A DNA stretch of 64,000 nt from an uncultured Methanoregulaceae archaeon (lineage in GTDB: Archaea; Halobacteriota; Methanomicrobia; Methanomicrobiales; Methanospirillaceae). Within the stretch, counting starts at the first letter, position 1. Every line of letters begins with the position of its first letter. The stretch spans positions 192,001 through 256,000 of the forward strand of contig CAWJAX010000005.1 of NCBI GenBank assembly GCA_963841015.1. Reading direction: 5' to 3'. Of this stretch, positions 1 to 64,000 are shown piece after piece. Made by a program: the position numbers and the translations under genes. Below the pieces are notes generated by a model. The model was not told the origin of the DNA. It made no database searches and was given only the letters and a program-made list of their open reading frames with translations.

Positions 1-1
1 C

Positions 2-1069
2 GTGATGGCAGTTGCCGAAAAAACCAATGGGAAGATCACGGTCGATGAAGAAGACGTGATGATCAAGAAACAGAAAGGAAAGGCTATGGACGATGCAGAG
101 CTGATCCGCGGTATTGTCATTGACAAAAAGCGCATCAGCGAGGGGATGCCCAAAAAGGTTACAAAAGCCAAAGTCGCTTTGGTTGCAACCCCTCTCGAGA
201 TCACAAAAACCCAGGTAAAAGCCAAGATCAAGATCACGAGTGCCGAGCAGATCAATGCTTTCTCAGAGCAGGAACGCGATGCACTCAAAAAACTTGCCGA
301 TGCGATTATCGGAAGCGGTGCAAATGTTCTTTTATGCCAGAAAGGCATCGCAGATCCCGTTCAGTTCTACCTGGCCAAGAACGGTATTTTAGCCATTGAA
401 GATGTGCCGGAAAGTGATATGAAATATGCCGCGCGATCCCTTCATGCAACAATTGTCAATAAACCAGATGCACTCACGGCAAAAGATCTCGGGACCGCAG
501 ACCTTGTAGAAGAGGATACCGATGCCAACATCACCCGGATATCCGGGTGCAAGAACCCCAAGTCAATCACCATCCTGCTCCGCGGCTCAACCGATTATCT
601 CCTTGACGAACTCGAACGTGCTGTTATTGACGGAACCCGCGTGGTCATGGACGCTATGGAAGATGGCACCTATGTGGTTGGTGGCGGTGCTGTCGAGACC
701 GAACTCCTCATGAACATCCGGGATTACGCGTCAACAGTCGGTGGGCGTGTCCAGCTTGCCATAGAAGCCTATGCAGCAGCGTTTGAATCCATTCCCCGCG
801 CCCTTGCAGAGAACTCAGGTTTCAATCCCATTGACAAACTGGTCGAACTCAAGAACGCCCATTCAAAAGGGAAGAAAAACGCGGGTCTGAACGTTTATGA
901 CGGTACGATTGTGGACATGCTCGCAGCAGGTGTACTCGAACCACTCAGATCAAAACGCCAGTCCATCCAGAGCGCTTCAGAGACTGCAGTCATGCTCATC
1001 CGTGTTGATGACATGATGGTCACCCAGTCAAAATCGCCAGGTTCTGGCGGTGCTCCTGCAGCATTTTAA
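2..1069 (+). CDS. ths: Thermosome (group II chaperonin) subunit, 5'-truncated by window edge
   Basis: Motifs GIVIDK, LLCQKGI, ITILLRG, VVGGGAVE, IPRALAENSG, LIRVDD. Confidence 0.95.
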   Translation: MMAVAEKTNGKITVDEEDVMIKKQKGKAMDDAELIRGIVIDKKRISEGMPKKVTKAKVALVATPLEITKTQVKAKIKITSAEQINAFSEQERDALKKLADAIIGSGANVLLCQKGIADPVQFYLAKNGILAIEDVPESDMKYAARSLHATIVNKPDALTAKDLGTADLVEEDTDANITRISGCKNPKSITILLRGSTDYLLDELERAVIDGTRVVMDAMEDGTYVVGGGAVETELLMNIRDYASTVGGRVQLAIEAYAAAFESIPRALAENSGFNPIDKLVELKNAHSKGKKNAGLNVYDGTIVDMLAAGVLEPLRSKRQSIQSASETAVMLIRVDDMMVTQSKSPGSGGAPAAF

Positions 1070-1076
1070 TAAAATC

Positions 1077-1120
1077 TTTTTGTGAGGGATTGGATCAATC
1101 CCCCTTCATCAAATTTTTTT
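1077..1120 (+). terminator. Putative terminator after thermosome gene
   Basis: T-tract right after the stop, hairpin GGGATTG-gat-CAATCCC (1086-1102), then T7. Confidence 0.45.
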
Positions 1121-1299
1121 CCTAGTTCTCCTCAAAGAATGCACGTATTCCTGCAGAGAAGTACCTGTACTGACTGAATCTTCTCTCATCGTGAGTAAAA
1201 AAATCCATGACGCGGGCAGGGTTTAGAATGGACGGGATTTAGTATCATAGTATCAGATAACTATTAGAGCAATTGATGGAAAAAATATCAGAACCGGTT

Positions 1300-1384
1300 G
1301 CCGAGGTAGTCTAGCCCGGGAAGGCGGTAGCCTCGAAAGCTACTGGCGCTTCGCGCCTCGGGAGTTCAAATCTCCCCCTCGGCG
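1300..1384 (+). tRNA. tRNA-Ser(CGA)
   Basis: Acceptor GCCGAGG/CCTCGGC, anticodon arm GTAGC-CT-CGA-AA-GCTAC, long variable arm, T-loop GTTCAAATC, discriminator G, CCA not encoded. Confidence 0.95.
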
Positions 1385-1735
1385 TACTTTTCCTGGAAAA
1401 TTTTCTTTCAGCATAGTATATCGTTGATTATTGTTTTTACCTGAAGATAATCCGTCTTCTGAGTAATGATGACACGAAAAATTACACGTGGTGCAGGGAT
1501 CAGAAATGCAATACATTGTTATTGCTGTGCGATTTCCCCCAATGGTGAAAAATAACAGATATTTTTTTAAAAAAAACCGAGATTTGGGGATATTTAATTT
1601 TTAGTGTGAAAAAAAAATTATATATATTACGTATCCATAGTATATCATAATAAGAAAGAATTTGTTTATATCAATACAACCAATAACGCCGCCAGAATCG
1701 TTGGAAGAAAAATCTTGTCTGATGGGTGAACTAAG

Positions 1736-1939
1736 ATGATCCGGATCAAGAAAAATAAACCCCCGATTTCGCCAGATACCCGATCGTTTCGTCAGGTACG
1801 AAGGGTTAATCTGAACCGAACCTACATTCCGCTAAAAATTGGAATAATAGTCGGATATATTATTTTAGGTATGTTATCCGCATCCACATCCATGTTCGGG
1901 ATCTTGATCGGGGCGATGCTCCGGATTGCCGGATTATAA
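1736..1939 (+). CDS. Small hypothetical membrane protein (67 aa)
   Basis: GGGTGA RBS-like motif upstream, basic N-terminus then long hydrophobic helix, T-tract after stop. Confidence 0.5.
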   Translation: MIRIKKNKPPISPDTRSFRQVRRVNLNRTYIPLKIGIIVGYIILGMLSASTSMFGILIGAMLRIAGL

Positions 1940-2161
1940 TTTTTTTTGGCAGACTCGTTTTTTTCTCGTAAAAGTTGTCTGTTTTTTTCCGGAAATGGGA
2001 GGTTCCCCAGATCCCGTTACTACAAATAATCAGAATTTTCGGTTTTTCGCTTTACTAAAAAGTGCCCCCAAAAAATCGGGGGTAGACAGGATTGACGCAT
2101 GAACACGAATAAACACTTTCAAAAAAAAATTGGGGGTGCGGGTAATTTCCTTAAACATCCA

Positions 2162-2578
2162 TTATTCCACGACAACGGTTCCCTGCATAGCCGGGTGGAT
2201 TGTGCAGGAATAATCATAAGTGCCGGCCTTATCAATTTTCCTGCTCCAGGATTGCGAAGGCGCGAGCACGGCTGAATCCTCACCATCCGCAAATAATATC
2301 CTGTGCGGCACTGAATCCAGGTTCACCCAGCGTGCTGTTGATCCCACCTTCATCGTCATTCTTGCAGGATCAAATGCGAAATTTTTGATTTGGATAGTAT
2401 TATCAGATACAGAACTTGTTGTCTGCGGAACCGGAATGGTTGTTGATGCCAGCTGTTGCGTCGTTTGCAGGGGAGTAGTGACAGGCGCTGGGGGTTGGAC
2501 TGGGGGTGCTGTCTGGGTGCATCCACAGACACCAGCAAGTATGAGGGTAACAGCAAGAAGAATGAGACCGTTTTTCAT
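2162..2578 (-). CDS. Secreted/lipid-anchored cupredoxin (amicyanin/plastocyanin-like type-1 copper protein)
   Basis: Signal peptide ending CGC, Pro/Thr linker, NFAFDP, WVNLDSVPH, YSCTIHPAMQG (His, Cys, His, Met ligands). Confidence 0.88.
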   Translation of the reverse strand: MKNGLILLAVTLILAGVCGCTQTAPPVQPPAPVTTPLQTTQQLASTTIPVPQTTSSVSDNTIQIKNFAFDPARMTMKVGSTARWVNLDSVPHRILFADGEDSAVLAPSQSWSRKIDKAGTYDYSCTIHPAMQGTVVVE

Positions 2579-2647
2579 AGATTAATCTCCATAGGTTCCC
2601 GTATAATAATCTGATGTAACCAGATAAAGCGGGAGCACAGGTTTATT

Positions 2648-4800
2648 TTATCTTTCTTGAAAGTGTATGTCCGGGATTTGAGTATCAAGGAAAAAAACCG
2701 GTATATTCCTCATAATGTCCATGAACTCTTCTGCATGGTAGTGATCGGAAAAGGACAGATCAGAAAGGAGAGCGGCCGGCAGGGCACTGGCAAATTTCCA
2801 GCCTTCTGCCTGGGGCAAAGGCAGGACTACCCGAATTTCATTCTTTCCCATTTTCTGGATTTCTTGTACTGCAGACATCACCAGTTGTCCCCGGCCTTTT
2901 TTTCCTGCACGCATAACTCTGACAACAAAGTCGTTATACCGCACCTGTGCCTTGCCACCAAGCTTGTCCTGAAGCAACAGAGAGAGCAACCGGTTAAACC
3001 TGATCCCTGAAAAAGAGAATATGAGAACCTCGACCCCTTTTTTCCCGGTCCGTTCGACGATATACAACCCATCCTCTCCGATACCCTCCGGAATCCGTGC
3101 GAGCACGGTCTGCATTAACTCCTTCTCCTGCTCACTAATGGGGAGCACTGATCCCCCCCTTGCATGTATCTTCTGTACCATCCGGCACACAAGGGGTGAA
3201 AACCCTCCTTCATTGGCACTGGTCCAGAATGTGCGGGACATTTCCGATCCACCTGGAACCACAACAACAATATTATGTCCTTCATCGCACTTTACCATCG
3301 ACCAGCTGCGACCACCGAGCGAGATCTCTTCTGAGTTCCTGCTGTTCACGAACCGTGCATCCAGCTTCCCCACAACCTCACCTTCAGGAGTCACAGCGCG
3401 GTACTCCCCTCCTGCAGCGATCACCGAATAGAGATCTTTCCAGTTTGAACGCCCGAACACCCGCTCGGCCTCAGTTCCCAGCATCAGGATTTCACCATCA
3501 GTAGTCAGATACCCCGCTTGAATGAGATGGTTAACAATCTGGTCAAGGATCTTTGGCTCAAGGTCTTTGAATACCGGCGGGGAAAGAACCGATGATGCCA
3601 GCTGTTTGCGGCTGACCCTCGAATGGATGTACAAATACAGGAAAATCTGCTGCAGCAGGACATTGTAGGGTTTTTTTGGAGGAACGAGGTTTTCAACTTC
3701 CTTTCGGGTCGCACATTCTATGATGGCAAGACTGCATAAAAGTTCACAGGGGTTCTGGAGTACCCAGGCCATATATGCTGATTTCCCACGCCGACCACTC
3801 CGTCCCATTCGCTGGAGGAATGAAGAAACAGAATTTGGAGGGCCAACCTGTACGACAACATCAAGGTCGCCAATATCAATGCCGAGTTCCAGCGTGCTTG
3901 TGCAGATGATGCAGGCACCATCCTGTGAAGAGAACGCATCTTCCGATGTTTTTCGCGTAGCTGGAGAGAGCGAAGAGTGATGGATGTGAAGATTCCGTAT
4001 CCTCCCGGCACTTGCCTTCATGAGTTTCTCTGCAATACTACGACTGTTTACAAAGACGAGAGCCTTCTTTCCGCTCACGATCCGTACAAGTGCATTGATC
4101 CGGTCTTTTTCTTCTGGGTTTACAATAAACAGGAACTGTTTCTCTCTTGGAGGTGATGAAACCTCAACGATTTCCGCTGTATGCCGGCCATCAGAGAGCC
4201 AGTCAAGCACTTCCCGGGGATTTCCTGTTGTTGCGGAAAGTCCAATCCGCTGTACAGGTCTCTTTGTGATTCGGTCCATCCGGTCGAGTAGTACTTTGAG
4301 ATGAACCCCCCTCTCGGACTCAACAAATGCATGGAGTTCGTCGATAATAATGGTCCGAACCCGCCGGAGATCCAAAGATAGGTTTTTTTCCTGAAGGAGA
4401 ACCTCAAGCGATTCGGGCGTAATCATCAGAAAGTGAGGGGGTTCCCCGTCCTTCCAGGAGCGATCCCCTTTCGGCACGTCACCATGCCATTTCATCACTG
4501 ATAGTGAAGTCGGTATGCAAAAATCCCTGAAACGATCCTCCTGGTCATTTATCAGCGCTTTTAAAGGGGATATATAGAGACAGGTCACGCCCATCCTCCC
4601 ATTTTTCAGGATATCATCCATAACAGGAATAAGCGCAGCCTCAGACTTCCCCCGGCGGTTGGTGCGATTACGAGCACGTCACTTCCCGTCGCCACTGCTG
4701 AATATGTCTGCTCCTGGACTTCACGGAGCTCAGTCCACTCCAGTCGTTGGGCAAGCACCTGCTGGAGGGATTCGTGGAGAGTTGAAAATACTGATGACAC
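2648..4800 (-). CDS. Lhr-like DEAD/DEAH-box SF2 helicase, frameshifted near 4648
   Basis: ORF 4606-4800 gives the Q-motif and APTAGG; one added base restores APTAGGKSEAA and joins ORF 2648-4621 (PLKAL, TPESL, DELH, SAT, TLELGIDIG, QRMGRSGRR). Confidence 0.88.
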
Positions 4801-4973
4801 GTTTTTCTCATAGTGCGTAGTCTCTGACGCATTATGTTCTTTCCGGGTAATTTGTCGTTTAAGATGACATGCGTTCAGCGAAGTTCAGAATCAGCGTAAA
4901 ATACCCCCGGGTAGAAAATCTGGCCACCGGTTCAAGAGAACCTTTTTTTGTTCAGAGAGACGACAAAATAACC

Positions 4974-5306
4974 ATGGAACTCGCACAACAAAAATGCACT
5001 ACCTATCGGGTGGGATCTCCTCCATTGACCAGAAAGGAGACGATTGAGCTCCTTGGTCAAGTGCCTGGATGGTCGCTTGTCAATGGTCACCTTACCCGGG
5101 TGTTTGAGCTCGATGACAGCGACCGGTGCGTTGAATTTTTTATTGAAGTTATGGCTCTTTCATCACAGGAGGGACATATTCCGGATATCTGTATGAAAGA
5201 GTCACGATTCATCGAAATTTCATACTATACGTATCTTGCCGGCGGATTGACATTAAACGATTTTATTATGGCAGCAAAACTAAATACACTCAGGCAAGAA
5301 CAGTAA
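4974..5306 (+). CDS. Pterin-4-alpha-carbinolamine dehydratase-like protein
   Basis: LAQQKC..., VPGWSL, EGHIPDI, GGLTLNDFIMAAK; start at ATG 4974. Confidence 0.8.
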   Translation: MELAQQKCTTYRVGSPPLTRKETIELLGQVPGWSLVNGHLTRVFELDDSDRCVEFFIEVMALSSQEGHIPDICMKESRFIEISYYTYLAGGLTLNDFIMAAKLNTLRQEQ

Positions 5307-5347
5307 TGTCGTTTTCAAAGTCCGATACTTCTTTTTTTTAAAATGAT

Positions 5348-5749
5348 TTATTTCAGGTTAAATTTCCTGACAATTTTTTCCCGTATATCTTCTTTTGGAT
5401 AAGCCCCGATAATCCGGTCCACCAGCTGACCATGAGAAAAGAGCATTATGGATGGTATTGCGGTAATGTTGAACTGCATGGCGAGGTGCCGGTTGTCCTC
5501 GGTGTTACACTTACCGAATGTAACCTTCCCGGAAAATTCCTTGGACAGTTCTTCAATTACCAAACCAACCCTGCGGCACGGAGCACACCATTCTGCCCAG
5601 AAGTCCAGGACAACAAATGGATTTGTCTTGATGAATTCCTGAAAATGCGTCTCATCCACGTGCGTTACATCCACCTTTGCCGAGTGTTTCATTTTTTCTT
5701 TCAGCTCCTGCATCCGCTTCTCTCGTATCCGGCTGATCTCATCATCCAT
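5348..5749 (-). CDS. trxA: Thioredoxin
   Basis: DFWAEWCAPCR, cis-Pro motif AIPS, archaeal N-terminal MDDEISRIREKRM extension. Confidence 0.92.
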   Translation of the reverse strand: MDDEISRIREKRMQELKEKMKHSAKVDVTHVDETHFQEFIKTNPFVVLDFWAEWCAPCRRVGLVIEELSKEFSGKVTFGKCNTEDNRHLAMQFNITAIPSIMLFSHGQLVDRIIGAYPKEDIREKIVRKFNLK

Positions 5750-5862
5750 AATTCTCTGTAGGTAAAAGAGTAATTAAATGTCCCTGACCGTGAACCGGTA
5801 CACGGATAAACTGAGTAAAGTATATCAGCGCACGCCAACTATATTATTACCCTGATTAATGG

Positions 5863-5937
5863 AGCGAGGTAGGGTAGTCAGGATATCCCGACGGGCTCAT
5901 AACCCGTAGATCGATGGTTCAAATCCATCCCTCGCTA
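5863..5937 (+). tRNA. Initiator tRNA-Met(CAT)
   Basis: A1:U72 acceptor AGCGAGG/CCTCGCT, anticodon stem ACGGG-CT-CAT-AA-CCCGT with three G:C pairs, GGTTCAAATCC. Confidence 0.95.
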
Positions 5938-6097
5938 CTGCTTCTTTTATGAATTTCTGTTTTTAAAGGTCGTCTTTTATTAGTTATTCAGTTTGTTCGG
6001 GCGTGATCAAGAAGAATCGAACATCAGCATCTGGGCACGGACAGGTAATGTATGGTAATCAGCTCCAACCCAGCCATTTTGCCTGTCTTTTTATGCT

Positions 6098-6778
6098 TTA
6101 TCCTTTTCGTGCAACAGTGACGATGAATGTACGGTTCCGGTAAACCACATCCACATCGGAAAAACCACACTCCTTCAGCCATTGAAGCTGAACCGATAGT
6201 TTTTCGTTCCGGTCAAGGGTGTCACGACGCTTGAGAATTTCCGCGTGTTCCCGTGCATTCATGGGACCGTTGTGAAGAAATTCATTCCAGTACTCAAGGT
6301 ACCTTTCCCGGAAATAGAGGGTATCGCCGTCAGCCTGATCAGCATTCACAAACAGCCCGCCGGGATTCAGTGCAGAAAATATTTTCCCGAACAGTGTGTG
6401 TTTGTCCTCAAACGTGAGATGATGTATGGAAAGTGCCGAACAGACCAGATCGTACTGCCCGACGGGTATCTTCCTGCTGTAATCACTGGCAATATAGGTA
6501 ATATTCTTTCTGTCTGAAAACCTCTGCCGGGCAATTTCCAGCATGTTTTCAGAAATATCCAGCAGTGTCATATGCGCATTGGGGAATTTCTGTAGTATAA
6601 GAGCACTCAATAAACCCGTACCTGCTCCGATATCAAGGATTGATGGCTCGGGTATTGAAGACTCTGACGCCCAGACTGCTGTTGAATAAAACTGCTGCAT
6701 ATCCGGAATGACGAACTCCCGCTGGGAATCGTATTCTTGAGCAATAGCATCGAATGCCTTTTTTATATGTTCCATCAT
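6098..6778 (-). CDS. Class I SAM-dependent methyltransferase
   Basis: ILDIGAGTG, LDISENML, YDLVCSALSIHH, LNPGGLF. Confidence 0.9.
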   Translation of the reverse strand: MMEHIKKAFDAIAQEYDSQREFVIPDMQQFYSTAVWASESSIPEPSILDIGAGTGLLSALILQKFPNAHMTLLDISENMLEIARQRFSDRKNITYIASDYSRKIPVGQYDLVCSALSIHHLTFEDKHTLFGKIFSALNPGGLFVNADQADGDTLYFRERYLEYWNEFLHNGPMNAREHAEILKRRDTLDRNEKLSVQLQWLKECGFSDVDVVYRNRTFIVTVARKG

Positions 6779-6911
6779 ATCCCCCGCTTTTTAAAAAGAT
6801 TGTAAAATCCACAAGGTTATCTTATTCTTGGCAAAGAAGATAAAAAAAATTATTCACCTGCCAACCGGGAATGGTTCTCACTGGTTAAAACCCAGACTAT
6901 CCAGCTCAGGT

Positions 6912-8342
6912 TCACAAGCTTTCAGCGTCAAACGATACCAGTTTAGACTGGTACGTCCCGTCAATAAAATCAACCTGACGCATCTTTGCCTGCTCGCCTT
7001 CAATCTGTAAAGGATAGCACCCCGTAAGGCAGCCGGTACAAAGATTTTCCCGGTCAAAACCAATCGCCTCTATAAGCGCAGAGAGGGAGACATGGTGAAG
7101 AGTTGTAGCGGTAATGCTATGCCGGACCTCATCCTCAATTCTGTTGTTCGCTATCAGCTCTTCTCTCGTGGGCATATCAACACCAAGATAGCAGGGTGCT
7201 TTGATTGCCGGAGATCCTATACGCATATGGATCTCCCGGGCACCAGCTTCCCGCATCATGTTGATAATTCTGCGTGATGTAGTCCCCCGCACAATACTGT
7301 CATCGACAAGCACTACAGACTTCCCCTTCAGGTGAGCGGGAATAGGGTTGAGTTTTATTCGCACCGCTTTTTCCCGCTCCTTCTGGGTCGGCATGATAAA
7401 CGTGCGTCCCATGTACCTGTTCTTCATCAGGGACTCCACAAACGGGATCTTTGAATGTTCAGCGTATCCGATAGCATACGCAGTCCCGGAATCAGGAAGA
7501 GAACAGACAGAATCCGCCACCACCGGATCCTCCTCATACAGTTTTTGCCCGATTCTACGCCGCACATCATAGACCAGCACACCGTCGATGATTGCATCTG
7601 CACGAGCGAAGTAAATATATTCAAAGATGCAATGTGCACGCTTACCTGCAATCGCTACCTGGTTACACTTTATTCCTTCAGCATCTATCCTGACCAGTTC
7701 CCCGGGCCGGACATCCCTTATGAATTTCCCATTGAGGGCATCAACCGCTACACTCTCAGACGCAACCATGTACCCTTTATCGGTCTTACCAATACAGAAT
7801 GGCTTGATACCCAGCGGATCCCGGAAGGCATAGATAATACCGTCAATCATCATCACGACGGAATAGGATCCCCTGAGTTTCCGCATGCAGCGGTTAACTG
7901 CGTCCTCGACACATCCGGTATTACTTATTTCGTCAATAAGGATCTTTGCAATGATCTCCGTATCAGTGGTGGTAGTAAAGATCTGGCCAGCCTGTTCATA
8001 TTCGGCTCTGAGTTCTGCAGTGTTTACCAGATTGCCATTATGGGCAATCGAAATGAAATGGTCCTTGAACTGGAAATTAAGAGGCTGGATATTCTCCAAA
8101 AGATTTGACCCGGTTGTCGGGTAGCGTACATGTCCGATACCGGCATTCCCTTTCAGGTCGTTTAAAACTGTGGGGGAAAAAACATCGGCGACGAGACCCG
8201 GACCCTTAAACTTCCGGAGGTTCGTGCCATCATAAGTGGAAATCCCGGCACTTTCCTGCCCCCGGTGCTGGAGTGCGTACAGGGAGTAATAGAGCTGGAT
8301 CGATACACCGCCAGCATCGACGATGCCAACGATACCACACAT
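6912..8342 (-). CDS. purF: Amidophosphoribosyltransferase
   Basis: N-terminal MCGIVG, LQHRGQESAG, GHVRYPT, HNGN, VDDSIVRGTT. Confidence 0.97.
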   Translation of the reverse strand: MCGIVGIVDAGGVSIQLYYSLYALQHRGQESAGISTYDGTNLRKFKGPGLVADVFSPTVLNDLKGNAGIGHVRYPTTGSNLLENIQPLNFQFKDHFISIAHNGNLVNTAELRAEYEQAGQIFTTTTDTEIIAKILIDEISNTGCVEDAVNRCMRKLRGSYSVVMMIDGIIYAFRDPLGIKPFCIGKTDKGYMVASESVAVDALNGKFIRDVRPGELVRIDAEGIKCNQVAIAGKRAHCIFEYIYFARADAIIDGVLVYDVRRRIGQKLYEEDPVVADSVCSLPDSGTAYAIGYAEHSKIPFVESLMKNRYMGRTFIMPTQKEREKAVRIKLNPIPAHLKGKSVVLVDDSIVRGTTSRRIINMMREAGAREIHMRIGSPAIKAPCYLGVDMPTREELIANNRIEDEVRHSITATTLHHVSLSALIEAIGFDRENLCTGCLTGCYPLQIEGEQAKMRQVDFIDGTYQSKLVSFDAESL

Positions 8343-8351
8343 GGTAAAACT

Positions 8352-8534
8352 CTAATGCGTTGGAATTTTTGGTCGCTTTGTGGTCCACTTATAGCTGCGC
8401 ATTTTAGTGCTTCTGCCAAACCCGCAGGCAGAGCATTGTTTTTTCTGGGCGTGAAACGAGATTTTCCCACAGCGCCTGCAGGCGACATGGGTGAACTTGT
8501 TCATCTTTCCCATTGATGGAGTGCCTTTTGACAT
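8352..8534 (-). CDS. rpl37e: 50S ribosomal protein L37e
   Basis: [20 protein letters not shown] zinc ribbon; follows the Sm gene as is usual in archaea. Confidence 0.97.
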
Positions 8535-8545
8535 GTTACTTCACC

Positions 8546-8776
8546 TTATTGTTCCAGCGATGGGGATATATAGATAACATTATCCCCGCGTACGATGAGC
8601 GTACCTACCTTCTGAACCTGTCCCTTCTCCTCTTCCTCCGCCTTGTCAAGCACGAGGTTCATATGAACATCATATCCCTGGAGAATACCCCGTATTTCTC
8701 TCCCACCCTTGAGAGATACAATAACGGGCTGTCGGTTCAGCACCTGATCCAAAATATCCAACGGCCTTTTGGTCAT
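8546..8776 (-). CDS. Sm-like archaeal protein (SmAP/Lsm)
   Basis: [23 protein letters not shown]. Confidence 0.95.
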
Positions 8777-8967
8777 AATAATACCCTTTTCACCATCGCT
8801 CTGGAGTAATATATGTGTGTGAGCTGCTTACTTAAACATACCGTAGATCCGCATCAGCCTTATACTATTTTTGAGGTATATGAAGGAAGGGTTTCTCCAA
8901 ACAAACACCATAATTTTCCAATGCAAATTATTTTCAAGCGAGAGGGATGAATGTAGGAACTGTAACG

Positions 8968-9465
8968 ATGAAAAAGATTGTTGTAAAAAAACGTCATTCT
9001 ATCCGGAAAAGCCAGGCACAGGATCTCTTGTCCAGGCTCTCTGACCAGATCGGAAATTCAGCAAAATTTTTTCACGCGGATATGATTGAGGTACTTGAGA
9101 CCAACGCCGATGTCTCGTTGTTCATGGTTAATAAAAAACCCCTCCTGATGGACAACGGCGACTGGGTGTTCCCAACCTTAAAAGGTGCGATCCAGTTTCC
9201 CTTTCCGGAACGCAGGGTTGTTGTGGATGCCGGGGCAATCCCCTTTGTAGTCAATGGTGCAGATGTGATGCGGCCAGGAATCGTCTCAATATCTGATGAT
9301 GTAAAGGTCTCAAAGCCGGTACAGATCGTTGATGAGCGGCACGGCAAACCGCTTGCGATCGGAATAGCGCTCCTTGATGCGCCCGATATGCGTGCCAGAA
9401 TTTCAGGAAAGATGTGTAAAAATTTTCATCACGTCAGCGATGAGATATGGAATATTGAAATCTAA
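8968..9465 (+). CDS. PUA-domain RNA-binding protein (DUF1947/MCT-1-like)
   Basis: VFPTL, VVVDAGAIPFVVNGADVMRPGI, PLAIG. Confidence 0.9.
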   Translation: MKKIVVKKRHSIRKSQAQDLLSRLSDQIGNSAKFFHADMIEVLETNADVSLFMVNKKPLLMDNGDWVFPTLKGAIQFPFPERRVVVDAGAIPFVVNGADVMRPGIVSISDDVKVSKPVQIVDERHGKPLAIGIALLDAPDMRARISGKMCKNFHHVSDEIWNIEI

Positions 9466-9588
9466 CACATACCGGTCCAAATCGATTGTGCGGAAAATCG
9501 GTCATTTTCTCTATTTTATGGAAAAAAAAACCTGACAGTTGCTTTCAAAATAGATACTATTAAATAAGTTTCATCATACAGTTTTTTT

Positions 9589-9957
9589 ATGGTTAAAATC
9601 ATTGACACCCTTCTTGGAAAGAGTTCCGCAAGCTCAGACGACGATTACATGGAGCTCGATCTTGCATCATATGAAGAGCATGGTAGTTCTGCACCTGCAC
9701 TTCTCGTAAAGATCGCAACGATTACTGATCTCAAGGATACCCCAAGGGTTAAGGACGAAGTTTATAGTGGTAACATAGTCATTGTGGATATTTCCCGACT
9801 CAAAATGGACAAGATATCCTATGAACGGGTTTTAAAAGACTTAAAAGAAGTAGCAAAGGATGTCAATGGCGACATTATCGGCCTCGGGGACCAGAGGTAT
9901 GTTGTACTCACACCCATGTCGGTAAAAATTTCCCGGGACAAGATTGGCGGAGCTTAA
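9589..9957 (+). CDS. sepF: Cell division protein SepF (archaeal)
   Basis: DYMELDL, VYSGNIVIVDI, GDIIG, VLTP. Confidence 0.88.
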   Translation: MVKIIDTLLGKSSASSDDDYMELDLASYEEHGSSAPALLVKIATITDLKDTPRVKDEVYSGNIVIVDISRLKMDKISYERVLKDLKEVAKDVNGDIIGLGDQRYVVLTPMSVKISRDKIGGA

Positions 9958-9959
9958 CG

Positions 9960-10487
9960 TTGCGAACGGTCGTTCCAGGTCCTTGTCCCATTTGCAATAC
10001 TGAAATCGAATATATTTATCAGACTGAAAATATTCCTTATTTTTCCGATATTCTGATCATTTCTGCTATCTGCAGTTCATGCGGATACAAATATGTTGAT
10101 ACTCAGCTCCTCAAAGCAAACGAACCAGTCCGGTATGTAGTGGCAGTTGACACCGAAGAAGACCTTGGGATCCGCATTGTACGGAGTATGAGCGCAAGCC
10201 TTGAAATTCCCGAGCTGGGCGTGCGAATAGATCCTGGGCCTGCCTGCCAGGGCTTTGTGTCTAATATTGAGGGTGTCCTTGACCGTATCAGACAAATCGT
10301 GGAGGGCGCATTGCTGTGGGGGGAGGTTGAGGAACGGGAAAATGCACAGGTACTTCTGGAAAAAATTGAGGGTGTGAAATGTGGAGCAATCCCTATTACT
10401 CTCATTCTTGAAGATCGGTGTGGAAACAGCGCGATCATTTCAGATAAAGCACAAAAGAGTGGATATACCCCAGAACCCGACCAATGA
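9960..10487 (+). CDS. ZPR1 zinc-finger domain protein
   Basis: CPIC, IPYF, CSSCGYK, IPELG, SNIEGVL. Confidence 0.92.
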   Translation: MRTVVPGPCPICNTEIEYIYQTENIPYFSDILIISAICSSCGYKYVDTQLLKANEPVRYVVAVDTEEDLGIRIVRSMSASLEIPELGVRIDPGPACQGFVSNIEGVLDRIRQIVEGALLWGEVEERENAQVLLEKIEGVKCGAIPITLILEDRCGNSAIISDKAQKSGYTPEPDQ

Positions 10488-10493
10488 AAAATG

Positions 10494-11486
10494 TTATGTA
10501 ATTTCGATATCCCTCAACCAGGCTCCAGGTTCCTCGGTAATTTCACCGACGATTTTTGCACCTTTGACAGCATTCTGTATACCGGCGACACTATCATTTG
10601 GTACTATGTAGGCGTATCCCATTCCCATGTTGAATGTACGGTACATTTCAACCGTTGAAATATCACCGGTTTTCTGGATCCATGAAAAGATTTCCGGAGG
10701 TATAATCGGTGTATTGACCACAAAACCAAACGGACAGAGCCGCTTGAAATTAAGCAGCCCTCCACCGGTGATGTGGCACATACCATGCACAGTGCAGGTT
10801 GAGGCAACCTGCAGACTTTCATGGTAGATTCGTGTGGGTGTGAGAAGTTCCTCACCAAGTGTCCGGCCATTCTTCAGTCTTTCATCGTAATTTGTGTATT
10901 TTTCCACAACCGCTCTGGCAAGCGACAGGCCGTTGCTGTGGACCCCGGATGAGGGTACTCCGATGATTTTGTCACCCGGCTGTATTGCACTGCCAGTGAT
11001 GATTTTATCCTTTTTTTGCATCCCCAGACAGGTACCTGCAAGGTCAAGACCATTGACAAGCCCACGCAGAGATGCCGTCTCACCGCCGACAATATCGATA
11101 TTTGCCTGTCGGGCGCCTTCGTTTAACCCGATTCCTATCTGCGCCATCTTCTCAACTGAAAGCTTATCGGTTGCGATGTAGTCTACAAAAGCAACAGGTT
11201 CCATATTCATGACATAAAGGTCATTGACGTTCATTGCAATGCAGTCTATTCCAACGGTGCTCCAGTCCTGCATATGATCGGCAACCAGCATCTTTGTACC
11301 GACACCATCCGTGGTCAGTGCAAGTGCCAGCTCACCGAAATCAATGAGTCCGGCAAAATGCCCTACCTTGCCAACCATCGTACAGCTGCCTTTCCGTTTG
11401 TAGGTGAGGTTTTTAATAAGGGCATTGATTGCCGTTGCCTCGAGATCAATATCAACTCCGGCCTCACGGTACGAGATACTACTCAT
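10494..11486 (-). CDS. purM: Phosphoribosylaminoimidazole (AIR) synthetase
   Basis: YREAGVDI, TDGVGTK, GGETA, SSGVHSNG, HITGGG, TFNMGMG. Confidence 0.96.
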   Translation of the reverse strand: MSSISYREAGVDIDLEATAINALIKNLTYKRKGSCTMVGKVGHFAGLIDFGELALALTTDGVGTKMLVADHMQDWSTVGIDCIAMNVNDLYVMNMEPVAFVDYIATDKLSVEKMAQIGIGLNEGARQANIDIVGGETASLRGLVNGLDLAGTCLGMQKKDKIITGSAIQPGDKIIGVPSSGVHSNGLSLARAVVEKYTNYDERLKNGRTLGEELLTPTRIYHESLQVASTCTVHGMCHITGGGLLNFKRLCPFGFVVNTPIIPPEIFSWIQKTGDISTVEMYRTFNMGMGYAYIVPNDSVAGIQNAVKGAKIVGEITEEPGAWLRDIEIT

Positions 11487-12879
11487 CAGACTCCTCCGAT
11501 AACCTGAACTCATCGTGAAGAACGCGTACCGCCCTGGGGCCGTCCTGCTGATTCACCACAAATGAGATGTTCGCTTCAGAGGACCCCTGCGAGATCATCA
11601 TGACATTCACACCTGTTTTTCCCAGAGCTGTGAAGATCCTTCCCCCGGTGCCTGGTGCTCCAGCCATACCGGCACCGACAACAGCAACTGCGCATACATC
11701 AGGGTTGTGCGTAACTTCACGCACGATCCCCTGCTTCACCAGATCGGCAAGAGCATGAACTGCGGCATTGAGGTGCGCTTCATCAACAATAAGCGATATG
11801 TTCGCTTCAGAGGATCCCTGCGAGATCATCATGACGTTCACTTCATGATCCGCAAGGATGGTGAAAATTGCCTTTGCTACCCCCGGCCTCCCGATCATCT
11901 GCGCACCATTGATATTTATCGCAGCTACTTTATCGATATAGGTCAGGGCTTTTACCACGCGGTTGTCCCGTTGCCCGTTCCGAATAATCACGGTGCCGGG
12001 ATGAGATGTATTGAAGGTGTTTTTTACCCGGACAAGGATATTCTTCCGCATTGCGGGTTCAATGGAACGCGGGTGCATCACTTTCGCACCGAAGTAGGAG
12101 AGCTCCATCACCTCGATATAGGACAGGGATGGCATAACCCGTGCATCATTGATCACCCTTGGATCGCAGGTCATGATACCATCCACATCCGTCCAGATCC
12201 AAATCTCGTCAGCATCGATACCTGCACCGATGATCGATGCAGAGTAATCAGAGCCGCTCCTGCCAAGGGTAGTCACTATCCCGTTTCTGGTGCAGCCCAT
12301 GAATCCCATGATCACGGGAATTTCCGTTTCCAGCAGAGGACCTATCCGTTTTTTAATCCGTTCATCGCTTTCCAGAAGTGCGGTGGATTCACCATGTTGA
12401 AGGGATGTGAGGATGCCGGCATCGCATCCATCCAGTACCGTTGAGCGGATGCCACGCTGACGGAGAGCTGCCCCAAGGATCGGGGCAAGCAACCGCTCCC
12501 CGAATGAGATGACATAATCCCTTGAGCGGGGAGTGAGTTCCCGCAGATTATAAACCGCAAAGAGAATATTCTGGAGACTGATGAGCCGTTCCTCGATGAC
12601 AGAGCCGGTTTCAGCAAGATAGTCAGGTGCAGCTCCTTCGAGTGTGGACATGTGCCTTTTTCCCAGTGCCTGAATGAGTGGTGCTATTGCAGTATCATCC
12701 TTCGCTGTCGGGAGTTTGCTGGTAATTTCGATCAGCTGGTCGGTCACACCGCGCTGTGCGGATACAACAACTGCCAGTTCGTCTCCGGCGTTGTGATGTT
12801 TTTCCAAAATATCCACGACGCGTCTGATACATTGTCCATCGGCAACTGAAGTCCCACCGAATTTCATTAATAATCTCAT
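11479..12879 (-). CDS. lysC: Aspartate kinase with C-terminal ACT domains
   Basis: MKFGGTSV, TTLGRSGSDYSA, WTDVDGIMT, two ACT repeats NVMMISQGSSEANIS. Confidence 0.95.
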   Translation of the reverse strand: MRLLMKFGGTSVADGQCIRRVVDILEKHHNAGDELAVVVSAQRGVTDQLIEITSKLPTAKDDTAIAPLIQALGKRHMSTLEGAAPDYLAETGSVIEERLISLQNILFAVYNLRELTPRSRDYVISFGERLLAPILGAALRQRGIRSTVLDGCDAGILTSLQHGESTALLESDERIKKRIGPLLETEIPVIMGFMGCTRNGIVTTLGRSGSDYSASIIGAGIDADEIWIWTDVDGIMTCDPRVINDARVMPSLSYIEVMELSYFGAKVMHPRSIEPAMRKNILVRVKNTFNTSHPGTVIIRNGQRDNRVVKALTYIDKVAAININGAQMIGRPGVAKAIFTILADHEVNVMMISQGSSEANISLIVDEAHLNAAVHALADLVKQGIVREVTHNPDVCAVAVVGAGMAGAPGTGGRIFTALGKTGVNVMMISQGSSEANISFVVNQQDGPRAVRVLHDEFRLSEESDE

Positions 12880-12939
12880 TTCGCTCTCACTTTGGCTATG
12901 CCATTTATTATGTAACTATACGATCCACAAAATAATAAG

Positions 12940-14569
12940 ATGCTTGCAGGGGAGGTTATTGATTGCCATGTCCTGGTGATCGGGAGCGGGGGCGCGGGTG
13001 TTAGAGCCGCCATTGAGGCATCAAAATATGGCGACACGGTGCTCATTTCAAAGACCATCGTCGGTAAAGGAGGCTGTACCACGATGGCGGAAGGAGGCTA
13101 TAATGCAGTCCTCCGCGAGCAGGATTCCTGCGGGATTCATTTTGAGGATACCCTCAAAGGAGGTGCGTACCTCAACAATCCCGAGCTGGTACATATTCTC
13201 GTAAAGGAAGCTCCGTTGCGGATGGGCGATCTCATAAAGTGGGGAGCGGTGTTTGATTTCACCGATACTGATGAAATCGCCCAGCGACCCTTCGGAGGTC
13301 AGCGGTTCCCGCGAACCTGTTATGCCGGTGACAGGACCGGCCATGAGATGATGACCACATTAGTCGAGCGGCTGGATTCATCGAATGTTACCCTTCTGCA
13401 GGAGTTCACGGTTATCGACCTGCTTAAAACCGGGGAAGCGGTCATCGGTGCAATGGCACTGGACGAAAAAGGCAATCTCGTCTTACTGAAGGCGGACAGT
13501 ACAATCCTTGCAACCGGTGGCGGGACAAAAGTATATGATATCTCAACAAATTCATGGGGAGGTACCGGGGACGGTTTTGCCATTGGATACCGGGCCGGTG
13601 CCGAACTGATCGATATGGAGATGGTCCAGTTTCACCCGACCGGGGCGGTGTTCCCCTACGATGCACGGGGGAGGCTCGTGACCGAAGCAGTACGTGGTGA
13701 AGGAGGTCTCCTGCTCAATAACCTCGGTGAGCGGTTCATGAAACAGTACGATCCCGAACGGATGGAGCTGTCAACCCGGGATGTTGTAGCACGTGCGATC
13801 GCGACGGAAATAAATGAAGGGCGAGGGACAAAAAATGGCGGAGTATATCTTGATGTTACCCATCTTCCCCGCGAGCAGATAGAGACCCGGCTCCCGGTCA
13901 TGCTCGAACAATTCCTGAAATTCGGCGTTGATATCAGGGAAAAACCTATGGAGATCGCTCCCACAGCTCACCATATGATGGGCGGTCTTCGGATAACACC
14001 GGAATGCCGGACAACACTTCCCGGATTATTTGCCTGCGGTGAAGTCGCCGGGGGGGTCCACGGGGCAAACCGTCTTGGAGGAAATGCCCTGGCTGATACT
14101 CAGGTATTCGGGAAACGGGCGGGGGAATTTGCAGGTAAAACCGAAAAACGCATAATAAAAGTGAGTGAAGAACAGGTAAGACAGCAGCAGGATCTTCTTG
14201 ATGCATTCCTTGCAGGGAGTGATAATCCGGCAAGGATTCGAACGCAGCTCCAGCAGGTAATGTGGCAGGGCGCGGGGATCTTCCGGAACGCAACAGATCT
14301 CAATAAGACACTGGAGACGGTCAACAACCTCTCTCATGCGAAAATCCGGGCTGAATCTCTCAGAAACCTTGCAGATTGCAGCATCGTCCAGAATATGTGC
14401 CTGACAGACTTCTCTTATCTGCCAGGGGGCGCTCATCAGGAAAGAGTCACGGGGGGCACATGTCCGGAGCGATGTTAATCAGTCCCATGATGCCCGACAC
14501 TCTCCCTTTGGTCATACATACATCTCGCAATTTCACGAAGGTATCGAACAGAACGGGGTGGGGATATGA
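12940..14569 (+). CDS. tfrA: Thiol:fumarate reductase flavoprotein subunit A, +1 frameshift near 14408
   Basis: GSGGAG, QFHPTG, TEAVRGEGG, HHMMGG, HGANRLGGN; removing one base restores RKESRGAH and a stop overlapping the tfrB ATG (ATGA). Confidence 0.92.
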
Positions 14570-16035
14570 AGACACTTACCGTAAGAGTAAGCCGTTTTGA
14601 CCCTGATAAGGACAAGGAGTCACATTTCGAGACCTATACGGTGAATGTCAATGAGGGTGCACGTATACTTCATGTTCTCCATGCCATACACGATGTGTTG
14701 GATTCAACACTCTCTTACCGGCATAGTTGTGGGTCGGGACAATGCGGGAGCTGTGCAGTACGTGTTAATGGTGAGCCGGTACTTGCCTGCATGGAAGAGG
14801 CTCAAAATAATATCACCATCGAGCCCCTGAACCTTTCGGTGAAAAAGGATCTCGTTGTTGATCTCCTGCCAACACTTGAAACGATAGCGTCCCTGAAACC
14901 GTCAGATGCACTGAAAATGCCGACTCAGTCCGATATTAATACGATAAAACCTCTTCGGGATTGTATCGAGTGCCTCTGCTGTGTATCGGTCTGCCCGGCA
15001 ATGGATGTTACGAAGTTTCTTGGACCCACGGCCATGCGGCAGGAAATGCGGCTGGCGCTCGATCCTCGTGACAGCGGGGATCGGGTGACTGATGCTGTGA
15101 AGGAGGGGCTGTTTACCTGCACCAGCTGCCAGGCCTGCTGGAAGGCATGCCCAAAAGAGATTGAGATTCCATCAAAAGCAATCGAAAAACTACGGGCGCT
15201 GGCAAACAGGCGTGGATTTACCCTGCCACGGCACCAGGAAGTTGCAGCTCTTGTGAAAGAGACAGGCCGTTCTGTTACACGGATCGAACCGACATTTATG
15301 GAACTCGTAAATGCGGAAGTGATCGAGCCGAAAGGTCCTGTGAAAGCAACGGTCGGTTTCTTTGTCGGTTGTATGTACAACATGCGCCTGCCCAAAGCAG
15401 CACTGGATGCAATCGAAGTTTTGAAACGAAACGGTATCCGGGTCATCATTCCCAAAGAACAGGTCTGCTGCGGTTCGCCGCTCATCCGTACTGGCCAGCT
15501 GGCCTTCCTGGATACCCTCAAGAAACGCAACATCGATGCGTTCCGGTTCCGTAACATACATACAGTCATGACCATGTGCGCCGGTTGCGGGTCCACTCTG
15601 AAAAATGATTACAAAACACCCTTTGTCGTGATGGATATCAATGAAGTGCTCACAAAATACGGGATTGAACCTCCGGCACGCCTTCCTGTCAAGGCCACCT
15701 ATCACGATCCCTGTCACCTCCTTCGCGGGCAGGGTATTCGCGAACAACCCCGTCAGCTGATCCGGCAGGTGGTGGATCTTATCGATATGCCTTCCATCTG
15801 TTGTGGTTCCGGAGGGGGGGTGAAATCCGGAATGCCGGATGAAGCGGCAGCGCTGGGTAAACGAAGGGGGGAGGAGATAAAAAAGAGCGGGGCTGATGTG
15901 GTGATATCATCCTGCCCGTTTTGTGAATTCCATATCTCCGGGCATACGGACAAACCCGTCAAAAATATCGCCACGGTGCTGCTCGAAGGGTATAAAGAAA
16001 AAGACCGGAAAAAGGGTATTCTGACAATACCCTGA
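14566..16035 (+). CDS. tfrB: Thiol:fumarate reductase subunit B (2Fe-2S, 4Fe-4S, two CCG domains)
   Basis: CGSGQCGSC, CIECLCC, CTSCQAC, CCGSP, YHDPCHL, CCGSGGG; coupled to tfrA. Confidence 0.93.
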   Translation: MKTLTVRVSRFDPDKDKESHFETYTVNVNEGARILHVLHAIHDVLDSTLSYRHSCGSGQCGSCAVRVNGEPVLACMEEAQNNITIEPLNLSVKKDLVVDLLPTLETIASLKPSDALKMPTQSDINTIKPLRDCIECLCCVSVCPAMDVTKFLGPTAMRQEMRLALDPRDSGDRVTDAVKEGLFTCTSCQACWKACPKEIEIPSKAIEKLRALANRRGFTLPRHQEVAALVKETGRSVTRIEPTFMELVNAEVIEPKGPVKATVGFFVGCMYNMRLPKAALDAIEVLKRNGIRVIIPKEQVCCGSPLIRTGQLAFLDTLKKRNIDAFRFRNIHTVMTMCAGCGSTLKNDYKTPFVVMDINEVLTKYGIEPPARLPVKATYHDPCHLLRGQGIREQPRQLIRQVVDLIDMPSICCGSGGGVKSGMPDEAAALGKRRGEEIKKSGADVVISSCPFCEFHISGHTDKPVKNIATVLLEGYKEKDRKKGILTIP

Positions 16036-16119
16036 GAGAATCGAAAGGGCAACGAAGACTTTTTTCAATGCTTTTTTCCTTTTTTAAAAATGAAAAGCAC
16101 GAAATGATAAAGTTTTTTT

Positions 16120-17280
16120 TCACCTGGATGCAGACTTCAGCAAATACTCATGGGCTTCAAGCGCGGCCTTTGCCCCTTCTCCGGAAGCAATGATGATCTG
16201 CTTGCCTTTTATTGAAGTGACGTCCCCGGCTGCAAAAACACCTGCCATGCTTGTGTGGCAGTTTATGTCCACAATGATTTCCTTCTTCTCGTTCAGCGCG
16301 ACAAAGCCATCAAGAATGTCAGTATTGGGCAGCCAGCCGATCTCAATAAAAACCCCGTCGAGATCAATTTTCTGTTCTTCACCGGATTCATTCCTGATAG
16401 TTATTGCAGAGAGGAACTTATCTCCGTGAAGGGCAATTACCTGTGTGTTTAAATGAACGGCAATATTCTTTTTTGATTCGAGCATGCTGATATATACCGG
16501 ATCAGCCCTGATACTGCTCCTGACGATGAGATGTGCCGATTGTGCAATTTCGCTCATCTCAACAGCAGTCTGCAGCGCGGAATTGCCGCCACCTACTACA
16601 GCCACCCGCTTTCCCTGATATAACGGCCCATCGCAGGTGGAACAGATGGAAAGACCCCGTCCGAGATACTGCTCTTCGTTTGCCACGCCAAGTTTTTTCG
16701 GACGATTACCCTGGGCTAAGATCAGGGTTTTTGCTTTTAACGTATTTTCTGAAATTGTCCGTAGAGTAAAAACGTCGTCTTCTTTTGAGATACTGACAAT
16801 CCGGTCGAGTTCAAGCCGCATATTCAGGGTACGGACCTGCTCTTCGAATTTTTTCATCAGCTCTTCGCCGCTAATCATACGGTAACCCATGTAATTTTCG
16901 ATTGTCCATGATGCCAGTGCCTGACCACCAATGTTTTCGCTGATAATTATCGTATTCAGCATTTTTCTGGCGCAGTATACACCTGCTGTTAATCCTGCAG
17001 GGCCGGCACCAACGATGAGAACATCATACACTTCACCGGATACGGTTTTTCCAAAGAGGTCGTTCAGCCTCTGCGAATCAAACCCGATGATTACTTCATC
17101 ATCAACCAGAATAACCGGAACGCCACGTTGTCCCGAAAGATCTATCATTTTTTTTGCTGCATCGGAATTTTCACCGACATCGATACTCTCATAAGGAACG
17201 CCATGTTTGTCGAGGAATACCTTTGCCATCCTGCAATAGGGACAGTTTTTTGTAGAATAGACGGTGACTTTTCTCATCAT
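16120..17280 (-). CDS. Glutaredoxin/NrdH-thioredoxin reductase (AhpF-like) fusion
   Basis: N-terminal CPYC and GVPV; then GAGPAG, CSTCDG, GGGNSA, FAAGDVT. Confidence 0.9.
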   Translation of the reverse strand: MMRKVTVYSTKNCPYCRMAKVFLDKHGVPYESIDVGENSDAAKKMIDLSGQRGVPVILVDDEVIIGFDSQRLNDLFGKTVSGEVYDVLIVGAGPAGLTAGVYCARKMLNTIIISENIGGQALASWTIENYMGYRMISGEELMKKFEEQVRTLNMRLELDRIVSISKEDDVFTLRTISENTLKAKTLILAQGNRPKKLGVANEEQYLGRGLSICSTCDGPLYQGKRVAVVGGGNSALQTAVEMSEIAQSAHLIVRSSIRADPVYISMLESKKNIAVHLNTQVIALHGDKFLSAITIRNESGEEQKIDLDGVFIEIGWLPNTDILDGFVALNEKKEIIVDINCHTSMAGVFAAGDVTSIKGKQIIIASGEGAKAALEAHEYLLKSASR

Positions 17281-17392
17281 TTCGAAGATGGTGCGTTCTC
17301 TTATAAATATATTGATAAGCGAAAAAGAAATTTTTCAATAGCATAGCAACTTTCTTTTTGGACAAGCCCCAATACACCATTGAAAGGATACC

Positions 17393-18727
17393 ATGAGCGT
17401 ACTGCCGGGAACAGGGAGACTGAAAAAATACACTCTTTTTTGTCTTATTCTTCTCTGCATCATAAGCGGGGCATATGCCTACACAGACAACTCTTACCCA
17501 GTTTCCGATCCGGGATTGTATTTCAACTTCAATGAGGGTAGCGGGGATTATGCACTCGATGTATCCGGTAATGGCAACGCGGGAACCATGCATGGGATAT
17601 CAAGGCTTGAAAACGGGGGTTGCGGGCGGGCTGTATTTTTTAACGGAATTAACGATTACGTTGAAATACCTTTCAGCTCCAAGAATCACCCCGCAAAGGA
17701 AATAACTGTTTCATTGTTGTTTTACACGGACTCGTTCGAACCACAGGTTTTAATCTCGTCGTACGAGGACGGGGGATACAGGTTGGGATTTGATGATGGC
17801 AACGATCTCTGGTGGACTATAAATCTCGAACGCCGCGGGGAAGTGTCAATTCCGGTTCAGCATGAAGGTATCTCGCTTCACCAGTGGCATCAGGTTACCG
17901 GAACGTATGACGGGGAGACTTTGAAAGTGTATCTCGATGGTGTGCTCAGAAACCAGTTGAATGCACCGGGTTCGATCCACTATGAATACAACAATTATAT
18001 CATGCTCGGGGCCGATGCAGGGGTCTACAACCTGACAGATCTGAATTGCCCGCAGTATTTCCGGGGGGGACTCGATGAAGTAAGGATATATCCCGTTGCG
18101 TTAACCTATGGCCAGGTAATGGATGACAGGTTCAGTTGTTCCCAGGAACCGTTCGCTCCTTCCAGGGATTTTGTAGTTCAGATGCAACCTTCTTCTTCCT
18201 GTTCAGTTGCATCAGGTTCTGTCCTATTAGGTCAAAATGAAGTAACTTCCCGGACCCTTTCTTTCTCAAACCAGACTGAGAACGGCACATGGAATGTTGC
18301 GCTGCCACCAGGTTCAACACTTGTTGTGAGGGGAGAAGATTTCTACTCGGTTTCGTACCCTGACGCATGGTATATTGAATTGTCTGATGAAAACGGGAGA
18401 ATAACACGATCCATAGAATTCCCAAACACCAACAATGCCCCAATAAAAGGTGTTGTACCATCAGGGAACGCAACAGTGCGCATAAAATATTTCGACGGGA
18501 AAGAAAGGTTTCCCGCGAAGGTTGCCATCCGGTTTGAGAGTATAGCACCCCCGCCCCTGTCACCAGCCCCGCAGACCATCCTGAATTATCCTATAATTGT
18601 TATATACACTGCATCCTGGGCGACTCTGATTGCAATCATCCTTGTCATGGTGTGGCTGCACCGTCGCAAACAAAGAGGGGGTAAAGAGAAAGATAATGAA
18701 AACAGAAACGGTGGGGAAAAATTATAG
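17393..18727 (+). CDS. Membrane-anchored LamG/concanavalin-like surface protein
   Basis: Signal peptide, FNEGSG..D.SGNGN, WHQVTGTYDG..LKVYLDG, LDEVRIY, C-terminal TM with basic tail. Confidence 0.88.
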   Translation: MSVLPGTGRLKKYTLFCLILLCIISGAYAYTDNSYPVSDPGLYFNFNEGSGDYALDVSGNGNAGTMHGISRLENGGCGRAVFFNGINDYVEIPFSSKNHPAKEITVSLLFYTDSFEPQVLISSYEDGGYRLGFDDGNDLWWTINLERRGEVSIPVQHEGISLHQWHQVTGTYDGETLKVYLDGVLRNQLNAPGSIHYEYNNYIMLGADAGVYNLTDLNCPQYFRGGLDEVRIYPVALTYGQVMDDRFSCSQEPFAPSRDFVVQMQPSSSCSVASGSVLLGQNEVTSRTLSFSNQTENGTWNVALPPGSTLVVRGEDFYSVSYPDAWYIELSDENGRITRSIEFPNTNNAPIKGVVPSGNATVRIKYFDGKERFPAKVAIRFESIAPPPLSPAPQTILNYPIIVIYTASWATLIAIILVMVWLHRRKQRGGKEKDNENRNGGEKL

Positions 18728-19225
18728 AGTTATTTCCCTGAACTGTTTCCCGAAAACACCGCATATCGGGCACTTATCGGGGACTTTCCCGATCTCGATA
18801 TTCCCGCAGACAGGACAGAGGAAAATTTTTTCCCGCCCGATATCTTTTCCGGATTTTACCGCATCGAGCGCTTTCTTGTAGAGGGTTGCATGAACCTGTT
18901 CAGCTTTCATGGCATGGGTGAAAGCAAGTACTGCATCGCTTTTACCTTCCGCCTCTGCCAGTCTGACAAATTCCGGGTACATTTGGGTGAACTCGTGTGT
19001 CTCACCCGTGATGCTGGTTTCAAGGTTTTTCTGCGTGGATTCGATAGCCGCCAGAACCTTTAAGAGTTTTTTTGCATGGATTGCCTCGGCTTCAGAGGCT
19101 GCCTTGTAGAGAGTTGCAACGTTGTTGAACCCTTCTGCAGCAGCTTTTTCAGAAAACGCCAGATATTTCCGGTTTGCCTGGGATTCTCCGGCAAACGCTT
19201 CTTTTACATTCTCAATGGTTGCCAT
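18722..19225 (-). CDS. rbr: Rubrerythrin
   Basis: AFAGESQANRKY, EAIHA, GETHE..MYP, EQVHA, CPVCG/CPICG. Confidence 0.95.
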   Translation of the reverse strand: MATIENVKEAFAGESQANRKYLAFSEKAAAEGFNNVATLYKAASEAEAIHAKKLLKVLAAIESTQKNLETSITGETHEFTQMYPEFVRLAEAEGKSDAVLAFTHAMKAEQVHATLYKKALDAVKSGKDIGREKIFLCPVCGNIEIGKVPDKCPICGVFGKQFREITL

Positions 19226-19374
19226 ACAGGAATGGTATTGCATAGTTTTTACTTAAAGATTCTTCATGGGGCAGAAATATACCATTTAATATTTAAATTG
19301 ACAGGAATACGTATTTTGTCTTGTTAAAATTCAAAATTTTCGTATTCAAACAAGAAATTAAGATTTTTTTAATT

Positions 19375-19390
19375 AGAAAAGTTTATATAT
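19375..19390 (+). promoter_or_regulatory. Putative BRE/TATA promoter of vWA protein gene
   Basis: Purine-rich AGAAAA followed by TTTATATA at 19382, about 35 nt before ATG 19425. Confidence 0.55.
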
Positions 19391-19424
19391 TTTTATTAAT
19401 AATATTTTTGACTGGTATCTGAAT

Positions 19425-22400
19425 ATGAGAGTAAAACCTGGCATTTTACTAATCATTGGTTTGCTGTTCCTGGCGGGAACCGTTACGGCAGTCGGGATTC
19501 CGGATACCCTGACTGTTACTACGGACAAAGCCTGGATCATAGCCAATAATGTGGATCAATCCACTATCATCGTAAAAGTAACGAATACAACCTCGGATCC
19601 TGGTCCTGTACCAGGGATAATCGTAAACCTTGAAGTTGATCCGTTATATGGAAACATCAGTCCCATACAAGTCACCACAAATATATCGGGAATGGCTTCA
19701 AGCACCTTCAAAGTGAGCACCAAGAGTGGTGCAGCACAAATAAATGCATCCATACCCGCGGGGGTTTCTGGTTCCACAATGCAGAATATTGATCATAACA
19801 GTGCCTATTTTGCAGATTTTACGCATCCGATCAATGGAACCGTTGCATCCGAAGTTCCATTTAATGTATCACTTACTGACCAATACCGGAATCCTGTGGA
19901 TAATCGAAGAGGCAACCATATAATAAAACTCCACGTTCATGGTCCTTTCCCGGATGACTGCGGTTTTGCTGAAGCCGGCTATGCACATGATATTTCCCCC
20001 ACGCTTGATGCAAACGGGAACACCACAGTAAATATCAAATTAACCTCTAAAATAGGTGACAACAACGTTGCGATGGACGCATATGAGAGTATCCCGAACC
20101 AACTCGAATGGATCTCTGCCGAGGCAATTGGCAAACCGTTTTCGATGACGCAGGTTATTTCACCTTCGGGATCTCCCCCGACGCTTCCCGCAGACGGGGT
20201 CAGTTATTTCACGATAATTTATAATTTGTTTGATGAATTCGGGAATCCAACGAACAAACAATTTATCTGGGTCAATACCTCCATCCCGGGGGAGGAACAA
20301 CAGTTCCTGTCAAACAATGTGGGTCAGGTAACGGTACAATATGGTCCGAGGTCTTCAATAGGTGAAATTGACATCATTGCAACATCAGTTGCAAATTCGA
20401 CACTTACCTTGACGCAAAGAGTAAAATTCAAGCACACGGGTGCGGAGATCATATCCCTTACCGCAAATCCTGATACTATGCCAAGTCAGGATGCCAATCC
20501 ACTATTTACATCAAATATTATCGCAACGGTTGCGGATATTTCGGGAAATGCAGTTCCCGGGGAAACGGTAGACTTTATTATAGAAAATATAACCTACGAT
20601 GCATCATATAACGTGACGGCAGATCCCAGTCTTTTAAGTTCAAGCGCTATCACCGACGTATATGGACGGGCCTTGGTCCAATTCAGACCCGGGAACTTTA
20701 CAGCAGTTGGCAACCCCGGTTACAATGCAACGGCAACCGGGCATTGTATGATGAATGCAACGTGGAAAAATTCAACAAAAAAAGTTCCCGTCACCTGGAA
20801 GAATTATCCTTATCTGAGTCTGTCAACATCGGTAAATCCCCATACTGTTGAGATAAACAAAACTATTGATGTTACCATTGAGTTCAGAGGTGACGGGTTC
20901 GCATTGCAGCCCACACCCATCGATGTGGTCATGGTCATAGACAAATCGGGCAGTATGGAGAACTATAATATAGGCGGCATTACCCGGATGCAGGCAGCGA
21001 AAAATGCAGCAAGTACGTTTGTCAACAAAATGAATGAAGGGACTGACCGTATCGGTGTTGTAACCTTTGATCGAGAAGACACAGTTATCACTGACGCTCC
21101 TTTGGGCGCCCCCTTCTTAACTATTACGAACACGATCAACGCGATTGATCCTAATAATGGAGGGACTGCAATGCGCCAGGGCTTCAAACAGGGTATCGAT
21201 CATATTAAGGCGAACGGCAGGCCGTCAGCAGTCCGGGCAGTTATTCTCATGACTGACGGGAACTGGAATTTAGGGGGAAGTCCCCTTGCTGTAGGAAGGG
21301 GCTATGATCTCAACACATGGGTCAGAGATAACCGGGATCGTGGCGTAGCCACCAAATATTATGGATTCTCCGGTTTGGCAACAGATTTTGAGGATCAGGA
21401 CTACCGCTGGTATTCTGGACTTGGGGGTAATCTATCTTCCAGTAGTGACACGGTCGTGAGGACACCTCGCAAGATTGATCCAGCAACAGGATTCGACGTG
21501 GCTTCTCGAACGACTGAATCGAGAAGCGGGGGATCCTACTATATTAATGGCCAGTTTACTCAGCAGAACATGTCGATCTACGCAAAGGACAATAATATAC
21601 GGTTGTACACCTTGTCGTTTGCCATGAACATCCCCGCAGACGAGCGTAATGCTCTTATTACTCTTGCAAATTCAACCGGGGGATTCTACCGGCATGCTCC
21701 CACCCAGGCCGATTTAGAAGCATTCTATACAGAAATCGCCGGAGACCTGAAAGATACCGCTGGTGTAAACGCCACCATGACGGCAGATTTCGATAAGATT
21801 AATGTCACGGGTTTTGAAATGGATGGAGACCAGGTATACGACTATGTATACCATCCAACGGAATCGACAAAGATCCGATGGCAGGATGGGATAACAAATG
21901 TGTCTGATCAATCCGCCGATTGGCTTGCAGATAGTAAACTGGACTTCAACATCGGAACAATAAAAGTAGGTCAATACTGGAATGCGACATTCCGGCTGAA
22001 GGTCAAACAGGGTGGCTTGATTGATGTATTCGGCAATCATTCAACGGTATCTTTCAATGGGGGGGCAGAGAACCTGTATCTTCCTCAAACATTCATCACA
22101 GTAATACCCAACCTTTCGGTCACGAATATTACCATGAAAACAATAACTCTCGACAATCTGATGTGTACCGAGACCGGGGAGATCAAGGCACTCTTTCCGG
22201 TACAATGGAACACAAACTATACAGGAAACAAGACCCTCACGGAAAAGGTCTATTACCGTATTGATAATAAGGGACCCTGGGTTCAATTCGACATAAAAAC
22301 ACACCCCTATGATCCACTTACCATGGAATATGTGAATTATGCACAACTCGATGTGACAAAACTCCCATGGGGAAACTACACGATTCAGGTACGTGCAACT

Positions 22401-22556
22401 GCCTCCGATGCGCCTGATGCAACAGCTGAAACCGTCAGTAAAACGGTAGGGGGACGAGGGAAAACGTTTATTAAACTTGAAGCTCCCCCGTTCCTGGACG
22501 ATACGCAGTTCTTCAATCAAAATCCGTGGGGGATTGTGGATAGCAGGAGCATTTAA
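19425..22556 (+). CDS. Large secreted Ig-like (invasin/Big_1-type) plus vWA domain protein, probable adhesin
   Basis: Signal peptide, Ig-like repeats (ATVADISGNAVPGETVDF), vWA with MIDAS DKSGSM, ILMTDG, NSTGGFY; many N-x-S/T sequons. Confidence 0.85.
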   Translation: MRVKPGILLIIGLLFLAGTVTAVGIPDTLTVTTDKAWIIANNVDQSTIIVKVTNTTSDPGPVPGIIVNLEVDPLYGNISPIQVTTNISGMASSTFKVSTKSGAAQINASIPAGVSGSTMQNIDHNSAYFADFTHPINGTVASEVPFNVSLTDQYRNPVDNRRGNHIIKLHVHGPFPDDCGFAEAGYAHDISPTLDANGNTTVNIKLTSKIGDNNVAMDAYESIPNQLEWISAEAIGKPFSMTQVISPSGSPPTLPADGVSYFTIIYNLFDEFGNPTNKQFIWVNTSIPGEEQQFLSNNVGQVTVQYGPRSSIGEIDIIATSVANSTLTLTQRVKFKHTGAEIISLTANPDTMPSQDANPLFTSNIIATVADISGNAVPGETVDFIIENITYDASYNVTADPSLLSSSAITDVYGRALVQFRPGNFTAVGNPGYNATATGHCMMNATWKNSTKKVPVTWKNYPYLSLSTSVNPHTVEINKTIDVTIEFRGDGFALQPTPIDVVMVIDKSGSMENYNIGGITRMQAAKNAASTFVNKMNEGTDRIGVVTFDREDTVITDAPLGAPFLTITNTINAIDPNNGGTAMRQGFKQGIDHIKANGRPSAVRAVILMTDGNWNLGGSPLAVGRGYDLNTWVRDNRDRGVATKYYGFSGLATDFEDQDYRWYSGLGGNLSSSSDTVVRTPRKIDPATGFDVASRTTESRSGGSYYINGQFTQQNMSIYAKDNNIRLYTLSFAMNIPADERNALITLANSTGGFYRHAPTQADLEAFYTEIAGDLKDTAGVNATMTADFDKINVTGFEMDGDQVYDYVYHPTESTKIRWQDGITNVSDQSADWLADSKLDFNIGTIKVGQYWNATFRLKVKQGGLIDVFGNHSTVSFNGGAENLYLPQTFITVIPNLSVTNITMKTITLDNLMCTETGEIKALFPVQWNTNYTGNKTLTEKVYYRIDNKGPWVQFDIKTHPYDPLTMEYVNYAQLDVTKLPWGNYTIQVRATASDAPDATAETVSKTVGGRGKTFIKLEAPPFLDDTQFFNQNPWGIVDSRSI

Positions 22557-22770
22557 AAAAACATCTTTCTTATAGGATCGGGGAATGTTTCTCCACCAGT
22601 AATTGGCAATCATTTCTCAAATCTTTGGAAAATACACACGATTATTACTAATCCTGACGAACAATCAGACATTGTTTGGTATTCAGGAAACCGTTATGCG
22701 ATTCCAATCGAAGTAATCCGAACAGAAAAAAATCTTTATAATTTCATTTTTTCGTTTCCCGGATGTTATT

Positions 22771-23436
22771 ATGAAAATGATGAAAGATATTTCCCCAAAC
22801 GACAGGCCACGTGAGAAGATTGCAAAAAAAGGCGCCTCTGCCCTTTCAGACACTGAATTGATCGAGGCAATCATTGGGCGGGGAACAAAAAACAAAGACG
22901 TCCGCATGCTTGCAAAAGAAATCTGCGGGCTTATCGAGATACACAGGGAAAAAATCAGGTATGATGATCTGGCAGCAATACAGGGAATCGGACCTACTAA
23001 AGCGTCGCAGATCACGGCATGCTTTGAACTCTCGCGGAGATATTCCCCGAATGGAGGAGCGAATACGCATGTGACAAAACCCGAAGATATCCTCCCCCAT
23101 GTTGCTTATTTAAAAGAAAAACGGCAGGAGCATTTCATCTGTATCACCCTCAATGGCGCCGGTGAGGTTCTCGGTAATAGAACAATAACCCTGGGTCTGC
23201 TCAACCACAGCCTTGTCCATCCGCGGGAGGTGTTTGCCGATGCAATCACGGACAGGGCCGCATCTATCATCTGCGTTCACAATCACCCTTCGGGTTCCCT
23301 TGATCCCAGCCCACAGGACATTGCGATCACAACTCAGCTGAAAGAAGCGGGAGTGCTTCTCGGCATCCAGCTGATTGATCATATCATTGTCACAAAAACC
23401 GGTTACCTGAGCATGAAAGAGCGTGGTCTGATTTAA
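22771..23436 (+). CDS. radC: RadC family JAB/MPN protein
   Basis: RPREK, LSDTEL, HhH GIGPTKA, VHPREVF, HNHPSG, LIDHIIV. Confidence 0.95.
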   Translation: MKMMKDISPNDRPREKIAKKGASALSDTELIEAIIGRGTKNKDVRMLAKEICGLIEIHREKIRYDDLAAIQGIGPTKASQITACFELSRRYSPNGGANTHVTKPEDILPHVAYLKEKRQEHFICITLNGAGEVLGNRTITLGLLNHSLVHPREVFADAITDRAASIICVHNHPSGSLDPSPQDIAITTQLKEAGVLLGIQLIDHIIVTKTGYLSMKERGLI

Positions 23437-23692
23437 CGTAAAAAAAGCATCCCGATCCTGCAGGCATCCTGAGGTTCAATTATCCAAAGAATCAATAATA
23501 ATGCTTCATTCGGATTAATTCATGCATGGAAAATATTGGGATTGAAAAAAATTTATTAAAAATATACTCATCCCTGCTCATTCGACAAATTCTCATCCAC
23601 TGAAAGGTGAGATCAAATCCAGTGAATTACTTTACACATAAACCGATTTTTTTAAATTCCCTATTATTTCATAAACATCAATCTTTCAGGCG

Positions 23693-23710
23693 AGACAAAT
23701 ATTTATATAA
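23693..23710 (+). promoter_or_regulatory. Putative TATA box of the tasA-like/sipW operon
   Basis: TTTATATA at 23702-23709 with purine-rich upstream bases, about 100 nt before ATG 23811. Confidence 0.5.
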
Positions 23711-23810
23711 CGTAACCACAAAGTGGTAATTATCCTTTTTACGGGAAGAATTCGTTCAATTCGCTTGAGAGTCTTGAAAAAATAAGGTGGGAAAATTGAG
23801 AAAAAAAGAA

Positions 23811-24488
23811 ATGAGTACGAAAAAAGTTCTCCTAATCAGCATCATGCTGATAGCACTGACTGCACTCCTGACAGGTGTTGGAACAATGGCATATTTCAGT
23901 TCAACACAAACAAGCGGACCAAACCTGCTCAGCACCGGAAGCATTTCAATTAATGTAAATGGTCAGGATCCCTGGTCAGGCACCTTCAACGCAACGCTTG
24001 CAGATGTGAAACCCGGATTAAAGCGTTGGGGAAATGTTACCTTGCAGAACACCGGGCAGAATCAGGCTGATCTCTGGTTGAATACCATAAATGTTGTTAC
24101 CGACAACGGATCAAATACTTCTGCTGAAATTCTGGAGCCCTACGCCTTTGATATCGATGGGGTAATCCGGTATGATTTGTATAATAACACGGGTTCGGGT
24201 CTTCAGCCAATAATCGTGGATACTGATGATTATACAATCAGCACGGGTTCCCATAATTTAACCGGCGCACTTCAGACCACGGCTGTGAAAAATCAATGGA
24301 TTTACCTTGGTAACATTCCCTCCGGAGCAACGTGGCAGATTAACCAGAGTTATATGATGGACGGGAATGTCACCAACTGGGCACAGACGGATAATATGAC
24401 GTTTAACGTTGTATTTTATGCCCAACAAAGCCAGGGCAATCCCCAGCCGGCAGCTCCGTCACCAGAACTGCCCGGACACGGAAGATAA
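23811..24488 (+). CDS. TasA/camelysin-like fibre subunit with SipW-class signal peptide
   Basis: MSTKK-hydrophobic-GVGTMA|YFS..N..STGSI resembles TasA GGGTWA|AF..; TasA-fold motifs VKPG, VTLQNTG, NWAQTDNMTFNVVFYAQQ; directly upstream of a SipW-type peptidase. Confidence 0.85.
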   Translation: MSTKKVLLISIMLIALTALLTGVGTMAYFSSTQTSGPNLLSTGSISINVNGQDPWSGTFNATLADVKPGLKRWGNVTLQNTGQNQADLWLNTINVVTDNGSNTSAEILEPYAFDIDGVIRYDLYNNTGSGLQPIIVDTDDYTISTGSHNLTGALQTTAVKNQWIYLGNIPSGATWQINQSYMMDGNVTNWAQTDNMTFNVVFYAQQSQGNPQPAAPSPELPGHGR

Positions 24489-24496
24489 TCCATAGT

Positions 24497-24516
24497 GTGC
24501 AGGTAATTTCCTGCAC
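24497..24516 (+). promoter_or_regulatory. Intergenic stem-loop between tasA-like gene and sipW
   Basis: Perfect 7-bp inverted repeat GTGCAGG-taattt-CCTGCAC, 8 nt after the stop. Confidence 0.45.
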
Positions 24517-24534
24517 CGCTACATTTAGGGTGAC

Positions 24535-25068
24535 GTGATTAAGGAGATGAATACGCAAAACCTGAGATTAGTTGAGCCTCAAATAAAAAAACTGGGGAGA
24601 ATCGCGGCAATTCTCATCCTTATTTTAATTATTGCAGGATCATTATTCACGATTTTTACCCCTTTTTTTGGCTGGAGGACTGAGGTCGTCATTTCAGGGA
24701 GTATGGAGCCTGCAATATCAACAGGAAGTGTCGTTATCGTCCGCCCGGTAATTCCTGATACTCTCCGAAAAGGAGATGTAATCATGTATTATTCTCCCGA
24801 TAAATCGAGCCTGACCACACATCGTGTATTTTATGTAGCATCTGAGCCCTCACTCCAGTTCATCACCAAAGGAGATGCCAACAATAATTCTGATGTGATT
24901 CCTGTCACGCCGGGTCAAGTCGTCGGAATAGTTGCATTCACTATACCGTATCTGGGTCTTCTTGCCCAGTTCATCAAAACACCATTTGGATTTACACTTT
25001 TCCTGCTGATCCCGGCAGTGATTCTTATCGGACGCGAGATGCTTGATCTTTGGAGAGAGATGGAATAA
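24535..25068 (+). CDS. sipW: SipW-type signal peptidase I (S26B)
   Basis: VISGSMEP (catalytic Ser), GDVI, TTHRV (His), ITKGDANN..D, IPYLG, N- and C-terminal TM helices. Confidence 0.92.
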   Translation: MIKEMNTQNLRLVEPQIKKLGRIAAILILILIIAGSLFTIFTPFFGWRTEVVISGSMEPAISTGSVVIVRPVIPDTLRKGDVIMYYSPDKSSLTTHRVFYVASEPSLQFITKGDANNNSDVIPVTPGQVVGIVAFTIPYLGLLAQFIKTPFGFTLFLLIPAVILIGREMLDLWREME

Positions 25069-25091
25069 CAGAAGAGAAAAGCTGCCAGACC

Positions 25092-26456
25092 ATGAAAAAA
25101 ACAACCATCGTAATAATCGTTTTAACTCTCGTGGTAATTTCTCTCAGCACCTTTGGTACGACACATGCACATTTCACCTCCGGGCAGGTTACAGGTCCGC
25201 ATCTTATTTCCACATGGCAATCCTATTTTTGGATCCAGACCAGTCAGGCTGACTATCAGATGGGGATATTAGAGAATGTTGATATAATATCCAGTCCTGG
25301 TAACGTGAAACTGGTCATGAGAAATATATCTCCGACAATGTATGCAACATTCGGAAGCGGATCAACTACTTTTCAGCAGTATAATGTTTCTAACAACACC
25401 TGGAACTCGCTGGCAAATACACTTGGCAGTATAAGCAACGGAGGGGCTGTTGCAAAAGATAATCTTAGTTACCTTTACGCGTTACGGGGAGGAGGTACTA
25501 CAAATTTTTACCGGTACTCAATCCCGTTCAATAACTGGTCATCCATGACCGTAACTCCCGCCACCATTAATTCCGGTGGCGCTTTGGTATATACCGGCGG
25601 AAATTACCTTTACGCGTTACGGGGGGGCGGACAGCGTAACTTATACCGGTATTCAATGCCCTTCAATAACTGGTCATCCATGACCGCAACTCCCGCCACC
25701 ATTAATTCCGGTGGCGCTTTGGTATATACCGGCGGAAATTACCTTTACGCGTTACGGGGGGGCGGACAGCGTAACTTATACCGGTATTCAATGCCCTTCA
25801 ATAACTGGTCATCCATGACCGTAACTCCCGCCACCATTAATTCCGGTGGCGCTTTGGTATATACCGGCGGAAATTACCTTTACGCGTTACGGGGAGGAGG
25901 TACTACAAATTTTTACCGGTACTCAATCCCGTTCAATAACTGGTCTTCCATGGCCGCAACTCCCGGTCCTGTAAATGCTGGCGGGGCTCTGGTATCTGAT
26001 AACGGGAACAATATTTATGCTTTTAACGGTTCTTCGCAAAAATTCTGGCTCTATAATATTTCCACAAACACCTGGAACGATACTCTTGTTTCTGATCCCC
26101 CCGGTCTGGCAGGCTGGGGGGGCAGTCTTTCGTACCGTCCTGGTTCTTCCGGATATCTGCCACTTGGTAAACTTACTTCAGCCGTATATGATACCGGGAA
26201 TTCTGGTTCACGATGGGACTCCCTTTCCTGGGATAGCACACTTGTTGCAGGAACAAATGTCACGTTTGAGGTGCGAGCGTCCGATATTCCTTATACCAGC
26301 ACAGATTTATTACCTGCATGGCAGCAATCCGGCTGGCCATCACCAGTTAATTCAGGATTACCAACCGGAAGGTACATTCAATGGCGTGCAACCCTCTTCA
26401 CGACAGATACATCAGGAACGCCAATTCTTAGTGAGGTGCGGGTATGGTACTCATAA
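25092..26456 (+). CDS. SipW-signal, Kelch-like beta-propeller protein (putative fibre tip adhesin)
   Basis: MKK-hydrophobic-GTTHA|HFTS signal; six YLYALRGG..Y..W blades; C-terminal beta domain (GTNVTFEVRASD..GRYIQWRATL..TPILSEV). Confidence 0.82.
   Translation: MKKTTIVIIVLTLVVISLSTFGTTHAHFTSGQVTGPHLISTWQSYFWIQTSQADYQMGILENVDIISSPGNVKLVMRNISPTMYATFGSGSTTFQQYNVSNNTWNSLANTLGSISNGGAVAKDNLSYLYALRGGGTTNFYRYSIPFNNWSSMTVTPATINSGGALVYTGGNYLYALRGGGQRNLYRYSMPFNNWSSMTATPATINSGGALVYTGGNYLYALRGGGQRNLYRYSMPFNNWSSMTVTPATINSGGALVYTGGNYLYALRGGGTTNFYRYSIPFNNWSSMAATPGPVNAGGALVSDNGNNIYAFNGSSQKFWLYNISTNTWNDTLVSDPPGLAGWGGSLSYRPGSSGYLPLGKLTSAVYDTGNSGSRWDSLSWDSTLVAGTNVTFEVRASDIPYTSTDLLPAWQQSGWPSPVNSGLPTGRYIQWRATLFTTDTSGTPILSEVRVWYS
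25469..25965 (+). repeat. Intragenic tandem repeat, 135 bp x about 3.7 copies
   Basis: Unit starts TTACCTTTACGCGTTACGGGG at 25469, 25604, 25739 and 25874; near-identical at nucleotide level. Confidence 0.97.
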
Positions 26457-26517
26457 GCACAAGTGCGCAAGTATTCATCCCATTAAGGAAATACCTCGTA
26501 ATGCTGAGGGGGGTATA

Positions 26518-27336
26518 TTGACGATTTCAGGGATTACTTACCGGAATTCATTATTCCCTCTGGCGGGATTCATTTTCATCCTTCTCTTTCTCCTGCCTGT
26601 ACCTGTTTTTGCACAGGGCCCCGTTGACCTCACTTTCGAAGAAACGGGTGTTTTCCCCTGGAGTATCACGGGAATTCTACCAGGAGATCATGGTTCTACC
26701 TTTATCGATCTTCACAATAACGGAACCGAGAGTGGGATTGTCTATATCTGGGTTGACAATATCAGCACTACCGATCGATACGGTAATCCGGGAGGCGGGC
26801 TGGCAAATTATATGTACTTCAATGTCTCAAATCATGACCTTACCAGCACAATAAATCTTCCAGCCCGAATCAATTCCTTTCCAAAAGCTCCCCTCCTCGA
26901 GGACCATTTCATCATTATCGATTCATTCAAACCCGGAGATACCATCAGACTTAACTGGACATGGGAATTTGAAGAAACGGGACAACCACAGAATGATGCA
27001 CAGAATAATACTCTTCACTTCAACATCTCATACACGCTGGTGAATCTGACCGCCCCCGTGATACCAACGCCAGTACCAACGGGTATCCAACCTGGTTTGC
27101 CGGGGGGAACAGGAATGAATCCCCAAAATCCTTCCCTGTTCGAGCCCGGAGGGATCCCGGGATTAAATCCTGCTCAACGTCCCCAACTCAGAGCACCAAT
27201 TGAAGAGCCGCCTGAAATGGAGATCGAGCAACCGGAACTCCCTGAATACGGATGCATTATGGCGATAGGGCTCATCGCCATAATTTTCATAATCTCCGTT
27301 CTGGTGCTCTGGAAACGGAAAAAAGACAGGAAATAA
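26518..27336 (+). CDS. TasA-fold-like protein with Pro-rich linker and C-terminal TM anchor (putative fibre base)
   Basis: TTG start after GAGGGGGGT; signal ending VFA|QG; ILPGD, IDLHNNG, FKPGDT, NDAQNNTLHFNISY; TM plus KRKKDRK. Confidence 0.72.
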   Translation: MTISGITYRNSLFPLAGFIFILLFLLPVPVFAQGPVDLTFEETGVFPWSITGILPGDHGSTFIDLHNNGTESGIVYIWVDNISTTDRYGNPGGGLANYMYFNVSNHDLTSTINLPARINSFPKAPLLEDHFIIIDSFKPGDTIRLNWTWEFEETGQPQNDAQNNTLHFNISYTLVNLTAPVIPTPVPTGIQPGLPGGTGMNPQNPSLFEPGGIPGLNPAQRPQLRAPIEEPPEMEIEQPELPEYGCIMAIGLIAIIFIISVLVLWKRKKDRK

Positions 27337-27539
27337 AAGGAAGAGAGGAATGTATGGGTATTTCTTCTTTTGAATGTCATAACAAACATCTGCCAGGTTC
27401 CCGTGGTAAATCGTTTTGGGAGTATGCAACCGGTGCACCCGAGGATTTTTTTTTATTGATTCAGAAGGGCAGCAACATCAACAGATTCATAGAAATTATA
27501 TATTACCGGGTCAAGAGTGTGAAATATGAGGAATAGCCA

Positions 27540-29861
27540 ATGAAACTGTTTGATTCTTCACGGCAGGACAAGCCCGTTTTTTTCCCTTGTTTTACATTTG
27601 TGTTTTTCATTCAGATCTTCTTTATTCTCCTGCTTTTACTATTCAACCCGGTTCATGCAGCTACCGATACTACGCCGGGATCAGCTCCTCAACTGGGATG
27701 GATGAATACATTCGAACAACCTGTTGAAGGAGGGAAATATTCAATCATTGCTGTAAGTGATGGGGGATCCGTGGCCATAGGAAATAGCAAATCCCTTCCA
27801 GGAAGTTCCAGTCTATACATCCTCAAAACTGATACAAATGGAAATAAAGTGTGGGAATGGACCGATGCTGGAAGTACCTACGAGGGATATTCTATTATTG
27901 AAACACGGGATAAAGGGTACATTATCGCCGGGAGTTCCAATACTACCACCACCAACGGGATTATCCTCAGGAAACTTGATCAGGCCGGAAAAATGACATG
28001 GACACAGCTATTCAATAAAGGTGAATATTACTTCGGTAATTATGTCAGTCCAACACGTGACGGTGGATTCATCGTTGCCGGGTCCGTGTTGAGGAATGAC
28101 ACTTCTCAATCATCACTCTGGGATGGTTACACTCTCAAAACCGATGCTGAAGGGAGAGAACAGTGGACCGGTTTTTTTAAGGGTGAAAAAAATGATTTTG
28201 CCAGGTTTATCCGCCAGACTGAAGATGGAGGGTACATAGTTGCCGGAATTACCGAAAGCTATGGCATTAACGGTGTTCCCTCTACGTACCTGCACAAAAT
28301 GAATGAATTTGGTAATAAAGAATGGTTTACTACCTATGGGACCGGGCCGGGGGATGAAAAACTATCGGTCATTCAAACGCCCGATGGAGGATATATCATC
28401 ATGGGAATCTCCCTGCCCGTTGCCATCAATCAAGGATATAAGGATCTTTTCCTGGTCAGAACCGATGATCATGGAAAAGAACTGTGGAGAAAAAATATTC
28501 CCGTGAGGGGGAGAGCCACAGGTAACATCCTTATCCCGGCGGCTGAAGGTGTAACCGTTATTGCAGGTTCTTACCAGGGATCTGAACGAGAAAAAACCGG
28601 CGAGATAATCATACTGGACATTGACCTGAACGGCAACGAGAAGCAGAACCGGACATTCAGTATTGGAAAATCTATCGATATTCAGGATATTGCGGTTGTC
28701 CCGGGTGAGGGATATTTCGTTACCGGTTTAGTATCCGGACCAGGAGGCCTTGAAAAAAAAGGGTTTACCATTATTAAGATACTCGATACCCCTTACCGCA
28801 CTGAAGTAACCGTAAAAAACTCATTCGAACTCACGGTAATAACAAAAGATGCTAAAACGGGGACATTTATTGGAGGGGCTCATGTATATCTCGATGGTAG
28901 GTCTACCGGAAGCACCTCGGAGCAGGATGGAAAGCAGATTCTCCGTGATGTTGAGAAGGGCTCACATACTATCAGGGTGGCAAAATCAGGATATGAAGAG
29001 ATTACCCGACCAGTAGATATTACTGAAAAGAAGCAGATCACCTTCACTCTCAACCGATCAAACGTGATACCGGTACAAATCCACGGATCAACAGATGAAA
29101 AGATCGATATTGTTTTTGTGCCTTCAAAAACTTCATTTAACTGTAATTCCAAAACAAAAATCCAGACCGACGCATATACCGGTAATCAGCAACGATTCAT
29201 CCAAGATGTAAACAATAAAATTGATGTATTTTTAACATTGGATTCCCTGACATCCGGCTCGGTGGGTTTGCCCGGGGATTTCAGGGAGCGTTTCAATTTT
29301 TATTACTACTGGGATACCGGAAGTTTCGCTGATGCTTTCGACGGTTGTGCTGGAACACTTCCCAATGAATTCTGGAATGATGCACCATTCACTGATGTGG
29401 CAATTATCATGTACCCATCCTATGAGGGTCGCTATTCCGGCTCTCCCTGTGAACCAATTGGGTGTGCAAACGGCCTGGGGCCCGGATCAGGATCCTGGCT
29501 GAAAGCACCAGCTGATTCTCCGATGATTTTTCTGCATGAGAGCGGGCATGTGGTCTTTGGTCTGATTGATACCTATTGCGGGGATACCTATTACGTGGAA
29601 AATTCTCCTTTTCCCAATGTCTGGAGTTCTGAGTCCTCATGCAAAAAAAAAGCCGAGCAGGAACGCTGGGATAGCACAAGCTGCCGGCAAATTTTAAAAC
29701 CTCCCAGCAGCCGTCCGATAGATCCCTGTGTGAAAAATTTCTGGAGAGCGGATACAGATCCCGATATCATGGGCAGCGGGGCATATTCCGGCAGGTTCGG
29801 CAATGCATCGACATCACGTATCCGCCATATTTTTGATACGATCAACAGGTGGCAGAAATGA
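27540..29861 (+). CDS. Secreted beta-propeller + PEGA-like + M64-like zinc metallopeptidase
   Basis: Signal peptide; repeated T.DGGYIIAG blades; AHVYLDG..HTIRVAKSGYE; KIDIVFV, FNFYY, FLHESGHVVFGLIDTY. Confidence 0.78.
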   Translation: MKLFDSSRQDKPVFFPCFTFVFFIQIFFILLLLLFNPVHAATDTTPGSAPQLGWMNTFEQPVEGGKYSIIAVSDGGSVAIGNSKSLPGSSSLYILKTDTNGNKVWEWTDAGSTYEGYSIIETRDKGYIIAGSSNTTTTNGIILRKLDQAGKMTWTQLFNKGEYYFGNYVSPTRDGGFIVAGSVLRNDTSQSSLWDGYTLKTDAEGREQWTGFFKGEKNDFARFIRQTEDGGYIVAGITESYGINGVPSTYLHKMNEFGNKEWFTTYGTGPGDEKLSVIQTPDGGYIIMGISLPVAINQGYKDLFLVRTDDHGKELWRKNIPVRGRATGNILIPAAEGVTVIAGSYQGSEREKTGEIIILDIDLNGNEKQNRTFSIGKSIDIQDIAVVPGEGYFVTGLVSGPGGLEKKGFTIIKILDTPYRTEVTVKNSFELTVITKDAKTGTFIGGAHVYLDGRSTGSTSEQDGKQILRDVEKGSHTIRVAKSGYEEITRPVDITEKKQITFTLNRSNVIPVQIHGSTDEKIDIVFVPSKTSFNCNSKTKIQTDAYTGNQQRFIQDVNNKIDVFLTLDSLTSGSVGLPGDFRERFNFYYYWDTGSFADAFDGCAGTLPNEFWNDAPFTDVAIIMYPSYEGRYSGSPCEPIGCANGLGPGSGSWLKAPADSPMIFLHESGHVVFGLIDTYCGDTYYVENSPFPNVWSSESSCKKKAEQERWDSTSCRQILKPPSSRPIDPCVKNFWRADTDPDIMGSGAYSGRFGNASTSRIRHIFDTINRWQK

Positions 29862-30454
29862 AGCGTTTCGTTTTCGCAGGTCTGATTTTTCTGGTGCTCC
29901 TGCAGGGCATCTGGTTTGCCTCCGCAAATGACTCGCCCGATTATTCTAAGATTGTTGTTGTCCACCTCAACATAAATAAAAGCAGTATCACAGAAAAGTC
30001 AGTTGAGATGCGCTACGGCCACCCCCCAAATATCGAAGGTAGAAGCGGGGACTTTAAAGGGACGCTGAAATCAACTGATGGTTCCACGATCCGGGAATTT
30101 ACTCTTTGGGATCCCCGCTATCAGCTGGGAGATGTCCTTGAAAAAGACAATGAATCTTCCGATTATCTTTCCGGGTACCTGACATATTCTGATAATGCAG
30201 ATCTTGTCCTCATACTTCCGTACTATGAAAACCAGATGACGTTTGAGTTGCATGACAAAAAGACCGGCACTCTGTTAAAAAAAGTGAACATGTCACAGGC
30301 AATAACAAAATTTCAATCAAACTATCCCAAAGATCCCGGAAGTGTTTCTGTATTACCTATCCAATTCGATAAATCCGTTATATATGTGATAACCGGAGTT
30401 GTGATTTCGATACTTATCATCGGAATGATTCTCTCAATGGTTCGAAAAAAATGA
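29858..30454 (+). CDS. Membrane-anchored hypothetical protein coupled to the peptidase
   Basis: ATGA overlap with the upstream stop; signal peptide, extracellular beta domain, C-terminal TM plus RKK. Confidence 0.8.
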   Translation: MKRFVFAGLIFLVLLQGIWFASANDSPDYSKIVVVHLNINKSSITEKSVEMRYGHPPNIEGRSGDFKGTLKSTDGSTIREFTLWDPRYQLGDVLEKDNESSDYLSGYLTYSDNADLVLILPYYENQMTFELHDKKTGTLLKKVNMSQAITKFQSNYPKDPGSVSVLPIQFDKSVIYVITGVVISILIIGMILSMVRKK

Positions 30455-30514
30455 TTTGCTGAAATCTTTTTATTGCACTTCCTTTTTTCAAAAAGAAGTT
30501 TTTCTTCCCCTCTG

Positions 30515-31108
30515 TCACGACGAGAGAGACTTTCCCAACGCGAAACCTTTTTTATATGCGGCTTCGAGGAGGGCAGGTTGCGCCTGGATATCTTTGATAG
30601 TGTCCATATCGCTGATCAACAGCTCGTCGGAATACTGGCAGTCGATGATATCAAAAAACGCCTTTACCGTCAATTTCGCGCCGACAAACACTTCAGGAAT
30701 ATTCATACCGGAGATGCAGATAAATAACCCCTTTCGTTCCTTTTTCTTTTCTTTTGATATGAGCGGTTTTTTCCGCACGTACTTTGCCATGAAAAATACC
30801 TGAAAACGATCGATAAATGACTTAAGTTTCCCGGGAATTCCCATGGTCATGACGGGTGTTGCAACGATGAGACCGTCCATTCCCCTGAGTTTCGGGTACA
30901 TTGCCTGCATATCATCATCCAGGATACAGGTTTCATGTTCCTTACAAAACATCATCTCCTGGCATGCCTGGAAATCAAGATTTGCAACAACAATTTTCTC
31001 AACTTCACATCCCGCATCTTCAGCTCCTTTGAGCGCCCTGTCGAGCAACTGTGCGGTATTTCCTTCAGTAAGAGGACTGCCAAGGAGACCGATGATCTTT
31101 CCTGCCAT
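30515..31108 (-). CDS. Iron-sulfur flavoprotein (Isf)/flavodoxin-like protein
   Basis: GSPLTEGNT, CQEMMFC..C, ATPV, LKSFIDR. Confidence 0.88.
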   Translation of the reverse strand: MAGKIIGLLGSPLTEGNTAQLLDRALKGAEDAGCEVEKIVVANLDFQACQEMMFCKEHETCILDDDMQAMYPKLRGMDGLIVATPVMTMGIPGKLKSFIDRFQVFFMAKYVRKKPLISKEKKKERKGLFICISGMNIPEVFVGAKLTVKAFFDIIDCQYSDELLISDMDTIKDIQAQPALLEAAYKKGFALGKSLSS

Positions 31109-31251
31109 ACTAACACCTTAAAAAAAATACGCAATATACTTTTGCCTGTAGATAAGTGTTTTTTTAATTTTATGCAGTTTTTTTTCTTTTTCTGATGCAC
31201 GAACGCAACTCATATATATCTTTGACGTGCATGAAAGTTTTGGTGAATTAG

Positions 31252-31482
31252 TTGACTGAACAGAAGACGTACACCGCGGGACAGAAAGTCGGCGCGGGAA
31301 AATATGTGTGCATTGACTGCGGAAAAGAACTTACCCTGGACAAGAGTGAACAGGATCTCAGGAAATGTCCCTCCTGCGCCTGCGAAGAATACCAATGCTT
31401 CCCCATGACGCACATACGCCCGGACATTAAGACTCCGGAGGATGCAAAAAATCCGCCAAAACGCGGTAAAAGCAACCAGTAA
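31252..31482 (+). CDS. Small zinc-ribbon protein
   Basis: TTG start after GGTGA; G.YVCIDCG and CPSC knuckles. Confidence 0.75.
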   Translation: MTEQKTYTAGQKVGAGKYVCIDCGKELTLDKSEQDLRKCPSCACEEYQCFPMTHIRPDIKTPEDAKNPPKRGKSNQ

Positions 31483-31600
31483 CTTACATTTTTCTTTTCA
31501 GGCATTGACAGCAAATGTGACTCCTGGGAGTTCCTGCAAAAAATATACCCGCAGATTCCTGCTCCCAGTTTTTATCTGACAAAAAAGGGAGGATCCTTAC

Positions 31601-31729
31601 ATGGTAAACGTCTCAAAAGAGGGCCAGGTCTTCCGGTGTGAGATCTGCGGCAACGTTGTAATTGTAAAAGAGTCCGGTGGCGGCGAACTTGTCTGCTGCG
31701 GCGAACCTATGCAACTGGAGAGTGAGTAA
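31601..31729 (+). CDS. Desulforedoxin-type FeS4 protein (42 aa, below ORF-track cutoff)
   Basis: Read directly: MVNVSKEGQVFRCEICGNVVIVKESGGGELVCCGEPMQLESE; GGGAGG RBS. Confidence 0.9.
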   Translation: MVNVSKEGQVFRCEICGNVVIVKESGGGELVCCGEPMQLESE

Positions 31730-31732
31730 ATT

Positions 31733-32137
31733 ATGGCAGTAAAAAAAACAGTACCCAAAAAAACACCTGCGAAAATATCCGCAACAAAAAAAGGAACTGA
31801 TAAGAAACTCAATACCCTTGAGAAGAAGATCGGAAAAGTGCCGAAATTTTTCCGGGAGTTGACGACAAAAGAGCCGGAGATGTTCAATCTCGTGATGAGA
31901 TTTGAGCAGCACATCTGGGACGATGGCAAACTGTCGAGAAAGACAAAAAAACTAATTGCTATTGCGATTGCAGCAGCTCTGCGTGACCAGCATGCGGTCC
32001 GCGCCCAGCTTGCCGGTGCAAAAAACCTTGGTGTCACCAAAGCAGAGGTTGAAGAGGCGCTTCGCGTTACTTTCCTCCTGTCAGGAATGCCCGCTTACGT
32101 GTATGGAAAAGCACAGCTTGATGAGGTCATGCCGTAA
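31733..32137 (+). CDS. Carboxymuconolactone decarboxylase/AhpD-like protein
   Basis: LSRKTKKLIAIAIAAA, GAKNLGVTKAEVEE, SGMPA. Confidence 0.85.
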   Translation: MAVKKTVPKKTPAKISATKKGTDKKLNTLEKKIGKVPKFFRELTTKEPEMFNLVMRFEQHIWDDGKLSRKTKKLIAIAIAAALRDQHAVRAQLAGAKNLGVTKAEVEEALRVTFLLSGMPAYVYGKAQLDEVMP

Positions 32138-32246
32138 GACAAGTCGGCTGTGAAAGACTTAAGAAAATTTGATACTTTAAACCTTTTTCTCCTGATATTG
32201 ATCAAAAACCAACCTTTTTTAGCGTTGCCACCACAAGAAAACTGCT

Positions 32247-32862
32247 ATGCCGATCAAAATTCTTGCCTTTGCCGGAAGTCCAAGAAGGTATGGTAATTCC
32301 GAAACACTGCTTGACTGGGTGCTTGGCAGCATGATGGCTGACCCGGACATTGTCATAGATAAAGTCCCTCTTGATGAGGCAGATATCAATCCCTGCCGGG
32401 GATGCAATGCCTGTGAAAAGACTCAATAAATGTATACAGCGTGATGGGATGGACATCTACCATGACAAGATCATCGCCGCAGATATCATTCTGCTTTCCT
32501 CACCTATTTACTGTATGGGGATAGCCTCACAGCCAAAAGCATTGATTGATCGTGCTCAGGTCTTCCGGTCACGGAAATATGTGCTCAGGCTCCCGGTTGT
32601 CCCTCCGGAACGCAAAGGAAAACGGCTCGGCGTATTTCTTGCAACGGCCGGGCAGACCTGGAACCATGTATTTGATGCAGCAGTTCCTTCTGTCAAGTGT
32701 TTTTTTCACGTGATTGACATTAAAGATGCTGACATCTCCTACCTGATGATCAACGGGGTGGATGAAAAAGGGGCGATAGATCTGCATCCAACCGCACGTG
32801 CAGATGCAGAGAACCTTGGAAAATCGCTGATTGTTGATATTAAAAAGCGCCTTTCGAGATGA
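32247..32862 (+). CDS. Isf/flavodoxin-like protein, +1 frameshift near 32421
   Basis: GSPRRYGNSE, CRGCNACEK(L)NKC restored by removing one A; SSPIY, KALIDR. Confidence 0.85.
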
Positions 32863-32868
32863 GGTTTT

Positions 32869-33480
32869 ATGGAGATTAAAGTTCTTGGCATATCGGGAAG
32901 TCCGCACCGGCATGGAAATACAGAAATTCTGCTTGACAGTTTTCTTGAGGGAGCCCATGCACAAGGGGCTGCCGTTGAAAAGGTTATACTCAAAACGCTG
33001 CAGTATTCCCCCTGCCGTGGATGCAATGCCTGCCACAAAACCGGTGAATGTATTGTACATGATGATGCGGTTATCCTGTACGAAAAAATACTGGCTTCAG
33101 ACTGCCTGGCAGTGGCCTCACCGATCTATACGATGGGGATTACCGCTGAGCTCAAAGGATTTATTGACCGGCAGCAATACCTTTGGGCTCGCAAGTTTAT
33201 TTTAAAAACTCTTTATTTTACTGATGACCATATCAAACGTCACAAGGGAATTTTTATCTCGACAGCAGGGCTTGGGTGGGAGAATGTTTTTGACGGGGCA
33301 TTTCCCGTGATTACCGCTCTATTCAACACAACAGGGTTTGAGTACTACGATAACGTGATTGCGAATAATATGGACGCTTATGGAGGCATAAACAAACATC
33401 CCACAGCGCTCAAAGATGCATTTGAGCAAGGGCAGAAGGTAATAATTGTGCTGGAAAAACTGAAGGCCCAAATCCCTTGA
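32869..33480 (+). CDS. Iron-sulfur flavoprotein (Isf)/flavodoxin-like protein
   Basis: GSPHRHGNT, CRGCNACHKTGEC, ASPIY, LKGFIDR. Confidence 0.9.
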   Translation: MEIKVLGISGSPHRHGNTEILLDSFLEGAHAQGAAVEKVILKTLQYSPCRGCNACHKTGECIVHDDAVILYEKILASDCLAVASPIYTMGITAELKGFIDRQQYLWARKFILKTLYFTDDHIKRHKGIFISTAGLGWENVFDGAFPVITALFNTTGFEYYDNVIANNMDAYGGINKHPTALKDAFEQGQKVIIVLEKLKAQIP

Positions 33481-33537
33481 AAAAAATCCTGGTATTGAAT
33501 GCAATTTTTCAATTTTTCTCTTTTGAAAAAAAAAAGA

Positions 33538-34206
33538 TTACAGTAAATTTGAGAATGTGTTTGGAGAAAATGAAGCCAGAAGTGCCCCAAATGCCACAAT
33601 TATTGTTACAACGAAAACCGCTTTGTTCCACGCCCACACTTTTCTTCCATCCAGTATACTAACAGGTAACATATTAAATGCGGCAATTATTGCGTTAATT
33701 TGTATTCCGGCAAGACCAAGTTTTGCTAGCAGACTGCCTGTAACTGCGGCAGAAAATCCTCCACCAATTAAAAAGATTACAACAAACGGGATGCACAACA
33801 GGAGGTTAATAAGTGGTCCTGCAATCGAGATTTTCCCATTCTGCTCTCTGCTGATTCCCCGGCCAGTGGTATCATAGATCACCGTTGCGCCAGGTGCTGC
33901 AAAAATCATTCCAACCAATGCTGCGAGTGCTGCCATTATTAATAGCATATTGTTATCCTTTCGGAATTCTGCCCAAAATCCAAATTTTATTGCAGTAAAT
34001 TTGTGAGCCATCTCATGTAATATAAATGCAACACCGACAGTTACAAGTGATATTCCCAAAGTCTCGAGCGCCCCAAAGGGTGTGACAGGAATGGCCGGAC
34101 CTAATATTCCGTTAGGAACAATCTGCACTATCAAAAATGCGAGAGAGATTGCGATCCAGGCTATGAACAGATCAAATTCTTCACGTCGGGATATGCGTTC
34201 GAGCAT
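33538..34206 (-). CDS. Site-2 protease family (M50) membrane metalloprotease
   Basis: HEMAH, AGPLIN, FNMLP..LDG, multiple TM helices. Confidence 0.9.
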   Translation of the reverse strand: MLERISRREEFDLFIAWIAISLAFLIVQIVPNGILGPAIPVTPFGALETLGISLVTVGVAFILHEMAHKFTAIKFGFWAEFRKDNNMLLIMAALAALVGMIFAAPGATVIYDTTGRGISREQNGKISIAGPLINLLLCIPFVVIFLIGGGFSAAVTGSLLAKLGLAGIQINAIIAAFNMLPVSILDGRKVWAWNKAVFVVTIIVAFGALLASFSPNTFSNLL

Positions 34207-34305
34207 ACAAACACCTGATTAAATAGGGCGTTCCTCTGTTATCTGTTTTGGTGTTGAGCCTGCAAAGGATTATGTTTATTTTGAATTATCGGATATATAC
34301 ATCAT

Positions 34306-34590
34306 ATGTCCCTGGAGAAGGTACGAGCTGATATCACCAAAGGTGACCGGGAGATTATCCGTCTTATTGCACAACGGCAGGACTATGCCAGAAAAATTGC
34401 CAAGATCAAGATTCATGCGGGAATGCCTGTCCATGATGAACACCGGACCGCAGAGGTGCTTGAATTGGTCTTTGATCTGGCGGTCGAATATAAAATTGAT
34501 CCCGTGGCAGTTCAGAAAATTTTTGAAATTCTCATCACCATGAGTGAAGACCGGCAGCGGGACTTTTCCGGAGAGGGTAATCTTCCCTGA
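34306..34590 (+). CDS. Chorismate mutase (AroQ type II)
   Basis: LEKVRADI..D..II.LIAQR, IAKIK, PVHD..R. Confidence 0.88.
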   Translation: MSLEKVRADITKGDREIIRLIAQRQDYARKIAKIKIHAGMPVHDEHRTAEVLELVFDLAVEYKIDPVAVQKIFEILITMSEDRQRDFSGEGNLP

Positions 34591-34703
34591 TTGTGCTTTT
34601 AAAATACTGGTTTCGGTCATGGGTCAGTGCGCCACTGAAGATCCAGAGGGATCCGGAATTTTTTTCCGGATTTTCTGTAACATTGCAAAAAACAGGGAAT
34701 TGT

Positions 34704-35795
34704 TTATCCCAACTGTCCAAGAAGGATAACTGCCCCGAGTAATACCAGTGCCACTCCTATAGCCATTCTGAGCACCCGCTTGTACTCTGCCCTCATGCTG
34801 TCGGCCCGTTCCGTGGAAATACCGTATGCAAAGAGAATGGTGATCAGGAGGAGAGGAAGTATATAGACAACGTTATACAGTACAAGCCATGGCAACCCGG
34901 ACATTACGGTCATCTCCTTTCCCATCAGACTGAGTATACCGATATAGATCCCCCCGGTACAGGCAAAACCGAGGATTCCGGCCAAGATCCCTAATACAAA
35001 TGCTGCGGGGAGCGATGCGATTCGGATATAGTTCCCGAGTAGTCCTTTTTTCGAGTCTGGTATTGACAGGATAAAGGTCTCCTTGTTCCGGAGCACATCG
35101 GTGATCGTTATAAGCCCCAGAAGAAGGGCCAGTGCTCCCCCGATTAAAGCGAAAATCCGTGAGAATCCGGAGAGAGAGAACACTGAGAACAGCCCGATTC
35201 CTACGAGAAGATGAAACAGGAACATCGCCGCGATATATGCACAACCAACAAGCAGGATGCGCTTCCTGCTCCCGGCAGCAGCTATCGGGATCAAGAGGAA
35301 GATCAGTACGGACAGACCGCAGGGATTGGCACTGTCAACTATGGCTGCGAAGATGACCAGCGGCAGGCTGAGTTGCAATGGTTCCTGCGGACAGGTGGGA
35401 TCTTTATCTGGTGTCCCTGGTTGGGCGGTGCCGTTACAGGACGCGAGACGCTGTTTCTCGATAAGGATCTGAGATTCAAACCGGTCTGTAATCTCAGTAT
35501 CGCCGACCAAGCTGCTGTTCCCGATAAAGACTACGGGAATTCCCGGATTGGTAACTCCGTACTTCCGGCTCATTTCCAACAATTTTTTCCCGTTGTCGGG
35601 ATTGTTATAGACCTCAAGCCGGATAAGGTTGAGTTCAGGATAACGGGTTTGAAGATCGGCGAGGAGAGGTTTTACCTTTTCACAATGACTGCAACCGTCA
35701 CCGTAAAAATAAAATGCACTGATAGTCGAATTTAATGATGAAACATTTCCTGATGGGGGGGATGTCTTTTTTAATTCCGTTTCATTAATTATTGC
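34704..35795 (-). CDS. Thioredoxin-like (CSHC) plus CcdA/DsbD-like transmembrane protein; likely 3' part of a frameshifted gene
   Basis: Frame is open upstream of the annotated TTG and reads FYFYGDGCSHCEKV; DSANPCG and FACTGG in the TM domain; no suitable start codon of its own. Confidence 0.75.
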   Translation of the reverse strand, partial: AIINETELKKTSPPSGNVSSLNSTISAFYFYGDGCSHCEKVKPLLADLQTRYPELNLIRLEVYNNPDNGKKLLEMSRKYGVTNPGIPVVFIGNSSLVGDTEITDRFESQILIEKQRLASCNGTAQPGTPDKDPTCPQEPLQLSLPLVIFAAIVDSANPCGLSVLIFLLIPIAAAGSRKRILLVGCAYIAAMFLFHLLVGIGLFSVFSLSGFSRIFALIGGALALLLGLITITDVLRNKETFILSIPDSKKGLLGNYIRIASLPAAFVLGILAGILGFACTGGIYIGILSLMGKEMTVMSGLPWLVLYNVVYILPLLLITILFAYGISTERADSMRAEYKRVLRMAIGVALVLLGAVILLGQLG

Positions 35796-36214
35796 TTTTT
35801 TTTTATTTGTTCGAGAATGACACCTTCGAGTTGTTCAGGAATAGCACGATCCCCTACAAGGGGTGTGTTATTACCGACAACAATGACCTCAGGAACACCG
35901 GCACTTTGAATTCCCAGTTTCTTGTGCAGTGATAGCGAGAGTGCCTGGTTGGTCTCGTTGTGCCAGGTTTCGAGGATTCTGAAATCTACGTCCGGATATT
36001 TTTTTGATAAATTCTGGATAAACGGTATTACATTATGACAATGCGGGCATTCTTCCCCGTAAAAGAAATAAACAGTAACATTTCCCTCAACTGAAGTGTC
36101 CTTTGCAGCTGAAGGGGTTTGAACTGATTGCTGGGGTATGACCAAAAAAAATACCGCGCAGGCGACCAGTATCGCAATGAACACCCCTGCAACGATCTTC
36201 AGCGTATTGTCCAT
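35789..36214 (-). CDS. Membrane-anchored thioredoxin/glutaredoxin-like protein (CPHC)
   Basis: N-terminal TM, YFFYGEECPHC, GVPE; ends in an A9 run. Confidence 0.85.
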   Translation of the reverse strand: MDNTLKIVAGVFIAILVACAVFFLVIPQQSVQTPSAAKDTSVEGNVTVYFFYGEECPHCHNVIPFIQNLSKKYPDVDFRILETWHNETNQALSLSLHKKLGIQSAGVPEVIVVGNNTPLVGDRAIPEQLEGVILEQIKKKQ

Positions 36215-36283
36215 TTCTTATCCTCTGTAGGAATCTGGTTTAATGCTTTAATAAAATGCCGGTCTGTACTGTGAGGAAAACGA

Positions 36284-37159
36284 TTATTTTAAGGAAATCA
36301 TCGTCCCCACACCGTCACGGGTGAAGAGTTCGAGAATGAGGTTGTGCTCAATATTGCCATTAATAATATGGGCATAACTGACACCATTTTCCACTGCTTT
36401 AATTAACGAGCCCACCTTTGGGATCATGCCTTCGCCAATTGCTCCTGTTTTCTGCATAGAGTTCGCTTCATCAATAGTAAGTTTACGATACACCTTTGAA
36501 CGTTTTGCATCCATCACACCATCAACATCTGTCATATTGACCAGCTTGTACGCTTTGAGGGCGATTGCGATATCCCCGGCTGCAGTGTCAGCGTTGATGT
36601 TTAAACTGCTCCCAAACCTGTCGATTGCAATAGGGGCAACCACCGGAATGTAGCTTTTGTCAAGAAGGGTGTTCAGGAGGGCTGGATCTATCCATTCTAT
36701 CTCCCCCACGTGCCCAAGATCGACTTCTTTTTGTACCCCCCCGACATCCACCCGCTGGAGATCCATTTTCCGGGCAATGATCATATTCCCGTCACTCCCC
36801 GACAAACCCACGCCCCGGGCACCGCATTTTGCGATCAGTGAAACAATCCCATTGTTGATCTTCCCGACAAGAACCATCTGAGCGATCTCGAGGGTTTCCT
36901 GGTCGGTTACCCTGAGTCCCCCGACAAATACAGATTCTTTGCCCATCGCTTTCATTTTCTCTGAAATTTCCGGTCCACCACCATGCACGAGTACTACGCT
37001 GATTCCAACGTAATGCAGGAGAACTACATCCCGGATGGCATTTTCCAGCACAACCGGATCCACCATTGCATGACCGCCCAGCTTGATTACGATAGTCTTA
37101 CCATGGAACTGCTGGATGTACGGCAGTGCCTCCATAAGAACATCCTCCCGCTTCATCAT
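36284..37159 (-). CDS. argB: Acetylglutamate kinase
   Basis: [40 protein letters not shown]. Confidence 0.96.
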
Positions 37160-38313
37160 GTTGTATACCTCCCGTTTATCTCGACGTAGCGTTCGGTCAG
37201 ATCGCAACCCCATGCGGTTGCTTCTTCTTTTCCGGCTGCCAGGTCAAGAATAAAGATGACTTTTTTAGCGTGCATCGCCTCTTTAGCCTTTTTCAGATCT
37301 GCGATAATCTCTCCGGATCTGACCAGAGGATACCGATTAGTACCATCGCTTATCCAGAGTGATATTGCATTCGGATCAAAATCAACACCCGCACGTCCTG
37401 CTGCCGCAACCACTCTTCCCCAGTTTGGATCTTCCCCATACACAGCAGTCTTTACCAGAGGAGACTCGATAATGGTGCGGGCAACTTTTGCGGCTGCTTC
37501 TTCTTTTTTTGCTCCCTTTACCGTCACCTCCAGTAATTTTGTAGCTCCTTCACCATCTGCTGCGATCTGTTGTGCAAGCAAACGACAGCACTCCTCCAGA
37601 GCCCCTGAAAACTCAGCAGGATTTACCCTTCCTGATTCCCCGGTTGCAGTGCAAAGCGCTATGTCATTCGTGCTCATGTCCCCATCAACGACGACGCGAT
37701 TGAATGTGCGTCTCGTAGCCAGTGTAAGGGCTTGCTTCAGGGATTTTGCACCGATATCTGCATCGGTATAGATAAATGCGAGCATTGTCCCCATATTCGG
37801 TGCTATCATCCCGCTTCCCTTGGTAATTCCCCCAATGGTGAACGTTTCTTTTTGTACGAGAGCATGTTTGGGAAACGTGTCGGTTGTCAAAATAGCCTGG
37901 GCTGCAAGTTTCTCGGCTTCCCGGGTACATTCGATCTTTCGTGCTATTTCCTCACACTGGTGTTGTATGAGGGGGAGATCGAGATACCGTCCTATGACGC
38001 CAGTACTGGCAACACCAACAAGATCCGGTTTGACACCCAGTGCAGAACCGGCAAACCTGGTCATCGCAACAGCATCTGAATATCCTCTTTTTCCAGTGTA
38101 GGCATTGGCACAACCGCTGTTTGCGATTACTGCTTCCAGAGTCCCTTTTTTTATCTGTTTGCGCATAAGTTCAATGGGAGCTGCTTTGACAAGATTTTCC
38201 GTAAATACCCCCGCTGCTGTTCCGCTTGCCTGTATAAGTGTCAACCCGAACTTTCCTTCTTTCATCCCGGATGCTTTTACACCCTTTACTGCGCAGATGC
38301 TTTGAAAGGTCAT
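37156..38313 (-). CDS. argJ: Glutamate N-acetyltransferase
   Basis: [49 protein letters not shown]. Confidence 0.96.
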
Positions 38314-38808
38314 TTAACTATCAGCTCCCTCGTTGTCAGAATAGGAAGACCCCACTGCATTGATAATATCTGCCCTTGCCAGAATTCCTACCAGTTTTTT
38401 CCCTCTCACTACGGGCAAGCGAACGATTCCTTCTTTGAGCATCAGTGCCGCAGCTGCCTCGATATCCATTTCTTCTGTTGCGGTGATTACGCGACGCGTC
38501 ATTACCTTTTTTGCCGGCATGTCTCCGATGTTGCGAAGTGCATGTTTTGTTTTCTCCCAGTTGATGTACTCGCGGATGGGGATCTCGATAACCTCAAAGG
38601 GAGATGGAAGCCAAAGGTCATCGGAGATCCTTTCAGATTCAAGGAGCGAGATCAGATCAGATTCTGTGAGCATACCAACAAGTTCCGAACCTTCCATGAC
38701 CGGAAGCCCACCGATATGGTGCTTCCGCATTAAACCTACTGCGTCGCGGAGGGATGTTTCCGCAGTGCATACAACCGGGTCTTTTGTCATCGCATCTTTT
38801 ACCAACAT
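38314..38808 (-). CDS. CBS-domain pair protein
   Basis: VKDAMT, IGGLPV, IVRLPVV..LVGI; AGGTGA RBS before ATG 38808. Confidence 0.9.
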   Translation of the reverse strand: MLVKDAMTKDPVVCTAETSLRDAVGLMRKHHIGGLPVMEGSELVGMLTESDLISLLESERISDDLWLPSPFEVIEIPIREYINWEKTKHALRNIGDMPAKKVMTRRVITATEEMDIEAAAALMLKEGIVRLPVVRGKKLVGILARADIINAVGSSYSDNEGADS

Positions 38809-38817
38809 AGTATTCAC

Positions 38818-39804
38818 CTACGGTAACATTCCTGCCCCAATCAGTCCATCCTGTTCTTTCAGGCTGCACATAAGGTTCATATTCTGAATCGCCTGGCCAC
38901 TTGCACCTTTCACGAGATTGTCTATGGCAGATATTGCCACAATCCGTAATCCTTCACTTTCGACCATGACATCACAGAAATTGCTTCCGCGGACCGCCGC
39001 AAGGGAGGGCTTCTGATACCGCACAAAGTATTCACCTTTGTAGAAGTCGCGGTATAGTTTCTCGACTTCTTTTTGCTCAAGAGGTTCATTGAGCAGGATG
39101 TGGGCCGTTGTCAGGATCCCCCGATTAACCGGCACAAGATGGGGGGTGAAATAGCATTTCGCTTTTGACCCGAGCCAGGCAAGCTCCTGTTTCATCTCAG
39201 CAAGATGGCGGTGGGTTGTCCATTTGTAGGGTCCGATATTGTCACCTACATTCGGATAGTGCGTGGTTGCGGAGGGATTGTCCCCGGCACCACTCACCCC
39301 GGTTTTCGAGTCGAAGATTACCGTGTGAGCATATTTTGCCAGGGGGGCTGCCGCAAGAGTTGCCCCGGTTGGAAAACACCCGGGGTTTGCAACGAACTTT
39401 GCATTGATACAGTCCTTCCGGTGAAGCTCAGGGATACCATAGGGAGCCGGGAAATAATCCGAGTGGATGACACCGTACACCTTCTCAAAGATCTCTTTTG
39501 GTAAACGGTAGTCGGCACTGAGATCCACTACTTTTATTCCCCTCGATAACAGCCTGCCAGCATAGGTCATTGCAGCTGTGTGAGGAACTGCAAGAAATGC
39601 AACGTCCGCATCAATGGCATCAATATCCGGGTTTTCAAATTTGAGATCGGTAAATCCTTTGAGGTGGGGATGAACCTGATCAAGGGGTGTTCCCGCAAGT
39701 TTGCGGGAAGTAGCACAGGTAACCTTTGCGGTGGAGTGGTGAACGAGGAGGCGTATCAGCTCACCACCGGCATAACCGGAAGCCCCGATAATCGCAATTT
39801 TCAT
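38818..39804 (-). CDS. argC: N-acetyl-gamma-glutamyl-phosphate reductase
   Basis: [37 protein letters not shown]. Confidence 0.97.
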
Positions 39805-39892
39805 AACAGAGTATCCGATTGTAAAAATTTAATGCTTGTTAGGTACGCTGGTTTAGATCTTAAAAAAAATACATGAAATCCGAGAAATGACT

Positions 39893-40810
39893 TTACATTT
39901 GCTCCAGTTTATGCAAATAGAGGGTGTGTAACCGTTGCCCTAGGAGTTCTATCCGCTGCCGGTCTTCAAGCCCGTCCAATAAATCCGCAGGAAGTGCATC
40001 GATACCTTTTGCAGCACCAAGGTATGCACCACAGATAAGCCCGATGGTATCGGTATTTCCACCCGTATTGGCTGCTACTGTAAGGAGATCGGATGGTTTG
40101 GAATACCTGCTTATCAGGAAGATCGCAATAGGGAGGGTCTGGAAAACGGACACATCATTCCCAATTTTAAGTAATGCTGTTTCTGTGTCCATTCCTTCTT
40201 TTTCCAGCACAAGCGCATTTCTTATTTTTCCCCCAAGCACCTCATCTTCAACCTGGGCTTTATCCAAAGCTCTTTTAAGGGGATCAGGTGTATCGTGAAG
40301 CGTATGATACAGGAGCGTTACAAAAGTTGAAACTGCCGCATGTACTGCCGGATGAGTATGGGTAACATTGCACGCACGCACTGCTCGTTCACAACCCTCA
40401 TTCATGGCAGGAAACGTCAGCCCGAATGGGATTGCCACCGGAAGGCATCCGGAGGTAGTGGATTTCACTCCTTTCTGGGGTAAATTCTCTTTTACCGGGT
40501 GTTCGCATACCGAAGAGATCGATCCATCAGGAAAGCGGAATTTGCCACGATCATAGAGTTCACGGAGTGCAGTGAAATATCGTTCCTCATTGTATTTTCC
40601 ATCAGCGAGGAGTGTCGCGACAAGAATCATCAGCTGGGTGTCATCGGTATATTGTCCGGGATTTAATCCCTCGTTTGGATGGTTTTTGTACGGGCGACGG
40701 TACCCGTATTTCATTTTTTTGAGATTTGGGGATGTGCTTTCGTTGGGCATGCCGAGTGCATCACCGATTGCAGCACCAAGCAGGCATCCTTTGAATTTTT
40801 TAAGCATCAA
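39893..40810 (-). CDS. ADP-ribosylglycohydrolase family protein
   Basis: GCLLGAAIGDALG, GQYTDDTQ, THTH, GGNTDT. Confidence 0.9.
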   Translation of the reverse strand: MMLKKFKGCLLGAAIGDALGMPNESTSPNLKKMKYGYRRPYKNHPNEGLNPGQYTDDTQLMILVATLLADGKYNEERYFTALRELYDRGKFRFPDGSISSVCEHPVKENLPQKGVKSTTSGCLPVAIPFGLTFPAMNEGCERAVRACNVTHTHPAVHAAVSTFVTLLYHTLHDTPDPLKRALDKAQVEDEVLGGKIRNALVLEKEGMDTETALLKIGNDVSVFQTLPIAIFLISRYSKPSDLLTVAANTGGNTDTIGLICGAYLGAAKGIDALPADLLDGLEDRQRIELLGQRLHTLYLHKLEQM

Positions 40811-40954
40811 CCCTATATTAAAAAACCCTGATAGATAATTCTTCTTATACCAAAGCTAATTTGTGGATTTGTTCTTTTTCTTATGGATATTGGTTCTCAA
40901 TCAGAATTTTTAAATACGTTATTAACATGATTAATAATGTTAAATAGGTGGGAA

Positions 40955-42850
40955 ATGACCGAGGATTTTAATGTCAGACTCGTCGAGGATGTGAAAACAT
41001 ACACGCCCGACCCACAGTACAAAAAAAATGCATGGATGGGAGACTACGAGAAAGCCTACAAGGATTTTCTGGCTGACCCTGACGGGTTCTGGAGCAAAAT
41101 GGCCTCCGAGCTGGAATGGATCCGGCACTGGAAAGCGGTGAAGGAGTGGAACTATCCGTATGCGAAATGGTTCATCAACGCACAGCTTAACATTACCGCA
41201 AACTGTCTTGACCGCCATGTGAAAAACCAGCGTCGGAACAAGGCAGCACTCATCTGGAGGGGCGAGAAGGGTGCGGAACGAATCTTCACGTACCAGCAGC
41301 TGCTCAGCAAAGTAATGCGATTTGCCAACGCTTTGAAAAAGATTGGCGTAAAGAAAGGTGATCGCGTCTGCATCTACATGCCACTCGTACCCGAACAGGT
41401 AATTTCAATGCTTGCCTGCGCCCGCATCGGTGCAATTCACAGCGTTGTGTTCGGTGGTTTTGGTCCGGCAGCACTTAACATGCGTATCCAGGATGCTTCT
41501 GCCAAGGTCGTCATCACCGCAGATATTGGCATGCGGCGTGGTAAAACCATCCAGCTGAAATCGATTGTTGAGGAGGCACTTATCAACGCTCCATCGGTCG
41601 AACATGTTATTGTGCTCAGGCGACAGGATCCCCCGGTTGATTTGAGACCAGGCCTCGAACTTGATTTCAACGAAATAATGGAGAGTGCATCGCAGGAATG
41701 CCCGCCTGAAGTCATGGATGCAGAAGACCCGCTTTTCACCTTATATACCAGCGGTTCCACCGGCAAACCCAAAGGGATTGTTCATACCTGTGCCGGATAC
41801 ATGGTCGGAACCTATTATACCAGCAAATACATCTTCGACATGAAGGATCACGATATTTTCTGGTGTACCGCAGATCCTGGCTGGATTACCGGCCACAGCT
41901 ATATCGTTTACGGTCCGCTTGCCGTAGGGGCAACAGTGTTTATTTCTGAGATGACTCCGGATTATCCTGATGCGGGAAGCTATTGGAACCTGATAGAAGA
42001 GCAGAAGATTACCATCTTCTATACAGCACCAACCGCAATCCGGATGTTCATGAAGATGGGGGAGGTGTGGCCCAACAAGTATAACTTAAGCTCGCTCCGC
42101 ATCATCGGATCCGTGGGGGAGCCGCTGAACCCTGAGGCATTTGAGTGGTATTATCATGTCATCGGAAAGGACAAGATCCCAGTCCTCGACACCTGGTGGC
42201 AGACCGAGACCGGGATGCATATGATCACCACGATGATCGGGGAACCCATGCGCCCGGGTTTTGCCGGAAAACCTATCCCCGGAGTTGAAACCGATGTGGT
42301 TGACAAGGACGGGAATTCTGTAAAACCGGGTACAGGAGGACTTCTGGTCATCAAATCCCCGTGGCCATCCATGCTCAGGACAGTGTGGAAGGATGATGAG
42401 CGGTACCGCAAATACTGGGAGACGGTTAAAGGGGTTTACACCGTCGGCGATCTTGCAGTGAAAGGCAAGGATGGGTACATTATGATCCTTGGCCGTTCTG
42501 ATGACATCATCGTGGTTGCAGGACACAATATCGGCACTGCTGAGGTGGAGAGCTCGCTTGTCTCCCATCATGCAGTTGCAGAATCGGCAGTTATCGGGAA
42601 GCCCGATGCGATGAAGGGCAACTCTATCAAGGCATTCGTTATCCTCCGGGTAGGTAATTCCCCGAGCGATAAACTCATGAATGATCTGATGTATCACGTG
42701 CGTATGACCCTGGGTCCTATCGCAGTACCTCAGGAGATAGAGTTTGTCGATAAACTCCCCAAGACCCGGAGCGGGAAGATCATGCGCCGCGTCCTGAAAG
42801 CCAAGGAGATGGGTATGGATCCCGGCGATATCTCCACGCTCGAGGAATAA
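40955..42850 (+). CDS. acs: Acetate--CoA ligase (AMP-forming)
   Basis: YTSGSTGKPKG, ADPGWITGH, DTWWQTETG, PKTRSGKIMRR. Confidence 0.97.
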   Translation: MTEDFNVRLVEDVKTYTPDPQYKKNAWMGDYEKAYKDFLADPDGFWSKMASELEWIRHWKAVKEWNYPYAKWFINAQLNITANCLDRHVKNQRRNKAALIWRGEKGAERIFTYQQLLSKVMRFANALKKIGVKKGDRVCIYMPLVPEQVISMLACARIGAIHSVVFGGFGPAALNMRIQDASAKVVITADIGMRRGKTIQLKSIVEEALINAPSVEHVIVLRRQDPPVDLRPGLELDFNEIMESASQECPPEVMDAEDPLFTLYTSGSTGKPKGIVHTCAGYMVGTYYTSKYIFDMKDHDIFWCTADPGWITGHSYIVYGPLAVGATVFISEMTPDYPDAGSYWNLIEEQKITIFYTAPTAIRMFMKMGEVWPNKYNLSSLRIIGSVGEPLNPEAFEWYYHVIGKDKIPVLDTWWQTETGMHMITTMIGEPMRPGFAGKPIPGVETDVVDKDGNSVKPGTGGLLVIKSPWPSMLRTVWKDDERYRKYWETVKGVYTVGDLAVKGKDGYIMILGRSDDIIVVAGHNIGTAEVESSLVSHHAVAESAVIGKPDAMKGNSIKAFVILRVGNSPSDKLMNDLMYHVRMTLGPIAVPQEIEFVDKLPKTRSGKIMRRVLKAKEMGMDPGDISTLEE

Positions 42851-42875
42851 TCAAATTTTTACCAGCTGAGGAAAA

Positions 42876-44141
42876 ATGAGCGAGGCAGTACAGGAAAAAT
42901 TATTCGGCATGGAACTGGAAAAAGGGCGCTGGATCCTTGTCATCCTTGGCATGATCATCAACCTGTGCTTAGGCGCTGTTTATTCATGGAGCGTGTTTGT
43001 CGGTCCGCTGACGAACTACTTCACCAAAGATCTGGGCCAGGTTGTCTCCGCCAGTGAAATCCTGTTGCCGTTTTCCGTCTTTCTGGCATTCTTTGCAATA
43101 GCAATGCCGTTTACCGGTAAATATATCGAAAAATATGGCCCAAGGAACATAACCATCGTGGGGGGGTGTCTTACCGGGCTTGGCTGGCTCCTCTCGTCGT
43201 TTGCAGGCTCTGTCCAGTGGCTCTACATCTTCTACGGGGTGATTGCCGGTATTGGCGTTGGCATAGCTTATGGAGTCCCGGTTGCCGTTGCAGCCCGCTG
43301 GTTCCCTGATCGCCGTGGACTGGCAGTTGGACTGACCCTGCTCGGGTTCGGATTCTCTGCACTGCTTACTGCCAATATTGCAGGATTCCTCATCGGTGCT
43401 ACAGGGGTCATGAACACATTCCGGGTGTTTGGTATTGCATTTGTTATCCTGATCGTCGTTCTCGCACTGCCCCTGAAATTCCCTTCAGCCGGGTGGAAAC
43501 CTGCCGGATGGATACCTCCTGCCCCAGCGGCCGGTCAGGCAGTCATCTGCGAATTCAAACGCGAGCAGATGCTTAAAACCACCACATTTTACGCTCTCTG
43601 GACCTGCTACTTTATTGGCTGTCTGGCCGGGCTCATGGCAATTGGCATTGCAAAGCCTGTCGGGGTCGATATCGGTGTTGAGGCTGGACTTGCTACCATG
43701 CTCGTTGGTGTCTTTGCTGTCTTCAACGGTTTTGGGCGCCCGGTCTTTGGCACCCTTACTGATAAGCTGACACCTCGCAACACAGCGATGTTATCATTTA
43801 TACTCATCGCATTCGCATCCCTTATAATCTGGCAGATTCCGTCCGTTGCGGTATATATCATTGCTTTCGCTATCCTCTGGGGCTGTCTTGGTGGATGGCT
43901 TGCTATAGCACCAACTGCTTGTGGTAGTTTCTTTGGTACCTGTGATTATCCTCGTTGCTACGGAGTCCTGTTCCTTGCATATGGTGCAGGTGGCATTGTA
44001 GGCCCGCAGTTGGCCGGTTTCATTAAAACATCAACTGGATCATACATGGGTGTGTTCCCCTATGTTCTCGTACTTGCGATAATCGGGCTGGGGATCGCAT
44101 TCGCTCTCTTAAAACCGCCAAAAGCACCCCAGAAAAACTAA
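42876..44141 (+). CDS. MFS transporter, OFA/monocarboxylate family
   Basis: CLGAVYSWSVF, WFPDRRGLAVG, NGFGR..FG.LTDK; about 12 TM helices. Confidence 0.9.
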   Translation: MSEAVQEKLFGMELEKGRWILVILGMIINLCLGAVYSWSVFVGPLTNYFTKDLGQVVSASEILLPFSVFLAFFAIAMPFTGKYIEKYGPRNITIVGGCLTGLGWLLSSFAGSVQWLYIFYGVIAGIGVGIAYGVPVAVAARWFPDRRGLAVGLTLLGFGFSALLTANIAGFLIGATGVMNTFRVFGIAFVILIVVLALPLKFPSAGWKPAGWIPPAPAAGQAVICEFKREQMLKTTTFYALWTCYFIGCLAGLMAIGIAKPVGVDIGVEAGLATMLVGVFAVFNGFGRPVFGTLTDKLTPRNTAMLSFILIAFASLIIWQIPSVAVYIIAFAILWGCLGGWLAIAPTACGSFFGTCDYPRCYGVLFLAYGAGGIVGPQLAGFIKTSTGSYMGVFPYVLVLAIIGLGIAFALLKPPKAPQKN

Positions 44142-44146
44142 TATTT

Positions 44147-45256
44147 TTATCCACGCTCTGCGTGATATATGCGTTTTCGCTGGGCCATCCGGTAGCCGGA
44201 AACCACAAGAACCGTATCGCCGAACTCAGCATCAAGCACCGGATCTCCCGTATCAACATATATTTGAGGTGTTTCACGGAGTTTGTGCGGTGTGGCAACC
44301 ACAATAATATTTCCGATTCCCACCCGTCGTACAATGCGGGCACTTATCTGCTGGTTGCCCCGGCCAAGAATGAATCCCTGTGCTCCGATTGGACTGATAA
44401 GAATTTTTGCTTCCTGTCCCTGTTCAAGTAAAGCCCAGAGGGTTTTTTCATCGATATCGAGGGCAATAGTATTCCCGTTTTTTACCGCATCTACACCAAG
44501 TAGGGTTTTATTCACCCCGAGTTCGCGGGCGATGGCTTCAGTTGTTGTCCCTGCGCCGATGATATAGAGAACATCCGGAATCATTATCTCGTGAAAAAAC
44601 CGGGCGATTTCCCCTTTTGCCCGTTCCTCATCGCTTTCTTCAAATATTTGCTTAGGGAGCTGCACCTTTCCTTCAAGAGCAGGGGTGCGGGCAATACCAT
44701 GTAATCTTGTTTTCAGCTCTCCTGCACGGTACGCATCCTCATCCACATCCATCACTTCAGAATCCCTCAGCGATTCTTTCCGATATCCGGCCACGATCTC
44801 CGCTGCTGTAACCGGATCGATGGCAAATACCGCCGAGAACATCTTGACACCCGCGGGAATCCCCAGAATCGGCAGATTCCTGCCCACCGCATCAAAGATG
44901 TGCCTCGCGGTCCCGTCACCACCACAAAACAGGATCAGATCAACACCGTCTTTCAGGAACGTCTGTGCTGCCCGCCGGGTATCCAGAGCGCTGCTTTCAC
45001 CGGTGAAATGATAAAGCACCTGATACTTTTGTATTCCTGCTTCCCCGAGAGCATCCTCACCCATTGCACCCGAACAGGTAACAAAATCCAGATTTTTATC
45101 GTGTGACAGGAGTGCAAGCGTAATATGAGCCCGGTTTTTTGCGAGCGGTAATGCCCCGCGACGGCGGGCTTCCTCCACATTGCCGTCGGTTCCCTTGAGC
45201 CCTACTGCACCCCCCATACCAGCAATAGGGTTGACGAGAAACCCGATGCGTTTCAT
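44147..45256 (-). CDS. ATP-NAD kinase family protein
   Basis: GFLVNPIAGMGG, GGDGTAR, GIPAGVK, GRGNQQ. Confidence 0.88.
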   Translation of the reverse strand: MKRIGFLVNPIAGMGGAVGLKGTDGNVEEARRRGALPLAKNRAHITLALLSHDKNLDFVTCSGAMGEDALGEAGIQKYQVLYHFTGESSALDTRRAAQTFLKDGVDLILFCGGDGTARHIFDAVGRNLPILGIPAGVKMFSAVFAIDPVTAAEIVAGYRKESLRDSEVMDVDEDAYRAGELKTRLHGIARTPALEGKVQLPKQIFEESDEERAKGEIARFFHEIMIPDVLYIIGAGTTTEAIARELGVNKTLLGVDAVKNGNTIALDIDEKTLWALLEQGQEAKILISPIGAQGFILGRGNQQISARIVRRVGIGNIIVVATPHKLRETPQIYVDTGDPVLDAEFGDTVLVVSGYRMAQRKRIYHAERG

Positions 45257-45269
45257 AAAAAAAGAATTT

Positions 45270-46628
45270 TTAGGAAATTTTGGGTATCCGGGCAAGTGAC
45301 TCCTTGATCAGCTCATCCGGGTACTCGTAGTCCACCAGTTTGCCTTCATAATAGGCGTCATATGCTGTCATATCAAAATTGCCATGGCCGGAACAGTTGA
45401 ACAGGATTGTCTTGTCTTCTCCCGTCTTTTTGCATTTGAGAGCCTCATCAATCGCAGATTTTACAGCATGGGAAGTCTCAGGGGCGACAATGATCCCTTC
45501 CGTGCGGGCAAAGGTCTGGGCTGCATCAAAGACTTCGCTCTGGTGGTAGGCCACAGCCCGCATCACACCGTCATTCACAAGCCGGGAGACAATCGGGGAA
45601 TCGCCATGATAGCGGAGACCCCCCGCATGCATTGAAGGCGGAACAAAGTCATGGCCCAGCGTGAACATCTTGAGAAGCGGTGTATAACCAGCTTCATCAG
45701 CAAGATCGTACGTGAATAACCCTTTTGTCAGGGTGGGGCAGGATGCCGGTTCGGCCCCGATGATGTCCACATCCTTATGCTTACCAGTCAGCTTATCCCC
45801 GGCAAACGGGAACGAGATACCGGCGAAGTTGGACCCTCCTCCTACGCACCCGATCACCACATCAGGATAATCATCAACCAGTGCGAGCTGTTCACGACAT
45901 TCGAGTCCAATCACTGTCTGGTGGAGACAGACATGGTTCAATACCGAACCCAGGGCGTAGTTGGTGTTACTGTGGGATGCAGCATCTTCGACAGCTTCAG
46001 ATATGGCCATACCCAGACTTCCCGGGGTATCAGGGTCTTTTTCGAGCATGGCCCGGCCTGCATTCGTCTTGGTGCTCGGACTGGGAAGACATTCGGCACC
46101 CCAGACGTGCATCATCGACTTCCGGTAGGGTTTCTGAGTATAGCTCGATCGGACCATGTAGATGGTGCATTCAAGATCATACAGCATCGTGGCAAAGGAC
46201 ATGGCCGATCCCCACTGACCTGCGCCGGTCTCGGTTGCAATCCTCTCGATCCCTGCCTTCATATTGTAATATGCCTGAGGGATCGACGTGTTCGTCTTGT
46301 GACTCCCGGCCGGGCTGACTCCCTCCCACTTGTAGTAAATCTTTGCCGGTGTTTTTAAGAATTTTTCAAGACGGTGGGCACGGTACAGGGGGCTTGGCCT
46401 CCAGAGGCGCATTACCTCCTGGACCTCTTCGGGGATAGCAATATTTCGATCCGTAGTGACTTCCTGCCGAATCAACTCCATCGGGAAGATGGCTGAAAGA
46501 TCCTCAGGCCCAATCGGTTTCTGGGTCTTGGGATGGAGTGGCGGGTCGAGCGGTGACTTCAGATCCGCCTGGACATTGTACCACTTTTTTGGTATCTGCT
46601 CCTCATCGAGGAGGATTTTTGTCTGCAT
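45270..46628 (-). CDS. trpB2: Tryptophan synthase beta-chain paralog TrpB2
   Basis: [36 protein letters not shown]. Confidence 0.95.
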
Positions 46629-46632
46629 ACAA

Positions 46633-46679
46633 AGTACTTGGTTTGTATAAATATATACATTGTGCTACAAATTTGTACA
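46633..46679. promoter_or_regulatory. Array of TRP-box-like hexamers (putative TrpY operator) over the trpB2 promoter
   Basis: AGTACT 46633, TGTATA 46644, TATACA 46654, GCTACA 46664, TGTACA 46674: about 10-bp phasing, overlapping the minus-strand TTTATA. Confidence 0.6.
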
Positions 46680-46873
46680 CTATAGACCAAGAGATGAAAC
46701 GGTTTACTCCCACACCCTCGAGGTATTAAAGCGCAATTTCTTATAATTGAGCGCAAGAACAACACTTTCGATTCCGCCTTCCATACCATTAATATAGTCT
46801 GGAGAAAATCTGTAATGAAGTTGTTATTCCTGCAACAACAGAAAGATCCATCATAGGATCAGGTGATTATGGG

Positions 46874-47542
46874 ATGAAACATTCACTTATTGACATTCTC
46901 ATCAGACCCGGGGAATTCTTCCAGGCTGCAATCGCAGAAAAGGAAAGTCTCAAAATTCCCGGAATTATTGTTCTTACCTTGGGGGTTGTCTCAGCTGTAT
47001 ATGCGTATTTAATCGGGGGATTAACAGGAAAAATGATGGCAGGATTGATGCCCGGAATGGATTCGATAATCGCTATATCTGCTATTCTTGGCGCATTAGT
47101 GGGGATTTTCGTGTTCTGGGGGATATGGGCTGGTGTGTTCTATCTTATATCATCATTATTCAACGGCAAAGGCACATTTAAACGAACACTTGAGTTTATC
47201 GGGTATGGTTATCTCCCTCAGATTTTCGGAGGGGTGCTGACCGTGATTGTTGCGCTTCAGTATATTCCAAAAGTCATTGTTCCTGAAATTAACTCAGCCG
47301 CAGCCCAGGATCCCCAGCTGATCCAGGAAGCGGCCAAAACACTGATGCATGATCCTGCAATGATGGAGATGACCCAGATCATCTCAATTATTTCCATCGT
47401 ATTCCTTCTCTGGAGTGCAAATATCTGGATATCCGGAATGAGAAATGCCCGACAGCTTTCTGAAAGGGATGCCGCACTCTGTGTCGGCATTCCTGTTGTT
47501 ATTTACATTCTCTATATCATCTATACCATGACAGGGATTTAA
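46874..47542 (+). CDS. Yip1-family membrane protein
   Basis: ILIRPGEFF, GKGTFKRTL..GY.YLP; five TM helices. Confidence 0.85.
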   Translation: MKHSLIDILIRPGEFFQAAIAEKESLKIPGIIVLTLGVVSAVYAYLIGGLTGKMMAGLMPGMDSIIAISAILGALVGIFVFWGIWAGVFYLISSLFNGKGTFKRTLEFIGYGYLPQIFGGVLTVIVALQYIPKVIVPEINSAAAQDPQLIQEAAKTLMHDPAMMEMTQIISIISIVFLLWSANIWISGMRNARQLSERDAALCVGIPVVIYILYIIYTMTGI

Positions 47543-48709
47543 ATGAAAAACGCTCGATTTATTATTCTCACAGCTCTCTTCCTGATTTTCAGTACAGGAA
47601 CTGGTGCGGTAACCGCATTCACGACGCCGGAATCCATTGTTACCGCTGGCAATGTCTATGTTTCCAACATTACCTTTGATCCGGGATCTTTTTTTACCAA
47701 TGATGCGGGTATTGTTACGGTATATGTAACCAATGGTAACCCTGACCAGAGCGTCGTGGTAAATCATGTAACCATTGGTGACAAAAATATCAGGCTCACC
47801 AGCACACCCTACGATTCTTCATCCAATATCGGTCCTCTCCAGACGAAATCATTCGTTTTTTCCGTTGTGGGGGATGCCCCTGATGGAACGTATTATCCGA
47901 CATTCTCCCTCAGCTTCCGTGATGCAGACAGTCTTTACTCCCGGGCAACAGTCCAGGTAGATAACACCCCGCTTGAGCTGACGATTGTTGAGAAACCTGA
48001 TGCATTTTCCCAGGGAAAGAAAAAGACCATTTTCATACAAGTGGCAAATCCGCGGAAAAATGATTTAAGGAATGTCATTCTTGAAGTTTCTGGTACCGGG
48101 GTGACAGCAACTCCGGCAAGAACCTTCATCGGCAACCTTGCTTCAGGTGCCAAAATACCGCTGAACTTCACCATAACCCCGGAACAGGAGACATCCCTTA
48201 CGATCACGGCAACATACAATAATGGAAATAATCCCCATAAAGAGAGGATTGATCTCCCGATTACATTTGGGATCGATAAAAAGCAGGCAAATCCGGTTAT
48301 CAGTAATGTCCAGGTAAAATCTGAAAGCGGTGTCTATCACATCACTGGTGATGTAAACAATGCCGGGCTGGAAACGGCAAATACCGTAATGGTAACTTCA
48401 ATTTCACCAGCGATTCCGCAGGATCCGTATAAGACCTATGTTGTCGGAGCACTCAAACCTGATGATTTCGGGAGCTTTGAAGTTACGTTCTCCGCAAATA
48501 GCACTTCAAGTATCCCGATTCAACTTTCGTACAAGGATACCGATGGCAACCTGTACACCTCTGTGCAGGATGTGAACATAACAAAATCCGGAACCAGCCC
48601 ACAAAATAATTGGGGGTCAAATATTCTCTTTCCCCTTATTGCCGTGGTGATTGTAATTGTTGCTTGTATCGGCGGATGGTATTTCTACCTGAGAAGGAAC
48701 AAGAAGTGA
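47543..48709 (+). CDS. COG1361-type S-layer-domain protein, membrane anchored
   Basis: Signal peptide, three Ig-like modules, GALKPDDFGSFEVTF, C-terminal TM plus RRNKK. Confidence 0.78.
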   Translation: MKNARFIILTALFLIFSTGTGAVTAFTTPESIVTAGNVYVSNITFDPGSFFTNDAGIVTVYVTNGNPDQSVVVNHVTIGDKNIRLTSTPYDSSSNIGPLQTKSFVFSVVGDAPDGTYYPTFSLSFRDADSLYSRATVQVDNTPLELTIVEKPDAFSQGKKKTIFIQVANPRKNDLRNVILEVSGTGVTATPARTFIGNLASGAKIPLNFTITPEQETSLTITATYNNGNNPHKERIDLPITFGIDKKQANPVISNVQVKSESGVYHITGDVNNAGLETANTVMVTSISPAIPQDPYKTYVVGALKPDDFGSFEVTFSANSTSSIPIQLSYKDTDGNLYTSVQDVNITKSGTSPQNNWGSNILFPLIAVVIVIVACIGGWYFYLRRNKK

Positions 48710-48717
48710 CCATCACT

Positions 48718-49395
48718 ATGGGCAATCCACCCGTCATGGTGTTCAAAGACGTAGTCAAAGTGTACCCGCTTCCATCGGGAGACGTTACTGCGCTTGACGG
48801 GGTATGCTTCAAGGTTGACCGCGGGGAGTTCATCTCTATCATGGGGCCTTCAGGTTCCGGGAAATCAACTCTCCTGAACCTGATGGGGTGTCTTGACACA
48901 CCTACATCCGGAGACATATATATCAGCGGTACCCGTACCGGGGACATGTCCGATAAAGAACTCACAGAACTGCGGAGGGACCGGATCGGATTTATCTTCC
49001 AGTATTTCAACCTGTTTCCGCTGTTGAACATCATCGAAAACGTGACATTTCCCATGATGCTGAAGTCCAAGAATGCGGTGGATCCGGAAAAAGCACGCGC
49101 TATGCTCCGTGCGGTTCAGCTTGATGATTCGCTCTTCACGCATACCCCCATGGAGGTTTCAGGTGGTCAGCAACAGCGGGTAGCCGTTGCCCGGGCACTC
49201 ATCAATGATCCTGATATCCTGCTTTGTGACGAGCCAACAGGAAATCTTGACTCAAAGACCGGTGCCGGCATTATGGACCTTATGACGGAACTCAATCGCA
49301 AGGGTACGACAATAATCATGGTCACCCATGATGTCAATATTGCCGCTTATTCAAAAAGGACAATCCGAATCGCTGATGGGAGAATTGTGGCATGA
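48718..49395 (+). CDS. ABC transporter ATP-binding protein (LolD/MacB-like)
   Basis: GPSGSGKST, SGGQQQRV, LLCDEPTGNLD, MVTHD. Confidence 0.95.
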   Translation: MGNPPVMVFKDVVKVYPLPSGDVTALDGVCFKVDRGEFISIMGPSGSGKSTLLNLMGCLDTPTSGDIYISGTRTGDMSDKELTELRRDRIGFIFQYFNLFPLLNIIENVTFPMMLKSKNAVDPEKARAMLRAVQLDDSLFTHTPMEVSGGQQQRVAVARALINDPDILLCDEPTGNLDSKTGAGIMDLMTELNRKGTTIIMVTHDVNIAAYSKRTIRIADGRIVA

Positions 49396-50579
49396 TCTTT
49401 TGGGAAATTGCCAAACGAAATATCAGGATCCATCTGCTCCGGTCCACCCTCGCCATGCTGGGAATCGTAATTGGTGTGGTTGCGATAGCATCCATGGGAA
49501 TTCTCGGAAATAGTTTAGTGCTCACCGTCTCTGACAGTCTGAAAACAGTCGGCGACAGCGTTATTGTCACCCCCCATGTCGGCGGAACTATGCGCGGACC
49601 CCCCGGGGGAACGGGGGGTCCGTCATCCCTTAGCATTACCGAACAGAATTTTCAGCAGATAAAACGTGCTTCTGCCCCAAATGTTGCTATTCCTGTACTT
49701 CAGACTTCGGATCGCATGAAACTTGGTGTGGGGAGCGATGAGATCGTTGCACCAATCTACGGCCTTAACCCGGATGATGTCCCCGATCTCCTGAAACTAA
49801 AAGAGGGGGCGTACAGCCGGGGCGATTCGGGTGTTCTCGTGGGATCAACATTCGCGACAGACAACAACGTCAAGGTCGGATCGCGGATTGCAATCGGAAC
49901 TGAGGGAAATAAGGGTACACTGCGGGTGACCGGAATCATTGAGGAACGCGGGATGGCATTTGATGTCAGCACCGATTCCGCAATAGTAGTGACGAAAGAC
50001 TGGTTCGATCAGTCATATAATCGTAACGATTACGATAAGGTGGTTGTGAAGGTAAAGAATCTGGATGACCTTCCTGCCGTTAAAAGCGCTATAGAAAATC
50101 AGATGAACAAGCGGGATAAAATCGTTGACGTTGTGGATACCCGTAAAACAATGGAAACCATATTTTCAGCATTCGGCCAGATTACCACATTTGTGTCAGC
50201 GATCGGAGGGATTTCAATGCTGGTTGCTGGAGTTTCAATTCTCAACATCATGATGATGTCAGTAACCGAGCGGATCAAGGAGATTGGCATTATGCGCAGC
50301 ATCGGAGCGCAACGAAAAGAAGTAATGTCAATGTTCCTTTATGAGGCGTTGATCCTCGGTGTTGTCGGAAGCCTGATTGGAGGCATTATGAGTCTTCTGG
50401 GGGGATATGCAATCAGCAGTGTTATGTTACAATCCACAAAGTATCTGTTCGTTCCTTCAACCATGGTCCATATTTTTTATGGTATGACATTCGGTATTGT
50501 TATCAGCCTGATCTGTGGAATATACCCCGCATGGCGTGCAGCCAATCTCAATCCTATCGATGCACTCCGGCACGAATAA
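49392..50579 (+). CDS. ABC transporter permease (MacB/FtsX-like)
   Basis: RSTLAMLGIVIGV, VTERIKEIGIMRSIGA, PAWRAANLNPIDALR. Confidence 0.93.
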   Translation: MIFWEIAKRNIRIHLLRSTLAMLGIVIGVVAIASMGILGNSLVLTVSDSLKTVGDSVIVTPHVGGTMRGPPGGTGGPSSLSITEQNFQQIKRASAPNVAIPVLQTSDRMKLGVGSDEIVAPIYGLNPDDVPDLLKLKEGAYSRGDSGVLVGSTFATDNNVKVGSRIAIGTEGNKGTLRVTGIIEERGMAFDVSTDSAIVVTKDWFDQSYNRNDYDKVVVKVKNLDDLPAVKSAIENQMNKRDKIVDVVDTRKTMETIFSAFGQITTFVSAIGGISMLVAGVSILNIMMMSVTERIKEIGIMRSIGAQRKEVMSMFLYEALILGVVGSLIGGIMSLLGGYAISSVMLQSTKYLFVPSTMVHIFYGMTFGIVISLICGIYPAWRAANLNPIDALRHE

Positions 50580-50649
50580 TATCCATTTTTTAATGAACTG
50601 ATCCTGCACGGACAGATACCTTTAACCGGCCGTGTGCATACTCAATGCT

Positions 50650-51513
50650 ATGAGCCCTGCACCAATACAACCGCTTATAGCGCCAGACTGGAATGAGATC
50701 TGGAAGGCACGGCAGTGCTTGCACGAGTCATCGAAGCATTCCGATGATCCCTCGCATAACTGGGACAAACGGGAAAATGCTGAACGCTACGATTCCACTT
50801 CCCGCAGTGAATACGATGACCGTGTCCGGATTACAATCGCTTGTCTTGACATCACGAAAAATTCCCGGGTGCTGGATATCGGGGCGGGGCCGGGAACCCT
50901 CTCTATCCCTCTCTCCCCTCGAGTGAAGAAGATTACCGCGGTAGAGCCCGGGGCCGGCATGGTGGAGATCCTCAGGGAGCATGCTGAGCGGGAGAAATTA
51001 CACAATATCACCTGCGTGCAGAAGACCTGGGAGGAGATAGATCTCTCCTCTGACCTCACTCCCCCGTTTGACATTGTCATCGCTTCCCTCTCCCTGACCA
51101 TGCATGATATCCGGGAAGCGCTCCGGAAGATGGATGCTGCCTCCTGTGGCTCCGTTCACCTCTTCTGGTTCGTAGACATGCCCTTCTGGGAGCGGATGTA
51201 TGCCGATCTCTGGGAGCCCCTGCACGGGAGCCCGTATCATGCCGGGCCGAAAGCCGATTGTCTCTTCGGGGTCCTCTACCAGATGGGAATTTACCCGGAC
51301 GTCACCATGCTGCCGCTCTCAAAGGAGTACCGTTTCGGGAGTCAGGAGGAGATGCTCGGGTTCTTCCGGAAGCGGTTTGGGGCTAAGACACCACAGCAGG
51401 AGCGGATCGTGGATGCCTATGTCACCCCGCAAATACGTCAGCAGGGCGATGAAGTGGTTATCTCCGGGGATTCGACATTTGCACATCTGAGATGGAGAAC
51501 GACAAAGTCCTGA
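50650..51513 (+). CDS. Class I SAM-dependent methyltransferase
   Basis: VLDIGAGPG, AVEPGAGM, WEE, FDIVIASLSL. Confidence 0.88.
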   Translation: MSPAPIQPLIAPDWNEIWKARQCLHESSKHSDDPSHNWDKRENAERYDSTSRSEYDDRVRITIACLDITKNSRVLDIGAGPGTLSIPLSPRVKKITAVEPGAGMVEILREHAEREKLHNITCVQKTWEEIDLSSDLTPPFDIVIASLSLTMHDIREALRKMDAASCGSVHLFWFVDMPFWERMYADLWEPLHGSPYHAGPKADCLFGVLYQMGIYPDVTMLPLSKEYRFGSQEEMLGFFRKRFGAKTPQQERIVDAYVTPQIRQQGDEVVISGDSTFAHLRWRTTKS

Positions 51514-51791
51514 AAACGGTTCTCGCAAATCGAACAACTCCTTTTAGAATACTTCTCCAGTCCACGACTCTGACGGACCCACATACTACAAAGCGTATAT
51601 AATTTTGAGAGTAATGCGTGGAGCAGCAGTGTGGCAATAGATCTGTGCACTCACAGGATTGTCACCGATATATTCACAACAAGGTAAGGAGCTGTTGCTA
51701 TCGAAATCTGTCAGACACAAAACAAAAACAGTGTAGCAGAGGAATACCAGCAGCCGTACGAAACCCTGGCGGGAAATAGTCGAGGCCGTCC

Positions 51792-52271
51792 ATGACCCGC
51801 GGGAGAAGACCGCTCATGGCCCTCCGCGAAGCCGTGCTGATCGCAAAGAAGCGTGGTGAGACTAGGCAGTTCATGTACGAGCCGGGCATGATCTGCAATT
51901 TCGTGATCTACAGCCCCGGTATCGTGGCCCATGTCCGGATCAAACGGGTCACCCGCGTCCACTGCGACCATGCATGGATCGAGTGTGAGGCAGCCGATGC
52001 ACTCGCAGGACTTCGGGCCATCGCATCCGGGTCCGGGATCTCCCGCGAGCTCTGGGTTTTCCTGCCCCGTGGGGCATTCCGGTTTTACCGCGTCACGGAT
52101 ACCGGGCTTGTCGAACTCAGTCGTGATGGATTGGTGATGCCCGAGAAACCGAAGTCGGCACCCGTAGCGCTGCCACCCATAGCCGGGTTGTCAGCTATAC
52201 TCCCGGTCCAGAAACCCCTTCCGGAATCCACCGTCGGTGAAATTCCCTCAGAAAAGGGTCATGGGGAGTAG
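51792..52271 (+). CDS. Hypothetical protein, possibly degenerate PD-(D/E)XK/resolvase-like fold
   Basis: GAGG RBS; MTRGRRP..ICNFVI..HVRIKR..RELWV..FRFYRV alpha/beta pattern. Confidence 0.6.
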   Translation: MTRGRRPLMALREAVLIAKKRGETRQFMYEPGMICNFVIYSPGIVAHVRIKRVTRVHCDHAWIECEAADALAGLRAIASGSGISRELWVFLPRGAFRFYRVTDTGLVELSRDGLVMPEKPKSAPVALPPIAGLSAILPVQKPLPESTVGEIPSEKGHGE

Positions 52272-52607
52272 GATCCCCCTTTCTTAAAATGCCCTGATTG
52301 GCAAACGGAGCCTGTATAACAGACTTTGCCCGCTCCCCCTTTTCGGGCATCCGAAAATAGATCGAATTGAGGGAAAAACGGTACAATGAGGTTATTTTCC
52401 TCCACGAAAAAGGCCCGGATTGATCTTCCTTCTCTCGGTACTTTGGAAATATCTAAATAGAATCAATTGGGTGGAGAAAGTCCACTGAAACCGTGCCGGG
52501 GTTTGAGTGATTTAAGGAGGATCTGAGGATCCGTCAGGTCAGGCCAAACATTTCCAAAAAATTTTAGCGCAAAAAAATTTTGTTGAATTTTTTTAAAAAG
52601 ATCTCGT

Positions 52608-53741
52608 TTACCCAACCCGCTTGATCCTTCCCATCGCTTCTTTCAACCGCTCCATCGACGTCGCATACGAAAGCCGGATCCATCCCGGTGCATAGAACGC
52701 ACTACCCGGGGTTGCTGCCACGTGGCCATTCTCGAGCCATCGGGAGGCAACTTCCATATCGTCGCCGGTAACTTTCACAAAGGCATAGAACGCCCCATCA
52801 GCAGGTGCTGTCTCGTAACCCATACGGTTCAGCTCGGCAATGATGTATTTCCGCCGCCGGTCGAACTCTTTACGCATCTCTTCGACGCAGGACTGGTCAC
52901 CTTTGAGTGCGGCAACCCCGCCCCACATCGCAAAGGTGGTCGCCTGGCTGATGGTGTGCTGCTGTACCTTGGACATCTCTGCGATGATCTCCTTGGGGGC
53001 AACTGCGTATCCGAGCCGCCAGCCGGTCATGGCATAGGCTTTCGAGAAGCCGTTGATAGTAATCGTCCGCTGCGCCATGTCGCCGATTGCGGCAAGCGAG
53101 AGGTGTTCTTTACCATAGACCATCTTCTCGTAGATCTCATCGGACATCGCATAAATGTCATAATCCGTGCAGAGATCCGCAACGAGCTTTAAGGACTTTG
53201 TGTCGAAAACAGCACCCGTAGGATTCGATGGGGAGTTGATCACGATCATCTTGGTCTTTGCATTCACCCGCTCGAGAAGAGAGTCGTCGAGCTGGAAGGT
53301 TTTTACGTTGATCGCGTGCTTCACGATCTTCCCGCCAGCGATCTGGACACAGGGCTCATACGAGACCCAGGCCGGGGTGAGGATAATCGTCTCGTCGCCC
53401 GGGTTCAGGACTGCTTCGCATGCCTCGTAGATGGCCTGCTTGGCCCCACTGGAGACGATGACCTGCTGGGGGGTGCAGGGAAATTTGTTCTCCCGGATGA
53501 TCTTCGTGACGATGGCGCTCGTCAGCTCGGGGATGCCGTTGCTCGGCGCATAATGGGTCTGGCCCCGGTTCAGGGCATCAATGCAGGCATCCGTGATATG
53601 CCGGGGGGTATCGAAATCGGGCTCGCCGATAGACATGCTGATAACATCGATTCCCTCTGCCTGCATCTTTTTTGCCCGGTTGGAGATCGCGATCGTTGCC
53701 GATTCGACAACACCTGCGATCTTCTCCGAGAGAGGCCTCAT
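52608..53741 (-). CDS. Class I/II PLP aminotransferase (aspartate aminotransferase-like)
   Basis: [36 protein letters not shown]. Confidence 0.93.
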
Positions 53742-54157
53742 TTCAACCGTTTGACAAGTTTGATGGCGGATTCGACAGCCCGTTTTGCATAATCGATCCG
53801 TTCGTTTGCCTCAAGGCGTGTCATGCCGGGTCCGGAAATACCAAGGGTTACCGGCTTGCCAAACTCAAGCGAGAGATCGATAATCTTCCGGGCTGCATGC
53901 TGAACGACAATATCGTCATGCTGGGTAGCGCCTTCAATAACACAACCGATAGTGACGACTGCATCAACTTTTCCCGCCTGCAGCATCTTCTTGATCGCAA
54001 GCGGCATGTCATAAGCACCCGGTACGTACAGGCACTCGGTGACTTCTGCGCCAAGAAATGCTGCATGTTCGCGGCCTTCAATTTCCATCATGTAAGTGAT
54101 GTCGCGGTTAAACTCTGCGACAACAAATCCGAGTTTTATGGGGTTGGTATCACACAT
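53738..54157 (-). CDS. ribH: 6,7-dimethyl-8-ribityllumazine synthase
   Basis: [30 protein letters not shown]. Confidence 0.96.
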
Positions 54158-54200
54158 AGTAGATCATCTCATGTAAATGGTCATAAATGCTTAGCTGGTC

Positions 54201-55789
<1,589 letters not shown>

Positions 55790-55844
55790 GTGGATCTGCT
55801 CATAGTATATCTAGATAAGCACAATATATGTTTGGATGGTTAGT

Positions 55845-56237
55845 ATGGCTGACGTGGCAGTTATTTCGGGCTCCGCTTCTGATTCAGCAATCACGGACAA
55901 GGTAAAAAAGATCCTTGAAGAAAACCAGGTTTTGTATGACGCCCAGATCATTTCAGCCCACCGTGATCCAGAGAGACTTGACACCTACATAAAAACCAGT
56001 AATGCGAAAATATTCATTGCGATTGCCGGACTTTCAGCAGCCCTTCCCGGTGTGATCGCTTCAAAGACCAATAAACCGGTGATCGGTGTCCCGGTCAGCG
56101 GGACCCTGAACGGGCTCGATGCACTCCTCGCAATTGCCCAGATGCCCAAAGGTGTACCGGTAGCATGCGTGGGGGTTGACAACGGAGATAACGCGGCATG
56201 GCTGGCGATCCGGATACTGAATTTATTAAAAAAATGA
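55845..56237 (+). CDS. purE: N5-CAIR mutase / AIR carboxylase
   Basis: [34 protein letters not shown]. Confidence 0.95.
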
Positions 56238-56243
56238 AAAATA

Positions 56244-57521
56244 TTATTTTTTCGTCTTTTTTTCGTCAAAGAGTTCGTTGACTATCTTGATTGCACAGAG
56301 ATCGCCGCACATCGAACAGGTCTCCATGTCCCCATCGCGGCAGTGGATCTTTTTTGCATGGTCTCCAAAGAGAGCCAGTCTGAACTGGGCATCCCAATCG
56401 AGTTCATGCCGTGCCTCAGCCATCTGCACCTCACGTTCCATCCGCCAGCCCTCGTGCCTCCGGACAGTATCCCCTATGTGGGCAGCGATCTTTGCCACCC
56501 GCGTTCCCTCGATGATGTCTGCAACATCCGGAAGTGCGAGGTGTTCGCTGGGAGATACCATGCAGAGGAAATCTGCCCCATTCAGGCATGCCGTTGCCCC
56601 CCCTATGGCAGCTACAACATGATCATAGCCTGGCGCAATATCGGTGACGAGGGGTCCAAGCAGGTAGAGAGGAGCATGATCGGTGATCTCTTTTATCATG
56701 TGCACATTGTAGCCAACCTGATCGAGTGGCATATGTCCTGGTCCTTCGATCATCCGCTGGACCCCCTTTGCCAGTGCCTGTTTCGCAAGCGTGCCGAGTG
56801 TGATATACTCCACCGACTTTGCGAGTTTCCCTGCATCCTGCAGGCAGCCGGGGCGCATCCCGTCCCCAAGGCTTATCGTCACATCGTACTCTGCGAGAAT
56901 CTCTAACAGGTAATCGTATTCGGCAAACAGAGGATTCTCCTCGTCACGCTGCACCATCATCGCACAGTGGAATGAACCACCCCGGCTCACCACACCCATC
57001 ACCCGAGGATCATTCCTGAGCGCTGCAAGTGCCTGCCGGTTCACCCCGCAGTGGAGTGTCAGGAAGTCAACACCCTGCTGGCAGTGTTCGCGGATGACCC
57101 GGAAGAGAAGATCGGCATCAACATCAGCGGCATTACCCGCCCTGCGGACTGCTTCATAGACTGGAACTGTCCCAACCGTGGTATCAAACGCAAGGATTTT
57201 TTTCCGGATTGCGACAAGGTCGCCACCGGTCGAGAGATCCATTAATGCATCGGCGCCATTGATGAGTGCAGCCTGTGCCTTTTCCTCTTCAAGTTCGGGA
57301 TCACAGCGTGTGCCTGATGTCCCGATATTGACATTAATTTTTACCTGGCAGCCCTCTCCTATCGCGCACTGCTGGTGGATGCGCTTTGGATTTGCCGGAA
57401 TCACAATCCTTCCTGCTGAAATACCCCGGGCTAAGCGCGCCGTATCTATTCCTTCCAACCGAGCCACCACGTCGAGTTCCTGCGGAATCCCACGGGAACA
57501 TCTGCGGATCAGGGAATCCAT
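56244..57521 (-). CDS. thiC: ThiC-family radical SAM enzyme (HMP-P synthase or BzaF-like paralog)
   Basis: KINVNIGTS, MDLSTGG, GTVPVY, SRGGS, EGPGH, PGYDH, EHLALP, CSMCGDLC. Confidence 0.88.
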   Translation of the reverse strand: MDSLIRRCSRGIPQELDVVARLEGIDTARLARGISAGRIVIPANPKRIHQQCAIGEGCQVKINVNIGTSGTRCDPELEEEKAQAALINGADALMDLSTGGDLVAIRKKILAFDTTVGTVPVYEAVRRAGNAADVDADLLFRVIREHCQQGVDFLTLHCGVNRQALAALRNDPRVMGVVSRGGSFHCAMMVQRDEENPLFAEYDYLLEILAEYDVTISLGDGMRPGCLQDAGKLAKSVEYITLGTLAKQALAKGVQRMIEGPGHMPLDQVGYNVHMIKEITDHAPLYLLGPLVTDIAPGYDHVVAAIGGATACLNGADFLCMVSPSEHLALPDVADIIEGTRVAKIAAHIGDTVRRHEGWRMEREVQMAEARHELDWDAQFRLALFGDHAKKIHCRDGDMETCSMCGDLCAIKIVNELFDEKKTKK

Positions 57522-57555
57522 AAGAAACATCTGTCGGGAGTCCTTATTATTGTGC

Positions 57556-58159
57556 ATGCAGGTCAGATGGATTCCCGAACAGTCGGCTTTTGCGAACTCC
57601 TATATTTACGGCACGATTCTCGTTGACGCGGGATTGCCGCCAATGGCTGTCAAACCATTCAAAGATGAAATCGATACAATTGTCCTGACGCACTGCCATT
57701 TTGATCACACAGCCCGAATAAAAGAGATTGCCTTTATGTGTAAGGCAAAGGTCGCCATTCATAAAAATGATGCCAGAGGGCTTGTTGATGACATCCAGAG
57801 CCTGTCCATGCACTTTGGTGCACGTTCTCCCGGGATTGCTCCTGATATTGTACTTTCTGAGGGGGACATCATAGGAGAATTAGAGGTCCTGCATACACCA
57901 GGTCATACACCGGGAAGCATTTGCCTCTTTTCTGAGCGGGACCATGTTCTTATCAGCGGAGATACTGTTTTTTCCGACGGGTGTTTCGGAAGATATGATT
58001 TCCCGGGGGGTAGCAGGATTGAACTTGAACAATCACTCAACCGGCTCTCGCTTCTTGATGTGGAGGGGCTTTACCCCGGCCATGGGGAACCGGTTGAAAC
58101 CGGCTGGACGCCGTCACATCGCTTCAGCGCTGGGACTGATGAAGAGCGGTTATGGATAA
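57556..58159 (+). CDS. MBL-fold metallo-hydrolase, +1 frameshift near 58105
   Basis: THCHFDH, HTPGHTPGS, SGD, PGHG; C-terminus continues in the frame ending 58159. Confidence 0.85.
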
Positions 58160-58608
58160 AGGAATTTACTGCCTTGTTTTTCGAAACCCCGGCTGCACTA
58201 TCAGAACTGGTGCATTGGGGGCGATTACGTTTCGGGCCGGTTGGCACATCTATATTGGATCTGCGCTGGGTAGCGGGGGGTTACAACGGCTTGAACGTCA
58301 TATCTCGCTCGCCCTCCTGCATGACAAACAACCGAAATGGCATGTTGACTACCTCTTCATTTCACCCTGTTTTTCGCTTGTTTATGCAGTCTACGCAATC
58401 ACAGGGGATCGTCTGGAATGCCAGCTTGTTCGTGAACTGAACAAGGCCGGGCATTGCAAAGTTCGGATGCAGTGACTGCTCCTGTACATCGCATCTCCTG
58501 TACCGGCAGGGTGATCCAAAGCAGGAGATCCTCGCTGCATTCTGTGGACTCCAGCTCGATCCCATCATCAAAACTATCATTAATCCACAGGTTAAGGGTA
58601 ACATATGA
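58152..58608 (+). CDS. DUF123/GIY-YIG (Uri-like) nuclease, +1 frameshift near 58450
   Basis: GIYCL, YIGSA, WHVDYL, EC; removing one G restores FGCSDCSCTSHL and an ATGA overlap with the next gene. Confidence 0.82.
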
Positions 58609-59159
58609 AAGTGCTTGGGATATCGGGAAGCATGCGAAAGGATGGAAATACCGCAGATCTGGTCAATGTTATCCTCAAACGCTGTGATGAGGCAGGGATC
58701 AAAACCGAATTTGTCTCGCTTGCGGGAAAAAAAATTCACCCGTGTCTGGGCTGTGAGAAGTGCAAGGAGAAGAAATGGTGTGTGATAGAGAATGATGACT
58801 GGGGCGAAGTGATTCAGAAAGTGCTCGACAGCGACGTGCTCGTTATAGGTTCACCCACCTATTATTACGATATATGCGGCCACCTGAAAAACTTCATTGA
58901 CCGCACGTATTCCCTCTATCACGACCGGAAGCTTGCGGGAAGAAAAGGGATCGCTGTAGCGGTTCAGGCACATAAAGGTGCCAGCCGGACGATCCAGACG
59001 CTTGAGGGGTTCTTAAGCACGCATGAATTCTCATCGCTGGGTTCGGTGAAAGGGAACGGGTATCATAAAGGCGAAGTGCTGTCTGATGAGGATGCAGTAG
59101 AAAAAGCTCAGAAAATCGGCGATAAAATCGTCAGGCTTGTGAAACGCAACCACGATTGA
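58605..59159 (+). CDS. Iron-sulfur flavoprotein (Isf)/flavodoxin-like protein
   Basis: GSMRKDGNT, CLGCEKC..WC, GSPTYY, LKNFIDR. Confidence 0.9.
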   Translation: MKVLGISGSMRKDGNTADLVNVILKRCDEAGIKTEFVSLAGKKIHPCLGCEKCKEKKWCVIENDDWGEVIQKVLDSDVLVIGSPTYYYDICGHLKNFIDRTYSLYHDRKLAGRKGIAVAVQAHKGASRTIQTLEGFLSTHEFSSLGSVKGNGYHKGEVLSDEDAVEKAQKIGDKIVRLVKRNHD

Positions 59160-59180
59160 TCCTATAAAATGCTGTTTCCC

Positions 59181-59632
59181 TCAATCGTGTTTTTTTCCTT
59201 TCATCGACTTAATATCGATCCTGATTACACAAACATTTCTGATATCTTCATCGGACAACTCGTGAATCCCACTCCCATAGTGGTGCATGATGCAGTTTAA
59301 TCCGTGTTTCTTTTCCTCATGATCAGATATGAAATATGCACTGCCAAAACCGATCACACTTTTATATCGCATCTCCCATGCACACGGCTTCTCAGTGCGT
59401 ATGAGTGTTTGACACAGGTCTACCTCAAAACAACACTGTGGATTTTTCTTTAAAATTTCAATTTTTTTTCCGGACATGGCTGAATGATGGTAAATTGTTC
59501 CGTCAATGTACCCAAAACAAAGCGGATATACGGCTCAACGCCATCCGACATACCAATCCTGCAGACCTGCGCATCGTTGAGGAGAGATTCAATCTCGACA
59601 ATGTCAGTGATCTGACGATCGCTTCTTCTCAT
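59181..59632 (-). CDS. Pyridoxamine 5'-phosphate oxidase/NimA-like flavin-binding protein, frameshift near 59525
   Basis: MRRSDRQI..CRIG..EPYI in one frame; PLCFGY..HSAMSGKK..NPQCCFEVD..YKSVIGFG in another. Confidence 0.82.
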
Positions 59633-59676
59633 ACACCCTCTTGGGGATATTATCTATTGATAGTGCAAGGTCCCGG

Positions 59677-60765
59677 TCAGACCGGTTCATAGAGCGTCGT
59701 ACGGCGTTTGAGTGTCCGTCCGATATCCTCTGCAATCCGCTGCATCTCAGAAGGATCAAGGTAATCTGTATTGATTGCACCAGCCCCTTTTGAAATGCTC
59801 TCTTCGAACATCGTGCCGCCAAGATCGTTGGCACCTGCAACCAAACTTAACTGGGCCATCTTGATGCCTTCTTTTACCCAGGAAACCTGGATATTCTTAA
59901 AGTTGTCCAGAAAGAGGCGTGCTACAGCGACCATCAGGAGATCTTCTCTTCCTGTCGCTCCTGCCCGCGCTTTTCCAGCACGGAAGAGGGGAGTGTTCAT
60001 GTGGATAAACGAAAGAGGGACAAATTCTGTAAACCCGCGCGTTTCATCCTGAATTTCACGCAGGATTGCAAGATGGTGCACCCGGTCTTCATCAGTCTCA
60101 CAATGACCATACATAATTGTTGCAGTGGTTGGAATGCCCAGGGCATGCGCCTCCCGGATAATGCGAATCCATTCATTTGTTGAAACCTTCTGTGCACAGA
60201 TTTTTTTACGGACTGAATCAACAAGGATCTCTGCTGCCGTGCCGCACATTGACCCGAGTCCTGCCGCTTTCATGTCCATCAGCACATCATGAGTGCTCAT
60301 ATTGCTCTTTTTAGCAGCATAGGCAACTTCCATCGGATTGCTGGCATGAAGATGGATGCCAGGTGCAGCCTCATGAATCCAGCGGTAGACATCACAATAG
60401 GATTGGGCATTAAAATCCGGATGGAGCCCGCTGACCGTACAGATTTCGGATACTTCGCGCATTTTTGCGAGGGACGCCTTTTTCTGGATCTCGGACTTGT
60501 CGTGATAATAGATACCGTCATCACCAGGTTTTTTTGAAAAGCCGCAGAAACCGCAGGCATTGACGCAGAGATTGGTCACATTGATGTTCTGGTTCCTGAC
60601 ATAGGTAACTGCGTCACCAACCCGTCGTTCACGCATCTCGTCTGCAGCTGCTGCGATTTCCCAAATCTGTCGATTCCGGACCTGAAACAGATCCAGTGCA
60701 TCGTCGTTACTCATACGGTGGCCGGTTTTGATATCATCAAGCAGAGTCCGCAGCTGATTATCCAT
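59677..60765 (-). CDS. cofH: FO synthase subunit CofH
   Basis: TNLCVNACGFC, GTAAEIL, TATIMYGH, GFTEFVPL, NIQVSWVK, GANDLGGT. Confidence 0.9.
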   Translation of the reverse strand: MDNQLRTLLDDIKTGHRMSNDDALDLFQVRNRQIWEIAAAADEMRERRVGDAVTYVRNQNINVTNLCVNACGFCGFSKKPGDDGIYYHDKSEIQKKASLAKMREVSEICTVSGLHPDFNAQSYCDVYRWIHEAAPGIHLHASNPMEVAYAAKKSNMSTHDVLMDMKAAGLGSMCGTAAEILVDSVRKKICAQKVSTNEWIRIIREAHALGIPTTATIMYGHCETDEDRVHHLAILREIQDETRGFTEFVPLSFIHMNTPLFRAGKARAGATGREDLLMVAVARLFLDNFKNIQVSWVKEGIKMAQLSLVAGANDLGGTMFEESISKGAGAINTDYLDPSEMQRIAEDIGRTLKRRTTLYEPV

Positions 60766-60882
60766 TGCTCACTCCAGGATATTCTTCAGACATTGTAGCG
60801 TCTAAGAGAAAATTACCTGTATCGTATTCTTACCCCACATGATTATTAATCCCCCTGCACCAATCATCTCTACTGGAGAGAT

Positions 60883-61183
60883 ATGGAACAGGTTGAAGTT
60901 CAACTGACCAGAAAGGTTGCAGATGGATTTATTATTCCTCTCGGCCCGGCGAATCTTGTTGCGGTAATGACCGATGTGGGGATGGTTGGTTGTGGAGCTT
61001 TTGACGTCAGCTGCACTGGATTCTTTCAGCTATCCTGCAGCAAAGGTGAGACCCGCAATCGGACCGACAATTGCAGATACCGAAGATATCCTGAAAGGGA
61101 TAATCAAGGAGGCAAACCGATCTGCTTTGGGACGCGGGATACGGACCGGTATGACCGGACGGCAGGCGCTGGAGCTTCTCTGA
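60883..61183 (+). CDS. YunC/DUF1805 family protein, +1 frameshift near 61009
   Basis: GMVGCGAFDV then AALDSF..AAKV..GIRTGMTGRQAL in the next frame. Confidence 0.78.
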
Positions 61184-61236
61184 TATCTTTTTTAGAGAAA
61201 AAGGAATTCGATGGTTACATCGAGAATATTTTTTTT

Positions 61237-62322
61237 TTAGATCAGTTTATACAGGGTTGTCCGCTCCTGCAGGGTTCGCCCAATGTCTGACACTATCCGT
61301 TCCATGACCACTGGATCAAGGTAATCTGCATCGATTGCCCCTGCATTTACAGATATATCATCGGAGAACATGGTGCCGGCAAGATCATTGCCTCCGGCGA
61401 GTAACGACATCTGAGACATCTTTTGTCCAAGCTTCCCCAACGGGACCTGAATATTATTGAAATTATCGAGGAACAGCCGGGAAACAGCGGTCATCAGCAG
61501 ATCTTCCCGACCTGTCGCGCCTGCACGGGCAATACCCTCTTTAAAAAGCGAGGTATTGGTGTGGATATAGGTCAGAGGAACCAGTTCAGTAAAGCCATGT
61601 GTTTCATCCTGAATCGTGCGCAGTATGCCAAGATGCTCAGCCTGGTCCTTTGCAGTTTCACAGGAACCGTACATAATAGTCGCTGTCGAAAATATCCCCA
61701 GCGCGTGTGCTTCTTTGATAATTCGGACCCATTCAGCTGTACCCAATTTCCGGGGACAGATCACTTTTCTCACAGAGTCCACAAGGATCTCTGCCGCAGT
61801 ACCCTGTAATGACCCAAGACCAGCAGCCTTCAATCGTTCAAGAACTTCAACACTGGAAAGATTGCTTCCTGATGCCGCATAGGAGACTTCATCCGGGCTG
61901 AACGCATGGAGATGAATATGCGGTCCTACCTCATGGACCCATGAGATTAGATCACAGTAAGTGTCGATGGTAAATTCTGGATGCACGCCGCTCAGTGGAC
62001 AGATCTCAGTAACACCACGCTTGAGGGCAAGACGTACCTTTGCCTGAATTGCCAGCTTATCATTGCAATAGGCGCCATCATCATCAGCACTCCTCCCAAA
62101 GCCGCAGAAACCACAGAGATTCTTACAGATATTGGTCACATGGAGGTTCTGGTTTTTCACATACGTTACAATGTTGCCTGCTTTGCGCTCCCGAACCTCA
62201 TCTGCAGCAGATATAATTTCGAAAACATTCCGGTCCCGTATTTCCAGAAGCCGGGTTGCCTCGACCTCAGTAAGACGATGTCCACCGAGTACATCTGATA
62301 GGAGTGTTGAAATATCTGACAT
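61237..62322 (-). CDS. cofH: CofH paralog (radical SAM)
   Basis: TNICKNLCGFC, GTAAEIL, TATIMYG, ATGREDL, GGNDLAGT. Confidence 0.85.
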   Translation of the reverse strand: MSDISTLLSDVLGGHRLTEVEATRLLEIRDRNVFEIISAADEVRERKAGNIVTYVKNQNLHVTNICKNLCGFCGFGRSADDDGAYCNDKLAIQAKVRLALKRGVTEICPLSGVHPEFTIDTYCDLISWVHEVGPHIHLHAFSPDEVSYAASGSNLSSVEVLERLKAAGLGSLQGTAAEILVDSVRKVICPRKLGTAEWVRIIKEAHALGIFSTATIMYGSCETAKDQAEHLGILRTIQDETHGFTELVPLTYIHTNTSLFKEGIARAGATGREDLLMTAVSRLFLDNFNNIQVPLGKLGQKMSQMSLLAGGNDLAGTMFSDDISVNAGAIDADYLDPVVMERIVSDIGRTLQERTTLYKLI

Positions 62323-62337
62323 AATTACCGCAACTAT

Positions 62338-63084
62338 CTAACGCTGTTTTTTTCTGTCCTTTTTCTGCGGTTTTTTCGTTTTGTCCTCCCGGGAGTGCAG
62401 ATAGAGTTCATGGAGTACCATGATGACTATGATGATGATAGTCACTTCAACAATATGGAGTGGGAGGTACCCGACCAGCGGGATGGTGAACAGTGCCTTT
62501 CCAATGATCCATTCATCCTTTACCGGCTCGATAACACCCAAACCCTGGTAAACTGCGACCTGATCAATATTTTTGTTATTATCCCCTTTTGTGATATATC
62601 CGCCGTGAGGTTGGTAATACTTTGAAATATTTTCAAGATCCAGTTGCAGGTATTTTGGCAGGTCTGCTGTGTCAGCTTTGACCATTGCCCGGTGGATAAT
62701 AGGATGTACACCTGATGAGATGAAGGGTATTGGAACCACAGGATTCTTTGCCCCGTTTGGCTGGTAAATAATCACATCCCCGTAATCCTCGAACTTTTTA
62801 TAGCCTGTTGTATTTCCCTGGACCCAGGTCTGTAATGTACCGAACCGGTCCTTCTGGACGACGACAACAAGATCTCCCACATTCATGTGAGGTACCATGC
62901 TCTCAGATTCGATAGTGACAACCGCAGGCCAGGTACCGCTGATTAAGAACAGGGTAAGTGCGATCCCGCCAACAACCGCCACGATCCAGATCAGATCGCG
63001 CGCCAGGGACACCCCCCAGTGATCACTTTCCCGGAATTTTGAGACCAGCGTGCGGATACCCCGTTTATTATCGTTATCAGCCAT
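62338..63084 (-). CDS. sec11: Signal peptidase I, archaeal Sec11 type
   Basis: WPAVVTIESESMVP, GDVIIY, PIIHRA, YITKGDNN, IPLVGY. Confidence 0.9.
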   Translation of the reverse strand: MADNDNKRGIRTLVSKFRESDHWGVSLARDLIWIVAVVGGIALTLFLISGTWPAVVTIESESMVPHMNVGDLVVVVQKDRFGTLQTWVQGNTTGYKKFEDYGDVIIYQPNGAKNPVVPIPFISSGVHPIIHRAMVKADTADLPKYLQLDLENISKYYQPHGGYITKGDNNKNIDQVAVYQGLGVIEPVKDEWIIGKALFTIPLVGYLPLHIVEVTIIIIVIMVLHELYLHSREDKTKKPQKKDRKKQR

Positions 63085-63166
63085 TTTTGCTCTCATTCTC
63101 TGATTTTTTATAATATGTTTAACCCTTCATAATTAACCATGTCGGATTATAAAATGCCGGAAGATT

Positions 63167-63787
63167 TCAATGTGAGAACAGCAGGCGCGACAGGTAGTAT
63201 GCTCCAAAAAGCATAAGAAAAATTCCGCAGAGAGCAATGATTTTCTGGTATGACGTGTCAGAAACAATCGTCCTTCCTTTGGATACGCCAGTTGAAACCA
63301 GCGTTAACCATACGATATCTGAAGACCAGTGCCCGATCATAAGGGCTCCAACAAGCACCAGTCCACCCTGGAGGCCTGCAATAATCATTGCACTCCCTAT
63401 TGAGAGCCACCAGATCCAGAAGTACGGGTTTGCCGCACTGGTAACAAATCCTGCCATATAGGGGTTGGCAACCGTTTGGGTAGAAGTTGTTCTCAGAGTT
63501 GCCTTCCTGCTTCCTGCGATAGTCAGCGCCCCATATGCAATCAGCGCAATCCCGCCAATTCCTGCAATTGCTGAGGTGTAGGGAAGTGCAACCGACGCCA
63601 ATCCCATAAAGATCAGGAAAACAAGAAAAAGTTCCATGATTACATGGCCAAGAGAGACTTTCAACCCGGTCGTCCAGTCACCGGCTATCGATGCGTTGAT
63701 GGTTGCAACCAGCGTTGGACCTGGCGCGAGCGCACCAGTCAGACCGATCACAAATCCGAGGATAAACATCTGGAATATTTCAAACAT
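63167..63787 (-). CDS. LysE-family exporter
   Basis: GALAPGP, LGH, SAANPYFWIWW; six TM helices. Confidence 0.9.
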   Translation of the reverse strand: MFEIFQMFILGFVIGLTGALAPGPTLVATINASIAGDWTTGLKVSLGHVIMELFLVFLIFMGLASVALPYTSAIAGIGGIALIAYGALTIAGSRKATLRTTSTQTVANPYMAGFVTSAANPYFWIWWLSIGSAMIIAGLQGGLVLVGALMIGHWSSDIVWLTLVSTGVSKGRTIVSDTSYQKIIALCGIFLMLFGAYYLSRLLFSH

Positions 63788-63926
63788 GGGAGGATCCTCG
63801 GATATTTCGCAATGCTAACTTCATCTGAAAAGAATATCAATCATTCACCATCAGCCAGCCTGACTTCCGGAATATTGCGATGTCAGGATAAAACCCTATA
63901 TTTTGTTCGTAACCAATATACTATTC

Positions 63927-64000
63927 ATGCTCGATGCACAGCAGATAACACTCCGGTTTCTAGAGACCAAGCTGCAGGTGCATCCCGATGTCGTGCGCTA
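63927..64000 (+). CDS. Start of a gene cut by the window edge, possibly DNA polymerase D small subunit (DP1)
   Basis: MLDAQQITLRFLETKLQVHPDVVR; resemblance recalled from memory, plus the common sec11-DP1 neighbourhood; only 24 codons visible. Confidence 0.4.
   Translation, partial: MLDAQQITLRFLETKLQVHPDVVR

Follow-up and report, generated by a model that had tools for sequence, protein, structure and literature searches.

In the TasA fibre of Bacillus subtilis, the mature N-terminus of the subunit (residues 28-38) is described as the donor strand and its C-terminus as a contact between subunits, and the N-terminus of TapA resembles the TasA donor strand and has been modelled in the TasA groove (PMC9674648). 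Fibres of this type have been likened to chaperone-usher pili (PMC9674648, PMC10151520). In addition, AbpX (preprint 10.64898/2026.01.04.697558) and the AbpA bundling pili of Pyrobaculum (PMC9245690) are described as donor-strand fibres of the TasA superfamily, the loci of which, according to these two reports, often carry a signal peptidase I, predicted tips and anchors, the latter of the LPXTG or SLH type in bacteria. The Tat-fimbriae (tafi) of Haloarcula hispanica and Natrinema sp. J7-2 are reported to consist of a TafA/TafE shaft, a tip (TafC) that supplies the first strand and an anchor (TafF), in which a pilin-like region at the N-terminus is combined with membrane helices at the C-terminus; deletion of their dedicated signal peptidase, TafD, shows that it is required, and tafi-like DUF1102 clusters are described in Thermococcales and Archaeoglobales (PMC11821415, PMC12337348). 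Homologues of PF12389 in methanogen orders have already been noted (PMC9245690; preprint 10.64898/2026.01.04.697558), and the preprint places an 'archaeal TasA-like' cluster, the members of which it calls uncharacterised, next to bacterial TasA. Such fibre systems are known in other archaea, and none is known to have been investigated in a methanogen. Here we describe a four-gene cassette in a 64,000-nt stretch of DNA from an uncultured Methanoregulaceae archaeon, a methanogen of the peat type (hereafter the window, to which all coordinates refer), in which the parts of a TasA-like subunit appear to be divided between two of its neighbours.

Organization and conservation of the cassette

The cassette comprises four co-oriented ORFs, g1 to g4 (23796/23811-27336), with a conserved TATA box on the 5' side and a T9 run on the 3' side, and separated by gaps of 46-58 nt (g1-g2), 23 nt (g2-g3) and 61 nt (g3-g4). 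The TATA box TTTATATA (23702..23709, plus strand), taken as the cassette promoter, is identical in 11 of 11 aligned sequences (the window and 10 loci), in agreement with the initial annotation, which had read four close-set genes behind a single TATA box; the region further 5' is unalignable among the same sequences. Shortly 3' of the TATA box, the stem-loop listing contains the palindrome ACCAC-AAA-GTGGT (23715..23727, plus strand), at which the block ACGTAACCACAAAGTGGTAATTAT is almost invariant in this alignment, and which is a possible operator or 5' leader hairpin. Another hairpin, GTGCAGG-taattt-CCTGCAC (24497..24516, plus strand), starts 9 nt past the g1 stop codon and may set the ratio of g1 to g2-g4; its stem is intact in the window and in 3 of the 8 aligned loci (L001, L003, L010), altered but retained in L004, L007 and L009, and disrupted in L002 and L008. 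Oligo-T tracts are established archaeal terminators, and the T9 run read 3' of g4 (27446..27454, plus strand) is likely to be the transcription terminator of the cassette; a TATA-like element, AAATTATATATTA (27494-27505), lies 5' of the next gene (27540).

A synteny survey, which had been put forward as a check of the initial reading, recovered the order g1-g2-g3-g4 in all 6 loci that are long enough and free of a chimeric join, all of them from Methanoregulaceae, and g2 follows g1 in 10 of 11 loci. Sequence identity is 85-97% for g1, 62-94% for g2 (full-length matches), 63-89% for g4 (longest segment per locus) and 35-90% for g3, a gradation that fits a constrained shaft and a variable tip. 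Given that this sample consists of close relatives, with g1 identities of 85% or more across all 11 loci, the conserved gene order may owe as much to common ancestry as to function.

The TasA-like subunit and the signal peptidases

The first gene, g1 (23796..24488, plus strand), encodes 230 aa if translated from TTG 23796 and 225 aa if translated from ATG 23811. The TTG appears to be the more likely start, given that it is conserved together with a GGTG and that an ATG occupies the same place in L001 and L008. In the ATG numbering, the protein consists of a signal peptide (1-27, cleavage between GTMA and YF), a presumed donor strand (28-42; 23892-23936) that begins with the invariant Y28 F29 S30, a core (43-207) and a conserved C-terminal tail (208-225). 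The invariant start of the strand and the conserved tail find a parallel in TasA, in which the two termini serve as donor strand and inter-subunit contact, respectively. The PF12389 profile matches g1 with 31.8 bits (cut-off 22.5) over residues 4-210 (profile 3-195 of 196), and TIGR04088 (cognate_SipW) matches with 25.2 bits for the whole protein and 27.9 bits for the first 60 aa (cut-off 19), spanning residues 13-44, i.e., the h-region and the mature N-terminus. On these matches, which bear out the TasA-like subunit with a SipW-class signal originally read from the GTMA-YFS motif, g1 is assigned as a TasA/Peptidase_M73 (PF12389) protein with a SipW-cognate N-terminus and is the putative major subunit.

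The AF2 model of g1 (pLDDT 78.8, with residues 22-37 below 50) is all-beta and appears to be a jelly-roll. Among the Foldseek matches listed for this model, TasA 5of1_A has the best coverage (E 6.4e-4, 208 columns), and 5of1_A and 5of2 have the highest, albeit low, TMq scores (0.39 and 0.36, respectively); other jelly-rolls (an enterotoxin C-domain and PliG) beat TasA on E-value, and 7ueg is not among the matches listed. The g1 profile had no match among PDB sequences, TasA chains included, at E<=10. Such generic jelly-roll matches, together with the naming of PF12389 after a metallo-endopeptidase and the confinement of synteny to close relatives, would suit a reading in which g1 forms no fibre but is either secreted as a monomeric glycoprotein or a protease of the camelysin type, with unrelated neighbours co-located by descent. 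We consider this very improbable: the g1 translation contains no HExxH motif, which speaks against a protease, a signal peptidase gene adjoins genes for proteins with the SipW-cognate motif, and the division of g1 into complementary parts in g3 and g4, described below, is hard to account for without strand exchange.

The second gene, g2 (24547..25068, plus strand), encodes 173 aa from ATG 24547 or 177 aa from GTG 24535; the ATG, preceded by AAGGAG, appears to be the more likely start. TIGR02228 matches g2 with 106.8 bits (cut-off 51.85), human SEC11A and SEC11C come closest among solved chains (E 3e-8), and there is a hydrophobic segment at each end. In the 177-aa numbering, Ser56 lies in GSMEP, His96 in TTHRV and GDANNNSD at 113-120, motifs that have catalytic roles in family S26B. 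By profile and motifs, g2 is thus classified as a small Sec11/SipW-type (ER-type) signal peptidase I, and in this sense the SipW-type peptidase of the initial annotation holds. With the Bacillus SipW equivalog model NF046067, g2 scores 111.1 bits, under the cut-off of 190, and so fails as a SipW orthologue by the NCBI standard and is SipW-like only.

Another signal peptidase I gene had been reported outside the cassette, and it is present on the minus strand (62338..63096), with SESM, IIHRA and KGDNNKNID motifs in its translation and a TIGR02228 score of 50.0 bits (cut-off 51.85); tblastn with g2 detected no similarity to it at E<=1. This gene is a candidate for the general signal peptidase, a role for which the original label 'housekeeping' would be apt.

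Complementary parts of the subunit in g3 and g4

The third gene, g3 (25092..26456, plus strand; 454 aa), encodes a signal peptide (1-26, cleavage between TTHA and HF), a g1-like strand (27-41; 25170-25214), a Kelch beta-propeller (Kelch_6, 31 bits, cut-off 25.3) and, at the C-terminus, a domain of about 115 aa; a Pfam search with the C-terminal 120 aa gave no match. The mature N-termini of g3 and g1 share 8 of 17 residues, and when the N-terminal 75 aa of 89 g3 family members were compared with the g1 family by hhalign, the probability was 88% (E 3.2e-6), with g3 15-41 aligned to g1 17-42 only. The pattern GTxAxF[STN] occurs in the six-frame translation of the window in g1 and g3 only. A Kelch-like protein with a g1-like signal, as originally described, is thereby recovered by Kelch_6 and hhalign, and TIGR04088 itself does not match g3.

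The TapA profile TIGR04087 had no match in g3 at E<=10 for the N-terminus or at E<=0.1 for the whole protein, and g3 is a Kelch protein, which rules it out as a TapA homologue; by virtue of its g1-like N-terminal strand, it is at most a putative functional analogue of TapA. Within g3, TRF detected tandem 135-nt repeats (25469..25965, plus strand; 3.7 copies, 92% matches), each of which corresponds to one 45-aa Kelch blade, and the lengths of g3 homologues rise in 45-aa steps (319, 364, 409 and 454). The N-terminal strand is 79% conserved, compared with 57% for the remainder; the C-terminal 48 residues are conserved equally, which makes the conservation pattern of g3 ambiguous.

If g3 acted as TapA does, the same fibre would form and have no stable tip, with g3 serving as a transient nucleator or chaperone that is later displaced or lost. 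TapA is described as giving its N-terminus for TasA folding, and a role in the filament past initiation is considered unlikely (PMC10151520); the strand is also all that g3 and g1 have in common. However, nothing in a linear fibre would compete with a strand donated at the first subunit, and g3 should then remain attached; moreover, a large, fast-evolving propeller with a variable number of blades is more like an exposed binding module than a catalytic helper. A transient role is accordingly an unlikely one for g3 in our estimate, and we prefer to regard it as a putative donor-strand-only cap that may also nucleate the fibre.

The fourth gene, g4 (26518..27336, plus strand; 272 aa), starts with TTG, preceded by GAGGGGGG, and encodes a putative acceptor-only membrane anchor: an ordinary Sec signal (1-32, cleavage between VFA and QG), a TasA-like core (34-177; 26617-27048), a Pro-rich linker, and a TM helix followed by a KRKKDRK tail. 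Comparison of the g4 and g1 families by hhalign yielded a probability of 96.1% (E 3.1e-9), with g4 34-177 aligned to g1 43-207 only; the g4 signal peptide was left unaligned to that of g1, which serves as an internal control. An earlier, shallow comparison of g1 and g4 profiles had given just 16% probability. PF12389 matches 16 of 34 g4 family members at E<=0.01. In the g4 family (n=118), the core begins a median of 10 aa past the h-region of the signal, compared with 26 aa in g1, so the family appears to have no room for a donor strand. The AF2 model of g4 has a C-terminal hydrophobic helix at 244-271, and together with the core recovered by hhalign this sustains the earlier description of a TM-anchored protein with TasA-like motifs. 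The model itself has a pLDDT of 52, and its Foldseek match to the TasA fibre (8aur_A, TMq 0.36) carries little weight.

As a separate observation, which we offer as a lead only, the language-model clusters nearest to g4 include Bacillota proteins, with PF12389 in 39% and LPXTG in 28% of their members.

The ordinary signal peptide of g4, unlike those of g1 and g3, could indicate that g4 is an independent TasA-like surface protein and that g1 bundles or meshes into a matrix fibre that is released, not into an anchored pilus, all the more so as TasA and AbpX are described as making matrix networks (PMC9674648; preprint 10.64898/2026.01.04.697558). Yet g4 has a g1-like core missing precisely the strand, it belongs to the same operon in all 6 informative loci, and its family is typically anchored in the membrane at the C-terminus (a hydrophobic segment is found in 92 of 150 relatives); the PF12389/LPXTG proteins in the neighbouring clusters also argue, as a lead, in this direction. 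We regard a released matrix as improbable and return to the anchored fibre.

A proposed model of fibre assembly

Given that the g3 family matches g1 17-42 only and the g4 family g1 43-207 only, the sequence architecture reads as donor-only for g3, donor and acceptor for g1, and acceptor-only with an anchor for g4, which, at this level, is how a donor-strand fibre with a cap and a membrane anchor should be built. We therefore favour, as reasonably probable, the interpretation that the cassette encodes a TasA-superfamily fibre that is glycosylated, lies on the cell surface and assembles by donor-strand complementation, with neither chaperone nor usher. Sec would export g1, g3 and g4, and g2 would cut g1 after GTMA and g3 after TTHA, baring the N-terminal strands YFSSTQTSGPNLLST in g1 and HFTSGQVTGPHLIST in g3. 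In the shaft, each g1 strand would enter the jelly-roll of the next g1. Because g3 has a strand and no TasA core, it could only donate and would cap, and probably nucleate, the end with the free groove, which would place its Kelch propeller at the distal tip as a likely binding module. Because g4 has a core and no strand, it could only accept; by taking up the last free g1 strand, it would stop growth and, through its C-terminal TM helix, tether the fibre to the membrane.

With regard to glycosylation, the nine N-x-S/T sequons initially reported for g1 were counted again in full, and the density of sequons per 100 aa is high on the exported parts (3.9 in g1, 2.6 in g3 and 2.6 in g4, against 0.6 in g2), which points to a glycosylated fibre. 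The family matches and, more strongly, the g3/g4 split lend support to the TasA-type fibre with a dedicated peptidase, tip and base that had been suggested at the outset; this fibre may be adhesive, and may be a pilus rather than a matrix.

Comparison with known systems

Like the tapA-sipW-tasA operon of Bacillus subtilis, the cassette combines a major PF12389 subunit that has a SipW-cognate N-terminus, a small Sec11/SipW-type peptidase and an accessory protein, the N-terminus of which mimics the donor strand (TapA there, as described in PMC9674648, and g3 here). It differs in gene order, which here is subunit-peptidase-cap-anchor, in the Kelch propeller of g3 (TIGR04087 matches only the g1 N-terminus, with 12 bits), in the score of g2 under the SipW equivalog cut-off (111 vs 190 bits), and in the archaeal host, with probable N-glycosylation; Bacillus has no dedicated strand-less, membrane-anchored TasA-like terminator such as g4.

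The tip-shaft-anchor design with a dedicated peptidase is shared with tafi as these are described. Export here would proceed via Sec rather than Tat, as there is no twin-arginine in the N-termini of g1, g3 and g4; DUF1102 and DUF5305 (TafG) had no match at E<=0.1 among the 8 proteins scanned; in contrast to g2, a single-domain protein of 173-177 aa, TafD is described as having two domains and four helices; a Kelch propeller would take the place of the laminin-G-like domain at the tip; and the cassette holds no regulator gene. Compared with the descriptions in PMC11821415, a cassette with no Tat signals, DUF1102, DUF5305 or two-domain peptidase is rejected as a member of tafi. At the level of locus descriptions, the cassette resembles AbpX and AbpA loci in its signal peptidase I, predicted tip and anchor; ten helices are described for the peptidase linked to AbpX (preprint 10.64898/2026.01.04.697558), and the abpA locus is described as having no dedicated peptidase and a TapA-like partner, AbpB (PMC9245690).

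The novelty claimed in the initial annotation was overstated, as tafi are already reported as an archaeal fibre that comprises tip, adapter, shaft and anchor and has a signal peptidase of its own (PMC11821415, PMC12337348). The design itself is not new, given that tips, anchors and dedicated peptidases are known from haloarchaeal tafi and from TasA-superfamily loci alike.

With type 1 and P pili of the chaperone-usher class, the cassette would share a linear fibre, N-terminal donor strands and special end subunits that are half-functional, although there is no chaperone or usher here and we claim no homology. The tip adhesin of type 1 pili lacks a strand, and the polarity of the half-subunits is reversed in the cassette, where the strand belongs to the tip and the groove to the base. 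What is new here is the set of profile comparisons that divide g1 between its neighbours g3 and g4.

Organization and conservation of the four-gene cassette

The cassette consists of four genes on the forward strand that encode a TasA/Peptidase_M73-like subunit (g1, 23811-24488), a Sec11/SipW-type signal peptidase (g2, 24535-25068), a Kelch protein (g3, 25092-26456) and a C-terminally anchored protein (g4, 26518-27336, with a TTG start codon behind a G-rich ribosome-binding site). The intergenic gaps are 46-58, 23 and 61 nt, respectively; a longer ORF from 25975 is an upstream extension of g4 that overlaps g3. The initial annotation placed these co-oriented genes behind one TATA box, and this arrangement is borne out by conservation: the TATA box TTTATATA (23702-23709) is invariant in all 11 aligned sequences, and the DNA farther upstream is unalignable in the same sequences. 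Directly 3' of the TATA box lies the block ACGTAACCACAAAGTGGTAATTAT (23710-23733), which contains the palindrome ACCAC-AAA-GTGGT, is nearly invariant in the 11 sequences while its flanks diverge, and may serve as a binding site for a regulator or form a hairpin in the leader; the cassette itself includes no regulator gene. Given that GGTG followed by TTG at 23796 is conserved in the alignment, and that ATG occupies this position in two of the loci (L001 and L008), g1 probably starts at this TTG, 15 nt before the ATG chosen initially, from which g1 residues are numbered here.

A run of nine T residues (27446-27454) follows g4, with another TATA-like element in front of the gene that comes after it. 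Directly after the g1 stop codon there is a hairpin (24497-24516), the stem of which is intact in the window and in three of the eight aligned loci, altered in three and broken in two; this hairpin might raise the ratio of g1 to the accessory proteins. A scan for sigma-70 promoters and rho-independent terminators gave 14 predictions against 8.9 ± 2.9 expected, a result that has no meaning for an archaeon. The Rfam search detected only two tRNAs, both far from the cassette, and tblastn found no paralogues of g1-g4 elsewhere in the 64-kb window.

The methanogen genes of the window include TfrA/TfrB, a thermosome subunit and two CofH paralogues. The latter (59677-60765 and 61237-62322, both on the reverse strand) score 474 and 417 bits on TIGR03551 and are about 470 nt apart, with a 135-aa ORF of no assigned family between them on the opposite strand. 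Close relatives of g1 were found in 11 genomic loci (L001-L011), labelled Methanoregula (4), Methanoregulaceae (6) and Chloroflexia (1); the best of these, L001, encodes a g1 that is 97% identical to that of the window. Gene transfer as an explanation of the Chloroflexia label (L005) was rejected, the contig being a chimeric join: it resembles Methanoregulaceae up to about 10.3 kb, with a G+C content of 0.43 there and of 0.57 thereafter, the switch falls inside the g3 homologue, and this homologue continues directly into a radical-SAM/SPASM-like sequence.

In 10 of the 11 loci, g1 is followed by g2 and then by g3, the exception being L006, where the contig ends 33 nt after g1. The next position is occupied by g4 in six loci, that is, in all six that are informative, since the other five either end before this position (L006-L009) or are chimeric (L005). 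Identity to the window is 85-97% for g1, 62-94% for full-length matches of g2 (in L005 this gene is broken up into segments of 39% and 75%), 63-89% for the longest g4 segment per locus and 35-90% for g3; accordingly, the shaft protein g1 is the most constrained part of the cassette and the propeller protein g3 the least. Because the 11 loci all belong to closely related genomes and synteny extends to the neighboring genes on both sides, the conserved gene order alone cannot prove functional linkage. The syntenic flanks comprise a vWA/Big_1 protein and RadC upstream and two proteins downstream. The former, a 1043-aa surface protein (19425-22556) with Big_1/invasin-like and von Willebrand A domains and 29 sequons, is encoded upstream of the cassette in 7 of the 11 loci (L001-L005, L009 and L011), with the RadC gene in between, and may be another adhesin. 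The downstream pair consists of a 773-aa secreted protein (27540-29861) with repeats, a PEGA/CarboxypepD_reg domain, HESGH near the C-terminus and a weak match to Peptidase_M64 (E 0.078), and an overlapping gene for a 201-aa protein (29849-30454) that has a signal, a C-terminal helix and no assigned family. These two genes have a TATA-like element of their own; their synteny with the cassette is complete in L001-L004 and L011 and partial in L010.

The putative fiber subunit and the cassette signal peptidase

The assignment of g1 as a TasA-like protein with a SipW-class signal was confirmed by two family models, namely Pfam Peptidase_M73 (PF12389, the TasA/camelysin family; 31.8 bits, cut-off 22.5) and NCBIfam TIGR04088, 'SipW-dependent-type signal peptide' (25.2-27.9 bits, cut-off 19). 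The TIGR04088 match spans residues 13-44, from the hydrophobic region across the GTMA|YF site to the 17th residue of the mature protein. A role of g1 as a camelysin-type protease was considered and rejected; the protein contains no HExxH motif. The AlphaFold2 model of g1, built with 19 sequences (pLDDT 78.8, pTM 0.74), is all-beta after the signal helix, with residues 22-37 below 50. Foldseek comparison of this model with the PDB gave 22 matches at E<=0.001, and among the matches listed, B. subtilis TasA (5of2, 5of1_A) ranks first both in alignment length (204-208 columns) and in query TM-score. Given that these TM-scores are only 0.36-0.39 and that better E-values go to other jelly-rolls, such as an enterotoxin C-domain (6.5e-5), the predicted fold agrees with a relationship to TasA without proving it; an hmmsearch of PDB sequences with the g1 profile returned no matches at E<=10.

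The nine N-x-S/T sequons reported for g1 were recounted (3.9 per 100 residues), and the protein is presumably glycosylated. Conservation within the family is among the highest in the last 18-20 residues of g1 (24432-24485; QQSQG-P-PAAP-PEL-GH-R), and it extends to homologues of 49% identity. By analogy with TasA, the C-terminus of which becomes an inter-subunit contact in the fiber (PMC9674648), this tail could be such a contact or, alternatively, a modification site. In L006, a Methanoregula locus, two tandem copies of g1 (6566-7234 and 8001-8669) are 86% and 89% identical to the window g1, the second being the copy at the contig end; they may represent a major/minor subunit pair, as in the haloarchaeal tafi system.

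The SipW-type identity of g2 was upheld at the level of the general family. The protein scores 106.8 bits on the archaeal signal peptidase I model (cut-off 51.85) and 111 bits on the Bacillus SipW equivalog, which is below the cut-off of 190; it carries the motifs GSMEP, TTHRV and GDANNNSD, and its closest solved relatives are human SEC11A and SEC11C (E 3e-8). The separate signal peptidase gene noted initially does exist (62338-63096, reverse strand, 252 aa) and scores 50.0 bits on the archaeal model, under the same cut-off of 51.85. Its residues 35-233 align with a model of 158 positions, so that it must contain a large insertion, and it shows no similarity to g2 (tblastn, E<=1). It is a plausible candidate for the general enzyme, and g2 for the dedicated one. 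We are fairly confident that g1 and g2 form a TasA-type subunit/peptidase pair. A separate observation is that g2, the supposed specialist, fits the general archaeal model far better than the second signal peptidase does.

Similarity to parts of g1 in the Kelch protein and the predicted anchor

In g4, an ordinary signal peptide (VFA|QG) is followed by a conserved ectodomain and a proline-rich linker, and the C-terminus consists of a helix and, behind it, KRKKDRK. A phmmer search with the g4 core against 1.84 billion representatives retrieved 207 proteins at E<=0.001, 162 of them at E<=1e-10, in which the g4-like domain is almost always located directly behind the signal peptide. Comparison of an alignment of 34 diverse g4 relatives with that of the g1 family gave 96.1% probability (E 3.1e-9, 138 columns), which substantiates the initial suggestion of TasA-like motifs in g4; this result supersedes a first comparison with a shallower g4 alignment (16%, E 0.0016). 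Individually, 16 of the 34 relatives match PF12389 at E<=0.01. Since g4 residues 34-177 align only with g1 residues 43-207, g4 is predicted to be a TasA-like core that starts where the g1 core starts and is devoid of g1 residues 28-42. The same appears to hold for the family: in 118 relatives, chosen among the 150 listed, a crude hydropathy estimate puts the median distance between the h-region of the signal and the start of the core at 10 residues (range 3-16), compared with 26 in g1. Absence of the donor strand would accordingly be a family trait.

A hydrophobic segment is present within the last 130 residues in 92 of the best 150 of the 207 g4 relatives listed, and CARDB domains in 13 of the 34 diverse relatives. 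Matches of the g4-family profile in the PDB were confined to the CARDB/Fn3-like domain in the middle of longer relatives. The nearest Atlas clusters by language-model features, a lead only, are Bacillota proteins (scores 0.90-0.92); in one such cluster, 39% of the members carry PF12389 and 28% carry an LPXTG anchor. The window g4 (272 aa) has a single C-terminal helix (27247-27336), as do 7 of 55 matches (270-272 aa, 82-94% identical); the majority of the remaining relatives (337-397 aa) possess three or four. In the shallow alignment, one part of the window helix corresponds to helix 1 of the long forms and another part to helix 3, as might result from an internal deletion joining the two.

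The g3 protein shows the reverse pattern. It contains Kelch repeats (Kelch_6, 31 bits, cut-off 25.3), and it had been annotated with the same signal class as g1. This part of the claim stands at the level of profile alignment, in which the 75 N-terminal residues of 89 proteins of the g3 family match the g1 family with 88% probability (E 3.2e-6), but not at the level of the signal model, given that TIGR04088 matches neither the g3 nor the g4 N-terminus. Only g3 residues 15-41 align, with g1 17-42, a stretch that begins in the last part of the signal peptide and takes in the cleavage site together with the mature N-terminal strand. The mature N-termini of the window g1 and g3 are identical at 8 of 17 residues, and at the corresponding position more distant g3 relatives have the motif F-x-D-S-E-T-S...N-x-F-x-A-W. 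When all six frames of the 64 kb were translated, GTxAxF[STN] was present at g1 and g3 only, a weak control because the pattern was derived from these two proteins. For the g3 C-terminal 120 aa and for residues 27-103, Pfam gave no match.

Tandem repeats in g3 (25469-25965, forward strand) comprise 3.7 copies of a 135-nt unit with 92% identity, each unit corresponding to one 45-aa Kelch blade. Given that g3 homologues are 319, 364, 409 or 454 aa long (the L001 orthologue has about 505 codons), blade number seems to vary as repeats are gained and lost, although collapse of repeats during assembly could account for some of the shorter homologues.

In B. subtilis, the TasA donor strand is the mature N-terminus, residues 28-38, and the N-terminus of TapA resembles this strand and has been modelled in the TasA groove (PMC9674648). 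By that logic, g3 would only donate a strand, g1 would donate and accept, and g4, fixed in the membrane, would only accept.

Proposed assembly and its implications

Under the model that we propose, g1, g3 and g4 would be exported by Sec, and g2 would presumably cleave g1 and g3. A strand of g3 would then fill the groove of the first g1, each g1 would hand its own strand to the next, and g4 would take the last free strand and hold the fiber at the membrane, leaving the Kelch propeller at the distal tip. Alternatively, the order of assembly could be reversed, with g4 capturing g1 first, growth at the free groove and g3 as the cap, which leads to the same final structure. At the level of sequence architecture, the evidence supports the initial tip-shaft-base interpretation, which is sharpened by the predicted split into donor-only and acceptor-only proteins. 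Polymerization and adhesion by the cassette products are presumed, and we consider the full tip-shaft-anchor model moderately probable. A further reading, under which the cassette is a minimal self-sufficient donor-strand pilus with ends set by natural 'half-subunits', a strand-only Kelch tip and a strand-less membrane-anchored TasA core, is considerably more speculative. Equally tentative is its corollary that the strand-less anchor represents a widespread, unrecognized family (207 clusters at 50% identity, the majority of which have a C-terminal anchor). Under this more speculative reading, the fiber would mediate attachment of Methanoregula to particles or syntrophic partners, and its tip would vary as 135-nt blade repeats are gained and lost.

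In peat and freshwater sediments, Methanoregulaceae are major producers of methane. Should the model be correct, the four-gene cassette is a small, concrete target for the study of cell-surface fibers in methanogens. With a cap and an anchor that each correspond to one half of the subunit, the polarity of the fiber, its nucleation and its termination would become open to direct tests. For TasA, the role of TapA and the ending and attachment of the fiber are described as still debated (PMC9674648, PMC10151520); a strand-less anchor family, if real, would answer how TasA-type fibers in general end and are tied to cells.

Comparison with known systems

Searches of the literature for TasA/SipW and methanogens, Peptidase_M73 and archaea, and Methanoregula pili found nothing in print, among the papers listed, on attachment or aggregation of Methanoregulaceae; the supplements of PMC9245690, PMC12337348 and a 2026 preprint (10.64898/2026.01.04.697558) may include Methanoregula proteins or loci of this kind. 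Wang et al. report PF12389 homologues in several archaeal orders, including orders of methanogens (PMC9245690), and Methanomicrobiales go unnamed in that account of the archaeal homologues. The preprint describes an 'archaeal TasA-like' cluster, all proteins of which it states to be uncharacterized, and TasA-superfamily loci that often include a signal peptidase, tip proteins and anchors.

By family, the closest system is Bacillus tapA-sipW-tasA, with which the cassette has its Pfam family in common, along with a SipW-cognate motif and a small peptidase of the Sec11 type. It differs in that g3 is not a TapA homologue, g2 falls under the SipW equivalog cut-off, and Bacillus is not known to have a g4-like terminator. 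By design, the haloarchaeal tafi are closest: the TafC tip gives the first strand, TafE is the adapter and TafA the shaft, the anchor TafF combines a pilin-like N-terminus with C-terminal helices, and the dedicated signal peptidase TafD is needed, as reported from deletion and complementation (PMC11821415); a cryo-EM structure of a Natrinema filament has also been reported (PMC12337348). Compared with tafi, the cassette relies on predicted Sec rather than Tat export and lacks the two-domain peptidase, and a scan of 8 proteins at E<=0.1 detected neither a DUF1102 pilin nor a DUF5305 partner. The general picture of such fibers is unchanged, as tafi and the surveys of the TasA superfamily already describe systems of this kind; what is new is an uncharacterized, putative donor-strand cassette with a predicted division into donor-only and acceptor-only proteins.

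Follow-up and report, generated by a model that had tools for sequence, protein, structure and literature searches.

A Kelch propeller protein as the possible strand-donating tip of a predicted TasA-type fibre encoded by a Methanoregulaceae archaeon

The window analysed here, a stretch of 64,000 nucleotides from a Methanoregulaceae archaeon, contains a four-gene module encoding a TasA/camelysin-like major subunit, a SipW-type signal peptidase, a Kelch protein and a second TasA-like protein. The reading favoured here, with moderate confidence, is that the cluster specifies a TasA-type fibre whose three complementary parts are joined by donor-strand complementation and which runs with fixed polarity from a membrane anchor through the major subunits to a Kelch tip. 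The major subunit would contribute both an N-terminal strand and a strand-accepting TasA-like core, the Kelch protein the strand without a TasA-like core, and the anchor a core without the strand, held at the membrane by a C-terminal helix that follows a proline-rich stalk. Since the only linking element of the fibre present in the Kelch protein is the strand, this protein probably occupies the far fibre end. It is homology to TasA that suggests a donor-strand-complemented fibre.

The major subunit (225 aa, 23811..24488, + strand, with an alternative GTG start at 23787) has a predicted signal peptide (residues 1-27, 23811-23891) followed by a candidate donor-strand segment (residues 28-43, 23892-23939). 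It matches Pfam PF12389 Peptidase_M73 over residues 4-210 (31.8 bits, cut-off 22.5, E 1.6e-7) and NCBIfam TIGR04088, the SipW-cognate signal model (25.2 bits, cut-off 19), the latter rising to 27.2 bits when the N-terminal 63 aa are used alone. Its relatives number 671 at E <= 0.001. In the PDB, the major-family profile retrieves the TasA fibre chain 8aur_A (E 8.5e-6) and the TasA monomer 5of1 (E 2.4e-5); Tafi chains are absent from its matches at E <= 1. In the fibre structure 8aur, mature TasA residues 2-19 are the counterpart of the F-D-E...N-F-AG-TIDL segment of the profile, whose F falls on mature residue 2 (F29 of the precursor). The groove of the major subunit would include the strand aligned to TasA residues 220-230. 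Distant homology to TasA, at E 8.5e-6, is consistent with polymerisation of the major subunit.

The Kelch-like open reading frame starts at 25092 (MKKTT...HA/HFTS..., 25092-25214), and its predicted mature N-terminus resembles that of the major subunit. Translation yields YFSSTQTSGPNLLST from 23892-23936 of the major subunit and HFTSGQVTGPHLIST from 25170-25214 of the Kelch protein, and thereby bears out the eight identities in 15 positions given in the first-pass annotation. Among the 77,144 stop-free 15-mers in six frames of the window, the Kelch 15-mer is the only one with at least eight identities to that of the major subunit; the BLOSUM62 sum of the pair is 46, against seven identities and a sum of 22 for the runner-up. 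BLASTP between the two proteins finds a single significant segment (residues 4-42 against 3-41, 14/39 identical, pairwise E 8e-5), all remaining segments having E >= 0.04. When the two family profiles are compared, 43 columns align, comprising signal peptide and motif (93.7% probability, E 1.9e-7). Because the profile alignment stops at this point, the likeness covers the signal peptide and 15 mature residues and nothing behind them; the rest of the two proteins is unlike by both methods, as had been stated from inspection of the sequence.

The shared motif belongs to a known class of SipW-cognate signal peptides, which the earlier reading had overlooked. The Kelch protein can be linked to this class only by direct comparison with the major subunit or by way of the family profiles (93.7%), TIGR04088 giving no match at E <= 10 with the whole protein or with its first 83 aa. 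Distant members of the Kelch-protein family have the canonical F-D-E...N-F-AW form. The predicted cleavage sites, after A27 of the major subunit and A26 of the Kelch protein, fit the alignment of the major profile to mature TasA. In B. subtilis TasA, residues 28-38 form the donor strand, F29, I32 and F39 are buried, and deletion of residues 28-38 breaks the fibres; the N-terminus of TapA resembles the TasA strand, and this likeness has been taken to mean that TapA supplies the first strand (available portions of PMC9674648 and PMC10151520). By sequence comparison, the shared segment is homologous to this experimentally defined donor strand, in agreement with the role first assigned to it.

The Kelch protein itself (454 aa, 25092..26456, + strand), the third gene product of the module, has a more elaborate architecture than a strand followed by a cargo domain. 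Its signal peptide (residues 1-26, 25092..25169), helical from residue 2 to residue 18 in the model, aligns with that of the major subunit and is followed by the putative donor strand (residues 27-42, 25170..25217, HFTSGQVTGPHLISTW), of which the 15-mer occupies 25170-25214. Next comes the N-terminal half of a split beta-sandwich base (approximately residues 42-86 by family alignment, 25215..25349; strands modelled at 45-86). This half carries the family signature W.QT.Q.DF.AG...VDT..SPG.V.L and is found in all family members regardless of the insert. A six-bladed Kelch propeller is inserted in the base (approximately residues 87-343, 25350..26120), whose C-terminal half, with the stop codon, takes up 26121..26456 (residues 344-454). 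The propeller is thus an insertion rather than simple cargo, since the conserved split beta-sandwich base lies between it and the strand. Among distant loci, most are matched through the C-terminal half (query residues 355-453), and a search of the ESM Atlas with this domain (residues 340-454) gave best scores of 0.88 and no named family.

The six blades proposed in the first-pass annotation are corroborated by a Pfam Kelch_6 match (31 bits, cut-off 25.3) and by the predicted fold. The best Foldseek matches of the propeller model are Keap1 and designed Kelch proteins with six blades, at target TM-scores near 0.8 across some 290-300 columns. A tandem repeat of 135 bp (25469..25965, 3.7 copies, 92% matches) encodes blades 2-5, and orthologue lengths of 319, 364, 409 and 454 aa differ by steps of 45 aa. 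The propeller is modelled with pLDDT mostly above 90, and mean pLDDT outside the N-terminal segment is 89.4. Residues 19-44 are coil in the monomer model, with pLDDT below 50 at 22-34; such a free strand counts for little, because floppy segments next to signal peptides are common in monomer models. Complex prediction with residues 44-225 of the major subunit, that is, minus its own strand, and Kelch residues 27-58, using family alignments for both partners, scored 0.00 and 0.01 (mark 0.32) in a run without controls; the short floppy partner was probably ill suited to the method, and these scores weigh neither for nor against docking. BLASTP and profile comparison find no TasA-like core in the Kelch protein, in line with the earlier claim that it lacks an acceptor groove. 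TIGR04087 (YqxM_for_SipW), the TapA model, does not match it at E <= 10, and the Kelch protein can only be a functional analogue of TapA, not a member of its family.

The fourth gene (272 aa, 26518..27336, + strand, with a TTG start at 26518 behind GAGGGGGG) supplies the proposed anchor. An ordinary signal peptide (approximately residues 1-32) precedes a TasA-like beta-sandwich (residues 33-178, 26614-27051), a proline-rich stalk modelled as disordered (residues 179-244) and a C-terminal membrane helix with a basic tail (residues 245-271, 27250-27330). Pfam Peptidase_M73 scores 17.2 bits with the anchor, under its cut-off of 22.5, and because this model alone is sub-threshold, profile and fold comparisons are needed to place the anchor with TasA. 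In hhalign the anchor family aligns with the major family at 98.4% (E 5.4e-15), and jackhmmer unites the two (107 ORFs). The best structural matches of the anchor model in Foldseek are TasA 5of2 (E 3.3e-4) and 5of1 (E 5.2e-4), with the fibre chain 8aur at rank 10. In the hhalign comparison the mature anchor begins opposite approximately residue 42 of the major protein, directly behind the strand, and in the 27 aligned anchor members the mature end begins at the position of the TIDL strand of the major subunit. By these sequence and model comparisons, the anchor is a TasA-like core without the N-terminal strand. A degenerate strand of its own was considered and rejected, because the alignments place its first mature residues opposite the core strand that comes first in the major subunit rather than opposite the donor strand.

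Of the 51 motif-bearing loci, 31 include an anchor-type gene. The anchor is not obligatory, since the other 20 show none, several of them with full flanks (L007, L031, L054, L063, L067 and L079). Apparent motifs in the anchors of loci L036, L040, L048, L053 and L056 were false pattern matches caused by a D-L-V-D-D-E-G stretch inside the protein, and all five anchors were scored by eye from gene maps and alignment.

The peptidase gene (24547..25068, + strand, 173 aa from an ATG at 24547, in an ORF opening at GTG 24535) sits between the genes for the major subunit and the Kelch protein. Both this dedicated SipW gene and the fourth gene (26518-27336) had been overlooked in the first-pass annotation. 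Its product, of the SipW/archaeal signal peptidase I type, matches TIGR02228 (106.9 bits, cut-off 51.85) and reaches E 4e-32 with the SipW model NF046067, yet stays under the cut-off of that model. It contains SGSMEP, THR and KGDAN stretches, which presumably include the catalytic serine and histidine. Relatives of the peptidase were found in 54 of 81 sources. The window encodes a second peptidase at 62338-63096. Two genes downstream of the module (27540..30454, + strand) encode proteins of 773 aa (27540-29861) and 201 aa (29849-30454), relatives of which adjoin the module in only 10/81 sources each; the loci seen with them belong to Methanoregulaceae.

The distribution of the motif ties it to the other genes. 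Among motif-bearing members of the Kelch-protein family, sipW accompanies 49 of 51 sources and a TasA-like gene 50 of 51, against 0/10 for each among members with a complete N-terminus and no motif, in a table for which related loci count as independent and motif presence was judged by eye. The strand is also well conserved among orthologues, as the proposal of strand donation had supposed. In 50 orthologues, being those with a Methanoregulaceae-type strand among the 120 homologues listed, it shares 81% identity with that of the window, while the remainder of the protein shares 63%; for the 25 most divergent the values are 78% and 52%. Moreover, within-locus strand identity between the major subunit and the Kelch-family protein is 7.47/15 in 32 loci, as compared with 5.81 after shuffling (0/10,000 shuffles reach it), and 7.36 against 6.68 (1/10,000) in the 28 loci left after removal of the four Methanoregulaceae sources, the shuffles again treating related loci as independent. 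Three 16-mers, false matches of the loose motif pattern, were removed before the tests of co-variation and periodicity. In both families the information content peaks at strand positions 2, 4, 6, 8, 11, 13 and 15, of which 8 and 13 were free in the search pattern; a strand conserved on one side would give such alternate peaks.

Conservation, co-variation and the shared occurrence with sipW would be equally expected if the motif were merely recognised by the dedicated peptidase. The segment could then serve as an export tag only, providing the recognition and cleavage context of the SipW-type peptidase of the operon, with the Kelch protein a separate secreted or matrix protein outside the fibre. 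Such an arrangement is thought unlikely. It would agree with the membership of the segment in a described class, TIGR04088, whose model detects the major subunit, and with the existence in NCBIfam of several unrelated SipW-dependent families (TIGR04087, 04089 and 04090); co-variation with the other substrate and the co-occurrence of sipW both fit a common peptidase. However, the conserved part reaches about 16 residues beyond the cleavage site, with alternate positions conserved, and is homologous to the donor-strand part of TasA. The 14 residues after the TapA cleavage site suffice for function, according to the parts of PMC10151520 and PMC9674648 at hand. The anchor of the same operon, moreover, starts with an ordinary signal peptide, and the shared segment is precisely what it lacks. 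Strand donation predicts an anchor without the segment, whereas an export tag predicts no such absence.

Under strand donation, we infer a succession of steps from SipW cleavage to adhesion. The SipW-type peptidase of the operon would cleave behind A27 in the major subunit and behind A26 in the Kelch protein, releasing the strands YFSSTQTSGPNLLSTG and HFTSGQVTGPHLISTW, respectively. The Kelch strand would dock in, and fill, the groove of one major subunit, whose own strand would be freed for the next, as proposed for TapA, and polymerisation would continue in this order until the final free strand ended in the groove of the anchor. The product would be n major subunits between the membrane anchor and the Kelch tip, the propeller being held distally, on its small split beta-sandwich base, as a putative binding head.

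It is also conceivable, but rather improbable, that the Kelch protein gives the first strand and is later displaced or lost, acting as an assembly factor and not as a lasting tip adhesin. Any role of TapA past initiation has been judged unlikely (PMC10151520, in its available part). Furthermore, the head is variable, or absent as in four members of 175-183 aa without insert, so that strand and base are the constant, and possibly sufficient, part. Nevertheless, a strand held in a groove should remain there if nothing displaces it, and large, varied lectin-like or propeller heads would be odd for a mere starter; the analogous TafC has been modelled at the tip, as described in the available text of PMC11821415. 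A chance likeness of two low-complexity signal-peptide regions, to which the shortness of the segments and their richness in S, T and G might point, is negligible given that the match is the strongest and sole one of its kind in the window, stands in register behind signal peptides, is conserved in the 50 orthologues and recurs in 32 loci from several phyla.

Across the family, the heads found behind the strand are Kelch, DUF2341 with or without a laminin-G-like domain, PKD/Ig, or none; one of the four short members without insert is N-terminally cut. L030:2201-2746 is a natural mini-tip, accompanied by its own major subunit and anchor. The sister operon L054, with a DUF2341 and laminin-G-like head, has a strand almost identical to that of L007, which bears a Kelch head. 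The exchange of domains behind a conserved strand in homologous operons, anticipated in the first-pass annotation, is therefore found. It can be suggested, tentatively and with somewhat less conviction than the fibre itself, that the 16-residue strand and split beta-sandwich form a portable adaptor which plugs these exchangeable heads onto the free-groove end of TasA-type fibres, the opposite end being closed by a TasA paralogue that has the groove alone and a membrane helix. Taken with a single dedicated peptidase, such a set would make a complete pilus of fixed polarity without chaperone or sortase, common to Methanoregulaceae, Methanomassiliicoccales and Dehalococcoidia, in which tip and shaft strands would co-evolve at each locus.

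Chaperone-usher pili are polar, strand-complemented fibres with a two-part tip adhesin (FimH/PapG), in which FimH offers a groove but no strand and the terminator is located at the base. The polarity proposed here is reversed, with a strand-only tip and a groove-only base, and the methanogen system has no chaperone, usher or outer membrane. The tapA-sipW-tasA operon of B. subtilis is closer: both encode a TasA/camelysin-family major subunit with a SipW-cognate N-terminus, a SipW-type peptidase of their own and a minor protein that resembles the major subunit only in the segment behind the cleavage site. The two differ in the minor protein, which has an Ig-like domain in TapA and a split beta-sandwich with a Kelch propeller here, in the strand-less, membrane-anchored TasA-like subunit added by the methanogen module, and in the archaeal host.

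The Tat-fimbriae (Tafi) of Haloarcula hispanica and Natrinema comprise a TafC tip, TafE/TafA pilins, a TafF anchor and a TafD peptidase. The layout proposed for them is the one suggested here: a tip that combines an N-terminal donor strand with a lectin-like head, then a major pilin, and an acceptor spanning the membrane at its C-terminus, all served by a signal peptidase I of their own (PMC11821415 and PMC12337348, available portions). Some relatives of the Kelch protein likewise have laminin-G-like heads. However, the pilin family is another one, and export would be of the Sec type with a SipW motif, with no twin-arginine motif visible in the N-termini, whereas Tafi uses Tat. TafC carries a pilin-like domain, of which none was found in the Kelch protein, and an adapter subunit is not seen in the methanogen module. 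Judged on sequence, Tafi is an analogue in layout only.

Archaeal bundling pili (AbpA/AbpB) and AbpX loci have TasA-superfamily subunits linked by strand donation, as is proposed for the module, and AbpB, as a proposed giver of the first strand and adhesin, is comparable to the Kelch protein; AbpX-type loci are reported to encode anchors and variable predicted tip proteins as well as a peptidase (bioRxiv 10.64898/2026.01.04.697558; these statements follow the accessible parts of the literature). The AbpX chains are nonetheless distant from the major-family profile (E 0.047-0.059), and the AbpA/AbpB loci lack a dedicated peptidase as far as the available accounts describe them. The accessible AbpA/AbpB/AbpX literature contains no mention of the Kelch tip family or of its occurrence in Methanoregulaceae. 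A literature search of limited coverage found nothing joining SipW, Kelch and TasA, TasA and Methanoregula, or SipW and Dehalococcoid. A strand-giving tip with an anchored acceptor and a dedicated peptidase has already been proposed, in the parts of these sources available, for TapA, AbpB, Tafi and the AbpX loci. The Kelch-tip locus is for this reason an extension of that principle rather than a surprise.

Surface fibres bear on the flocs, biofilms and partnerships of methanogen-related archaea, whose TasA-like proteins have in no case been studied experimentally according to the accessible part of a 2026 preprint (bioRxiv 10.64898/2026.01.04.697558). The locus would divide the strand and groove halves of the joint among three proteins, one with strand and groove, one with the strand only and one with the groove only. 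With this three-way split, how a TasA-type fibre starts, which way it runs and how it ends become testable with three recombinant proteins and one peptide. Moreover, the exchangeable heads suggest a natural retargeting of one fibre to different ligands.

The predicted mature N-termini of the major subunit (23811-24488, + strand) and of the Kelch protein (25092-26456, + strand, with an ATG at 25092) share a segment directly behind signal-peptide cleavage: 23892-23936 encodes YFSSTQTSGPNLLST and 25170-25214 encodes HFTSGQVTGPHLIST, which are identical at 8 of 15 positions. Among the 77,144 stop-free 15-mers in the six frames of the window, HFTSGQVTGPHLIST is the only one with at least 8 identities to YFSSTQTSGPNLLST, with a BLOSUM62 sum of 46 (22 for the runner-up, which has 7 identities). 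BLASTP aligns residues 4-42 of the major subunit with 3-41 of the Kelch protein (14/39 identical, pairwise E 8e-5) and returns nothing further of note outside these residues; in the family profiles, only 43 columns covering signal peptide and motif can be aligned (93.7%). Translation, 15-mer scan and BLASTP all confirm the likeness recorded in the first-pass annotation, which had confined it to the N-terminal strand. Indeed, nothing behind the strand is alike, but the signal peptide is.

The major subunit matches Pfam Peptidase_M73 (TasA/camelysin family; 31.8 bits, cut-off 22.5) and NCBIfam TIGR04088 'SipW-dependent-type signal peptide' (25.2 bits, cut-off 19). The Kelch protein matches neither TIGR04088 nor the TapA model TIGR04087. 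TTTATATA at 23702-23709 may be an archaeal TATA box; it precedes the ATG of the major subunit by about 100 bases. There are 671 relatives of the major subunit at E <= 0.001, with the consensus N-terminus AYFSDTETSxGNTFTAGTIDL. A profile of 60 of them matches two TasA structures, fibre chain 8aur_A at E 8.5e-6 and monomer 5of1 at E 2.4e-5; the shared segment then falls on mature TasA residues 2-19, which supports its identification as a putative donor strand. NMR data on TasA pair D31-S41 with A230-N220 of the next protomer, and in TapA the residues right after the cleavage site are reported as the part that matters (PMC10151520). The TapA N-terminus resembles the TasA donor strand, and TapA was modelled as the giver of the first strand (PMC9674648). 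Since the segment aligns to the TasA strand, which the TapA N-terminus resembles too, the earlier comparison with TapA amounts to finding the TapA/TasA relation again, this time in an archaeon. The Kelch and major-subunit families alike have their maxima of information content at positions 2, 4, 6, 8, 11, 13 and 15 of the segment; positions 8 and 13 were left free in the search pattern.

The fourth gene, the anchor (272 aa, + strand), starts with a TTG at 26518 preceded by GAGGGGGG, and its length equals that of the orthologues in two related loci, L001 and L003. An alignment of 27 members shows an ordinary signal peptide (..P.P..AQ) running directly into VDL.LGG.G...W.I..IKPGD, the counterpart of TIDLAVNGQNPW...LKPGD, the first core strand of the major subunit. 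Comparison of the two families by hhalign (98.4%, E 5.4e-15) places the anchor cleavage region near major-subunit residues 39-43, which makes the 16-residue strand the exact part missing from the anchor. The anchor also retains, within a conserved NDAQ..L.F.I.Y block, the C-terminal strand aligned to D194-A204 of the major subunit; in TasA, the equivalent strand is the partner of the donor strand (PMC10151520). The anchor structure model comprises a beta-sandwich (residues 33-178, pLDDT about 90), a disordered proline-rich region (179-244) and a helix (245-271); its best PDB matches are TasA 5of2 (E 3.3e-4) and 5of1 (E 5.2e-4), the fibre 8aur ranking tenth. Of the 51 loci with a motif-bearing tip, 31 have an anchor-type gene (26 identified by script and 5 added by re-count), and 25 of these genes encode a C-terminal hydrophobic helix; the other 20 loci, some with full flanks, show none.

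Strand and groove would be divided among the three proteins in a way that fixes the position of each. The Kelch protein, with a strand only, could be placed solely where a groove is open, and the anchor, with a groove only, solely where a strand is left free; since the anchor would be held in the membrane, the Kelch head would lie at the distal end. If the tip strand acts as TapA is modelled to, it would also initiate assembly, displacing the segment with which the first major subunit complements itself. Such a polar fibre, running from anchor through major subunits to Kelch tip, is on balance the probable arrangement. Support for the first-pass reading extends to strand identity, strand conservation, the propeller and head swapping; docking of the Kelch strand, tip position and adhesion are proposals.

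The main rival reading is that the motif is only a substrate tag of the operon peptidase, a signal peptidase I of the SipW/archaeal type (24547-25068, + strand; TIGR02228 106.9 bits, cut-off 51.85). A shared peptidase would equally predict the observed co-variation of the two strands. In the 32 loci from which both 16-mers could be extracted, tip and major strands agree at 7.47 of 15 positions within a locus versus 5.81 across loci, and none of 10,000 shuffles reaches 7.47; without the four Methanoregulaceae sources (28 loci) the values are 7.36 and 6.68, reached by 1 of 10,000 shuffles. Common descent by itself would not be expected to leave such an excess between two old, paralogous segments, although related loci inflate the count. 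However, conservation with a strand-like periodicity extends 16 residues beyond the cleavage site, the stretch has a proven donor strand as its homologue, and it is exactly this stretch that is absent from the anchor of the operon, which has an ordinary signal peptide. A role as tag only is therefore rather unlikely.

The Kelch protein has 214 relatives at E <= 0.001. Among the best 120 of these, close relatives retain HA[HY]F[TN]S.Q[VI]TGPHL[IV]STW and more distant ones, many from Dehalococcoidia, have the canonical F-D-E...N-F-AW form. In the 50 of 120 with a Methanoregulaceae-type strand, identity to the window protein is 81% in the strand and 63% in the rest (78% and 52% in the 25 most divergent), which bears out the conservation of the strand among orthologues. 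All relatives aligned carry W.QTTQADF.AG...VDT..SPGDV.L behind the motif, and the family ends in a conserved block, RWD.L.WD...ITFEVRASD...GRY.QWRA. The structure model (25-row alignment, mean pLDDT 89.4) has a signal helix (residues 2-18), a coil (19-44, with pLDDT < 50 at 22-34) and a beta-sandwich formed from residues ~45-86 and 345-453, with the propeller between both halves. In Foldseek, this propeller resembles Keap1 and designed Kelch proteins with six blades (target TM-scores ~0.8), which supports the six blades predicted earlier. Blades 2-5 are encoded by a 135-bp tandem repeat (25469-25965, 3.7 copies, 92% matches), and the orthologues measure 319, 364, 409 or 454 aa, in steps of one 45-aa blade; these steps may represent real copy-number variation or repeat collapse in metagenome assembly.

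The head is exchangeable, as a Pfam scan of 48 tip proteins shows (that of the window plus 19 and 28 from related loci; L003, L005 and L006 were omitted because the tip gene is split there). Fourteen carry a Kelch head, including that of L002, which has no Pfam match and is 85% identical to the window protein; 17 carry DUF2341 (five also with Laminin_G_3), one a PKD/Ig-like head, one DUF4322, 11 a long insert without Pfam match, and four (175-183 aa) no insert. Near-identical strands, in the tip as well as in the major subunit, occur at L007:9932-11272 and L054:9848-11497, two loci from Chloroflexota (labels Dehalococcoidia and Chloroflexia). Their heads, Kelch in one and DUF2341 plus a laminin-G-like domain in the other, look like the product of a recent swap. 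Homologous operons do exchange cargo behind a conserved strand, as had been anticipated, but the constant part is strand plus split beta-sandwich, into which the head is inserted. 'Mini' tips of 181-183 aa (L030:2201-2746, L035:9992-10543, L046:1430-1978) consist of signal peptide, strand and both sandwich halves, with no insert and no Pfam match, and are good minimal subjects for strand-donation tests.

A scan of one genome per species gave 80 loci, or 81 sources with the window, from Methanoregulaceae, Methanomassiliicoccales, Methanofollis, a Methanophagales MAG and, in the majority, Dehalococcoidia/Chloroflexota; the closest are Methanoregulaceae (L002 and L003 at 85-88%). The commonest gene order is major, sipW, tip, anchor. 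Searches of locus ORFs with the window proteins found sipW in 54, major-like genes in 44 and anchor-like genes in 40 of the 81 sources. On iteration, the searches for the major and the anchor family ran together, with 107 ORFs in common. Tip N-termini, classed by eye, bear the motif in 51 sources; ten are complete without it, an ordinary signal peptide leading directly into the W.QT block, and in 20 a contig end, a frameshift or another architecture prevents a call. sipW accompanies 49 of the 51 motif-bearing sources and a TasA-like gene 50, versus none of the ten motif-less ones for either (Fisher 7e-10, not a true probability because the loci are related). In a Saccharibacteria MAG (L068:7941-13185), four adjacent ORFs match the tip family. 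One contains a tblastn match (query residues 355-454), and the other three start with ..FTLIE.. and a hydrophobic helix, which we take to be a type IV pilin-like start; no TasA or sipW gene lies nearby. To judge from these sequences, another pilus type may likewise make use of the base or head module.

Upstream of the module in the window lie a VWA and Big_1 surface protein (Pfam domains; 1043 aa, 19425-22556, + strand) and RadC (22771-23436, + strand), as in Methanoregulaceae loci L003, L004, L005, L006 and L014. Downstream, a secreted 773-aa protein (27540-29861) has PEGA/CarboxypepD_reg-like domains and an HExxH stretch (29535-29549), and may be a metalloprotease. Its gene is overlapped by that of a 201-aa protein with a hydrophobic C-terminal end (29849-30454). 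Relatives of each occur in 10 of 81 sources, those seen lying downstream of the module in Methanoregulaceae loci. In several Methanoregulaceae MAGs the tip gene is split into at least two ORFs (L003, L005, L006, L014), as is the downstream 773-aa gene (L002, L004, L005), which could reflect assembly errors or decay. A search with the operon peptidase also retrieved another signal peptidase I-like gene, which encodes 252 aa (62338-63096, - strand). This is probably the general enzyme, so that the cell would own one general and one fibre-dedicated peptidase.

The major-subunit family and the peptidase are common to this module and TapA/TasA, whereas the TapA/TasA minor protein is unrelated to the Kelch protein and that system has no TasA-like anchor. 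For the haloarchaeal Tafi system, mass spectrometry and AlphaFold models led to a proposal of the same four parts (TafC tip, TafE/TafA shaft, TafF anchor, TafD peptidase; PMC11821415; PMC12337348), but its pilins belong to another family and its export is by Tat. In bundling pili, AbpB was proposed to be a strand-giving adhesin (PMC9245690). A January 2026 preprint (10.64898/2026.01.04.697558) describes AbpX-type loci as often accompanied by a peptidase, structurally varied predicted tip proteins and anchors, and presents none of the archaeal TasA homologues of its Methanobacteriota cluster as characterised. In the literature collection searched, no paper joins SipW, Kelch and TasA, TasA and Methanoregula, or SipW and Dehalococcoid. 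The module in the window is a canonical TasA-type operon in a methanogen that combines a new, modular tip family with an anchored paralogue devoid of the strand.
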